Shown piece after piece: positions 1-44,023 of a stretch of 44,023 bases of DNA. The stretch spans positions 1 to 44,023 of IMG/VR virus record IMGVR_UViG_3300030620_000014. One strand, 5' to 3'. Source of the stretch: a virus. Its lineage: Duplodnaviria > Caudoviricetes. The translations under genes were made by a program, and so were the position numbers. The notes under the pieces were generated by a model, which was not told where the DNA came from, ran no database searches, and was given only the letters and a program-made list of their open reading frames with translations. Positions within the stretch are counted from its first letter, which is position 1; each line of letters begins with the position of its first letter.

Positions 1-137
1 GAGTGGTGCAACCGCCGGTTCGTGGAGGAGGAGATCACGGAACAGCGGACGGGCACCGTGCTGATACAGGGCGAGGAGGTGGAGACGACGGAGCGCGTTC
101 CGTTCCGCATCCCCGGCGTGGCGAAGGACGTCCTCCG
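1..137. repeat. Terminal direct repeat, left copy (assembly overlap of a circular or circularly permuted phage genome)
   Basis: 1-137 is identical to 43887-44023 except G127 vs A44013. The PolA reading frame continues across the join. Confidence 0.95.
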
Positions 138-1290
138 GGAGACGCTGCTGTTGGACGTCCTGCCGGAGGACGTCCGGGAGGTGCTCGAGATCCGACAGGA
201 GTGCGGCAAGACATCCCCCGGGAAGCTCAAGGCGATCAAGCGCGGGATCGGTCGCCGGGACGACAGGCTCCGCGGGCTTCTCCTGTACCACGGCGCCGGC
301 ACGGGTCGCTGGTCCGGCCGCCGAGTCCAGCCTCAGAACTTCCCTCGGCCGGACGTGGAGGACGTCGAGCAGTACATCCCGGCGGTGATGCGCGGGGATC
401 GCATAGTCGGCCCGAGCCCGATGTCGGTGGTGACGTCCATGCTCCGGTCGTGCCTGATTGCGAGCGAGGGGCATCATCTCATGGCGGCCGACTACGGACA
501 GATCGAGGCCCGCGTGACTCACTGGTTCGCCGGCGAGCCGTGGGAGGACAACCCTTACGAGCGCATGGCCGGGTTCATCTACGGCCGTCCGTGGCAGGAG
601 ATCGAGGAGGATTCCGTCGAGCGGCAGATCGGGAAGAACACCGTCCTCGGGGCCGGCTTCGGTATGGGGGCGGAGAAGTTTCAAGAGTACACCTACATTG
701 CGACGGGCATCCGCATCCCGCTAGAGGAGGCCGAGAGGGCGATCAACGGATACCGGATGCGGAAGTCCGGCATCCGGGATCTCTGGTACGAGTTGGAGCA
801 GGCGGCGGAAGGCGCGGTGCTCCGACCGGGGGAGATCACGTCTGCCGGCACGGGCGCGGAGGTGCAGTACGTGGCGAGCGGGCAATGGTTGATGTGTCGG
901 CTGCCGAGCGGCCGGGCCATCTTCTACTGCCGGCCGAAAGTCGAGTGGGTAGAGGTGCCGTGGAGCGACACGGACAAACGCCGGGCCGTGACGTTCGAGG
1001 GGGTGAACACCTACACCCGGAAGTGGACACGCGGGTCTATGTACGGGGGGCTCCAGACGGAGAACGTCGTACAGGCGACGGCGCGCGACATCATGGCTGC
1101 GGCCATGGCCCGCGTCGAGGATGCCGGTTACCCGGTAGTGCTGACGGTCCACGACGAGATCATAGCGGACGTGCCGAATGACCACGGCTCCCTCGAGGAC
1201 TTTGAACGACTGATGTCCCGCGTTCCGAAGTGGGCTTCGGGGGTCCCGATCGACGTCAAAGGATGGGAGGGTCAGAGATGGCGAAAGTGA
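1..1290 (+). CDS. polA: Family A DNA polymerase, C-terminal polymerase part (gene starts at 43158 and wraps; about 672 aa in total)
   Basis: TGRWSG..QPQN, motif A ADYGQIEAR, motif B RQIGKNTVLGAGFG, ENVVQATARD and motif C VHDEII. In frame with 43158-43886. Confidence 0.95.
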   Translation, partial: EWCNRRFVEEEITEQRTGTVLIQGEEVETTERVPFRIPGVAKDVLRETLLLDVLPEDVREVLEIRQECGKTSPGKLKAIKRGIGRRDDRLRGLLLYHGAGTGRWSGRRVQPQNFPRPDVEDVEQYIPAVMRGDRIVGPSPMSVVTSMLRSCLIASEGHHLMAADYGQIEARVTHWFAGEPWEDNPYERMAGFIYGRPWQEIEEDSVERQIGKNTVLGAGFGMGAEKFQEYTYIATGIRIPLEEAERAINGYRMRKSGIRDLWYELEQAAEGAVLRPGEITSAGTGAEVQYVASGQWLMCRLPSGRAIFYCRPKVEWVEVPWSDTDKRRAVTFEGVNTYTRKWTRGSMYGGLQTENVVQATARDIMAAAMARVEDAGYPVVLTVHDEIIADVPNDHGSLEDFERLMSRVPKWASGVPIDVKGWEGQRWRK

Positions 1291-1303
1291 CCGGAGGGTG
1301 CGG

Positions 1304-3235
1304 ATGAGCGTTGCACAGAAGCTCCATGCCGCCGGGTTCACGGGCCTCGTGTCCGTGACGCCACCCGACGCACAGATGACTCAGAACAGCCGCATTGCCC
1401 CGGACCAGCGGGGCAAGGTGCCGGGGAAGCGATCCCCGGATGGCTGGCACGGATACCGCTGGAGCAAGGAGGACGTCGATCCGAAGCTGATAGACGAGTG
1501 GGGCGCGAACATCGGCCTCCGGGCGGAGCAGTACCCGGGCCTTGACGTCGACTCCGAGGACCCGGGGTTGACGCTGTTCGTGAAGCGCGAGGCGGAGACG
1601 TTCCTCGGCCCCGCGCCGGCCCGGCAGTCTCGAGCCCCCCGTCTGTTGCTCATGTACCGGGCGGAGGAGCCGATAAAGAAGCAAGCTCTTACGGTCGTGT
1701 ACCGGGGGCAGTCACACACCATAGAACTGCTGGCGAAGGGGCAGCAGTACCTCGTCCATGGAGCGCACCCGAGCGGGTCGCGGTATCGGTGGGGCGGGAC
1801 GTTCCCGCGCAGCCCGGAGGAGCTTACCCTCATCACGGAGGACAAGGCTCGAGGCTTCATGCACCACCTCGCCCGCTTGCTGGAGGGGCAGGGGTTGGAT
1901 GTGGAGGTGATCGGCGCCGGGCGGGCGACCGGGCCGGCCGATCCGGTGCCGGAGATTATCATTCACGGTGCGAGGGACGTCACTATGGCGTCTATCGTCG
2001 GCACGTTCCGGCAGCGTGGTCTCTCGAAAGACGCGGCGCTCGCTGCCGCGCTGATCGAGAACGAGGCGCGGTGCCGGCCGCCGCTCGAGCGGTACGAAGT
2101 CGAGAAGGTCGTCGACTCAATCTACACGAACTACGCCGGCGGGACCCTCGACGTGCGCTCCACCGCGGACGAGGACTTCGGCCCGCTGGCCGAGCCGCCG
2201 GAGGACAGCGGCGAACTGGAGATGGAGAACGCCAACGACATGCTCGACGAGGAGCCCAAGGAACAGACGTGGCTCGTCGAAGGGCTCATCCCCGATGACG
2301 GTGCGAGCATGATTGTCGCCAAGCCGAAAGTCGGGAAGTCGACGGTGGCCCGGGCTCTCGCGGTGGCGGTGGCCCGGGGCGATGAATCGTTTATGGGGCG
2401 GAGGCTCAACACGCACGGCCATGTGTTCTACATATCATTCAAAGGCGAGGGCACGAGGAAGTCGATACACCGGGAACTACACAAGCTGACCGGCGGGCGG
2501 AAGGAAGTCGGCCGGCTGCACATCTTCTGCGACAAGCTCGCCCCGGGGGACATCCTCTCGAGAGTGAAGCGGAGCGTGAAGAAGCACAAGCCGGTGCTCG
2601 TGGTGATCGACACGTTCCAAGCCCTCGCTCAGGTGAAGGACATCAATGATTACTCTATGGCGGCGGAGAAGATCAAGCCGCTGCTCGAACTGGCTGGCGA
2701 CGGTCATATCTTGTTCGTCCACCACAGCCCGAAGAACGCTATCGATGGAGACATGGGAAGTATGGTGCAGGGCTCGACCGTGCTCTACGGACTCATGGAG
2801 TCAGCAGTCGCGGTGTGGCGAGACAAGGATGATCGGCGGGTGCGCTTCCTCATGGCCGAGGGGCGCGAGGTAGAACTTGAGCCTGTCGTGATGAATCTCA
2901 ACCCGGAGACGCACGAGCCCACGCTCGGGCGCACCCGGAAAGAGATGAACGAGATGGACGCGGACGGCGAACTGGTCGCGAGACTCAACGCCGCCGGCGG
3001 GGAGATGAAGCTCCGGGACCTGACGCACGGACGGGATAGCCCCGCGGTCGAGGCGTCCCTGAATCGACTCCTGACTGCCGGGGCGCTGGTGCAGGAAGGA
3101 ACAGGCAAACCCTACGACGCGGTGCGGGTACGAGTCGTGACCGCGTTCGACGACTTCACAGGAGAGGACAATGCGGGACCCGAGCAACCCACAGACCAAG
3201 AGCAGCAACCCGAAGGACCGGGCGGCGGAGGGTGA
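1304..3235 (+). CDS. Primase-polymerase / PriCT-1 / RecA-like (AAA_25) helicase fusion
   Basis: N-terminal prim-pol motifs (ANIGL..LDVD, GQQYLVHGAHPSG..YRW), PriCT-like NEARCRPPLERYEVEKVVDSI, Walker A AKPKVGKST, Walker B VVIDT and FVHHSPK. GGAGG RBS before ATG1304. Confidence 0.9.
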   Translation: MSVAQKLHAAGFTGLVSVTPPDAQMTQNSRIAPDQRGKVPGKRSPDGWHGYRWSKEDVDPKLIDEWGANIGLRAEQYPGLDVDSEDPGLTLFVKREAETFLGPAPARQSRAPRLLLMYRAEEPIKKQALTVVYRGQSHTIELLAKGQQYLVHGAHPSGSRYRWGGTFPRSPEELTLITEDKARGFMHHLARLLEGQGLDVEVIGAGRATGPADPVPEIIIHGARDVTMASIVGTFRQRGLSKDAALAAALIENEARCRPPLERYEVEKVVDSIYTNYAGGTLDVRSTADEDFGPLAEPPEDSGELEMENANDMLDEEPKEQTWLVEGLIPDDGASMIVAKPKVGKSTVARALAVAVARGDESFMGRRLNTHGHVFYISFKGEGTRKSIHRELHKLTGGRKEVGRLHIFCDKLAPGDILSRVKRSVKKHKPVLVVIDTFQALAQVKDINDYSMAAEKIKPLLELAGDGHILFVHHSPKNAIDGDMGSMVQGSTVLYGLMESAVAVWRDKDDRRVRFLMAEGREVELEPVVMNLNPETHEPTLGRTRKEMNEMDADGELVARLNAAGGEMKLRDLTHGRDSPAVEASLNRLLTAGALVQEGTGKPYDAVRVRVVTAFDDFTGEDNAGPEQPTDQEQQPEGPGGGG

Positions 3236-3794
3236 AGCCCGGTGCCCCCTCGCATACCTCCCGTCGCCCGGACTGATCCATGCGGCTCAGGCGATGAGCG
3301 ACGGGGCGAGGAAGTACGGCCCGTACAACTGGCGGGAGGAGGGGGTCGGCGCGATGACCTACCTCTCCGCCGCGGAGCGGCACATCCGCGCATGGCTCGA
3401 CGGCGAGGAGGAAGCTCGAGACAGCGGCGTCCACCACCTCGGCCACGCGGCGGCGTGCTTGATGATCCTCATGGACGCTCAGGCGGTGGGGAACCTCGTG
3501 GACGACCGGCCGGCGCCAGCGCCGACCAACGACCTGCTGGAACAGATCAAGGCGGGCGGGGAGGCCGAGGATGCGCCGCTCTCGGAAGCCGCCGTCGTGG
3601 CCAAGGTGCGGGGGTTGCTGAACGGCGAGTGTCCGGTCTGCAGCCCGGGGGTGTGTTTTGTTTGGCGGAAAGATTCGTGGCCGCAGAAGCTCAAGTTACT
3701 TTTGGAGAAAGAGAAGATCACACAAGCGGAGTACGATGCTTACGTGCAGGCTGCAATGGGGTCGACCAGCTACTTCATCGGGGGGTGCGTATGA
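3171..3794 (+). CDS. dATP/dGTP diphosphohydrolase-domain protein (DUF5664-like)
   Basis: NPKD...P...GARKYGPYNWR...YLSAAERH..AWLDGEE...DSGVHHLGHAAACLMIL..DDRP matches the family signature. Confidence 0.85.
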   Translation: MRDPSNPQTKSSNPKDRAAEGEARCPLAYLPSPGLIHAAQAMSDGARKYGPYNWREEGVGAMTYLSAAERHIRAWLDGEEEARDSGVHHLGHAAACLMILMDAQAVGNLVDDRPAPAPTNDLLEQIKAGGEAEDAPLSEAAVVAKVRGLLNGECPVCSPGVCFVWRKDSWPQKLKLLLEKEKITQAEYDAYVQAAMGSTSYFIGGCV

Positions 3795-4405
3795 GGGCGG
3801 AGACCTACTGGAGGCTCACAAATTGGCTCGGGGTCTTGAAGCCCGGCGCCGGCGGGTGGGCCGAGGGGTCGGTCCGACCGGCTATGGTGCGGTTCCCGAT
3901 GCAGCCGGTGAACAGCTACTCGAACGCCACCTATCCGATGGCCGGCTGGTTCGTCTACGGCGTGGTCGGCACCCCGGAGTCGTTCGTGTTCGCGTTGGCG
4001 ATGTCCGTCCTCGGGGTCGGGAGTTTCCTCTACCACGCTTGGCCCTCGACGCGCACGGCGGCCCTCGACAACTTCGGCATGTACGCGGTGTTCATCTCGC
4101 TGACTACGTTCGTCGTCGGCGGGGGTTGGCTCGCCATGGCGGTCGGCGCATCGGTCGGGGCGTACCTGCTCCGGTATGCGTTCACCCTGAATCTGAACGT
4201 GATGATGGGCGTGTTCCTGTGGTTCGGCGTGGTGGCCACGTTCCCGGGGCGGGACGTCGTGCTCTCCATCATAGCGTTCGCCGTAGCCTTCGCGGCGTGG
4301 CAAGCGGATCGGTGGCGGGTGCGGTTCGTTGGGCGGTGGGGCCACGGGGCGTGGCACGTCCTGACGGCCGCGGCGATTGCCTTCATGTTCTCCGCGGCGG
4401 CGTAA
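3791..4405 (+). CDS. CREST-superfamily multi-TM hydrolase (alkaline ceramidase-like)
   Basis: Starts in an ATGA overlap at 3791. About 7 hydrophobic segments, with QPVNSYSN, GSFLYH (SxxxH), a conserved D (AALDN) and HGAWH (HxxxH). Confidence 0.8.
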   Translation: MRAETYWRLTNWLGVLKPGAGGWAEGSVRPAMVRFPMQPVNSYSNATYPMAGWFVYGVVGTPESFVFALAMSVLGVGSFLYHAWPSTRTAALDNFGMYAVFISLTTFVVGGGWLAMAVGASVGAYLLRYAFTLNLNVMMGVFLWFGVVATFPGRDVVLSIIAFAVAFAAWQADRWRVRFVGRWGHGAWHVLTAAAIAFMFSAAA

Positions 4406-4482
4406 GTCGTTGGTACGGGGATGGCGGCACGAGACTTGCGATACGTGTTGGGGAGGTGCAACCCCCAACGGAGGAGGGCAGC

Positions 4483-4674
4483 ATGTTCGATCTCGGAGAC
4501 ATGGTGACGGTCAAGCCGTCCGGCCGCGCCGGCGTGGTGATCGAGTTCCTGCGCGAAGGTGATGTCCACCCGCTGCGCGGCTCGCGCGTCGACACGTCCT
4601 ACTCGTTTGTGCTCTACGACTCCCTCGGGACCGGCGAGTGGCTGAACGACGACGTGCTCGAGGTGAGGGTATGA
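4483..4674 (+). CDS. Small hypothetical protein (possible SH3/KOW-like fold)
   Basis: GGAGG RBS; FDLGDMVTVKPSGRAGVV pattern; ATGA overlap with the next gene. Confidence 0.6.
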   Translation: MFDLGDMVTVKPSGRAGVVIEFLREGDVHPLRGSRVDTSYSFVLYDSLGTGEWLNDDVLEVRV

Positions 4675-5033
4675 CGATCGCCGAGTTGCAGGAGAAGGTC
4701 GACACGCTCAACGGGCTGTTCATGCCCCGGCGGAAGAAGGACCCGCCGCACTTCGATCTCCGCACACGGGACCGGCGCACCATGCTGATCCGCTGGCGCA
4801 TGGCGCCGACCGCGGTGCGGGAGAACGTGACGGAGTTCCTGCCGGCCTCGGAACTCGGTGCCTTCCTCGACGCCTTCACGGCGGGGGTGGGCGTGGGCCG
4901 GGAGAAGGGTGTCCAGTCCGGGCTGGCCAAGGCCGCCCGGGCGCAGAGTCGAAAGCGTCACACCGCGGAGGAGGTGCGGGTGTACCTCCAGCAACCCGGG
5001 GTCATGGAGGTGGCGCGGAAGCTTCTGCGCTGA
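4671..5033 (+). CDS. Hypothetical protein
   Basis: ATGA-coupled start; last gene before the convergent hairpin. Confidence 0.65.
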   Translation: MTIAELQEKVDTLNGLFMPRRKKDPPHFDLRTRDRRTMLIRWRMAPTAVRENVTEFLPASELGAFLDAFTAGVGVGREKGVQSGLAKAARAQSRKRHTAEEVRVYLQQPGVMEVARKLLR

Positions 5034-5045
5034 TCCCGCAACGCA

Positions 5046-5082
5046 GAAAGGCCCCGTTGGCGACGTGCCAACGGGGCCTTTC
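5046..5082. terminator. Probable bidirectional intrinsic terminator between the convergent arms
   Basis: Perfect 16-bp stem GAAAGGCCCCGTTGGC/GCCAACGGGGCCTTTC with a 5-nt loop, lying between the stops at 5033 (+) and 5089 (-). Confidence 0.85.
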
Positions 5083-5088
5083 GCTTTC

Positions 5089-8000
5089 CTACCTGTCGCC
5101 CGCTCCGGGCAGCGGGGACTTCGTGAGAAGTCCCCGTTTCTTCGCCGCCTGAGTCAGGGTCGCCAGATCGTCGATCGCATCCTGCATCCCGGGCGTCAGC
5201 CCGCCCGGCCGCTGCTCCGTCAGGAACGCGGACTCGGGGATCTCCTCGCTGAGCAGGGCTTGCTCGGCGATGTCCTCCGTCGACCGCACGCCGAACCTCG
5301 CCGCCGCCTCGTCCCGGTTGAAGAACTGGCCGCCGGGCGTGGTGAAGCCCTGCTCGAGATCCGCGATCTTGTGTCCGTCCGCGACGGCTTCGTTCATGGC
5401 CTCGCCATGGAACCGCGCACGGTAGAGTGTCCCGTCCGGGGCAAGCACGGTCGCCTGCAAGTCGTCCGGCGAGGTAACCTTCATGGCGTCCTCCACCATG
5501 GTCGACTCGCCGTACATCGCACCCGAGGCCATGGCCGTCTCCTCGCGCGTCAGGAAGCGCCCGGTCTCCGTGTCGTAGAACCCGTCGACGATACCACTCT
5601 CTAAACCCCCACGCAGCATCCGCCGCTGGAGCGCGGGATCGGTGACCGCCATCGGGTCGTGGGCGATCCCCGTGGGGTACGCCTGCCCGCTTACTTCATC
5701 GAAGAACCCGGGGAGGAATCGCTGCCCTTTGTCCTGCAATCGGGCTACGTCGGCCGTCGTCTCCGGGGTCAACCCCTTCGTCGTGAGACCAGCCTCCCGG
5801 CCCAAGGTCCGGGCCGCCCGGGCCGCCGTCTTGCCCAAGTGGTTCCAGTCCAGCCGGCGGCCGCCCGGGATCATCCCGGCGAGGAGAAGCTCCTCCTCCC
5901 CGGTGGCGGTGGCTGCCGCCCCCGCCGCGGCCAGCGCGGTGAGTTGGAACAAGAACTGCTCCGTGGCACCCTTCTGTCCGGCCCGCTCGAACTTCTCCAT
6001 CCGCTGCACGATCGCGCGAACGTCCGCCTCGCGGATGAGCGCCGGGTCGAACTCCGGGCTGATGTGGTCCGGGACGAACTCCACCCGGCCCATACCGTAC
6101 AGATCGAGGATCTCGTCTGTCGCCTCGTCGCCTCCGCTCAGGAGGCTGGAGTAGCTCGGCATAGCTTCTATGCGTCGGCGGATGCCGCCCGTGATACCGC
6201 CCGGCTCCTTCGCGATCTCCTCGAGGGCCGCGCCGATCGTCTTGCGGTTCCGCACCGTACCGATCTCCTCGGAGAGCGCCTTGAACACGGTCCATTGCAT
6301 CGCCTGAACTTCCCGCGGCGTGACCGTGGTCCCTGTGATCTCGGACAACTGCTTCGCCGCGGCGCGAGTGCTTGCGTTCATGGCGAGCTTCCGCGCCTTG
6401 GACAGTTCCGGCAGGGCGCCCGCGCCACGGAGCATATGCGTGTCCTGCGTTATCCGCTGCGTGTTGCCCATGAGGTTCGCGTAGAACGGGTCTACCTTCG
6501 GCCCGGAGAGGATCGAAGGCTCCTTCCGTCCAGCCTTTGTGAGCTTGCGGTCCGGGTGGAGTAGGCTCGGGTCGCCCTTAGTCGTGAATCGGTCGAGGAA
6601 CTTCGGGGACATCAATTCTTTCTCCGAAGCCGTCAGCGACGTGATGGCGTTGTCCACCGCGTTCGGTACGGCCCCCTCGGGCTGCCCGAACGTCTCGAAG
6701 ATCCGCTTGATCTCGTCCGCGTCCGCCGGCCGTCCGGCCTTGTCCCACTCGCCCCACACCCGCAAGGCGGACCGGAGGTTGTTGTCCACCGGAGCATTGG
6801 CACTCGTGGCCGCGAGCAGCGCCGTGAAGCGCGGGGCATCGAAACCGAACATCTTCACGATCGAGTCGGCACTCGCGTCGTACCACCGCTGCGCCTGTGC
6901 TCCGAGGATCGCGATCGACGCCCCCTGCCGTGCGGACGTCGTGAGGGAGAAGCTCCTGAGCGCGTCCTCCTGCGACCGGGCCGGCATGGCGGCGAACGCC
7001 TCCGCCTCCGTCGGCGTGAGGGACGCCATGAACGCTGAGGCTCGAGCCTCCGTCCTCGCCGGCACCGTCTCGTCCAGCCGAGCGCGGAGCATGGCCTGAC
7101 CGATCTCGTCGTCCAGACGCACCGCCTCGAACTCCGGGTCTGCGAGGTTCAGGATCGAGTGCTCGCCTCGAGCCGTGCCGAACGCCCGCGCGTCGTCCTG
7201 AGAGTCGAACCCTCGGCCGACGTTGAGTTCATGTTTCCCGTGGGCGAAGTCCTCGTCCCCCTCCCTGATCCGCGTCCCGTCCTCCCGGGTGCGGTTGTTC
7301 CACGTCGCCACCGTGGCCCCCTCCTCCGAGAGGGCGTCGGCGTGCTCCGCCCGGAACCGGGCGATGTCCTCGGGGGTCGGCGGGCGATCGAGCAGCACCG
7401 GCTCGCCGGCCGCCACCGCCCACTTGTCCTGACCGACCATGTTCGCTCCGCTCTTGGCGTCGAACGTCGAACCTCCGAACTCTCCGTGGGCCTTGGCTAC
7501 CGTCTCGTCCATCCGGGTCGTCATCACTCGAGGAGGCGGCGTGACGTACTCCGGCCCGTTCGCCCACTCCTCCATCAGGAACACCTTCTGCTCCGCGAAG
7601 GGGCGATCACGCGGGGCGAGTCCCCGATGCGGTCCGAAGCTGAACCACGAGTTCTGCCCCCGGGTCTCCGTCAGCATGGCCGGGCGGGCCGCGTCCGAGA
7701 ACATGACGGAGTGCATCCGCGCGGCCGACTCCTCGCCGTGCGCGGCGAAGTTGTTCTGCTGCGCGAAATGCCCCCAATAATCGTGGTCCGCCCGGAGCAT
7801 GTTGTTCGCCTCCGCAGACAGGAGCGGGTGATGATCGGCCGTAGACGCGAACACCTTGAGGCGGCCGTTTTCCGTGATGTCTTGCATCATCTCCGCGGAC
7901 GTCTTGTACGGGTCGTCCTCGGTGAAGATGACCTTGATCCCCGCCCCGCCGTCGAGGCGACTGCGGGTCAGCCACTCGAACTGATCCCGTACTTCCTGCT

Positions 8001-9399
8001 CGAGCGCCTCGTAGGCCGCGATCACCTCCGGGTTGGTCGGTTGGCTGACCGCCTCGTCGTACATCTGCGCAATCCGGGTATGGTACGCCTCGTCGACGTC
8101 GCCCGCCTTGAGAGGTGCCTGTGGGCTGTGGTCCAGCCCGATCGACTCCGCGTATCGCCGCGCCACGTCCATCGCGTCGGCCGCCCTATCGATGTTCTTC
8201 GGAAGGAGCGGATTCGGCCGGGTCTCGACGTCCGAGAGGACTCGACGCGCCTCCGGCGTATCGAACACGACAGCACGGGTGGCGAGATCGCCGGTGTTGC
8301 CCGACTCGTAGTATCCGAGGTACCCCGCCTCGGCGAGAGCATCCTCCACGCGATTGTAGTTCGTCCCGTCCAGATTCCCAAGCTCGTGACGCTTCCGGGC
8401 AATGATGCCGTCCGGGTCGTCCGCGGCCGAGTACATCCGGTCGAGGGGAATGTCCACCTCGTGAACCGCCTCGGCCGAGCGGATGCCGGCGAACTGCTCC
8501 GGCTCGCCCGTGCCGGCGATGTAGAAGTTCGCCCGGTCTCGAGCGCCGGACGGATCATTCCGAAGTCGCCGGGCCTCCTCGCCCCGGACGCCAGTCTTGG
8601 CCCACATGCTCGAGGACGGGCCGAACCGGCGGAGGCGGATCGCCTCCCCGCCGCCTTGCCGAAGCAGACGGAACGGCACGGCCGCGGCCGTGAACGCCGG
8701 TCCCATGGCGATCTCGATTGCCCCTTCGAACGCCACGCGCTGCCCCTCGGGCAACGCCGCGAAGAATGAAAGCTCCGGGTCCGTCGCGATGGCCGCGGCC
8801 AGCGGCGCGGATGCCACGCCTTCGGCCGTCCGCGTCCCGAGCTTCCCGAGGCGGAGCAGCTTGGCCGCCGCGGCGCCGGCCCGCGCCGTTCCGACGAACG
8901 GGACGAGCATGGTCGCCAACTCCCCGAGAGCCTGCCCGGCGATGCCCGGGACCGGCTCCTGCTCCGGGCCGATCGCCCCGGCCACCGCGTCACGATCCCG
9001 GCGGATACCCTCTGCTACCTCGTCGGCACCGAACAGATCGAACAGCCCGGAGGTGACGGACGTCACGCCCCGGAGAGCGCCAGAGGCGACCCCGCGGCCG
9101 AGATCCTCGGCGCTCTGGCCGAGGAGCCCGATCCGCTCCCGGATGGTCATCCCGCCGGCGTCACGGTCGAGTAGGCCCCGGGGGCGGTTCGGGAGTGCCG
9201 GCTCCGTCTGGCCGGCAGCCGTCAGGAGTCCGCGCACTTCCATGTCGGACGCCGAGCCTCCGACGTGCATGGTAACGTACGTCTGCGCCAGCCGGGCGAT
9301 CTCCGCCGGCGTGGCCATGGCCCCTGTGCGCTCGCGGACGAACCGCTCGAACTCGGGGCTCATGCCGTGCTGTTCGATGAGCCTGAGAAACTCGTTCAT
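5089..9399 (-). CDS. Large internal virion/ejection protein with several enzyme-like domains (polyvalent-type)
   Basis: 1436 aa, last late gene. Ala/Gly-rich N-terminus typical of podovirus ejection proteins, followed by several globular domains (see findings). Confidence 0.75.
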   Translation of the reverse strand: MNEFLRLIEQHGMSPEFERFVRERTGAMATPAEIARLAQTYVTMHVGGSASDMEVRGLLTAAGQTEPALPNRPRGLLDRDAGGMTIRERIGLLGQSAEDLGRGVASGALRGVTSVTSGLFDLFGADEVAEGIRRDRDAVAGAIGPEQEPVPGIAGQALGELATMLVPFVGTARAGAAAAKLLRLGKLGTRTAEGVASAPLAAAIATDPELSFFAALPEGQRVAFEGAIEIAMGPAFTAAAVPFRLLRQGGGEAIRLRRFGPSSSMWAKTGVRGEEARRLRNDPSGARDRANFYIAGTGEPEQFAGIRSAEAVHEVDIPLDRMYSAADDPDGIIARKRHELGNLDGTNYNRVEDALAEAGYLGYYESGNTGDLATRAVVFDTPEARRVLSDVETRPNPLLPKNIDRAADAMDVARRYAESIGLDHSPQAPLKAGDVDEAYHTRIAQMYDEAVSQPTNPEVIAAYEALEQEVRDQFEWLTRSRLDGGAGIKVIFTEDDPYKTSAEMMQDITENGRLKVFASTADHHPLLSAEANNMLRADHDYWGHFAQQNNFAAHGEESAARMHSVMFSDAARPAMLTETRGQNSWFSFGPHRGLAPRDRPFAEQKVFLMEEWANGPEYVTPPPRVMTTRMDETVAKAHGEFGGSTFDAKSGANMVGQDKWAVAAGEPVLLDRPPTPEDIARFRAEHADALSEEGATVATWNNRTREDGTRIREGDEDFAHGKHELNVGRGFDSQDDARAFGTARGEHSILNLADPEFEAVRLDDEIGQAMLRARLDETVPARTEARASAFMASLTPTEAEAFAAMPARSQEDALRSFSLTTSARQGASIAILGAQAQRWYDASADSIVKMFGFDAPRFTALLAATSANAPVDNNLRSALRVWGEWDKAGRPADADEIKRIFETFGQPEGAVPNAVDNAITSLTASEKELMSPKFLDRFTTKGDPSLLHPDRKLTKAGRKEPSILSGPKVDPFYANLMGNTQRITQDTHMLRGAGALPELSKARKLAMNASTRAAAKQLSEITGTTVTPREVQAMQWTVFKALSEEIGTVRNRKTIGAALEEIAKEPGGITGGIRRRIEAMPSYSSLLSGGDEATDEILDLYGMGRVEFVPDHISPEFDPALIREADVRAIVQRMEKFERAGQKGATEQFLFQLTALAAAGAAATATGEEELLLAGMIPGGRRLDWNHLGKTAARAARTLGREAGLTTKGLTPETTADVARLQDKGQRFLPGFFDEVSGQAYPTGIAHDPMAVTDPALQRRMLRGGLESGIVDGFYDTETGRFLTREETAMASGAMYGESTMVEDAMKVTSPDDLQATVLAPDGTLYRARFHGEAMNEAVADGHKIADLEQGFTTPGGQFFNRDEAAARFGVRSTEDIAEQALLSEEIPESAFLTEQRPGGLTPGMQDAIDDLATLTQAAKKRGLLTKSPLPGAGDR

Positions 9400-10920
9400 C
9401 TAGCGTCTCCCTCCGGGCCGGACGTCCAGTCGGATTGTACCGACCCGCCAGTTCTCGTTCACCTCGACGAGCTTGATACGGACCATGCGCGCCTCGTGCA
9501 GCACACTCGTCCGCTGCGACAGCGTGATGACTCCGCTCGACGTCTCGGCGCCATCCGGCTCGAACTTGAACAGAAGCTCGGCCGTGACGTCGCCTTCGGT
9601 CTTGTCGTCCGGGACGATGTACGAGATGAACGCCACGCGATCCCCGTCTCCGATCTCCACCGGACCGGACTCGGCCGAGGGGGTGTATTCCCCGGACACC
9701 GGCTTCGGGTAGTCGTATGCGTCTTCGTGCGTCCACAGTTGCCCCTGCGCGTCCGCCATCAGCGGAAGCCGCTGCGGCCCGCGGTCCCACACGCTCGTCC
9801 GTTCGATCGACCCGATGTACCAGATGTCCAGCTTGTAGTTGTACACGACGTAACGGTCGTTCTCGTTCGAACCGGCCGAGGGGTAGAACCACCACACCTC
9901 GCCGAACTCGGCGATCGAGCCGGCCGCTACTTTCGACTGCTGAATCCAGTTGAAGTCCGAGAACACGTAGTCCGACACCTCGGACGGGAGATCCCGCGTG
10001 TACCCGTCGAACGAGTGGAACCCGCGCTTGGACATCCAGAAGAAGCGACTGTCGACACCTATCATTGAATGCCGACTGATCGCCCCGCAGTTCTGGCCAA
10101 CCTGCACCACCTGAAAGATGAGATCCCCGCCGACGTACCGGAAGGACCACAGATCCTTGTCGGTCCACACGAGGGTCTGCCCGCGGGCTCGGCGCCCGGC
10201 AAGGCACTCCCCGGCCCCGGAGAGCGGGTGGTCCCCGGCCTCATTCGTCTCCGTGGGCGTCCAGTCCGTCCGGTCCTCGGAGTCCGACCATTGCACGAGC
10301 CGGCGGTCGCCGTCCGCGCCGAGGGCCATGATATGCCCCTCCTCGGTCACGACCACCGCATTCGCGCTTGGCGCGTTCGAGACGGCCGTCAGGTCGTTCC
10401 CGGTGTCCAAATCCCACTCGTAGATCGTCGCGTCCGGGAACGCCACGGCGATGAGAAGCTCGCCGTAGTTGTCGAACTGCCAAGACCCCGCCTCGACGAT
10501 CTCATGCGTGATGTCCGAGACCACGCCCCCGTAGGGGCCTTCGCCGTAGATACCCTCGCCGTAGGCGCCGCCGTCCGTGACCGTGGCGTCCTCCGTCCCG
10601 GCCGTGAAACCGGAGGGGGTGATATCGGTGAGCACGCCGAGGTGGAAGGCATAGGCCGCCTCGAAGGTCCCGAACGCGAGATACACCGTGCCGTCGTCGC
10701 CGCGCCATCCGTACATCCCCCGGATCGGCTCGTCGACGTCGACCTGCTCGTCCGTGTCCGCGTCGATCACCGCACGCCACCCACCGACCGGCTGGAGCGC
10801 CACCTTGTCGTTCGCGGACGCGAACCAGCGGGCGAGTTGCGTGTGAAACCAGCGTCCCTTCGACTGGTACTCTGTCCCGTTGCGAAACACGCCCGGCGGG
10901 ATGTTGATCGGTACGAGCAT
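9400..10920 (-). CDS. Tail nozzle / packaged-DNA stabilization protein (P22 gp10-like beta-propeller)
   Basis: 506 aa; PPGVFRNGTEYQSKGRW start, VQWSDSED..WTPT.TNEAG, EVWWFYPS, YVVYNY; position in the tail module. Confidence 0.75.
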   Translation of the reverse strand: MLVPINIPPGVFRNGTEYQSKGRWFHTQLARWFASANDKVALQPVGGWRAVIDADTDEQVDVDEPIRGMYGWRGDDGTVYLAFGTFEAAYAFHLGVLTDITPSGFTAGTEDATVTDGGAYGEGIYGEGPYGGVVSDITHEIVEAGSWQFDNYGELLIAVAFPDATIYEWDLDTGNDLTAVSNAPSANAVVVTEEGHIMALGADGDRRLVQWSDSEDRTDWTPTETNEAGDHPLSGAGECLAGRRARGQTLVWTDKDLWSFRYVGGDLIFQVVQVGQNCGAISRHSMIGVDSRFFWMSKRGFHSFDGYTRDLPSEVSDYVFSDFNWIQQSKVAAGSIAEFGEVWWFYPSAGSNENDRYVVYNYKLDIWYIGSIERTSVWDRGPQRLPLMADAQGQLWTHEDAYDYPKPVSGEYTPSAESGPVEIGDGDRVAFISYIVPDDKTEGDVTAELLFKFEPDGAETSSGVITLSQRTSVLHEARMVRIKLVEVNENWRVGTIRLDVRPGGRR

Positions 10921-12471
10921 CTATCGTCTCCCTCCACGTCGGGTCTCGCCCGTCTCCGGGTCGTATTCGATTCCAAGGCGCACGTCCGAACTGAGCAGCC
11001 CGCCGCCGGCCCGCCCCGCCTGCGTGGTCGCCGCGGTGCGTCCTCGAGAGCGGGCATGTGAGAACAGTTTCGCGATCTCCCCGTCACGGATCATCCGCTC
11101 GATACGCCGGGCGCCCTCCTCCCCCTCCTCGAGGAGGATCTCGCCGACCATCTCGGCGATCTGCTGACGCCGCCGCTGCTGGTCCATGAGAAGGTTTCGG
11201 GCCGTGGCCCCGAGCCCCTCGATCTTCGAGGGAAGGTCCGGGCGGAACGTCGGCACGGCCGCCTCGATCGCGCTGGCCAGTCGTTCGTACCCCTTCTGCT
11301 GCGTGATGAGTTGTGCGTACTGCCGGCGGGCCTCCCGGAAGCCGGGGACCGCAACGTCGAGCGCGTTGTCGAGCCGCCCGAGGGCCTGCACGACTTCTTC
11401 CCGCTGTACCGACGTGATGGACCGGCTGTTGCGCCGCTTCTGGAGCCGCTCGCGGATGCTCTGCAACTGACGGAAGCTCAGATCCCGGACCTTGCTCGGG
11501 TCCCGGTTGATGAGACCCTTCGCCGCGTCGACGACCGCCGGGTCGGACGTGACGAGGTTCCGCAGCGCCGGATCGTCCACATTGGCGAACGACTGCTCGA
11601 GCGGCTCGAAGATCGCCCGGCGGGCTGCGCCGAACGTCGCCGGGTCGCCCCGGCGAATGACTCGCTGCACCGGGCCGCCGGACCGCCGGAGCCCCTGCCC
11701 CTGACGGACCACGCTTGGCAGGATGCGCTCCAGCACCGGGTCGACGTCCGCCACGACGCCGCCCTCGGGGAGCGTGCGGACCTTCTGTCCGATCTGCTCT
11801 CGAGGGATACCCGTAGCGTCGACCATCTCTCGAAGCGCCTGATTCGCGACTGACTGATTCGGCCGGAGCGGGGACAGGAGCTTCGACGCCACACCGCCGC
11901 CCCCGGAGAGGAGCCCGCCGGTAAAGCCGCCGGCCGCCCCGCCGCCGAGCGCCCCGGAAAACCTGCCCCCGGGCTCCGCCGTGCCGGCGCCCATGGCCGC
12001 GCCTTCGGCTGCTCCCACGGCCGCTCCAGCGCCCGCGGTACGTGCTACGCCCCCGGCGCCCCGGAGAGCGCGGAAGGCCCGGGCCGCTCCGGCCCCGGGA
12101 ACCGCCACCGCCCCGGCGATCTCGCCGGCCAGCGCCGCCCCGGGGTTGTCCGCCCGGATCTGATCCATCCTCGCGCGGCTCGCCTCGGCGTCTCCGCCGA
12201 ACATACCGACAAGCTCGTCCGCGGTGCCGAAGGTCGCCCCCTCTGCCATGGCCCGCAGGAAGTCGGAGATGGGGGTCTTGTTGTTCACGGACTCCGCCAA
12301 CCGGCGGTCCGCCTCAGCCTCCGGGTCGACCGCGACCGTCAGGGACATCATCCCTGCGAACTGACCGTCCGTCACCCCCCGGATATATTCGTTGATGTCG
12401 TTGTAGCTCGCCCCACGCTCCAGAGCGTCCCGGGCGTCGGCGAGAAGCTTCCTGAGTTCCGCCTCGTTCAT
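10921..12471 (-). CDS. Internal virion (ejection) protein
   Basis: GATFGTADEL motif, Gly/Ala-rich membrane-spanning-like stretch and helical C-terminus; position in the tail module. Confidence 0.65.
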   Translation of the reverse strand: MNEAELRKLLADARDALERGASYNDINEYIRGVTDGQFAGMMSLTVAVDPEAEADRRLAESVNNKTPISDFLRAMAEGATFGTADELVGMFGGDAEASRARMDQIRADNPGAALAGEIAGAVAVPGAGAARAFRALRGAGGVARTAGAGAAVGAAEGAAMGAGTAEPGGRFSGALGGGAAGGFTGGLLSGGGGVASKLLSPLRPNQSVANQALREMVDATGIPREQIGQKVRTLPEGGVVADVDPVLERILPSVVRQGQGLRRSGGPVQRVIRRGDPATFGAARRAIFEPLEQSFANVDDPALRNLVTSDPAVVDAAKGLINRDPSKVRDLSFRQLQSIRERLQKRRNSRSITSVQREEVVQALGRLDNALDVAVPGFREARRQYAQLITQQKGYERLASAIEAAVPTFRPDLPSKIEGLGATARNLLMDQQRRRQQIAEMVGEILLEEGEEGARRIERMIRDGEIAKLFSHARSRGRTAATTQAGRAGGGLLSSDVRLGIEYDPETGETRRGGRR

Positions 12472-13563
12472 CTATCGCCTCCCGGGGACCAAGTGTTCCA
12501 TCTGATTACCGGACTCGCCGGCGCCGCCCCCTCGCACCCTGTCGAAGGGATCGCGGCCCTGCTCGATATCCTGCACGACCGACTCGAGACGCCGGATCTT
12601 TGAACGTACCGTCTCGGGCGACTCGCCCGGCCGCGGCACGGCGAACGTCTCCAGCCGCTTGACTTCCATCTCGGAAGCCTGCGCGCCCGAACGCGAACGC
12701 ACGATGAGCGACATAATGTTGTTCGACGCCGCAAAGAACTGCTGGAACTCGGGACTGGTGAGCCCGCGGGTCCAGTCCGAACCCCCGGCCATCTGCTCGA
12801 GCACCCCGAACGGCTTGTCGCCGCGGGCGCTGAGAATGCGCCTCATCTCGTCCGTGTCCCGGCGAAGCTGATTCGCGAGGGCCGTGTCCACCTCGTCTCC
12901 CGACACGGTATCTGCGAGACGACGCGGGCCGATCTGCCGGCCCGAAGTCGGGTCGGCGAAGTACTGGTAGACGAGCCCGGTCTCCGGGTCCAACTCCTTC
13001 ACGAGGGTTCCCCTCTCCGGGTCGTCCGGGAGCGGCTGCGCGCCCGGAAGCGGCACACCGTCGAGCGTCGTGTACATACGGTTCCGCTTGCTCCACGTCG
13101 CCAGCACCTTCTGACCCGTGGGCGTGAGAACCTCTTTCGGCGCGTCGAACTCCTCCGGCTCGGGGGCCTTCGGCGGGCCAAGTTCCCGAATCGTCCGGCC
13201 GTCCGTCTTGTTGATGAGGGCCGTCGACCCGTCCGCCCGGGTGACGACCTGAGTCTCGAAGTCGGGGACCTCCGGCAGCAGCGCCTCCGTCTGTTCTGCG
13301 CGCGTGGCTTGGCCCGCGGCTCCTGCGAGACCGATGGTCTCCAAGAGACCCCCGGAGCCCGGTCGCGATGAAGCGACGAGCCCGGCGAGACCGGCGTTGA
13401 TGAGCGCCGACCGGCGGATTCTGTCGTTCTCCTCGGGAGAAAGCCGAGGGTCATAGAGCCCTGTGAAAATGCGGTCCAGAGGGCCGTCGCTGACGACGTT
13501 CTCTGGCGTCGTGGCCGCCGGGCCGCTCAGGAGGCCGCCCGAATACCCAATACCTTCCGGCAT
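12472..13563 (-). CDS. Internal virion (ejection) protein
   Basis: RSRSGAQASEMEVKRLETFAVPRPGESPETVRSK resembles the C-terminal motif of phage DNA-transfer proteins. Confidence 0.65.
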   Translation of the reverse strand: MPEGIGYSGGLLSGPAATTPENVVSDGPLDRIFTGLYDPRLSPEENDRIRRSALINAGLAGLVASSRPGSGGLLETIGLAGAAGQATRAEQTEALLPEVPDFETQVVTRADGSTALINKTDGRTIRELGPPKAPEPEEFDAPKEVLTPTGQKVLATWSKRNRMYTTLDGVPLPGAQPLPDDPERGTLVKELDPETGLVYQYFADPTSGRQIGPRRLADTVSGDEVDTALANQLRRDTDEMRRILSARGDKPFGVLEQMAGGSDWTRGLTSPEFQQFFAASNNIMSLIVRSRSGAQASEMEVKRLETFAVPRPGESPETVRSKIRRLESVVQDIEQGRDPFDRVRGGGAGESGNQMEHLVPGRR

Positions 13564-13572
13564 GTGTGCCTC

Positions 13573-14394
13573 CTAGAACTGCGGTGCGAAAAGGGGAGGA
13601 GCCTGTACCTGATCCGGGTGCGGCAGCCCGTAGGGGCTCGCCGGCAGCCGGACATCCGGTACCGGGATATTGAGAGAGCCCGGGCTACGAAGTCCTTGCC
13701 CGAGAAGTCCCCCGCTGACTCCCCCGCCGAGAACCCGGCTCAATGTGCCCCCGTGCTGTCCGGTCGTGACCGTGCCGGCGCCGCCCGGGCCGAGACCCGT
13801 CGCCCCGGCGGAGAGCGCCCCGCTGATGCGATCCACGTTGAACCCGGCCCGGCCGAGCGCGAACCGATTCGCCTGCTCGAAACCGGCGGAGCGGAGCCCG
13901 GCGATCGTCGACGCCCGCTGCCGATCGATCTGCGACTCGCGCTGTGCCTGTAGCACCGCGCCGCGGGACCCGCGGGCCGAGCCGGCCATCGCCGCCTCTT
14001 GCCGCGCCGACAGCCCTGCACGGTCACGGGCCACGTCGAAGTCCGCGTTGGCGGCGTCAATGACTTCCTGCTGGTACGGGTCCATGAACGCCCGGAAGCT
14101 CTCCGGGTCGAACGTCACGTCCTCGCCGGTCATCCCGCCCCCGAGGAGGCCGCTGAACCCCTGCGCCCCCGGGCGGAGGAACTGCTCGAGATACCGCTGA
14201 GTGGCCGGGTCGAGTTGCGTCGTCTGTTTCTGCCCCCCGCCTCCGAACAGCCCGCCGAGCGCCCCGGCCCCAATGAGGCCGACAGTCAGAGGGTCAATGG
14301 CCAAGACCACCCCCGTGTCCGCGGGCTGGAGGTAGACGTAGGCCGTGGCCGCCATGGCCACGATCCCGAGGACCAGTCTCGTGATGAATCGCAT
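13573..14394 (-). CDS. DNA pilot/ejection protein (P22 gp7-like)
   Basis: GGAG RBS before ATG14394; GAGALGGLFGGGG, FMDPYQQEVID and a Gly-rich C-terminus. Confidence 0.65.
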   Translation of the reverse strand: MRFITRLVLGIVAMAATAYVYLQPADTGVVLAIDPLTVGLIGAGALGGLFGGGGQKQTTQLDPATQRYLEQFLRPGAQGFSGLLGGGMTGEDVTFDPESFRAFMDPYQQEVIDAANADFDVARDRAGLSARQEAAMAGSARGSRGAVLQAQRESQIDRQRASTIAGLRSAGFEQANRFALGRAGFNVDRISGALSAGATGLGPGGAGTVTTGQHGGTLSRVLGGGVSGGLLGQGLRSPGSLNIPVPDVRLPASPYGLPHPDQVQAPPLFAPQF

Positions 14395-14415
14395 CGTGCG
14401 TTCTCTCCCCACAGG

Positions 14416-14841
14416 CTAGTTGACGCTCCGACTCACCTCGAACCACGAGGTTCCGTCGAATATGAGCGTGATCGTGTCGTCCGCCGAGCCCGTGAAGTCG
14501 GAGCCGCCGGACAGGTGCATGTTCGCACCGTCTTTGAGGGTGAAGTTCCCTGTCGTGAAAAGTATGGTGATCGTCTGACCCTCGACTCCATCGTCGAAGG
14601 CGGTCACGTCTGTGGCGTTCGCGTAGGACTCGGAGAACAGCGTCCGCCCCGCGACTGACGGGGTGGCGTCGTCGTCCGTGAACTCCACGACTTCTCCGCC
14701 GATCGCCTCCTCCGCCGCGAGGCTCGCCACCTCAATGAGCAACCGCTCCAAGTCGTCCCGGAACACCGACTCATTCTGAGGGTCGTATCGCGGGGACGGC
14801 AGCGGGAACGTCACATGGATTCTGCGTCGCCGCCGGGCCAT
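14416..14841 (-). CDS. Virion/tail-associated hypothetical protein
   Basis: LPSPRYDPQNE..FR..LER N-terminus and a beta-rich C-terminus (DTITLIFDGTSWFEVSR). Confidence 0.6.
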   Translation of the reverse strand: MARRRRRIHVTFPLPSPRYDPQNESVFRDDLERLLIEVASLAAEEAIGGEVVEFTDDDATPSVAGRTLFSESYANATDVTAFDDGVEGQTITILFTTGNFTLKDGANMHLSGGSDFTGSADDTITLIFDGTSWFEVSRSVN

Positions 14842-15375
14842 CTAGATAACCCTCCGCGTCCACCCGAGCAGGAACCGATTCACGAGATCCCGGCGGAGGG
14901 AGCGGTAGTACCGAAGCTGGAGCAGGTTGAACCTGTCCCGCCATGCCACGATATGCAGCGCCCCCATCCCCCCGAGGGTGTTCAGCACGGATAGCGTGTT
15001 GAAACCTATGATCCCGTCCTCGACCAGCCTGTCGGGAATCCCGGCTACCTCGAGAATGTCGTTCGCGGCCTCCTGTGCTGTCCGTACCGCCACCCCGCCG
15101 TTCTGATGTGCAGGGTCGGCGTTGATCGTGAACTCGAAAATCTCGTCCGCCACGGACTGATACCGTAGCTCCCCGAGCCGCCTTGGGCTCCAGTAACGCC
15201 GGTCGTACACCTCCATGGCCTGCTCTCGAGTCAGGTTCGCGATGTCGAGGTCCGGGTTTGCCCGCTGCGAAATACCCCACTTGGTCGTCCCGCCGGGGTC
15301 GCCCGGCACCGTATGTACGACGCCACCACCCTCCAACTCCATAGCGAAGTCGAACGCCGCGCCAAGGTCAGCCAT
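14842..15375 (-). CDS. Endolysin, glycoside hydrolase family 108 (TtsA-like)
   Basis: EGG..H..PGDPGGTTKWGIS catalytic motif, DGIIGFNTL peptidoglycan-binding motif and C-terminal FLLGWTRRV. Confidence 0.88.
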   Translation of the reverse strand: MADLGAAFDFAMELEGGGVVHTVPGDPGGTTKWGISQRANPDLDIANLTREQAMEVYDRRYWSPRRLGELRYQSVADEIFEFTINADPAHQNGGVAVRTAQEAANDILEVAGIPDRLVEDGIIGFNTLSVLNTLGGMGALHIVAWRDRFNLLQLRYYRSLRRDLVNRFLLGWTRRVI

Positions 15376-15544
15376 TATCGGACACCTTCCTCGCGATGAG
15401 CATGTTCGCTCCGTGATAGGCCACATTCACCGTGCTGACGATAGTCGTCCATTCCGCAGTCAGCTTGCCCATCAGGGCGAGCACGAAGGACAGGACGAGC
15501 GAGCCAGCCGCCATGATGAACTTCCGCGATCTGTATCGCTCCAT
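15368..15544 (-). CDS. Putative holin
   Basis: 58 aa, SRKF followed by two hydrophobic segments; overlaps the lysin start. Confidence 0.6.
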   Translation of the reverse strand: MERYRSRKFIMAAGSLVLSFVLALMGKLTAEWTTIVSTVNVAYHGANMLIARKVSDNG

Positions 15545-15548
15545 GACC

Positions 15549-15806
15549 CTACCCCCGCTCGAAAAGGAACTTTGTGATGACTCCGCCAAGAGCCCCGGCG
15601 ATCGCCGCGAGGACTGCGATCCCGCCGGCGAGCTTGCCTTTGAACTGCTCCAGCTTGGCGACTCGGTTGCTGATGATGCGCGAGTAGACTTTCTGGCCCT
15701 CCTGCTCCGACTTGATCCCGTCGAGCATCCCCTCGATCCGGCCGAGGGACCGCTGAACCTCCCTCTGCGTCGACTGGATTTCCTCCAGCGCGTGTTGGTA
15801 GTTCAT
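15549..15806 (-). CDS. Coiled-coil protein with C-terminal TM helix (holin/antiholin- or XhlA-like)
   Basis: RVAKLEQFKGKLAGGIAVLAAIAGALGGV; adjacent to the lysis genes. Confidence 0.55.
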   Translation of the reverse strand: MNYQHALEEIQSTQREVQRSLGRIEGMLDGIKSEQEGQKVYSRIISNRVAKLEQFKGKLAGGIAVLAAIAGALGGVITKFLFERG

Positions 15807-15809
15807 GGT

Positions 15810-16508
15810 CTACTCTCCCGGCGCGATGCGAACGCCCTCGAAGAACGAGCCGACGCCGGATGTGACACTCTCGGAGCCGCTGCCCCCCGGGTCGATCTGA
15901 ATAACCCACACCTCGATCTCGTCTCCGTCCTCGAGGTCGACGAGGGTCTGCGCCTGCACGGTGACGTCCCCGGATGCCGAGGACACGCCTTTGGTCGTTG
16001 ACGGCGTGCGTCCTGACGCCACCGCCAACCCGTTCACCCGAATCTCGACATACCACGAGTTTGAGTCATCCGCGCCCCCGTGGAAATCGCCCGTGATCGA
16101 GGCGTGCAGCATCCAGAGCCCGCCACCGTCCGCGGGGACCGTCGCCGTGCCGGAGGCATGAATGTCCCCTTCGTCGAACTCCTCGACGTCCCACACCACC
16201 TTGGTCGCCGTGCCCTGCGGAATCGCCTGCCCCGTGCCGCGACGCGCCTTGAAGTACAGGGCGGTACTACCGCCGGCGTCCTCCACGGTCGTGACTCGAT
16301 CGTCCAGCGCGTCGACTTCCGTCTCCAGCGTATTGACCTGCTCCTGCAACTCCCCGATAACGCCGTCGATCCCCATAGGGTCTTCCTCGTCGGACGTCGT
16401 ACCGATATTGCCGAAGATGAGATTTAGCAGGGTGCCCCATGACCCGATGTTTCCACCGATGTCAGGCAGCGCCCACTTGTAGTTTGTGGTCGGGTCCTGT
16501 ACCGCCAT
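15810..16508 (-). CDS. Short tail fibre with C1q/TNF-like head
   Basis: Anchor motif TTNYKWALPDIGG..SWGTLLN, a coiled coil, then YFKARR..Q.IP...TKVVWDVEEFD...GLWMLHAS...LEDGDEIEV. Confidence 0.7.
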   Translation of the reverse strand: MAVQDPTTNYKWALPDIGGNIGSWGTLLNLIFGNIGTTSDEEDPMGIDGVIGELQEQVNTLETEVDALDDRVTTVEDAGGSTALYFKARRGTGQAIPQGTATKVVWDVEEFDEGDIHASGTATVPADGGGLWMLHASITGDFHGGADDSNSWYVEIRVNGLAVASGRTPSTTKGVSSASGDVTVQAQTLVDLEDGDEIEVWVIQIDPGGSGSESVTSGVGSFFEGVRIAPGE

Positions 16509-16517
16509 GAGGTTCTC

Positions 16518-18650
16518 CTAGCTGATCGCGTATTTGTCCAAGAGGAACGCCGCGAGAGTATCCCGCTCGTCGTCGTCAAGGTGGTGGTCCCACGCTGCGT
16601 GCAGGGTCCACTCGCCCTCCACCTCGTCGGCGCCTGCCCGGTGCATGATGCTCCCCCGATTCGGCGTGCCCGCAAGGTCTCCACCGCCCGAATGGGCCGC
16701 GGAGTTCACAGGTGCGGTCATGTCGTCGATGTACGTACGCATGGTCGTGCCGTCGTAGGTGCAGAGCACCGCGTGCGCGTCCCCGTCGTACACCCGGCCG
16801 TCGTTCGAAGAGAGGACGGTGTTGTTCGGCCCGTTGTCGACCCGGAACTCGATATCCGCGTTGTCGCCGCCGACCGAATCGTTGAAGATGTCCACGATGA
16901 CCGTCCCGCTCGGCGAGAGCGAGGCGTGGTAACTGAAAAACGCGATCTGCGACGACGCCGCGATGGACGGCAGCACGAGGAACAGGATCGACAGGTTCTC
17001 GAGCTTCGGAATCGCGTCGAGCGAGTACTGCCCGCCATCGCTCTGTCCGGCCCGGAATACCGGCTGGCCGTTGAAGCTCGCGTCGGAGTCAACATCCAAC
17101 TCGGCCACACTACCCACGTCCGCCGGCGCGTCTCGCTCCGAAGGCGACCAGTCCGTGAGCGTGGTGATGTTCGTCTCGTCAGCCACACCGTCAACCTCGT
17201 TGTCGAGCCGCGCCTCGAACCACCACAGGAGGCCCGCGAGCAGCCCGGTCGGGATGAGTTCCGTCGCCTTGGACGGCAGTCGCGCAATCTCGAAGTACGA
17301 CGCGAAAGCACCGGCTACGACGTAGGAATCTGTGTCGTTGCTGGCGGTCGGCCCCTCCGTGGCCAGCACGTTCACCTCGAAATAGTCGTCGAGCGTGACG
17401 GCCGCAAGCGTCTGTACGATGACGGTCTGCGTCTCTACGGGGTCCGTCTTCCGATGGCCCTCGTTCATTCCGGGAACGCTGGCGCTGGCGATAGCGGAGC
17501 CGTTCTTGAGCAGACGTACCGTGTACTTGTAGCTGTCGTCCGCGCCGAGCACCCCCTCGATCCACGTCGGCAGTCGCAGCACCGCCCGGACCAGATGGAG
17601 CCCGTCGTCGGGTGCATCTGGATCGATCACCGACTTCGTGAGCCGCGTAGATGCGTCCAACGTGAACCAGCCGTTGCGGTCCAGCGATTCCGTGTCCCAC
17701 TCCACGAGCGTCGTCGTGTTCCACGGCAGGACGAAGTTCGTCGACGCCCGATACACCCTCGCGTACCGGGGGCGGTTGAACAGGGCCTCGATCGCCTCCG
17801 TCCGTTCACTCACGCTATCGACCTGGGCGTCGAGCGTATCAATCTCCGTCTCGAGAAGTCCGATGATCGTGTCGATCGACTCGAACAGGTCGTCGGCCGC
17901 CGCGCCATATGCCTCGTTCAGCGGCTCGCCCCAAATGTCCTCGGAGGACCCCTGTGTTGGGACGCGCCAGCCGTAGTAGTGCGTCACCTCCCGGATCTCT
18001 GCCGTGTTCGGTGCGGACCCCGCCTGATTGACCGTCACCGTGAACCCGTTGGCCGAGTCCTCGGTGAAGCTCGTGTCCTCGAGATCCTGCGTCGTGAAGT
18101 CGACGTCCAGTTGCACGGTGCCGTCGTCGATAACGACACCGTACACCCGACCCTGCCAGAGATTCGCGGTGCCACCCTCCGTCGCCCCGATGTTGATCGC
18201 CGCCGACGAGGAAAAGACACTCGTCGTGCCACCAAGACTGACTTGGCCGCCCAACTGCTGCTGTACGTCGTTCTCGTCGTAGTAGAAGAAGTCGACGGTC
18301 CCGGGGTCGACGTCGAGGAACGCCTCGACCTTGATCCGCTCGAACGTGCCTGCTTCGACAGGGATCGCGACCGTGGACTGCACGATAGTCTCCGCGGCGC
18401 CGTTCGTCGACCACCCCAACTCGAGTACCATTTCGCCATCGGCAACGTTGGCGCCGAGGTAGTACGACCGCTGATCCCCGGATTCCGTCCACTTCGACAG
18501 AAACACAATGAGGCCGCTCGGCGGGATCTCATTGACCCCGACGTCGGCCGTCAGCGTGATATCGCCCGTGATGTCGAGCGCGGCGTTGTCCGGCACCGAG
18601 GCGTAGTCGCCGGAGACGCCGGGCAGCCACAATGCCTGTGGGACTGCCAT
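16518..18650 (-). CDS. Tail fibre / receptor-binding protein with LamG-like and C1q-like domains
   Basis: 710 aa: N-terminal LamG-like domain (YASVPDNAALDITGDIT), internal anchor motif, coiled coil, C1q-like domain and a C-terminal LamG-like domain. Confidence 0.7.
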   Translation of the reverse strand: MAVPQALWLPGVSGDYASVPDNAALDITGDITLTADVGVNEIPPSGLIVFLSKWTESGDQRSYYLGANVADGEMVLELGWSTNGAAETIVQSTVAIPVEAGTFERIKVEAFLDVDPGTVDFFYYDENDVQQQLGGQVSLGGTTSVFSSSAAINIGATEGGTANLWQGRVYGVVIDDGTVQLDVDFTTQDLEDTSFTEDSANGFTVTVNQAGSAPNTAEIREVTHYYGWRVPTQGSSEDIWGEPLNEAYGAAADDLFESIDTIIGLLETEIDTLDAQVDSVSERTEAIEALFNRPRYARVYRASTNFVLPWNTTTLVEWDTESLDRNGWFTLDASTRLTKSVIDPDAPDDGLHLVRAVLRLPTWIEGVLGADDSYKYTVRLLKNGSAIASASVPGMNEGHRKTDPVETQTVIVQTLAAVTLDDYFEVNVLATEGPTASNDTDSYVVAGAFASYFEIARLPSKATELIPTGLLAGLLWWFEARLDNEVDGVADETNITTLTDWSPSERDAPADVGSVAELDVDSDASFNGQPVFRAGQSDGGQYSLDAIPKLENLSILFLVLPSIAASSQIAFFSYHASLSPSGTVIVDIFNDSVGGDNADIEFRVDNGPNNTVLSSNDGRVYDGDAHAVLCTYDGTTMRTYIDDMTAPVNSAAHSGGGDLAGTPNRGSIMHRAGADEVEGEWTLHAAWDHHLDDDERDTLAAFLLDKYAIS

Positions 18651-19295
18651 CTAGAACACCCTCCCCGGGACGCGAGACAGCGTGCCGCCGTACAGCGCGT
18701 CCTGATTGTCCTCGTAGATCATGTCGGCTGCGCGATCGTACTGCTGAACCGCGTTCGCGAGCCGCTCGTCCTCTTTCAAGAACTCCGCCAGCACGCTCAT
18801 GCACGCATAGCGGTACAGATGCGGGTACTGCGTGAGCCAGCGGTTCGTGGGAGCCGACACGGACAGATGCGTCAGCTTCGCCCAATACGCGAGGTTGATC
18901 GTGAAATCCGCGTCCGGTACCGGCGCCCATTTGAGGCTGTAGTCCGCGGTCCCCGTTCCCACGATCGCCACGCCCACGGGCGCACCCGTAGCCCCGAACG
19001 TGGCGAACAGATGTCCAAGCTCGTGATGGGGGACGACGTTGATCGGCCCGTAATAGGTCGACCCTACGTGCGTCGCGTCGTTCAACTCCGCGAAGTCGCT
19101 CGGAAGCGACGTAGTTTCGTCGCCGCTCACGACCGCGAAGGCCCCGAGGTCCACGAACAGCCGCAGCCGGCGGTCCGACCGCATCTTCGCCTCGGCCTCG
19201 CGGATGATCGCATCGATGTCCGCGGTCAGGTCGGTTCGGCGGACGAACGTGGCCAGCCATGTCTGGAGTGCGCTATACGTCGTCGGCAGCGGCAT
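18651..19295 (-). CDS. Head-tail adaptor (tail tubular protein A-like)
   Basis: TYSALQTWLA..RRTDLT..I..AEA...LR..LPSDF...PVPD...TNRWLTQYPHLYRY is typical of podovirus adaptors. Confidence 0.8.
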   Translation of the reverse strand: MPLPTTYSALQTWLATFVRRTDLTADIDAIIREAEAKMRSDRRLRLFVDLGAFAVVSGDETTSLPSDFAELNDATHVGSTYYGPINVVPHHELGHLFATFGATGAPVGVAIVGTGTADYSLKWAPVPDADFTINLAYWAKLTHLSVSAPTNRWLTQYPHLYRYACMSVLAEFLKEDERLANAVQQYDRAADMIYEDNQDALYGGTLSRVPGRVF

Positions 19296-20064
19296 TCTCT
19301 TGAGCCTCCCGGGCGTCTCTCAGCCCTTCTTCGTAATCGAGGACATGTCCGAGCGCATACTCGAACGTCCCGGTGTGCCGGACCCCCTTCGAGACGTCGT
19401 GGTCGATCACGGCCGGGAAGCCAAGCTCCCGTACCAACCGACAGAAGTAGACGTCCTCGCCGATGTGCTTCCCGAGTTCGTCGTCATAGGCGAACCGGAA
19501 CCACGGGCGCGGACGTTTCTCGTCCAGCGCCTTGAGTACGTTCGTGTGCATGAGCACGCAGCCGAACCCGAACGCCTCGACGTCCTCCATCCCGGAGGTC
19601 GTGTCGTCCGTCACAAGCCGCTCCCCGTCCGCGCGCTCCCGATCCGGTACCTTCTTCCACGCCACGTAGCGCGGAGGCATCCCCCGGGTCGAGTAGTTCA
19701 CACCCAACAGCGGGTAGACATGCCCCTCGAGCGGGTGAAGCTCCTCGGCACGCATGAGCATCTGGATGAGGATCTCTTTAGGGAACCTCATATCCGCGTC
19801 CAGCCACAGCGCGTAGTCCGCCCCGTACTCCAACGCGGCGTCCGCGAGGGACTGCCGAGCGCGGTGGATGAGGGTGTCGGTCGCGGTGTGGATCGACAGC
19901 TTCGAGATCGACCCCGGGGCCATGAAACTTCCCGAGGTGAGGATACAGAGCCTCGCCAGATCGTATGCGAACGTCGAATGGATCATGTCGTGACTCGGGA
20001 TGAGAATCGCAACGTGGATTCCCGGTACGTCATCCTCACGCACTACATCGTGACTGACCTTCAT
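19273..20064 (-). CDS. Glycosyltransferase (GT-A / GT2-like)
   Basis: IHRARQSL, DxD motif WLDADMRFP, GFGCVLM, GEDVYFCR and D..VRHTG. Confidence 0.8.
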   Translation of the reverse strand: MKVSHDVVREDDVPGIHVAILIPSHDMIHSTFAYDLARLCILTSGSFMAPGSISKLSIHTATDTLIHRARQSLADAALEYGADYALWLDADMRFPKEILIQMLMRAEELHPLEGHVYPLLGVNYSTRGMPPRYVAWKKVPDRERADGERLVTDDTTSGMEDVEAFGFGCVLMHTNVLKALDEKRPRPWFRFAYDDELGKHIGEDVYFCRLVRELGFPAVIDHDVSKGVRHTGTFEYALGHVLDYEEGLRDAREAQENAAADDV

Positions 20065-20088
20065 GTTGATGCTCCTCTCACAGGGAGG

Positions 20089-20469
20089 TTACTCTCGCTC
20101 CGGCGTCCATGTCCCGCGGAACGTCTTGAAGTCGCTGTTGATCTCCAGCCACTCGTGGATGAGTTGCCCGAGGCGGACGTCTGCGCCACCGTCCGGGCAC
20201 TCGCGGAGGGCTTGCTGCCGCATCCGCGAATACTCGATCATTGGCACAAGCCCTACGTGCTGCCCGCGCACCCCCTCCGTATCGAACCGCTGACCTTCCG
20301 TGACCTTGTACTGCTCCGCCGCCACCGCGAGAATCTCGCTGACGTCCTGCACGGTCTCAATACCGTACTCGTCGTCCTCGCCCATCGCTGTAGGGACGTG
20401 CAACCTCCGCCGCACGCCGGCGAGGCCACGGGCGGATGTGATGTCGAGTTTCACAGACCGATCCTCCAT
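20089..20469 (-). CDS. Conserved-looking structural-module hypothetical protein
   Basis: ETVQDVSEIL...HVGLVP...WL...FKT pattern resembles genes found after DUF5309 capsids. Confidence 0.6.
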   Translation of the reverse strand: MEDRSVKLDITSARGLAGVRRRLHVPTAMGEDDEYGIETVQDVSEILAVAAEQYKVTEGQRFDTEGVRGQHVGLVPMIEYSRMRQQALRECPDGGADVRLGQLIHEWLEINSDFKTFRGTWTPERE

Positions 20470-21014
20470 CCGACGTTGAGCGAGGGCACCTTCACGGCCA
20501 GCCGACCGTCATCCATCACCCCCGCGGCGCCCACGGTGATCTCGGGGAGCCACCATGGGCGCTTGCCCGGGCGATCCTCGACGACCGCGAGCAGAGAGTC
20601 CCGCGCCACGGTCATCGTGTTCAGGGCGTCCTGTAGTCGATCGTTCGACTGGAGGAGGAGCCGATTCGCCACAAGCAGCGAGTCCGTGTCCTCCCGCAAC
20701 CGCATAATGATGACGTCGCGCGCCGTGTCCGCTGCCGTCTCCGGGGCGGGTAGGGCTGCGATGCGTCTATCCGTCTCTGAGAGGCGGGGAACGACCACCT
20801 CCACCACCGCTACGGCCTGTGAACGCAGCGAATCGGCTTCGGCTTGTAGGTCGTTCACCCGCTCCTGTAGAGACGAGTTCAGGGTCTCCGCGGCCTGCGC
20901 CCGGGTCTCCCACTCGGAAACGCGGTCGTCACGGCAGCGCCCATAGACAAAGAGGACGCCGAGCACCACAGCGGCGAGGACAGCGACTTCACGCAGCCTC
21001 GAAGTGATACCCAT
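20451..21014 (-). CDS. Membrane-anchored coiled-coil protein (spanin-like)
   Basis: N-terminal TM helix, long heptad region and a C-terminal amphipathic beta-hairpin. Confidence 0.55.
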   Translation of the reverse strand: MGITSRLREVAVLAAVVLGVLFVYGRCRDDRVSEWETRAQAAETLNSSLQERVNDLQAEADSLRSQAVAVVEVVVPRLSETDRRIAALPAPETAADTARDVIIMRLREDTDSLLVANRLLLQSNDRLQDALNTMTVARDSLLAVVEDRPGKRPWWLPEITVGAAGVMDDGRLAVKVPSLNVGWRIGL

Positions 21015-21558
21015 AGTCCTCGATCTCCTCTCGGAACCGCTCGGCCACGTACAGGCGGAGCGCGTCGTCGTAGTACACAGAGTAGTGCCGGCCGCCCCGG
21101 CCCGGGGAAATGTTCACCCTCGGGATCGCGGTAGCTCGGCCGAGCATACGATTGAAGTCCTCCTGCAAGGACTCGTACCGGAGAACGGCGTCCGCGAAGC
21201 GTGTGTACTGGCTCCACAGCTTGTCGTCGTCCGGGTAGTACATCGGGTAGCCGCTCGCGATGCGATCGATATACGCCTCGTCGAACTGGACCCCGGTCTT
21301 GTTCTGGTAGGTGAACCATGAGACAAACGTGTCCCAATGGTTCCGCACCGTGGTGAATACAGTCCAGCCCTCGCCCGGATGCTCCGTGAGGGTCTGGTGG
21401 TGACTGTGCGTCTTCGTCCCGAGCACCTTGACCGGGTGCGAGTTCGGGAGATGCTTCGCCAGCTTGAATCCACGCTCGCGAAGCACCGACGCCGTGGCCT
21501 TCGAGGCCGTCTTAGGGGCGGCGAGGTAGACCATGCGCCGCTCATCAGAGATGTACAT
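20989..21558 (-). CDS. Sulfotransferase (Sulfotransfer_2-like)
   Basis: 5'-PSB loop YLAAPKTAS, 3'-PB motif FTTVRNHWDTFVSWF, LRYESLQEDF and C-terminal HYSVYYD...VAERFREEIEDYGYHF. Confidence 0.82.
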   Translation of the reverse strand: MYISDERRMVYLAAPKTASKATASVLRERGFKLAKHLPNSHPVKVLGTKTHSHHQTLTEHPGEGWTVFTTVRNHWDTFVSWFTYQNKTGVQFDEAYIDRIASGYPMYYPDDDKLWSQYTRFADAVLRYESLQEDFNRMLGRATAIPRVNISPGRGGRHYSVYYDDALRLYVAERFREEIEDYGYHFEAA

Positions 21559-21585
21559 GGTCTACCTCTCCATTCCCTAGGTGGC

Positions 21586-22071
21586 CTAGTCGACCCGATC
21601 GGTCAGCGCACGCACGAACGCGATCGCGTCCGACTGCAACTGATACTCGTCGAGGAACCGCTCGAGGCCGGCCGAGAGGTCTCCCACGCCACCCTCGAGG
21701 GTGACGGCCGTATCCTTGAACAGGATGTCCGTCTCCGACGTGTCCACGGTGATTCCGTTGCCGAGCGTGCCCGGCAGCTTCGCCGTGATGGTGACTTCGT
21801 CGGCAGTGAGATCGGCCACCGCCGTGACGAATGGATTCTCCACCGTGTCTTCGTCGTAGGCCGAGCCGGCCCCCGCGGCGCCATTGATCGCGGCCACGAG
21901 GTTCTCGATCGACTCGTCACGGGTCGTGCCCACGTCCACATCGTTCGCCACCTGAGGCGTCGCGGTGTAGGCGTAGGTCTGGTTCCCGATGGTGACGGTG
22001 TCCGTGGCAGCCGGATCTGCGTTGAAGTCCAGCACAGCCGACGCCCGGACGAACGCGCTAAGAATGCTCAT
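21586..22071 (-). CDS. Capsid decoration / head-associated protein (putative)
   Basis: Directly downstream of the MCP with an AGGAG RBS; beta-rich DTVTIG...ENLVAAIN...VTITAK..GTLGNGITV. Confidence 0.55.
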   Translation of the reverse strand: MSILSAFVRASAVLDFNADPAATDTVTIGNQTYAYTATPQVANDVDVGTTRDESIENLVAAINGAAGAGSAYDEDTVENPFVTAVADLTADEVTITAKLPGTLGNGITVDTSETDILFKDTAVTLEGGVGDLSAGLERFLDEYQLQSDAIAFVRALTDRVD

Positions 22072-22099
22072 TGTGGTTCTCCTTCTCGTGTGTCGTGAG

Positions 22100-22148
22100 A
22101 CAAGCTATAGCTTGCGTCGACACTCGGCCGACGCAAGCTATCTCTTGT
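22100..22148. promoter_or_regulatory. Hairpin downstream of the major capsid gene (terminator, attenuator or processing site)
   Basis: 13-bp inverted repeat ATAGCTTGCGTCG (22107-22119) / CGACGCAAGCTAT (22129-22141), overlapped by the palindrome CAAGCTATAGCTTG (22101-22114). Confidence 0.55.
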
Positions 22149-22167
22149 ACGTGTCTACTCCGAGCGT

Positions 22168-23139
22168 CTAGCTTGTGGTCAGATCCGCCGCCAGCCCGAG
22201 GCCGGCCTCATTGTGGATCTTGAGCGTCCACTCGCCTCGCAGCATCCGCTTCTCCGCATCGCCAGTCTTGGCGAGCTTGACCGTGGCCATGGGCCGCAGC
22301 CAGAGGAAGCTGATGAGGTCGAAGTCGAGGAAGTACGCATCCCGGTCACGGCTCCAGCGGGTCGGAATGACCTTGAGAGTGCCGTAGTCGGTCACGTACA
22401 CGTCCACCGCCGCGATGACCGCGGTCGGGGCCGGATCGACGTTCGACATATCGAAGTTCCGCGTCACGACTCCCGAGAAGTTCGAGACCGCACGCTTGTT
22501 GAACGGACCGACGAACAGGTTCCGCACCTTGCCGCCCGCAACCCACATGGACTCTACCACGTCCTGCAAGATCGTCTCGGTGAACGCCCGCGCCGATCCA
22601 TCGGTGCGCGCGGCGTCCGGGACGCCCTGCGTGTAGGTCGGGTTGGCGCCATCCGTCGCGAGGTCGACGTTCGTCTTGAGCCACGCGCCGAGGCCCGCGG
22701 AGATACGCGCCGAAGAACTGGAACCGGCGTCGCCGGCGATGTTCTCCATGGCCATAGCTTCGATGTCGATCTTGAGTTCGACACCACGCCGCGAAAGCTG
22801 GTACGCGAGTTCCGACCGACGTCCCGCCTTGTCGACCACTTCCTCGGTATCCGACAGGATGATCGCCTTGCGGCTGATCTGCGTGTGGTTCCCCACGCGC
22901 ACCGTGGGCGTGATCGCCTGAAACGCGGAGATGTCGTCGCCCTCGATATGGGCGTTCGCCGTATCGGGCGAGGCCAGCGCGTCCGTCTGCCAGTCCTCGT
23001 TCCGCTGTTTCGCCTGCCCGCGCATGGCGGCAGACATGAAGGGCGTCTCCTCGGGGGAGATGTCGTAAATCCGGTCGTGCAGCGACTCCCTCAGCCCCTT
23101 CGCGCTGTAGGTGTCGAACGTGTTAGCGATCTGAGACAT
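22168..23139 (-). CDS. Major capsid protein (DUF5309 / SU10-like)
   Basis: GLRESLHDRIYDISPEETPFMS, WQTDALA, NHTQIS, YVTDYG and LAKTGDAEK. Confidence 0.92.
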   Translation of the reverse strand: MSQIANTFDTYSAKGLRESLHDRIYDISPEETPFMSAAMRGQAKQRNEDWQTDALASPDTANAHIEGDDISAFQAITPTVRVGNHTQISRKAIILSDTEEVVDKAGRRSELAYQLSRRGVELKIDIEAMAMENIAGDAGSSSSARISAGLGAWLKTNVDLATDGANPTYTQGVPDAARTDGSARAFTETILQDVVESMWVAGGKVRNLFVGPFNKRAVSNFSGVVTRNFDMSNVDPAPTAVIAAVDVYVTDYGTLKVIPTRWSRDRDAYFLDFDLISFLWLRPMATVKLAKTGDAEKRMLRGEWTLKIHNEAGLGLAADLTTS

Positions 23140-23189
23140 TCCTCAGTCCCCTTTCAGTCAGGGACGGGGATAGTCCCGCATCACAGGCA

Positions 23190-24326
23190 CTACAGGTCGT
23201 CCTCGTCCAGCATGTCGAAGATTGCAGCTTCCCCTTGGCGCATGTCCATGGGGCCGCTCGTCTGCGAGCGCCGCCGAGAGCTTCGGCGCGGGGTCTTTCG
23301 CGTCGACCCGGTTCCGCCCGGCTTCATCTTCCGCCGGCGTTGGGGCTTCTTCTTCCCTGCGATAGCCGCCTTGCCCTTCGCGATCTGCTTGCGATACCTG
23401 ACGGCATCACGGAGCATAAGCACGGTGCGATGGTCGATAACGGTGTCGAGTTCATCCGCCGTGAAGCCGTAGTACTCCTGCGCTCCGCGGCTAATGGCGA
23501 CTTGCTCCTTCTCCATCCGGGTCGGATCTCTCCAGTCCGGCAGAGCCTCGAGCAGCTTCTCCGCCTCCTCGTCCCGTCGCACCACCATCTGATTCAAGGC
23601 GTCCTCCGCCTCGGCACGAGCTACGCGATCCTGCTCCTCCCGCAGCGCCTCCTGTTGCTTCTGGCGCCGCTGGAACTTCGCGTACTCGGTGGCGAACTTC
23701 GAGGGATCTTCCCGCTCCAGCTTGTCCCAATCGGGTTCGTCTGGAGCTTCGTCCCCGAGCAGCGTGGCCAACCGTTCCAAGCCGCTGCGATATCGGGTCC
23801 TCTCGTCACGAACCTGCGCGGCCTCGGCCTCGAGCGCCTTGCGCTCCTCGGCGAGCCGTTGTGCAGTTTGCGTGTTGTGAGTACGGAACGAGAACCCGTC
23901 CTTGAGTTCTTGTAGGCTAACCTGCTTCTCCTCACCGTCCACCTTCACGGTGTAAAGAGACTCGTCAGGTTCCCCATCCTCCTCGAGGTCGTCGTCCTCC
24001 TCCTCGTCCTCCTCGTCGTCGAGCAGGTCGTCGTCCTCTTCGAACCAGTCGTCCTCGTCCGAGTCGTCGACTTCCTCTGCATCGTCGTCCTGCTGGTCGC
24101 GTTTCGGTTGGCGCGACTCGCTCCCTGCTTCCTCGTCCTCCGAGACCACGTCCCCGCGCTCGTCCTCCGTCTTGGAGAACATCGCGTCCGGGTCCATGTC
24201 CGGGTCCTCAGAAAGGAGCCCTAGAAACTCTCTTTCCGCCTGCTCGGGCGTGATGCCCGCTTGGAAGATGTGAGTCTCCAGTTCGATGTTTTCGGCGGCG
24301 TCTGCGCCGCCTTCGTTCTGTGCCAT
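23190..24326 (-). CDS. Capsid scaffolding protein
   Basis: Acidic N-terminal half, YTVKVDGEEKQVSLQELKDGF, PDWDKL..DP and a coiled coil; lies between portal and MCP. Confidence 0.85.
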   Translation of the reverse strand: MAQNEGGADAAENIELETHIFQAGITPEQAEREFLGLLSEDPDMDPDAMFSKTEDERGDVVSEDEEAGSESRQPKRDQQDDDAEEVDDSDEDDWFEEDDDLLDDEEDEEEDDDLEEDGEPDESLYTVKVDGEEKQVSLQELKDGFSFRTHNTQTAQRLAEERKALEAEAAQVRDERTRYRSGLERLATLLGDEAPDEPDWDKLEREDPSKFATEYAKFQRRQKQQEALREEQDRVARAEAEDALNQMVVRRDEEAEKLLEALPDWRDPTRMEKEQVAISRGAQEYYGFTADELDTVIDHRTVLMLRDAVRYRKQIAKGKAAIAGKKKPQRRRKMKPGGTGSTRKTPRRSSRRRSQTSGPMDMRQGEAAIFDMLDEDDL

Positions 24327-24371
24327 GGTTCCGTCCCTCGCGTTTCAGGAGGCCGGATCGCCCTGTTGCGA

Positions 24372-24617
24372 TTACCCGGTTGTCTCCTCGTAGTCCTGCG
24401 ATGCCTCGAACACATCCACCTCCGCGGCATAGCGTTCGAGCACTTCCCACACGGCCTTGAGCCCGCGCATCTGTCCGTGGTAGGACTCGCGATGCTCCAA
24501 TAGGTCGGCGTGCTCCCACCCCTCGACGGTATCCTCTCGAGCTTCTTCGAAGGCCTCGAGCAGTACATCGTCCGCGAGCAGTCGCTTCGCCTGCCGTCCT
24601 CGTTCTACGTGATCCAC
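24372..24617 (-). CDS. Hypothetical protein between portal and scaffold
   Basis: RGRQAKRLL.D..L.EAF...W...RE pattern and its position in the head module. Confidence 0.65.
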   Translation of the reverse strand: MDHVERGRQAKRLLADDVLLEAFEEAREDTVEGWEHADLLEHRESYHGQMRGLKAVWEVLERYAAEVDVFEASQDYEETTG

Positions 24618-24620
24618 AGG

Positions 24621-26900
24621 CTATATCTCCTCGGCGCCGTCCTCCGAGAGGGGGGGAACACCCCCGGGCAATCCCTGTCCCGGCTCCTGCGGCACCTGTT
24701 CGGGCAGCGGCGTCGGGAGGTCCGGGGCCGCCGTCGCCCGGCTGCGCTCCGCCTCCTCCGCCGACACCGCGGTGCGGTACACTTCCGTATCCGCCTTGAT
24801 GGCGGCCGTACCTATCTTCGACCCGAACTCCGCCCGGATCTTCTCCATCTGCACGGCCGCGTCGATGGACGCCTTGTCGCGCTCAAGGTCGTCCTTCCGC
24901 ATCATCTCCTCACGCTTGAGCGCGAGTTCGCCCTCGGCCTTGGCCGCCTCGTAGTCCACGCGCCGCTGTTCGATCTCCGCGAGGAGCACGGCCGGGTCCT
25001 GCTGCGGCTCCTGCTCCGCCTGCGCCTGCTCGAACTGCTGTTGCTGTTGCGTGTCCCACGGGAGGAAGAAGTCGTTCGAGTTTGCCCACCCGGCAAGCTC
25101 CATCCGCCGCGCGAGCGTCTTTCGGATGACCTGCCAGTTCACGAACGGGGCGCCGGCTTGCAGCAGAACCATCTGCTGCTCGAGCGCCGCGTCCAACTGT
25201 GCGACCTTCTCCTCCGTGAGCCCCATTCCGAGGGCCACGTTCACACGGACGTCGAGCGTGGCGTCCCATTTGTTCGGGTCCACCTCGACGTATTCGTTCC
25301 GCAGCCGAATGACACGCCGTTTCGTCTCCGACCCGTGCGCCACGAGCAGCCGGAGAATCCCCTTGTAGAGATCCTTGACGCCCGTCTCCGCGAAGATGCG
25401 GGCCGTCCACTCCAACTGCTGCTGGCCGCCCGAAACGGTCGCCTGCACAGCGGCCTTCGTGGTGGACTGCATGACGTCCGGATCGAGGCCCTGCGCGGCC
25501 TTCGATCGGCCTACGGCGTCCTCTACCTGAGAGTCGAGGTAGCCGAACAGGGGGAGCGCCTCCCCGCCAACCCACCGATGATCGACCGGCCGGTAGGAGT
25601 TCGGATCGCTCGTCTTGGACCGGATGATCCGTGACAGCGCCCGGGAGAGAACGTCCTTCATGTTGACCTTGGACGAGTCGACCACCGTCACGGGGTCGAT
25701 CGCGTTAGCCAGCGAGTCGAGCACGCCGCGAGCGACGAACGACTTGATGGCCTGATACTGCATCGTGCTGTCAGCCTGCGAGAGTCCCACGAAGGCGTGG
25801 GCCTCGGGGTCGTAGGTCAGGAACGAGAACGGGATCTCGTCGACCGGCTCGCCATATCCGTCGCCGTTCAGGATCTCGTAGTCGTCGCCGACCACCTCGA
25901 AGCAGCGAAGCTCCGCGATACCGTCGCCGTCGACGTCGACCCGCATGTAAATCTCGCCGTACAACGTCGGCAGGGTGGCGGGGTCCTGCTGATCCCGGCC
26001 CACCACGCCTCCACGCCCGGCGGCACCGCCGTCGACTCGACGAACGCTGTCCGGGTCCTCGTTCTGCGGCCTGCGCGTGCGGCCGGCGTGCTCCTCGATC
26101 ACCTCCGGGTCATGCCCGAGGGAGACGATGAAGTCTGCCGGCACCTCGCGGACGTGTCCAACGATACGCGAGTCCATCTTGGTCCGCCCGCTCGGGCTCC
26201 AGATCATCTCCTCCGGGGGCACCGCGGCAAACCGGACGCGCCCGTCGAAAACTGTGACCGTGATACGGACGTCGTAGACTTCCTCGTCCGTCTCGGGGTG
26301 GACCCCAACAGGCTCGGACTCGACCGCGTAGTCGACGCCCTGCTCCGCCTCGTATTCCGTCAGGAGCGCGGACAACTCTGCGAGCGTAATCGCCTCGAAC
26401 TCCTCGATCACGACTTCCTCGGTGTCCTCCCACCAATACTTCATGGTCCCGAGGCGCCGGAGGCCGGCGTCGTCGAACCATGACTTGAACTCGAGGAACC
26501 CGGGGTTGTCCTCGCGGACCACGACATTCACCACGTCGGTCTGCTGCTCCGCGATGGCGACGTCCTCCGCCTCACGGGGCATGAACTCCACGACCCGCTC
26601 CGGGCCGAAGAACACGCGCATCAGCGAGGGCATGGTCTGCCGCCAAGCGTCCCGCACCGTCGTGATGACGATCTGTGAGCGGTCCTTCTCCTCGTTCCCG
26701 AACGGATCGCCCCGATAGTACTCGGTGGCCCGCGTGATGAACGGGTCGAGATGTTCCTCGCGCCATGCGAAGGCCTCATCCGCCGCCAGAGCGAGCAGGG
26801 AGCGCACTTCGTCGGGCGACATATTCGGCGAGGCCTCGGAACCTTCCGCGTCCTCTATCTCGTCCTCACTCAGCACGTAGTATTCGGTCCCGTCGCTCAT
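24621..26900 (-). CDS. Portal protein (P22-like)
   Basis: 759 aa; ATEYYRGDPFGNEEKDRSQIV, PSLMRVF, DVDGDGIAELR, ARIFAETGVK; follows TerL. Confidence 0.9.
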   Translation of the reverse strand: MSDGTEYYVLSEDEIEDAEGSEASPNMSPDEVRSLLALAADEAFAWREEHLDPFITRATEYYRGDPFGNEEKDRSQIVITTVRDAWRQTMPSLMRVFFGPERVVEFMPREAEDVAIAEQQTDVVNVVVREDNPGFLEFKSWFDDAGLRRLGTMKYWWEDTEEVVIEEFEAITLAELSALLTEYEAEQGVDYAVESEPVGVHPETDEEVYDVRITVTVFDGRVRFAAVPPEEMIWSPSGRTKMDSRIVGHVREVPADFIVSLGHDPEVIEEHAGRTRRPQNEDPDSVRRVDGGAAGRGGVVGRDQQDPATLPTLYGEIYMRVDVDGDGIAELRCFEVVGDDYEILNGDGYGEPVDEIPFSFLTYDPEAHAFVGLSQADSTMQYQAIKSFVARGVLDSLANAIDPVTVVDSSKVNMKDVLSRALSRIIRSKTSDPNSYRPVDHRWVGGEALPLFGYLDSQVEDAVGRSKAAQGLDPDVMQSTTKAAVQATVSGGQQQLEWTARIFAETGVKDLYKGILRLLVAHGSETKRRVIRLRNEYVEVDPNKWDATLDVRVNVALGMGLTEEKVAQLDAALEQQMVLLQAGAPFVNWQVIRKTLARRMELAGWANSNDFFLPWDTQQQQQFEQAQAEQEPQQDPAVLLAEIEQRRVDYEAAKAEGELALKREEMMRKDDLERDKASIDAAVQMEKIRAEFGSKIGTAAIKADTEVYRTAVSAEEAERSRATAAPDLPTPLPEQVPQEPGQGLPGGVPPLSEDGAEEI

Positions 26901-28423
26901 ACGATTCCTCCGGCACGCGAGGGGAGTTCCTCATTCCAGTTGGCGCCGCCCGATTCGAGCCCGCCAGTCATGAGGGACACGTCCTCCGCGAAAGTCAGCA
27001 CGAGAGCGTCTGCGATGTCCGGCGAGGCTACGCCCCGCTTCCGCATCTCGTCTTTGCTCTCGACGTGGATTCTTCCACTCGACATGATCTTGTACTTCGG
27101 CGCCGCCAACTCGGAGATCATCCGGGTCACGGGGTCCTTCTTCGGGTCACAGTCCTTCGGCGGAGGCTCGATCGCGACGTCCAGCCCGAGGAGCCACTCC
27201 CGCGCCCTCCACCACAACTCCGAGCGCAGCCGATCGAACCTCGGGTCGACATCCCCGGTCTCCGCGACGTTGATGCCGCGTACCGGGAGCTTCAACTCGA
27301 GCAGCCTGTCCACCACGCCGCCGCCGAGGCCCACCACGTCGATGAGAATCACGTAGGGGCGGTCGCCGGGGAGCGTGTTGTCCCATTTGTGCTTGATCTT
27401 CCCCGCGGTCTGCATGAGGTCGACGCCCTCCCAATAGTCGGCCTCGAGCACCCGTCGTTTGTTCCGCACGACGAGCGCGTTCTTCGCCGACCCGAACCGG
27501 GCCACGTCCACCCCCCACACGCAGGGGAGGTTCGGCATCGTCTTGATCTCCCGCTCCGAGGCGGAGATGATCGAGTGATACGGGATCACCTGATCGTCGT
27601 CGCCCTTCGGGAACTCCCCGAGGACGCGGATGCGGTAGGCGTTCGACTCGAGCCCGTAGAGGACCGCCTGTTCCTCCACGTAGTCGGCGCCCGGTCGGCC
27701 GGACGGAATACCGCTCGGCCAGTCCGCCACCGCGGCGCAGACGTGATACGTGCGCCACATGTGCGCCGTGCGGTGATGCGACTCGAAGAAGAAGCCGGTC
27801 GTCCTGACCGGGTTCCCCGCGAGCACCGTCACCGCAAACTCGCCAAGCTCCGGGTTCCCCGACATGGAGCCGGACCCCGCCTCGAAGATCGCCTCGGGAA
27901 TCCCCGACGCCTCGTCCCCGATGATGAGGACGTTATGCGAGTGAATCCCTTGGAGCGCCTCGGGCTGCTCCGCCCGGGCGGTCCGACAGGTGAAGAATGA
28001 CCCCGCGGGGTGCGCCTTCAATTCGATGCGGTTCGACTTCACGGTGAACAAGGCCTGCATCGGCTCCGGGAGCCGGGCGTGCCAGAGCATCACTTCGGAG
28101 AACAGCCCGTCGAAAAGCTGCCCCTGCGTGGGCGCCGTGGCCACCGTTTTCTGCGGGTATCGGGTCAGCAGCATGTACCAGACGAGCCACGCGAGCAGAC
28201 AGGTCTTGCCCACCCCGTGACATGATCGGATGCTGATGCGCCGCTCGCCGCGGCCGATGTCCTCGAGCACTTCCCGCTGCCACTCGTCCGGCTCGGCGCC
28301 GAACACCTCGCGGACGAACTGCACCGGGCCTTCCTCGCCGGCCAACGCGGCGTACCGGGTCAGCCAGCGGTCGAGCACCGACATGGCGGCCTTCTGCTCG
28401 GGCGTTTTCGGCGTGAAGCTCAC
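26897..28423 (-). CDS. terL: Terminase large subunit
   Basis: Walker A SCHGVGKT, Walker B IIGDEAS, GNP, and nuclease motifs GVDVARFG and SPDIADAL. Confidence 0.95.
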   Translation of the reverse strand: MSFTPKTPEQKAAMSVLDRWLTRYAALAGEEGPVQFVREVFGAEPDEWQREVLEDIGRGERRISIRSCHGVGKTCLLAWLVWYMLLTRYPQKTVATAPTQGQLFDGLFSEVMLWHARLPEPMQALFTVKSNRIELKAHPAGSFFTCRTARAEQPEALQGIHSHNVLIIGDEASGIPEAIFEAGSGSMSGNPELGEFAVTVLAGNPVRTTGFFFESHHRTAHMWRTYHVCAAVADWPSGIPSGRPGADYVEEQAVLYGLESNAYRIRVLGEFPKGDDDQVIPYHSIISASEREIKTMPNLPCVWGVDVARFGSAKNALVVRNKRRVLEADYWEGVDLMQTAGKIKHKWDNTLPGDRPYVILIDVVGLGGGVVDRLLELKLPVRGINVAETGDVDPRFDRLRSELWWRAREWLLGLDVAIEPPPKDCDPKKDPVTRMISELAAPKYKIMSSGRIHVESKDEMRKRGVASPDIADALVLTFAEDVSLMTGGLESGGANWNEELPSRAGGIV

Positions 28424-28424
28424 C

Positions 28425-28643
28425 CTATCCCTCCTCGGGCGGTTCGGGGATGAAGTTCAGCGGCGACCACACCACCTCCGGGACATCCTCCTCGTAGAAC
28501 TCGGCCGGACAGTCGTCGCCGGTGCAGCCGAATATCAGCGCGTCGGCCCACACGAGTCTCGTCCCGCAGAACGGGCAGTCGATATGGTCGCCGTCCGTCA
28601 CAGGCAAAGCTCCCCAATCGGAGTAATGGTCGTCGTTCGTCAC
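28425..28643 (-). CDS. Small Zn-ribbon protein
   Basis: GGGGAG RBS plus GTG; CPFCG...CTGDDC. Confidence 0.55.
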   Translation of the reverse strand: MTNDDHYSDWGALPVTDGDHIDCPFCGTRLVWADALIFGCTGDDCPAEFYEEDVPEVVWSPLNFIPEPPEEG

Positions 28644-28656
28644 AGGCAAGGCTCCC

Positions 28657-28809
28657 CTACGGCACACGCCGCGTCTTTCTCGTGTACTGAGATTTCCGGT
28701 CGAGCTTCTCGCTCAGCCGGCGCTCCCGATCCTTCTCCTCGGCGCGGGCCAGATCGGCCAGCCGGGGGTCCGGGGCGTTCGGGTCTTTCTGCACGTCCCT
28801 GATTCCCAT
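28657..28809 (-). CDS. Small hypothetical protein (50 aa, not in the ORF track)
   Basis: GAGG RBS and ATG28809; MGIRDVQKDPNAPDPRL...RRVP fills the gap between neighbouring genes. Confidence 0.5.
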   Translation of the reverse strand: MGIRDVQKDPNAPDPRLADLARAEEKDRERRLSEKLDRKSQYTRKTRRVP

Positions 28810-28824
28810 GTCGTCCTCTCTGGC

Positions 28825-29532
28825 CTAGTCGTCGCTCCAGACGTCCATCGTCAGAATCCGGCATCCGGTCGAGCCGAACATATGGACCCCCATCTTCCCG
28901 GCGTCCGTGATCGGCGATCCGAGCGCCGCGGCGTCGTACTCCAGCCACGTCTCCGGCTCGGAATCGTTCTCCTCCCACGCCTTCATGCCGATCACGTCGT
29001 CCACCACCCGGGCGCGGATGAACCACGTTTCCCCGGATGAGAACTCTCGATCGCGCGTGGCGCGGCTGGTGAAGGAGCCGTTGACGATCGTCCCGATCCG
29101 CTCGGTGTCGAGGTTGAGCCCGGCTTCGATTCCGTCGTTCTGCGACGTCCCGGTGTCCTCCGAGACGTGCATGATGATCTTCGGCCCGATCGTGTCGCTT
29201 TCGAGCACGACCTGAATCAGCACCTCGAGATTCGCCAGTTCGCCCGGCGGCTCCCACACGACAGCGTGGAACGACGACCCCGAGGCGGACTTGTCCATCT
29301 GGATGTCGCCACCCCCAGCGTCGGCGAACGTCCATTGCTGGACCGTCGACCATTGGAGCGTGAAGTCGTCCTCGGCCTCCACGAACCCCGTATCGTACTC
29401 GTCGAAGTCGGTGGAGAAGTCACCCCCGCCCACATTTCGCCCCGCCGGCGCCCCGCCCCCTCCTCCGCCGGCCCCGAAGATCACCTCGAGGACCGTCGCG
29501 AGGGCCAGCCTTCTGCCGAGCCGACTACGCAT
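28825..29532 (-). CDS. Putative virion protein with lectin-like beta-sandwich
   Basis: Gly linker followed by a beta-rich domain (WFIRARV...MKAWE...EPETW). Confidence 0.55.
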   Translation of the reverse strand: MRSRLGRRLALATVLEVIFGAGGGGGGAPAGRNVGGGDFSTDFDEYDTGFVEAEDDFTLQWSTVQQWTFADAGGGDIQMDKSASGSSFHAVVWEPPGELANLEVLIQVVLESDTIGPKIIMHVSEDTGTSQNDGIEAGLNLDTERIGTIVNGSFTSRATRDREFSSGETWFIRARVVDDVIGMKAWEENDSEPETWLEYDAAALGSPITDAGKMGVHMFGSTGCRILTMDVWSDD

Positions 29533-29815
29533 CGAGCAGCGACCGGAGGCGGACCACCACGGACGGGCTGGTCGAGTCGGCGATCGAAACGCGGACGTCG
29601 CCGGCCGGCAAGGCCGTCACGGCGTGCCCCGCGGCCGTCATGGTCGTGCTGAGGGCGAACGTGCTCCCGCCGTCCTTGTCCCGCCATTCCAGCGTCAGCG
29701 TACCGCCGCCAAAATCCCCGGAGGCGATCACGACGATCGACCCCCCGGGATGATAGACGAAAGCGGAATCTCCGTCCTCCGTCAGCGTCACATCAAGGCT
29801 TGAGGGTCGCGCCAT
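29525..29815 (-). CDS. Small beta-rich protein (possible capsid decoration)
   Basis: GGAG RBS; SGDFGGGTLTLEW and VRVSI strands. Confidence 0.55.
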   Translation of the reverse strand: MARPSSLDVTLTEDGDSAFVYHPGGSIVVIASGDFGGGTLTLEWRDKDGGSTFALSTTMTAAGHAVTALPAGDVRVSIADSTSPSVVVRLRSLLDA

Positions 29816-30193
29816 GGTTGATCTCCCGTAAGTTTAACTATTTTGGTACTTAGCCGGATTGCTGATCCGGTGAATCTCCAGATTTTTCGGAGCGCACGGT
29901 CGGCCCGCGCGGCGTTGCCCCCTGCCCGAGGGACCCAAGGTGGGGGGCCTCTAACTGACTCCCACACCAGCACTTACGCGACCTGCCACATCGGCGCCTC
30001 GCCCCTGCCAGATCGGCACATCGCCCATCCGCCAGCCTGCCAATATGACAGGTGGGGCTGAGTGGGGCGCCATCCCATCGGATGCAGTGATCTGCCGATA
30101 TGGCAGGACGAGCGTCGCGCGGATGTGCGAGTCAGGGAAGCGGTCGGCCGCGCGCACTGGATCACGAAAAACGTTATTCTGCGCATATGAAAT

Positions 30194-30508
30194 CTACAGT
30201 TGCTCGCCTTCTAGCGACTCGCTCTCGTCTGACTCGCCCAGTCCCACGGGCTGGAAGCTCGTGTCCTCGACGTGACCAGCGTATGGCACCTCGGGCTCGA
30301 GCACCTCGGTCAACGCCTCGTCCACCTCAGCCTCGAGAGCGGCTTGCTCCGCCTCCGTCTCGAACCCGCGGTCGAACCACGGCGCCGGCTCGAGAGCCTC
30401 CGCCATCACCCCATCAAGAGATGCGCTGTCCTCGCTGGTCACGGCCGAGCGGCTCTCCAACTCGGCCACGCGGGCTCGGAGTTCCTTGACTACCGCGTAC
30501 AGATCCAT
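30194..30508 (-). CDS. Acidic hypothetical protein
   Basis: GGAGG RBS before ATG30508; LRARVAELE coiled-coil start. Confidence 0.6.
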   Translation of the reverse strand: MDLYAVVKELRARVAELESRSAVTSEDSASLDGVMAEALEPAPWFDRGFETEAEQAALEAEVDEALTEVLEPEVPYAGHVEDTSFQPVGLGESDESESLEGEQL

Positions 30509-30716
30509 CGGTGCCTCCCACAGGCAATGAGTCAACCCACACAGAGTCGGCATGACAGATCCCCGCCACACCGATTAGCCTCCCCTGAGCGTCAGGCACG
30601 GGGATGCCGTACATGCACTCCTCCGGGGCGAAGCGTGATCCCGCCTCGTAGCTACAGGCAATAGGTGTCAGCGCCAGTGTGAGACACCACAGGATATCGA
30701 CTTTCGAAAGACGCAT
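30414..30716 (-). CDS. Possible lipoprotein
   Basis: Signal-like N-terminus ending PIAC; overlaps the next gene by about 95 nt, which lowers confidence. Confidence 0.4.
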   Translation of the reverse strand: MRLSKVDILWCLTLALTPIACSYEAGSRFAPEECMYGIPVPDAQGRLIGVAGICHADSVWVDSLPVGGTDGSVRGSQGTPSPRGRVGEPLGRDQRGQRIS

Positions 30717-30720
30717 GACA

Positions 30721-31083
30721 CTACCTCACCTGAGCTTGTACATACATCCCCTCGCTGATACGCACGGTCACATCACCGCACGCTCCAACCCGAGGGGCCG
30801 GCGTCCAGCCCGAATCGTACTTCCCGCCCCGCACCACCGTCGCCGTGACGTTGGCGAGAGGGTGAAAGTACATCCGAGGGACGTAGAACACCGTCGTCTC
30901 GAGGCCCGTCGCCGTCCGGGTGGACCACCACGAGCCGACACGCATCCGAACATCGGACCCGGAGTCGTTGACCACCGTAACCCGCGCCTCCTGTGAACAC
31001 CACCTCGACGGCCCCACACTCGGACCGCTCGCCGGCATACAACCGGCCCACAGGATCATGAACATCAGCGCGAGCATACGCAT
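30721..31083 (-). CDS. Putative lipoprotein with beta-sandwich domain
   Basis: MRMLALMFMILWAG-C lipobox-like signal, then VTVVNDSGSDV. Confidence 0.65.
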   Translation of the reverse strand: MRMLALMFMILWAGCMPASGPSVGPSRWCSQEARVTVVNDSGSDVRMRVGSWWSTRTATGLETTVFYVPRMYFHPLANVTATVVRGGKYDSGWTPAPRVGACGDVTVRISEGMYVQAQVR

Positions 31084-31102
31084 GGCCTCAACTACTCCTC
31101 GT

Positions 31103-31609
31103 CTAAATCGAACTCAACTCCTCAAAGTCCGCGTCGGGAATCTCCTCGTCGTGATCTGCCGCGTTGAGCCGCGGCGGCGCACCCGCACTCTGAAGGGCCG
31201 CCAAGTGAAGCTGGCCAAGGTCGAGAACGCCTATCGCCGCGAGGGGATCGTCCCCGTACTGCGATCGGTCACGTTTGGCCGCCAGCCACTTCTTGTGGTC
31301 CACCTTCAGCTTCGTCCGGCTCACCTCGGCGGACGTCGGGTCCCTCACCTTGTCCAGCTTGTCGAGGTCCTCGAAGCTCGACTCGATCAGGGCGTCCGCG
31401 GAATCCGCCTTCGCCTCCTGATACGCCTCGTCGATCTCCGGTCCCCCGTATCGAATCGCGTCCCGGAGGAGGTCGTAGCTCACTCCGAGACTCTTGGCGA
31501 TATGGCTCATGTACTCGCCCGCGCGGACTCGAGAGAACACAACCTCGTCCCACCCCCCGCCCTCCTCGATCCGGCGAAGCAGGGCCTTCCGCTTCGGTCT
31601 GCCGGCCAT
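31103..31609 (-). CDS. terS: Terminase small subunit (Sf6-like)
   Basis: HTH (GEYMSHIAKSLGVSY), Y.EAK...ADAL and KLKVDHKKWLAAKRDRSQYGD. Confidence 0.85.
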   Translation of the reverse strand: MAGRPKRKALLRRIEEGGGWDEVVFSRVRAGEYMSHIAKSLGVSYDLLRDAIRYGGPEIDEAYQEAKADSADALIESSFEDLDKLDKVRDPTSAEVSRTKLKVDHKKWLAAKRDRSQYGDDPLAAIGVLDLGQLHLAALQSAGAPPRLNAADHDEEIPDADFEELSSI

Positions 31610-31736
31610 GGCCCCTACTCCCCTCCGTATCCTAGGAACGTGTCGCGCGTAGGCTCTCACCCTTTCGGGGTCCCTACGGGTAGCCGCCCCGGTGACACCC
31701 CCTCAGCACCCCTCCCCCTAGGGCACCTGAGAATCC

Positions 31737-32130
31737 GTAGCAGAGTTGCCTAAGTCCTTGTCACATAAGGCCAAACTCTGCTACACCCCCAAAAGTAGCA
31801 GATGTCGCAGAGTTGCTGTAACAGCGCAACCAGCATACGCTTACAGGCATAAGGACCCCTTCCCGAGGGGTCAGTAGCAGATGTCGCAGAGTTGGCAGTT
31901 TCACACTTACGGCGTTTTCCCCACTCTGCCCGCTCGGAACCCGTTTCGTAGCAGAGTTCATAAGTCCAAGGGCCATAAGGCTGAACTCTGGTACAACTAT
32001 CACACACTCTAGCTGTAGCAGAGTTTAGATATATATCACATACACTTACAGCTTCTACTCCTTAACTCTGCTACACCCCCCTGTAGCAGAGTTCAGTCAT
32101 ATATCCCATAGACTTAACAAACTCTGCTAC
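31737..32130. repeat. Iteron-like repeat cluster (candidate replication origin or packaging control)
   Basis: GTAGCAGAGTT occurs 4 times forward and 4 times inverted (one variant), plus two exact 22-bp direct repeats; the region is AT-richer and non-coding. Confidence 0.75.
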
Positions 32131-32300
32131 GCCTCCTGAGTTTAAGAGGGTCGCCCATTTCGCCCTCAACCACCTGTGGCGCCAGACCATCAGTTTGTAA
32201 CATCGCCGATCCGGGGTGTCGAGTACCCCCGAAACGCCTTTTCGGTACCATTCGGTACCCTACCGAACAGACACCGAAAGTAGCCTCGAGAGGCGCCGGC

Positions 32301-32339
32301 CGCCCCCCGGTCGCCCCCCGGTCGCCCCCCGGTCGCCCC
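32301..32339. repeat. Tandem repeat (CGCCCCCCGGT) x about 3.5
   Basis: Read directly from the sequence. Confidence 0.85.
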
Positions 32340-32454
32340 GACGCCGCGCAGACCGCCCTATCTCGTGGCATTATGACCACATATGCCATTTTGCCCGCAG
32401 CAGGCATAATCAGCTAAGTGCCGTGCCTTTGGCATTTACCCGGTCGTGCCCCGG

Positions 32455-32469
32455 TGGCACGGGACCTGC
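32455..32469 (+). promoter_or_regulatory. Putative sigma54 (-24/-12) promoter of the early operon
   Basis: TGGCACGGGACCTGC vs consensus TGGCACG-N4-TTGC, with correct GG/GC spacing, about 50 nt upstream of ATG32518. Confidence 0.6.
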
Positions 32470-32517
32470 GTTACGTGTGCGCGCAGGTTCCTCTCACGAG
32501 ACGGAGACGAGACCACC

Positions 32518-33705
32518 ATGACGAAGACGACGACACGACGTTGGAGAGGTGGAGACTGCGGCCCGGCGGCCTACGCCGCGATCGTGGGTTGTACGCTCCG
32601 GGAGGCGACCGACGCGCTCCTCGACGAGTACGAGCGGGCCGGGCGGACGCAGAGTGGCGGGTGCAGCCGCACGGCCATGGACTACGCACTTCGCCGTGCG
32701 GGGTTCAAGGTGCCGCGTTGGGGCGTCTCCGAGCCTGTGCTCCCGAAGGCGGAGCGGATGGTCCACAGCGGCCCCGGCGGGTATTGGGGCGGGCGAGTCA
32801 GCTACCCGGAGTATCGGTACACGCTGGCCCGGTACGTCCGGGAGGTGGCGACCGAAGGCCTGTGGCTGATTACCGCCGGCTCGTCCTCGCCACACTACGT
32901 GGTGTACCGGGACGGGAAGTGCGTCGAGGACAACGGCGTGCCGAGGCGGCGGGGCCGGGTCCTGTGCGCGCAGCGGGTAACCCGGGTGGACGGGCAGGAG
33001 ATCCCGGAGGCGCCGACCGGCGCGGTGGGTTTGGAGTCCGGAGGCTCGGTCGGGGCGGCACCACCTGAGAAGGTGGAATGTGCCGAGTGTGGCATGAAGG
33101 TTCGCCCCGGGCAGCTTCACTACCCGGCGAACGACCCGGAGAATGGTCCGGCCCATCCCCCGCGCACGCGGGAAGAGGAGGATATCATGGACGGGGAGAC
33201 GATTATCGAGCGGCGCCGCGCTGCCCGACTGGCGTGGAACGATCTCTTCAACGATAGGCTTTCTTTCAAGGAACGTCAACGGAAAGGCGACGTGCTGACT
33301 TCGGCGGAGGCGGAGAGGCTGGACGAACTGACCGAGGCGGAGCGGGCCGCGTGGGAGGTGTATATAGCGATCATGGTGGAGTGGAAGGCCAAGGCGATCG
33401 AGGCGGAGAATCGCGCGTGGGCGGAGTACAGGGCGGCGCAGCAGGAGGTGGCGGAGGCCGCCAAGCCTGTCGACACGACGTGGGCGGACGACGCGGAGGC
33501 CCTGCGCGAGGAGGAGGCGGCCGAGAGCGCCGAGGCCTACCGGACCCGCCAGCCGACCTACTTCGCGGGGACGCGGGTAGTCTGGACGCCCTCCACGGGC
33601 GTGACGCGACTGGCGCTCGTCATCAAGGACGAGGGGGAGTTCGTCCGGGTGAACTGGCTCGGGGGGCACTATATCGCCAACCCGGCACACCTTCGACTCA
33701 GCTAG
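32518..33705 (+). CDS. First early gene: papain/C39-like peptidase domain fused to a helical domain and an SH3-like tail
   Basis: GDCGPAA (Cys), PHYVVY (His), VEDN (Asp); internal in-frame RBS plus ATG at 33187. Confidence 0.6.
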   Translation: MTKTTTRRWRGGDCGPAAYAAIVGCTLREATDALLDEYERAGRTQSGGCSRTAMDYALRRAGFKVPRWGVSEPVLPKAERMVHSGPGGYWGGRVSYPEYRYTLARYVREVATEGLWLITAGSSSPHYVVYRDGKCVEDNGVPRRRGRVLCAQRVTRVDGQEIPEAPTGAVGLESGGSVGAAPPEKVECAECGMKVRPGQLHYPANDPENGPAHPPRTREEEDIMDGETIIERRRAARLAWNDLFNDRLSFKERQRKGDVLTSAEAERLDELTEAERAAWEVYIAIMVEWKAKAIEAENRAWAEYRAAQQEVAEAAKPVDTTWADDAEALREEEAAESAEAYRTRQPTYFAGTRVVWTPSTGVTRLALVIKDEGEFVRVNWLGGHYIANPAHLRLS

Positions 33706-33715
33706 GAGGGAGATC

Positions 33716-34231
33716 ATGCATCAGCACATCTTCGAGAACGAGAATGGTGACGCGGTGGACGTGGCCTACTTCTGCACCGAGACATGCCACCGGGACTGGT
33801 GTTACGACCACGGCATCCCGTATGGCGGCTGGAACGGCTGCTACGAGGGGCCGGACTGCGCCGTGTGGTGCGAGCAATGCGAGGCGCCGCTGAACGGGTG
33901 GGCGGAGAAGGAGGAGTGCGCCGTGTGCGACGTGTGCGACGCGCGCGTGTCGTCGTTCGACATCGGCCGGGTCGTCGCCTACGGTATCGAGACGTTCGCG
34001 TGCTCGAGTTGCCGGACGCCAAAGCCGCCGCCCGTGAAGCCGCCGCCCGTGAAGGTGGCGGAGGGCGGCCCGGATTTGATCGCGGGCCATCCTCGGCCTC
34101 TCCCGAACTCCCCTTGCCCGCTATGCGGGGGCGAGGGAATGTCCCTCGGCGCCGGCTGGAGCCGTTGCCGGCGCTGCGGGATCGACCACCGCACCGAAGC
34201 GATGTACAACCCCGAGAGCGAGGAGGAGTGA
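33716..34231 (+). CDS. Cys-rich multi-zinc-finger hypothetical protein
   Basis: AGGAGG RBS; six CxxC-type pairs. Confidence 0.7.
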   Translation: MHQHIFENENGDAVDVAYFCTETCHRDWCYDHGIPYGGWNGCYEGPDCAVWCEQCEAPLNGWAEKEECAVCDVCDARVSSFDIGRVVAYGIETFACSSCRTPKPPPVKPPPVKVAEGGPDLIAGHPRPLPNSPCPLCGGEGMSLGAGWSRCRRCGIDHRTEAMYNPESEEE

Positions 34232-34372
34232 CCATGCGCGGACCGGAGTGGCCCCGGGTGATCCTTTCGAAGGCTCGGGGTTGGCATCATGCCGACGCCG
34301 TTCGGCTTTGAGTTTCTCGAGTCACGGTACAATCACGAACTGTCAATCAGTCAGAACTGAGGAGAGTTGACC

Positions 34373-34972
34373 ATGAAGACGATCGAGATCAACGGACATA
34401 CGATCCGTCCGTTCGCCGACCTGTACGAGGTCGACCTGCGCGGGGCCGACCTGCGCGGGGCCAACCTGCGCGGGGCCGACCTGCGCGGGGCCATCCTGAC
34501 CGGGGCCATCCTGACCGGGGCCAACCTGCGCGGGGCCGTCCTGACCGGGGCCGTCCTGACCGGGGCCAACCTGCGCGGGGCCGACCTGCGCGGGGCCAAC
34601 CTGCGCGGGGCCGACCTGCGCGGGGCCATCCTGACCGGGGCCAACCTGCGCGAGGCCAACCTGACCGGGGCCAACCTGCGCCAGGCCAACCTGCGCGGGG
34701 CCATCCTGACCGGGGCCATCCTCCCCACGGATGAGACGTGGGAGGAGTATCTGTCTCAGGTAGTGCCGGCGCTCCTGCGGGCCGGGGGGGCCGACCTCGG
34801 AGTCGTCGCCACCCCGGAGACGTGGGCGTGTCACTCGTGGGAGAACTGCCCGATGGCGGTCGCGTTCGGAGCGCATAACCTGAGAGCCGTTCCTCTCCTC
34901 CACCGCCCGCGCGCGGCACAGTTCATCCAGTTCTTCGACGCCAGATTGATCCCTATGCCGGAGGGGGTCTGA
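34373..34972 (+). CDS. Pentapeptide-repeat protein
   Basis: About 20 tandem A(D/N/I/V)L(R/T)G repeats; GAGGAG RBS. Confidence 0.9.
34430..34723 (+). repeat. 15-bp coding tandem repeat (GCC-NNC-CTG-CGC/ACC-GGG)
   Basis: Near-identical 15-mers encode the pentapeptide units. Confidence 0.9.
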
Positions 34973-35541
34973 TGCTTACGCCAATGCACACCCGAATCGA
35001 CGGTCCGAGCTTCGAGCTTCCGCCGGTCGACCCGTGGTTGGTCGCCCTGTGGGAGATGATGCCGGCGCCGTTCAAGGTCTGGTTCTTCGACGAGGCGTTC
35101 ACGATGCTCGTGCGCCAATGGTTCCTCGACATCTCCGCCGGCTCGCTCCAGCGGCAGGCGCTCCTCCTCCGGTTCGGCATCAACCGGGACGGCCGCGTGT
35201 ACTCGTGGCAGGAGGTGGGGGACGAGATGGGCGGGCGAGCGTGGCAGACCGTTCAGGAGTTCGCCGCGAAGGGTCTCATGAACTTCTGGCGGGAGTTCGG
35301 CCTCGAGAGCGGCACGAACGACGAGCTACTCCCGAAGGCCCTGCGCGTGATCGCCGACCTGACGAACGAGGCCGGCGACATGCCGGAGGATCTGTCCATC
35401 GTCCCGCCGGGTCGTGACCTGTACGACCCGGAGTATGCGGAGTCGCTCGGGCCGCTCATGGACAACGGGGGCCGGGCGCTGCCCGGAGGCCGGGCGATCC
35501 GGCCGGACGTCCTGTTCCCGTGGAGAAAGGAGGCCGAATAG
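34972..35541 (+). CDS. Protein with a stand-alone sigma70 region 4-like HTH
   Basis: QRQALLLRFGI...YSWQEVGDEMG..WQTVQEFAAKGL parallels RpoD region 4 (LRFG...TLEEVG..F..TRERIRQIEAKAL). Confidence 0.65.
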   Translation: MLTPMHTRIDGPSFELPPVDPWLVALWEMMPAPFKVWFFDEAFTMLVRQWFLDISAGSLQRQALLLRFGINRDGRVYSWQEVGDEMGGRAWQTVQEFAAKGLMNFWREFGLESGTNDELLPKALRVIADLTNEAGDMPEDLSIVPPGRDLYDPEYAESLGPLMDNGGRALPGGRAIRPDVLFPWRKEAE

Positions 35542-35642
35542 AACCCGTAAGTACCTGTGACGGGGGGTGTAGGGTAGAGGGGGGTGTCACCGGGTCGGTG
35601 ACGCCCCCTCCCTATCTCTACCCTGACGCTAGGAGCGGAACG

Positions 35643-35966
35643 TTGCACATCCCTGTGCTGGTCCTCGTGGCGCTCGCGGCCTTCCTCCTCGGATGGCTCC
35701 TCCTGCCGGTGGTTCTCTACCACAGGCTTTTCCGACAGCTTCTCAGTCGCCGGCCGGCGATGCTGACCCTGCCCGGGGACCGTCCCGGCAAGACGGTCAC
35801 ATATGCGATCACGGCCCGCGGTTGGCGCCGGCTGACGCCGAAGCCGCCCTCCAAGCGGGCGCGGCGGAAGGCTCGTCGGCGGCTCGAGAAGTACATCCGG
35901 GAGAACCGGGCGACTCGTACCCCGGCGCAGAACCTCAAGGCGAAGATGGAAGGGAGGGAGTCCTGA
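35643..35966 (+). CDS. Membrane-anchored basic protein
   Basis: AGGAG RBS plus TTG35643; TM helix followed by an Arg/Lys-rich tail. Confidence 0.5.
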   Translation: MHIPVLVLVALAAFLLGWLLLPVVLYHRLFRQLLSRRPAMLTLPGDRPGKTVTYAITARGWRRLTPKPPSKRARRKARRRLEKYIRENRATRTPAQNLKAKMEGRES

Positions 35967-36238
35967 TGTTGTACGCGATCAGGAGAATAGCGGGGCAGGC
36001 GGTGTGGGGTATCGATTATGTGTCGGACACGACGAAGTTCGACCTGATCGGGGTTTATGGATTCCGGTACACCGACGATATCCGCGAAGCACATCACTTC
36101 GGGACCGTGGACGATGCCGTAGAGTGGATTTACCTACGCGGAAAGGCGTCCGGCGCGAGTGATATGATGTATGAACCCAAGTTCACCATTGTGGGCGTGG
36201 AAGAGGTTCAGCCGCAATACCGAGAGGTGGAACTATGA
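35966..36238 (+). CDS. Hypothetical protein
   Basis: TGATG-coupled start and GGGAGG RBS; visibly lower GC than its neighbours. Confidence 0.6.
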   Translation: MLYAIRRIAGQAVWGIDYVSDTTKFDLIGVYGFRYTDDIREAHHFGTVDDAVEWIYLRGKASGASDMMYEPKFTIVGVEEVQPQYREVEL

Positions 36239-36262
36239 GAACGATCGCGGAGGAGTGACCGT

Positions 36263-37033
36263 ATGAAGATCCTAGGTATCGACATCGAAACGGCCCCGAA
36301 CACGGCGCATGTGTGGGGTCTGTTCAAGCAGACGATCGCCACGAATCAGATCCTCCAGACCGGCCGGGTGATGTGCTTCGCGGCACGCTGGTTCCATCTG
36401 CCGGCGGAGGAGGCGCCGACCGTGTTCGTGTCGGAGGAGGGCGATCGGTGGGCGCATCGGCGCATGGTCAAGGAAGCACACCGGCTCCTCACGGAGGCCG
36501 ACGTGATCGTTCACTACAACGGCACGCGCTTCGACATGCCTACCCTCAACCGGGAGTTCTTGAAGGCCGGACTCGGGCCGCCCGCGCCGTACCAGCAGGT
36601 TGACCTGCTGCGGGTCGCGCGGCAGCAGTTTCGGTTCGCGTCGAACCGGTTGGATCATCTCCTCCGGGAGTTGAAGATCGGGGAGAAGGTCCGGCACGAC
36701 GGGCACTCGCTGTGGGTGGGGTGCATGAACGGGGACGAGGAGGCGTGGAAGCGGATGCGCGAGTACAACCTCGGAGACGTCGACCAGATGGAGGATCTGT
36801 ACTGGCGGCTGCTCCCGTGGATCTCGAACCACCCGAACCACGCGCTCTACTTGAACCCGGATCGCCCGGTCTGCCCGAACTGCGGAGAGGACTCGCTCCA
36901 GCGTCGGGGCTACCAGTACGCCCGGACGCAGAAGTACCAGCGATATCAATGTAAGTCGTGCGGGACGTGGAGCCGGCGTCGGTTCACGGCGGTCCCTCGA
37001 GATCGCACGCACAACACGCTCACTCAGGCGTAG
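36263..37033 (+). CDS. DnaQ/RNase H-like 3'-5' exonuclease (RNase_H_2-like) with C-terminal Zn ribbon
   Basis: Exo I IDIET, Exo II HYNGTRFDMP, Exo III YNLGDV; CPNCG...CKSCG. Confidence 0.88.
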   Translation: MKILGIDIETAPNTAHVWGLFKQTIATNQILQTGRVMCFAARWFHLPAEEAPTVFVSEEGDRWAHRRMVKEAHRLLTEADVIVHYNGTRFDMPTLNREFLKAGLGPPAPYQQVDLLRVARQQFRFASNRLDHLLRELKIGEKVRHDGHSLWVGCMNGDEEAWKRMREYNLGDVDQMEDLYWRLLPWISNHPNHALYLNPDRPVCPNCGEDSLQRRGYQYARTQKYQRYQCKSCGTWSRRRFTAVPRDRTHNTLTQA

Positions 37034-37041
37034 GGGGCGCG

Positions 37042-37281
37042 ATGGCGATGCGAACGCCGGCGGCCGGGACGTGGGAAGCCGAGAGCTTCATCTCGGAGTT
37101 GAGCCGTGTTCTCGTCGCCAATGACATCACGCAGGGTGCCCTCGCCCGGGCAATGGGCTGTACGCGGCAGGAGGTGAGCCGGTGGCTCCGCGGAGTGCGC
37201 CGGCCGTCGCTCGGGACCATGATGCGGATGGAGCGGGCACTCCAGAACTGTCTACTACTGATGGCAGAGGAGGAAGAATAG
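37042..37281 (+). CDS. XRE-family (Cro/CI-like) HTH regulator
   Basis: ITQGALARAMGCTRQEVSRWLRGVRRPS. Confidence 0.85.
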   Translation: MAMRTPAAGTWEAESFISELSRVLVANDITQGALARAMGCTRQEVSRWLRGVRRPSLGTMMRMERALQNCLLLMAEEEE

Positions 37282-37337
37282 ACCATGATTTTCTACGCCG
37301 TGGAGGTTCGGGACATGAAGGTCACGGAGATCGAGGG

Positions 37338-37517
37338 GTGAGGGTGTTTGTCGCGGCGGACGAGTACGGCCCGGCGCTTCCGCCCGCCTCACAGCAACCG
37401 CTGGTCGCGATCCGGCTGCCGGACGGCCGGGTGATCGAGGGCCGGGAGCCGCACATCGTCATCGCGACTCGTGAGGGTGCAACGCAGTACGAGAGAGGAT
37501 GGACAGTCAATGGCTGA
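37338..37517 (+). CDS. Small hypothetical protein
   Basis: GTG start; overlaps the start of the next gene. Confidence 0.4.
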   Translation: MRVFVAADEYGPALPPASQQPLVAIRLPDGRVIEGREPHIVIATREGATQYERGWTVNG

Positions 37518-37944
37518 CCTCAAGGCGAAGTCCCGGAAGCGTTGGCGCGATCGCGGATACCACGTTGAGAACGGGGAGACCATGATGCACGCCCCCGGCG
37601 GGATCGTCCGCCGGCACGACGTGTTCGGGTTCGCGGATCTGATCGCGGTGCCGATGAAGGCTCCTGAGCGCCCTGTGTGGGATGGCGGTGCTGTCTTGCC
37701 CACGCGATGGATCTGGATTCAGTCGACCTCGTGGTCGAACGCGACGGCTCGGCTGCGGAAGATCCAGCGTGAGGCGGCGGGGCAGGGGCAATGGGCTCGG
37801 CCGATCCGGGAGCTTGCTCGGGCCGTCCTCGTGCGGGGTGATCTCATCCTGATCGAGGGCTGGCGGAGGAAGAAGAACTCGCGGCTGTACGAGGTGCGGG
37901 AGATATGGATCACCATGGAGGACTTGGAGGACGACAATGCGTAG
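37510..37944 (+). CDS. PD-(D/E)XK-type nuclease (Holliday-junction resolvase-like)
   Basis: RGYHVE...DVFGFADLIA...WIQSTS. Confidence 0.65.
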   Translation: MADLKAKSRKRWRDRGYHVENGETMMHAPGGIVRRHDVFGFADLIAVPMKAPERPVWDGGAVLPTRWIWIQSTSWSNATARLRKIQREAAGQGQWARPIRELARAVLVRGDLILIEGWRRKKNSRLYEVREIWITMEDLEDDNA

Positions 37945-38074
37945 GAACGCGGGGTTCATCATCTTCATGCCCGGGGCGGTCGCGGGTATCCTTATTGCGC
38001 CCGAGGGGTTCCAGCCGTGGGCGTTGCCGTTCGCGCTTCTGGCGGCGTACATCGACGTGCGCTATTTGCGATGA
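37937..38074 (+). CDS. Small hydrophobic protein (45 aa, not in the ORF track)
   Basis: GGAGG RBS; MRRNAGFIIFMPGAVAGILIAPEGFQPWALPFALLAAYIDVRYLR; ATGA-coupled to the helicase gene. Confidence 0.5.
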   Translation: MRRNAGFIIFMPGAVAGILIAPEGFQPWALPFALLAAYIDVRYLR

Positions 38075-39270
38075 ATCTCTACCCGTATCAGGAGACCGGC
38101 GTGGAGTTCTTGCTCGAGGCGCCGCGGCGTTACCTCGCGGACCGGATGGGGCTCGGGAAGACCGTTCAGGCTCTCGTGGCCCTGCAACGCCTCGGCCCGA
38201 TTGACCCCCCGCTCGTCATCGCACCGGCGGGGGCAATCCCGACATGGCGAGAGCAGTCCCGGAAGTTCGGGGTGCCGGCGCCGCCCATGATCTCCTATAC
38301 GGGCTTCATCCACAAAGACTGGCGCCGGTTCGGCCGCCCGTCTGTGGTGATCCTCGACGAGGCGCACTACTGCAAGACCCCGAGCGCGCAGAGGACGAAG
38401 GCCGCGCTCAAGGTCGCGCAGTCCGCCGACCGCGCGTGGCTCCTGTCCGGCACACCGATGCCGAACGACCCTCGCGAACTGTACACAGCGTTCAAGATGC
38501 TGTGGCCGGACCTCATGCCCGAGGGCGTGCGGACGGCGGCGGACTGGCGCGACCACTACACGAAGTGGCGCCCCACTACCTTCGGCCCGAAGGTCTACGG
38601 CACGCGCAACGCCGCGGACCTCCGGCGCCGGTTGGACACGTTCATGCTACGACGCGGGCTCCGGGACGTAGGACTCGAGATCCCGCCTGTCCGCGTGGAC
38701 GTGCAGTTTCTTCCCTACATGCGGGAGTTCGCGGAGGAGCTTGGACGGATAGAACAGACACGGGGTCTCGACCTCAGTCATGCGGAGACGCGCCGACTGC
38801 TCGGGGTCCACAAGGCGGGGCCGGTGGCCAAGACCATCGCTGCGGAGATGCGGGACAGAGCCTACCCGGCCATAGTAGTCATGTACTACCACCTCGACGT
38901 TGGGGGCGAGGTGGGCCGGGTCCTGAGAGAGGCCGGCCTTCGGGTCGTCGGGTTCGACGGCTCCGCCACGGAACGCGAGCGGACGCTCGCTATCAACACG
39001 TTTCGCGCCGAGGGTGCGGACGTGTTTCTCGTGCAGCAGGGCGCCGGCGGGACGGGCGTCGACGGGCTACAGGACAGGGCGAGCGAGATCGTTTTGCTCG
39101 AGCCTCACTACTCGCCCGAGATCAACGCGCAGTACATCAAGCGGGTCCACCGGATCGGACAGGACCGCCCGGTGCGGGCTCGCCTGTTCGCGGTGGACGG
39201 CTCGGCGGACGCCGGGCTCATGGATTCGCTGGCGGCCAAGGTCGCCATGCACAGGGAGGTATTCGGATGA
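38071..39270 (+). CDS. SNF2-family helicase
   Basis: LYPYQ, DRMGLGKT, DEAH, SGTP and RVHRIGQ. Confidence 0.92.
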   Translation: MNLYPYQETGVEFLLEAPRRYLADRMGLGKTVQALVALQRLGPIDPPLVIAPAGAIPTWREQSRKFGVPAPPMISYTGFIHKDWRRFGRPSVVILDEAHYCKTPSAQRTKAALKVAQSADRAWLLSGTPMPNDPRELYTAFKMLWPDLMPEGVRTAADWRDHYTKWRPTTFGPKVYGTRNAADLRRRLDTFMLRRGLRDVGLEIPPVRVDVQFLPYMREFAEELGRIEQTRGLDLSHAETRRLLGVHKAGPVAKTIAAEMRDRAYPAIVVMYYHLDVGGEVGRVLREAGLRVVGFDGSATERERTLAINTFRAEGADVFLVQQGAGGTGVDGLQDRASEIVLLEPHYSPEINAQYIKRVHRIGQDRPVRARLFAVDGSADAGLMDSLAAKVAMHREVFG

Positions 39271-39479
39271 TGCCGAAAACGCGGAGACTGGTAGAGGGGA
39301 TCGTCTATCGTGCGCTGGACCCGGTTCGGAGTGTCGTCTCCCTGCACGATCAACGGCTCGCCACGCTAGAGCGGAGGATGAAGCGGCTCGAGTGCAAGCA
39401 TTGTTTCTGTCGACCGGACTTCATGTGTGACGTCAATGTGTGCTGCCGGTGCGGGTCCTACGAACCCGAGGAGGAGTAG
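39267..39479 (+). CDS. Small Cys-rich protein
   Basis: ATGA overlap; CKHCFC...CCRCG. Confidence 0.55.
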   Translation: MMPKTRRLVEGIVYRALDPVRSVVSLHDQRLATLERRMKRLECKHCFCRPDFMCDVNVCCRCGSYEPEEE

Positions 39480-39480
39480 C

Positions 39481-39687
39481 ATGGCGAGGATCGCTGGCGT
39501 GGTAATGAACGAGAACGACTGTATCGTCGTGAAAGCGGACGGGTCGGCATTCATGCTGACCGGCGGACTGGCCGAGGGAGATATCGGGTGGGCGGAGATA
39601 CCCCCCGTCCCCCGGACGGAGGCGGCGGGGCGGCGGGATATGAGAGACATGTTCGCGGACACAGGAGGCTCCGATGGGCAAGGGTGA
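39481..39687 (+). CDS. Hypothetical protein
   Basis: GAGGAG RBS; tight packing with neighbours. Confidence 0.55.
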   Translation: MARIAGVVMNENDCIVVKADGSAFMLTGGLAEGDIGWAEIPPVPRTEAAGRRDMRDMFADTGGSDGQG

Positions 39688-39868
39688 CAAGCCGCGCCCG
39701 GTGGACAAGGCGAAGTTCGATCGCAACTACGACCGGATTTTCGGCAAACAGGGGGTGACGGTTCCGAACGAGTACGACACCGAGGAAGCGGCTCGCGTAC
39801 TCGAGAGCAACGACCCGGACATCAACCCGAACGAATTCGACACGAAACCCGAGGAGGCCCAAGGATGA
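39674..39868 (+). CDS. Small phage protein (MGKGDKPRP...F..NYDRIF type)
   Basis: AGGAGG RBS; N-terminal motif familiar from phage genomes. Confidence 0.65.
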   Translation: MGKGDKPRPVDKAKFDRNYDRIFGKQGVTVPNEYDTEEAARVLESNDPDINPNEFDTKPEEAQG

Positions 39869-40503
39869 GGATCGGAGTCGACTGTGACGGCGTGCTCTAT
39901 CATTGGGAGCGCACCGCGCGCTACATGCTGCGGCGCAAGCTTCGTCGAGAAGGGCGCCGTCCGAACCCTGCGCTGGACGTCCCGTCCGATCGGTGGGATT
40001 ACATCCGCGATGTGGTCGAGCCCGAGGACTGGCGGTGGCTGTGGAACAAAGGCGTGGCAGAAGGACTGTTCCGTTACGGGCATGTCGTTGGCGGCAGCCT
40101 CGAAGGAATGGCCAGACTTCACGCCTTCGGGGATCTCGTCATTGTGACGAGCCGCCCGGCGCACGCCGTGAAGGATACGCTCGCGTGGCTTTCGCTGATG
40201 ACAGATAAGGTGGACCTTCGGGGGATTCACATCCTCTCGGACGGCCAGCCGAAGTCCACGATCGTCGACCTCGAGGGCCTTGATCTGCTCGTGGACGACG
40301 GGCCGCACAACGCAGTGGACGTGGCGGAGAACACAGAGGCCAGCGTCATCCTGCTGGACCAGCCTTGGAACCGAGCGAACGACTATGACGGTTTCCGTAT
40401 CGAGGACGCCTACGACGAGGTAGAGCGAGCGTTCGATTGGGAGGGCGTCGTGAGGCTGGCGGCCGAAGTCGCCATGGTCCTGCAAGACGAGGAGGGGGTA
40501 TGA
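39865..40503 (+). CDS. 5'(3')-deoxyribonucleotidase (HAD, NT5C-like)
   Basis: IGVDCDGVL, IVTSRP, K, LVDDGPHN and QPWN. Confidence 0.88.
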   Translation: MRIGVDCDGVLYHWERTARYMLRRKLRREGRRPNPALDVPSDRWDYIRDVVEPEDWRWLWNKGVAEGLFRYGHVVGGSLEGMARLHAFGDLVIVTSRPAHAVKDTLAWLSLMTDKVDLRGIHILSDGQPKSTIVDLEGLDLLVDDGPHNAVDVAENTEASVILLDQPWNRANDYDGFRIEDAYDEVERAFDWEGVVRLAAEVAMVLQDEEGV

Positions 40504-42092
40504 CCAAGCACGCAACGCTCGGGGCGTCGTCGTCCCACAGGTGGATGGAGTGCCCGGGTGCGCCCGGGCTCGCGGAGCGTGAGGGTCTCGAGTCGACATC
40601 CTCCAGCTACGCTCGAGAGGGGTCGGCGGCTCACGAGATCGCCGCCCGGTGTCTCGACCGGAAGGTCGATCCCGACATCTACGTTGACACCCTCGTCGAG
40701 ATCGAGGGGGAGACGATCGAGGTGACGGAGGAGATGGCCGAGGCCGTGGCGGTGTACGTCAACGCGGTGCGCGCGGCCCTGCACAAGGCGGGGCCGACCG
40801 CGGAGTTGTTCGTCGAGCGGACGTTTGACCTCGCGCCGCTCAACCCGCCGGCCCCGATGTTCGGGACTGCGGACGCCGTGATCTGGCGCCCGGCCGTGCC
40901 GGCTCAGAAGGCGAACATCAACGGGCGCCCGGTGGTCATCTCGCCCAAGGCCGCCATACTCGAGGTGTTCGACCTCAAGTATGGACAGGGCGTGGTGGTC
41001 GAGGTGACGGGCAACTCGCAGATGCGCTATTACGCCCTCGGCGCGGTAGTCGCGACGGAGCAGCGGCCGGAGCGGATACGGGTGCATGTCATCCAGCCCC
41101 GCGCGCCGCACCCGGACGGTCCGCACCGCACGGAGGAACTGACGTGGGGGATGCTGACCGAGTTCAAGCGGGAGTTGTTCGCGGCGGCCGAGGCAACCCT
41201 CGACCCGCACGCCCCGCTGGTGGCCGGCGAGCATTGCCGGTTCTGCCCGGCGTCGGCCGTCTGCCCTGCCCGTCAGGACATGGCAGAGGAGGTGGTCAAT
41301 GCGGAGTTCGGCGCCCTCGCGGTGGTGGACCAGCCGGAGGCGATGCTGCCCGTGCCGGCAGCGATGGACCTCGCGCAGCAACAGCGGGTGATGGAACTGG
41401 CCCCGGTGATCGAGGACTGGTTCTCCGCGGTGCGCGAGCACGTCAAGCTCCAGACGGAAGCCGGCGTGGACACCGGGTACAAGCTGGTGCCGAAGCGGGC
41501 CACGCGGCGGTGGCGCGACGAGGAGTCCGCGACCAACTGGCTCGAGAATCATCTCGGGGACGAGGCGTACACGCGCAAGCTCCAGTCGCCATATCAGGCG
41601 GAGCGGAGGCTGAAGAAGCTCGGGCTCGCGCTCCCGGATGACGCCGTGATCGCGGTGTCCGGCGGGACGAACCTCGTGCCGCTGGACGACCCGAGGGAAG
41701 CGGTCGCGTTGCCGGCCGCGCCGGACGATGAGTTCGAGCCGATCGTGCCCGAGGACGTGCCAGATGGCACGATCCCGGTCGACGGTCCGAACCCGGTGGA
41801 AGGGCCGGACCCTCTCGAAGGTCTGGACTTCGGGGAGATGGACGTTCCTGTCCAGAAAGAGGGGTCGGAGTTCGCGGACTATCAGCCGGACACGGGCAAC
41901 GTGGCGGTGGATGAACCAGAACTGGAGGAGACGATCGACGACATCATAGACGCTGTGCGGTGGAGAGTCGAGACGCCGGACGGCGACGTGTGGGAGGGCG
42001 AAGCGGCGAACGAGGCGGACGCGCGCAGGGTTGCGCGGCAGAGCTTCGACACGGGCCGGCTGCCGAATCACACGAAGGCCACTCGACTGTAG
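40500..42092 (+). CDS. Cas4-like PD-(D/E)XK exonuclease (DUF2800) with an acidic C-terminal extension
   Basis: HATLGASSSHRWMECPG, EGSAAHE, FGTADA, DLKYGQG, NSQMRYYALG and GEHCRFCPASAVCPA. Confidence 0.9.
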   Translation: MTKHATLGASSSHRWMECPGAPGLAEREGLESTSSSYAREGSAAHEIAARCLDRKVDPDIYVDTLVEIEGETIEVTEEMAEAVAVYVNAVRAALHKAGPTAELFVERTFDLAPLNPPAPMFGTADAVIWRPAVPAQKANINGRPVVISPKAAILEVFDLKYGQGVVVEVTGNSQMRYYALGAVVATEQRPERIRVHVIQPRAPHPDGPHRTEELTWGMLTEFKRELFAAAEATLDPHAPLVAGEHCRFCPASAVCPARQDMAEEVVNAEFGALAVVDQPEAMLPVPAAMDLAQQQRVMELAPVIEDWFSAVREHVKLQTEAGVDTGYKLVPKRATRRWRDEESATNWLENHLGDEAYTRKLQSPYQAERRLKKLGLALPDDAVIAVSGGTNLVPLDDPREAVALPAAPDDEFEPIVPEDVPDGTIPVDGPNPVEGPDPLEGLDFGEMDVPVQKEGSEFADYQPDTGNVAVDEPELEETIDDIIDAVRWRVETPDGDVWEGEAANEADARRVARQSFDTGRLPNHTKATRL

Positions 42093-42154
42093 GTTGACTC
42101 GCCCGGCCTGTGACCGGGCACAACAGGGAAACCGAGAACAAGGGAAGCAAGGCA

Positions 42155-42847
42155 ATGAGTCAGCAAGAGATTCTCAAGGAGAAGGTCGTCACGCCGGAGT
42201 GCATCCTCTCGTACCCGGCGCTGCTCGCGCCGCGAGAGGCGAACTACGACAATGACGACGGGAAGTCCGACGCGAAGTACAGCGCGGCGCTCGTGTTCAC
42301 GAAGGGGAACGACGAACTCGAGGACGCGGACCTGCGTGAGATGAAGTCCGTCGCGCTCCGGGTCGCGCAGTCGCGCTGGCCCAAGGCCGTGGAGATGATC
42401 CGTGCGGGCAAGCTTCGGTGGCCGTTCCGCGAGGACGCGGACGACATCGAAGAGAAGGGCTACGACGAGGTGAACGCAATCGCGTTCGTCAACGCGAGCA
42501 CGAAGCAGCGCCCACAGGTGGTGGGGGCGTTCGTGGACCCGGCGACGGGCAAGCTGGTCGTGATCGACAATGCCGAGCAGATTTACGCTGGCGTGATCGC
42601 CCGGGCCAGTCTGACGGCGTACACCTACGACGTGAAGGGGAATAAGGGCGTGACGTTCGGACTGAACAACGTCCAGATCATCCGGGACGGCACCCGTATC
42701 GATGGGCGCTCGTCCGCCAACACGGACTTCGAGGCGCTGGCCGAGGCCCCGAGCCTCGCGGACTTCGAGGACCCGGCGTCTGATCCGATGGCCGGAGTCG
42801 CCGAGGAGTCGGCCGGACCGAACCCGCTCGCGGACTTGATGGACTGA
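42155..42847 (+). CDS. Single-stranded DNA-binding protein (DUF2815, T7 gp2.5-like)
   Basis: LSYPAL, KYSAAL, IYAG, GNKGVTFGLNNVQ and an acidic tail. Confidence 0.9.
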   Translation: MSQQEILKEKVVTPECILSYPALLAPREANYDNDDGKSDAKYSAALVFTKGNDELEDADLREMKSVALRVAQSRWPKAVEMIRAGKLRWPFREDADDIEEKGYDEVNAIAFVNASTKQRPQVVGAFVDPATGKLVVIDNAEQIYAGVIARASLTAYTYDVKGNKGVTFGLNNVQIIRDGTRIDGRSSANTDFEALAEAPSLADFEDPASDPMAGVAEESAGPNPLADLMD

Positions 42848-42884
42848 GCGCCATCGGGGAGTCGTCTGAGTCAGACGTGTGAGC

Positions 42885-42975
42885 GGCGACAGGGAGAGGC
42901 AGTCAGATAAGAGGCGGACTGAACCGGGTCCGGGTACTACGCTCGGAGACAAGGCGCCCGCCTCTCCCTGTCACC
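42885..42975 (+). ncRNA. Candidate structured RNA (13-bp closing stem enclosing two hairpins)
   Basis: GACAGGGAGAGGC (42888-42900) pairs with GCCTCTCCCTGTC (42960-42972); internal hairpins CAGTC/GACTG and TCCGGGT/GCTCGGA. Confidence 0.45.
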
Positions 42976-42982
42976 TTGGGCC

Positions 42983-43094
42983 TGCGGGGTGGCGAAATGG
43001 TAGACGCACCGGGTAATCCCCGGATGTCGGAAGAACACCGCGGGACGCCTAGGACCCGGGTGCCGATGTGCAGGTTCGAGTCCTGCCCCCGCAA
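42983..43094 (+). tRNA. tRNA-Leu-like RNA with about 34 extra nt in the anticodon arm
   Basis: Acceptor TGCGGGG/CCCCGCA plus discriminator A, Leu-type D arm GCGAAATGGTAGACGC, T arm GCAGG-TTCGAGT-CCTGC, anticodon stem CCGGG/CCCGG enclosing 41 nt; no encoded CCA. Confidence 0.7.
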
Positions 43095-43108
43095 CTTTGG
43101 TGGCGACG

Positions 43109-43138
43109 TATGACCACTTATGTCCACTTATGACAACG
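43109..43138. promoter_or_regulatory. Three 10-bp phased direct repeats upstream of polA (operator-like)
   Basis: TATGACCACT TATGTCCACT TATGACAACG. Confidence 0.5.
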
Positions 43139-43157
43139 ATCGGAGACATCAAAGCCC

Positions 43158-44023
43158 ATGACTATGAGCGTCGACTTCGAGACCCGATCGCCGGTGGATC
43201 TACCCAAGGCGGGTGTCTACGCCTACAGCGAGGACCCGGACACCGACATCCTCTGTATGTCCTACGCCTTCGGTGACGAGGAGCCGGAGACGTGGCGCCC
43301 CGGGGAGCCGATGCCGGCTCGCGTGCGAGAGCACGTAGAGTCTGGCGGCGAGATCCGGGCGTGGAACGCGACCTTCGAGCGCGTCTTGTGGTGGGTAGTC
43401 CTCACGCCCCGGTATGGCTTTCCGCGTCCGCGGGCAGAGCAGTTTGTCTGCACCGCGGCTGAGGCCCGGGCGATGAACTTGCCGGGCAGTCTCGCGTGGG
43501 CGGCCGAGGTGACTGGTGTTTCACACCGGAAAGACACGGAGGGGCATCGGCTGATGCTCAAGCTGTCGAGCCCGGTGGGGAAGAACCCGAAGCCTCCCTA
43601 TGAATGGCACGAGGACCCGGCGGACCTGCGCCGGCTCGTCGAGTACTGCGAGCAGGACGTCAGGACGGAGCGGGCTATCGCCCGGGTGTTGGTCCGCCTC
43701 TCGCCGGTGGAACGAGCAATCTACCTGCTCGACCAACGGATTAACGACCGGGGGGTCCGTGCCGACCTCCCCCTTGTCGACGCCATGTCGGCCGTGGTGG
43801 AGGACGCCATGACCGAGGCGGGGGTGCGGCTGGACCAGTTGACTGACGGTGTGGTCACGGCCGTGACTCAGACCGCCCGCATCAAAGAGTGGTGCAACCG
43901 CCGGTTCGTGGAGGAGGAGATCACGGAACAGCGGACGGGCACCGTGCTGATACAGGGCGAGGAGGTGGAGACGACGGAGCGCGTTCCGTTCCGCATCCCC
44001 GGCGTGGCGAAGAACGTCCTCCG
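43158..44023 (+). CDS. polA: Family A DNA polymerase, N-terminal 3'-5' exonuclease part (continues into 1-1290; not in the ORF track)
   Basis: My translation gives MTMSVDFETRS (Exo I), AWNATFER (Exo II), YCEQDV (Exo III) and DQRINDRG; the frame is open to the window end. Confidence 0.93.
   Translation, partial: MTMSVDFETRSPVDLPKAGVYAYSEDPDTDILCMSYAFGDEEPETWRPGEPMPARVREHVESGGEIRAWNATFERVLWWVVLTPRYGFPRPRAEQFVCTAAEARAMNLPGSLAWAAEVTGVSHRKDTEGHRLMLKLSSPVGKNPKPPYEWHEDPADLRRLVEYCEQDVRTERAIARVLVRLSPVERAIYLLDQRINDRGVRADLPLVDAMSAVVEDAMTEAGVRLDQLTDGVVTAVTQTARIKEWCNRRFVEEEITEQRTGTVLIQGEEVETTERVPFRIPGVAKNVL
43887..44023. repeat. Terminal direct repeat, right copy
   Basis: Matches 1-137 with one mismatch. 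Confidence 0.95.

Follow-up and report, generated by a model that had tools for sequence, protein, structure and literature searches.

Programmed stop-codon read-through, as in Q-beta A1, MuLV gag-pol and TMV, makes use of an in-frame stop placed between two open frames. A different departure from ordinary termination is that of phages with genetic code 15 (crAss-like, Lak, Garnet and Topaz), in which, according to the available portions of the preprint, TAG occurs within genes, mostly late and lysis ones, while becoming scarce as a stop; this use follows low GC, and about 40% of these phages have an amber suppressor tRNA (bioRxiv 10.1101/2021.08.26.457843). Neighboring genes may also be linked by termination-reinitiation. 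In the accessible text of two papers, stop-start distances of -8 to +6 nt, and up to +10 nt, are given for this process (PMC10666635), and a short distance combined with a Shine-Dalgarno (SD) sequence in the upstream gene is its mark, such pairs being enriched for subunits of one complex (PMC6728339, PMC10666635). The locus described here resembles each of these systems in some respect.

The window, that is, the whole stretch of 44,023 nt that we analyzed, is an entire phage genome of 44 kb on one contig (100% complete by CheckV), whose first bases recur at 43886 and whose GC content is 65.8%. Its DNA is present in two soil-metagenome runs, both from one sample. The minus strand carries the late block (terminase, SU10-type portal, scaffold, SU10-type capsid, adaptor, fibres, holin, GH108 lysin, nozzle and putative ejection proteins) and the plus strand the replication genes. 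Between the converging blocks, at 5046-5082, lies a strong hairpin (z = -5.6 versus shuffles), probably a bidirectional terminator; a sigma-70 scan gave no signal above shuffles. From the terminase to the fibres, and with the nozzle and putative ejection proteins, this repertoire is common to SU10-type podophages (Pfam PF17236, PF23899, PF24175), from which the window's clade differs in that the nozzle gene sits between putative ejection genes and not before the needle gene. The nearest named isolate is Sinorhizobium phage phiM5 (capsid identity 44%), and we found no cultured close relative; scans with the portal and exonuclease returned distant relatives only, and one with the adaptor none. 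Regarding the host, a capsid search of genome contigs gave only matches of 32-54%, scattered over many phyla. The phylum of a Gemmatimonadales bin (G001), taken as a guess at the host and not as a host test, yielded four distant capsid matches in 401 genomes and no convincing spacer-like match to positions 25000-44023, the matches being mostly pentapeptide repeats.

The original prediction held that seven consecutive late genes, spanning 5089-15375, share one minus-strand frame and all end in TAG. This is correct: the frame of the gene starting at 15375 is bounded by TGA at 15429 and TGA at 5004, and within these limits it is interrupted exactly seven times, in each case by TAG (first bases at 14844, 14418, 13575, 12474, 10923, 9402 and 5091). 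Contigs of the probable source sample, which are not independent of the window, span 4800-20000 with zero letter differences. The finer geometry was also described accurately. Four junctions are gapless TAG/ATG, and at the remaining two the genes are separated by 21 and 9 nt that contain no stop (in order 0, 21, 9, 0, 0 and 0); each gene has its own ribosome-binding site, with SD-like duplexes of -7.8 to -13.7 kcal/mol at every downstream start, as computed against an assumed anti-SD tail; and reading through TAG would give the predicted product of about 3,400 aa (3,428 aa if counted as far as the final TAG, beyond which 28 codons remain before the next TGA). At all four gapless junctions the downstream SD (-10.6 to -13.7 kcal/mol) is embedded in the 3'-terminal codons of the gene before it, and at the +9 junction the TAG is itself part of the next gene's SD.

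The run opens with an endolysin of the glycosyl hydrolase 108 family (14842-15375, 177 aa; PF05838, E = 7.6e-16; phrog_315), which is probably not a virion subunit and is followed without a gap by the ATG of a 141-aa protein (14416-14841; PF25692, E = 1e-9). The latter is probably of the tail needle/plug type, and its N-terminus matches both the gene behind the nozzle in one related locus (L255) and a 280-aa gene in another (L002). Beyond the 21-nt spacer lies a Gly/Ala-rich, putative pilot/ejection protein of 273 aa (13573-14394), without family match in PHROG or Pfam scans. An in-frame GTG at 14412 would reduce the preceding gap to 3 nt; we favor the ATG at 14394, since the SD is more distant from the GTG and a relative (L161) agrees with the ATG. 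After the 9-nt spacer come a putative ejection protein of 363 aa (12472-13563), with orthologs in L002 and L161, and then, each at gap 0, a putative ejection (internal virion) protein of 516 aa (10921-12471; phrog_5880, and phrog_342 at E = 1e-5), the 506-aa tail nozzle protein (9400-10920; phrog_3287 and profile matches to the "nozzle" of PDB 8zkm/8zkk, E = 2e-21) and a putative large ejection protein of 1436 aa (5089-9399; phrog_3170, phrog_3842). The last is the final gene of the late block, and its orthologs measure 1472 aa (TGA stop) and 942 aa (TAA stop). Of the functional labels proposed beforehand, those of the nozzle and the lysin are thus supported by profile matches, while "pilot" and "ejection" derive from position, composition and weak PHROG matches. 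The nozzle structure predicted by AlphaFold with a four-row alignment as input was unusable (pLDDT 36). The conserved C-terminal GGRR of the nozzle encodes the SD of the next gene; we considered this repeated motif as a polyprotein cleavage site and rejected the idea because of that coding role and because it also precedes TGA and TAA stops.

The orthologous junctions of relatives bear directly on the significance of the frame. The closest genomes (L001/L161, L002/L087 and L162) keep the gene order and have nozzles 51-55% identical to that of the window. In these three genomes only one of 11 orthologous junctions combines TAG with an in-frame start, a count in which two upstream genes were assigned by position and to which the two junctions on the lysin side do not contribute, for want of an orthologous pair of neighbors. 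Behind the pilot gene, close relatives have TAA -1 in two cases, one of them L161; behind the 363-aa gene, TAA +1 (L161), TAA +9 (L002) and TAG +1; behind the 516-aa gene, TGA -1, TAG +8 and TAG +5; and behind the nozzle, TGA -4 (L161), TAG -1 (L002) and TAG 0 (L162), with TAA -1 in a fourth relative. L161 has its lysin homolog (38% identity) as a solitary gene, on the opposite strand and with a TAA stop. The nozzle junction illustrates how the phase changes. The window, L162, L002 and L161 share the same PGGRR end; in the window and L162 this is followed by TAG and then ATG, L002 has one base fewer and a -1 overlap with GTG, and L161 has four bases fewer and a -4 overlap. At the adaptor junction the gap is 0 in the window and -1, +1, -1 and 0 in relatives (TAG, TAG, TAA and TAA, respectively). 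Phase is therefore toggled by indels of one to four bases, single bases sufficing at the nozzle and adaptor junctions, where the upstream C-terminus is unchanged as the phase switches.

The wider set of relatives conforms to this picture. Among 112 de-duplicated loci the nozzle ends in TGA in 88, TAA in 18 and TAG in 6, and the following gene is in frame at one of 71 close junctions. A pattern scan for the nozzle end followed by TAG recovered six stretches, namely two known cases, three chance matches and one new nozzle (L591), whose TAG overlaps a GTG by one base. In distant relatives the SD-bearing GGRR and a -4 or -1 overlap recur at the nozzle end. Tabulating stop and phase in relatives had been set beforehand as a refutation of read-through, and TGA and TAA stops and shifted phases are what the tabulation returned. 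The recurrent feature across relatives is abutment together with an SD inside the upstream end, and not the frame. With orthologs showing other stops or shifted frames, the seven genes are therefore most likely separate and not a read-through polyprotein.

The use of stop codons sets the window further apart. In our curated gene list, 23 of 29 late-strand genes end in TAG, four in TGA and two in TAA, versus seven TAG and 16 TGA among 24 early-strand genes (Fisher P = 3e-4 for TAG); genome-wide, 30 of 53 genes are TAG-ended, and 25 of the 29 late genes start with ATG. The four late TGA stops, including that of the terminase large subunit, all lie within overlaps, so that free-standing TGA is found at 0/23 late genes against 5/12 early ones (P = 0.002). 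In 117 related loci with at least eight called genes the TAG share has a median of 0.12 and a maximum of 0.50, and the window lies above all of them, one locus merged in de-duplication (L082) having 11 of 18. Late avoidance of free-standing TGA is already seen in close relatives: the five nearest that are rich in TAG have 29 TAG, 17 TAA and 5 TGA among their free-standing late stops. The phylum guessed as host is unlike the phage in both stop use and spacing, with 143 of 520 called genes TAG-ended and gap 0 at 4 of 97 TAG junctions in 20 ribosomal-protein regions.

Further in-frame TAG chains exist on the minus strand beyond the one originally noticed. A second, at 15549-19295, comprises the adaptor (19295-18651), two fibres and the holin: the adaptor is followed at gap 0 by the ATG of the first fibre (18650-16518), which is followed at +9 by the second (16508-15810) and this at +3 by the holin (15806-15549). 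Another chain starts from the MCP (23139-20989; gaps +96 and +27), and the portal TAG has the next gene in frame at +3. Overall, 12 of 19 late TAG junctions within -30 to +60 nt are in frame (P = 0.007 against one third, and up to 0.018), a figure that falls to 7 of 14 (P = 0.15) when the gap-0 junctions are removed. By simulation with the window's TAG share, an in-frame run of at least six junctions has P = 0.006-0.010 at in-frame rates of 1/3 to 0.37; permuting the window's own junctions gives P = 0.07, and using its own in-frame rate 0.18. The longest TAG chain among 182 de-duplicated related loci is two junctions. Across all relatives, 68 of 185 TAG, 164 of 528 TAA and 44 of 449 TGA junctions are in frame (for TAG in seven close loci, 12 of 32); these null rates come from our own simple gene caller and are approximate, some starts being mis-called (the L002 nozzle at +35, actually -1). 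The window is an outlier chiefly in its TAG use; once this is allowed for, the run, though uncommon, is nothing extraordinary for a scan across the genome.

We regard it as probable that the run encodes seven separate proteins with TAG as their ordinary stop, that the shared frame is a by-product of tight packing and that the genes are translationally coupled. The geometry offers a simple reason for the frame. TAG cannot overlap ATG by one or four bases, and the tightest possible TAG and ATG junction is therefore gap 0, which is in frame. TGA and TAA can overlap ATG, whereas a -1 overlap with TAG needs a GTG start; close relatives have many GTG starts and -1 TAG/GTG overlaps. Gap 0 by construction accounts for four of the six junctions, +9 is the spacing most often seen behind a TAG in relatives (25/185), and +21 is at chance level. 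The ribosome would terminate at UAG via RF1 and the same ribosome would reinitiate at the adjacent AUG, linking the output of virion genes as the -1 and -4 overlaps would in relatives. More tentatively, TAG itself would be favored because late genes with strong expression shun UGA as the leakier stop, TAG being read through less than TGA according to the available part of one study (PMC8789281), and because at 66% GC the tighter stop at hand would be TAG over TAA. Selection for tight termination at high GC would thus be the opposite of a leaky-amber design.

The original prediction had itself offered a TAG/ATG termination-reinitiation coupling as an option, and this part stands to the extent that the geometry and the relatives fit a known mechanism, the coupling itself being predicted from sequence. 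As in described cases of termination-reinitiation, the stop lies within -8 to +10 nt of the start at five of six junctions (0, 0, 0, 0 and +9; the sixth is +21, or +3 with the GTG at 14412), the SD sits in the last upstream codons at the gapless ones, and the products, the lysin probably excepted, may build one complex, the virion, with the nozzle supported and the ejection roles putative. The usual forms are ATGA (-4) and TGATG, TAATG or TAGTG (-1), unlike the gap-0 TAG/ATG that occurs here five times in one operon and keeps the frame. To be counted against seven separate genes are the run and the TAG share, which exceed those of every related locus tallied, and the over-representation of gap 0 among tight TAG junctions (5 of 9 late junctions in the window versus 12 of 51 in relatives, P = 0.04). 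The late avoidance of free-standing TGA is left unexplained by this reading. The DNA-level comparison reaches relatives of up to 55% (nozzle) or 76% (capsid) identity, which leaves room for recent lineage-specific selection for the frame; at the protein level, capsids with 75-78% identity are encoded on contigs of 15-47 kb (P0002-P0004).

Whether the separate genes need coupling at all is a pertinent question. Each might be initiated de novo at its own strong SD, gap 0 reflecting genome compaction only, and the duplexes at the gapless junctions could suffice alone. The available text of one study is instructive in both directions: a gapless stop-start pair in Sulfolobus is reported as uncoupled, whereas 13 of 14 overlapping pairs were coupled (PMC6728339). 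The recurrence of the GGRR-encoded SD and of -4/-1 overlaps at the nozzle end of distant relatives speaks against independent initiation, and we consider it unlikely. Given the Sulfolobus pair, coupling in the run is likely rather than certain.

The skewed stop usage invites two further scenarios, both of which depart from the coupled, ordinarily terminated genes favored above. In the first, UGA would be the early and UAG the late stop, and the frame would be kept so that a late shift in release factors aids late termination while yielding low-level nozzle-ejection or lysin-virion fusions; we think this improbable. An anticodon-less tRNA-Leu mimic or some unassigned early protein might perhaps be involved in such a shift. 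The second, which we hold to be more doubtful still, does without fusions: late genes would be RF1-only because at late times of infection RF2 termination at UGA is either impaired or limiting, and the in-frame run would be a side effect. The absence of free-standing late TGA and a TAG share above that of any of the 117 related loci are what such a partition would lead one to expect. Nevertheless, four late genes do end in TGA within overlaps, and a takeover directed at RF2 is weakened because the terminase ends in TGA where four relatives have TAG; in addition, no release-factor-like gene (PF00472) was found in the window.

The tRNA-like RNA in question maps to 42983-43094 on the plus strand (Rfam tRNA, 44.2 bits, E = 7.6e-8) and was missed by ARAGORN under default settings. 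It folds into leucine-type acceptor, D and T arms, has a long extra arm and an anticodon loop of 5 nt, and lacks a canonical anticodon arm; were a 34-nt insert taken out, its anticodon would be UAG (leucine), with U33 missing. We examined it as an amber suppressor, its long-arm loop containing a CUA triplet, and rejected this role, as no splice or fold gives a canonical U33 anticodon loop. A pattern scan for similar RNAs recovered 121 stretches, spread over 14 of the 64 parts that make up the viral collection. Among the 98 distinct ones, pairing at six or seven acceptor positions occurs in 90, compared with a mean of 18 and a maximum of 27 after shuffling, and A73 is present in 73; a canonical anticodon arm behind the D arm is absent from all of them, as is a CUA hairpin. 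Judged by sequence and fold, the RNA is not a suppressor but a tRNA mimic that lacks an anticodon and belongs to a broad class. Phage T5 has an annotated "tRNA-like stable RNA with unknown functions".

There remains the amber-jointed operon of the original prediction, in which conditional read-through of TAG would give fusions running from the lysin to the ejection proteins. Like programmed read-through, the locus has in-frame stops dividing open frames; in E. coli, an A directly after UAG makes the stop prone to suppression; and the excess of in-frame late TAG junctions, as well as the TAG/ATG behind the nozzle of L162, may be counted in its favor. Unlike programmed read-through, the phase and the stop identity are unconserved, the downstream ORFs have their own SD and a start at a position conserved in relatives, and there is no 3' stimulator, the 90 nt after each of the six TAGs folding no better than shuffles (z = -0.60, -1.12, -0.97, -0.81, +0.38 and -0.95, pseudoknots not considered). 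Nor was a decoding machinery found. ARAGORN at default settings reports no tRNA gene in the window, and at a low threshold with introns mostly noise; scans of 43 ORFs by PHROGs and of 20 + 28 by Pfam revealed no tRNA synthetase, and there is no suppressor among seven tRNAs in 17 related loci. If general, read-through would add 392 codons to the capsid, 82 to the portal and 1,091 to the adaptor. None of 32 longer nozzle homologs (887-2530 aa, mostly with internal insertions) matches a neighboring gene of the window, in a weak type of search. TAG splits none of the late genes for which homologs were detected, whole-ORF alignments ending at or near the same residues, and the PHROG profile matches of early core genes are unbroken by it. 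The window shares with code 15 phages the accumulation of TAG in late and lysis genes, and unlike them it has TAG only at homologous gene ends, as its main stop, at 66% GC and with no suppressor. The accessible part of a structural study of SU10 places nozzle and ejection proteins in different virion compartments (PMC9509320), which is at odds with their fusion. In our literature search, with subscription papers mostly outside it and supplements not covered, an amber-jointed operon was not described. We thus find the operon unsupported and highly improbable.

The arrangement is real and striking, and most likely incidental, representing ordinary biology in an extreme form. A TAG-preferring genome can yield a 10-kb frame that is open under code 15 without any recoding, which is a trap for screens that infer recoding from ORF length. 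The natural gap-0 junctions, in turn, are usable for the study of termination-reinitiation. If a UGA-early/UAG-late partition with low-level fusions were true, it would represent a new way of timing phage genes, through the choice of release factor and with no codon reassigned, and would bear on why TAG usage is anomalous in bacteria.

Stop-codon use in the window differs by strand, with TAG closing 23 of 29 genes in the late block (minus strand, 31609-5089) versus 7 of 24 in the early block (plus strand, 32518-5033). Free-standing TGA stops show the opposite distribution (late 0/23, early 5/12). Two related phage loci, L029 and L088, display a mirror bias, their called late genes ending in TAA in 19/19 and 14/17 cases, respectively. 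Three further chains of minus-strand genes that share one frame and are separated by TAG were found, joining an adaptor, two fibre genes and a holin (15549-19295), the capsid, a 161-aa protein and a sulfotransferase (20989-23139), and the portal and an 81-aa product (24372-26900); the phases of these three chains are not kept in relatives.

The hexamer CCTGTG is over-represented in the window (37 occurrences versus 19.9 +/- 3.9 expected), for example at 14415, 20084, 23187, 24620, 28604, 28646 and 30524 on the minus strand and at 42107 on the plus strand. Within the window's clade it repeatedly lies directly after stops or at GTG starts, being found also in the related loci L082, L084, L087 and L162, and could possibly provide the context of a start or act as a signal for processing. 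The early block diverges from the late one, and the two are separated by approximately 800 nt of apparently non-coding sequence (31660-32450) of lower GC, which carries several copies of a repeat of about 12 nt in both orientations, together with short G-rich tandem repeats. This region is a candidate origin, packaging or promoter region.

Regarding gene order, the tail nozzle gene is flanked by putative ejection genes in the window's clade (5089-15375; relatives L001/L161, L002 and L162), where the needle-type gene lies apart from it, whereas in other relatives the needle-type gene follows the nozzle. Many nozzle homologs (P0124-P0151) reach 890-1,190 aa through large internal insertions, with both termini retained. 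In L001/L161 the lysin gene is on the early strand. The early region of the window encodes a pentapeptide-repeat protein (34373-34972, plus strand). Inside the head-tail block, close relatives keep both a glycosyltransferase-like (19273-20064, minus) and a sulfotransferase-like gene (20989-21558, minus), and a role of the two in virion modification is possible.

Finally, a tRNA-Leu-like RNA lies between the ssDNA-binding gene and the DNA polymerase (42983-43094, plus strand). Its acceptor, D and T arms are all intact, its anticodon loop comprises 5 nt and its extra arm 45-47 nt; ARAGORN did not detect it in the window. This RNA is a member of a widespread phage class with an anticodon-less, hypervariable core, estimated at some 590 stretches in IMG/VR, across which acceptor stems covary and for which RNA1/RNA2 of phage T5 provide the comparison.
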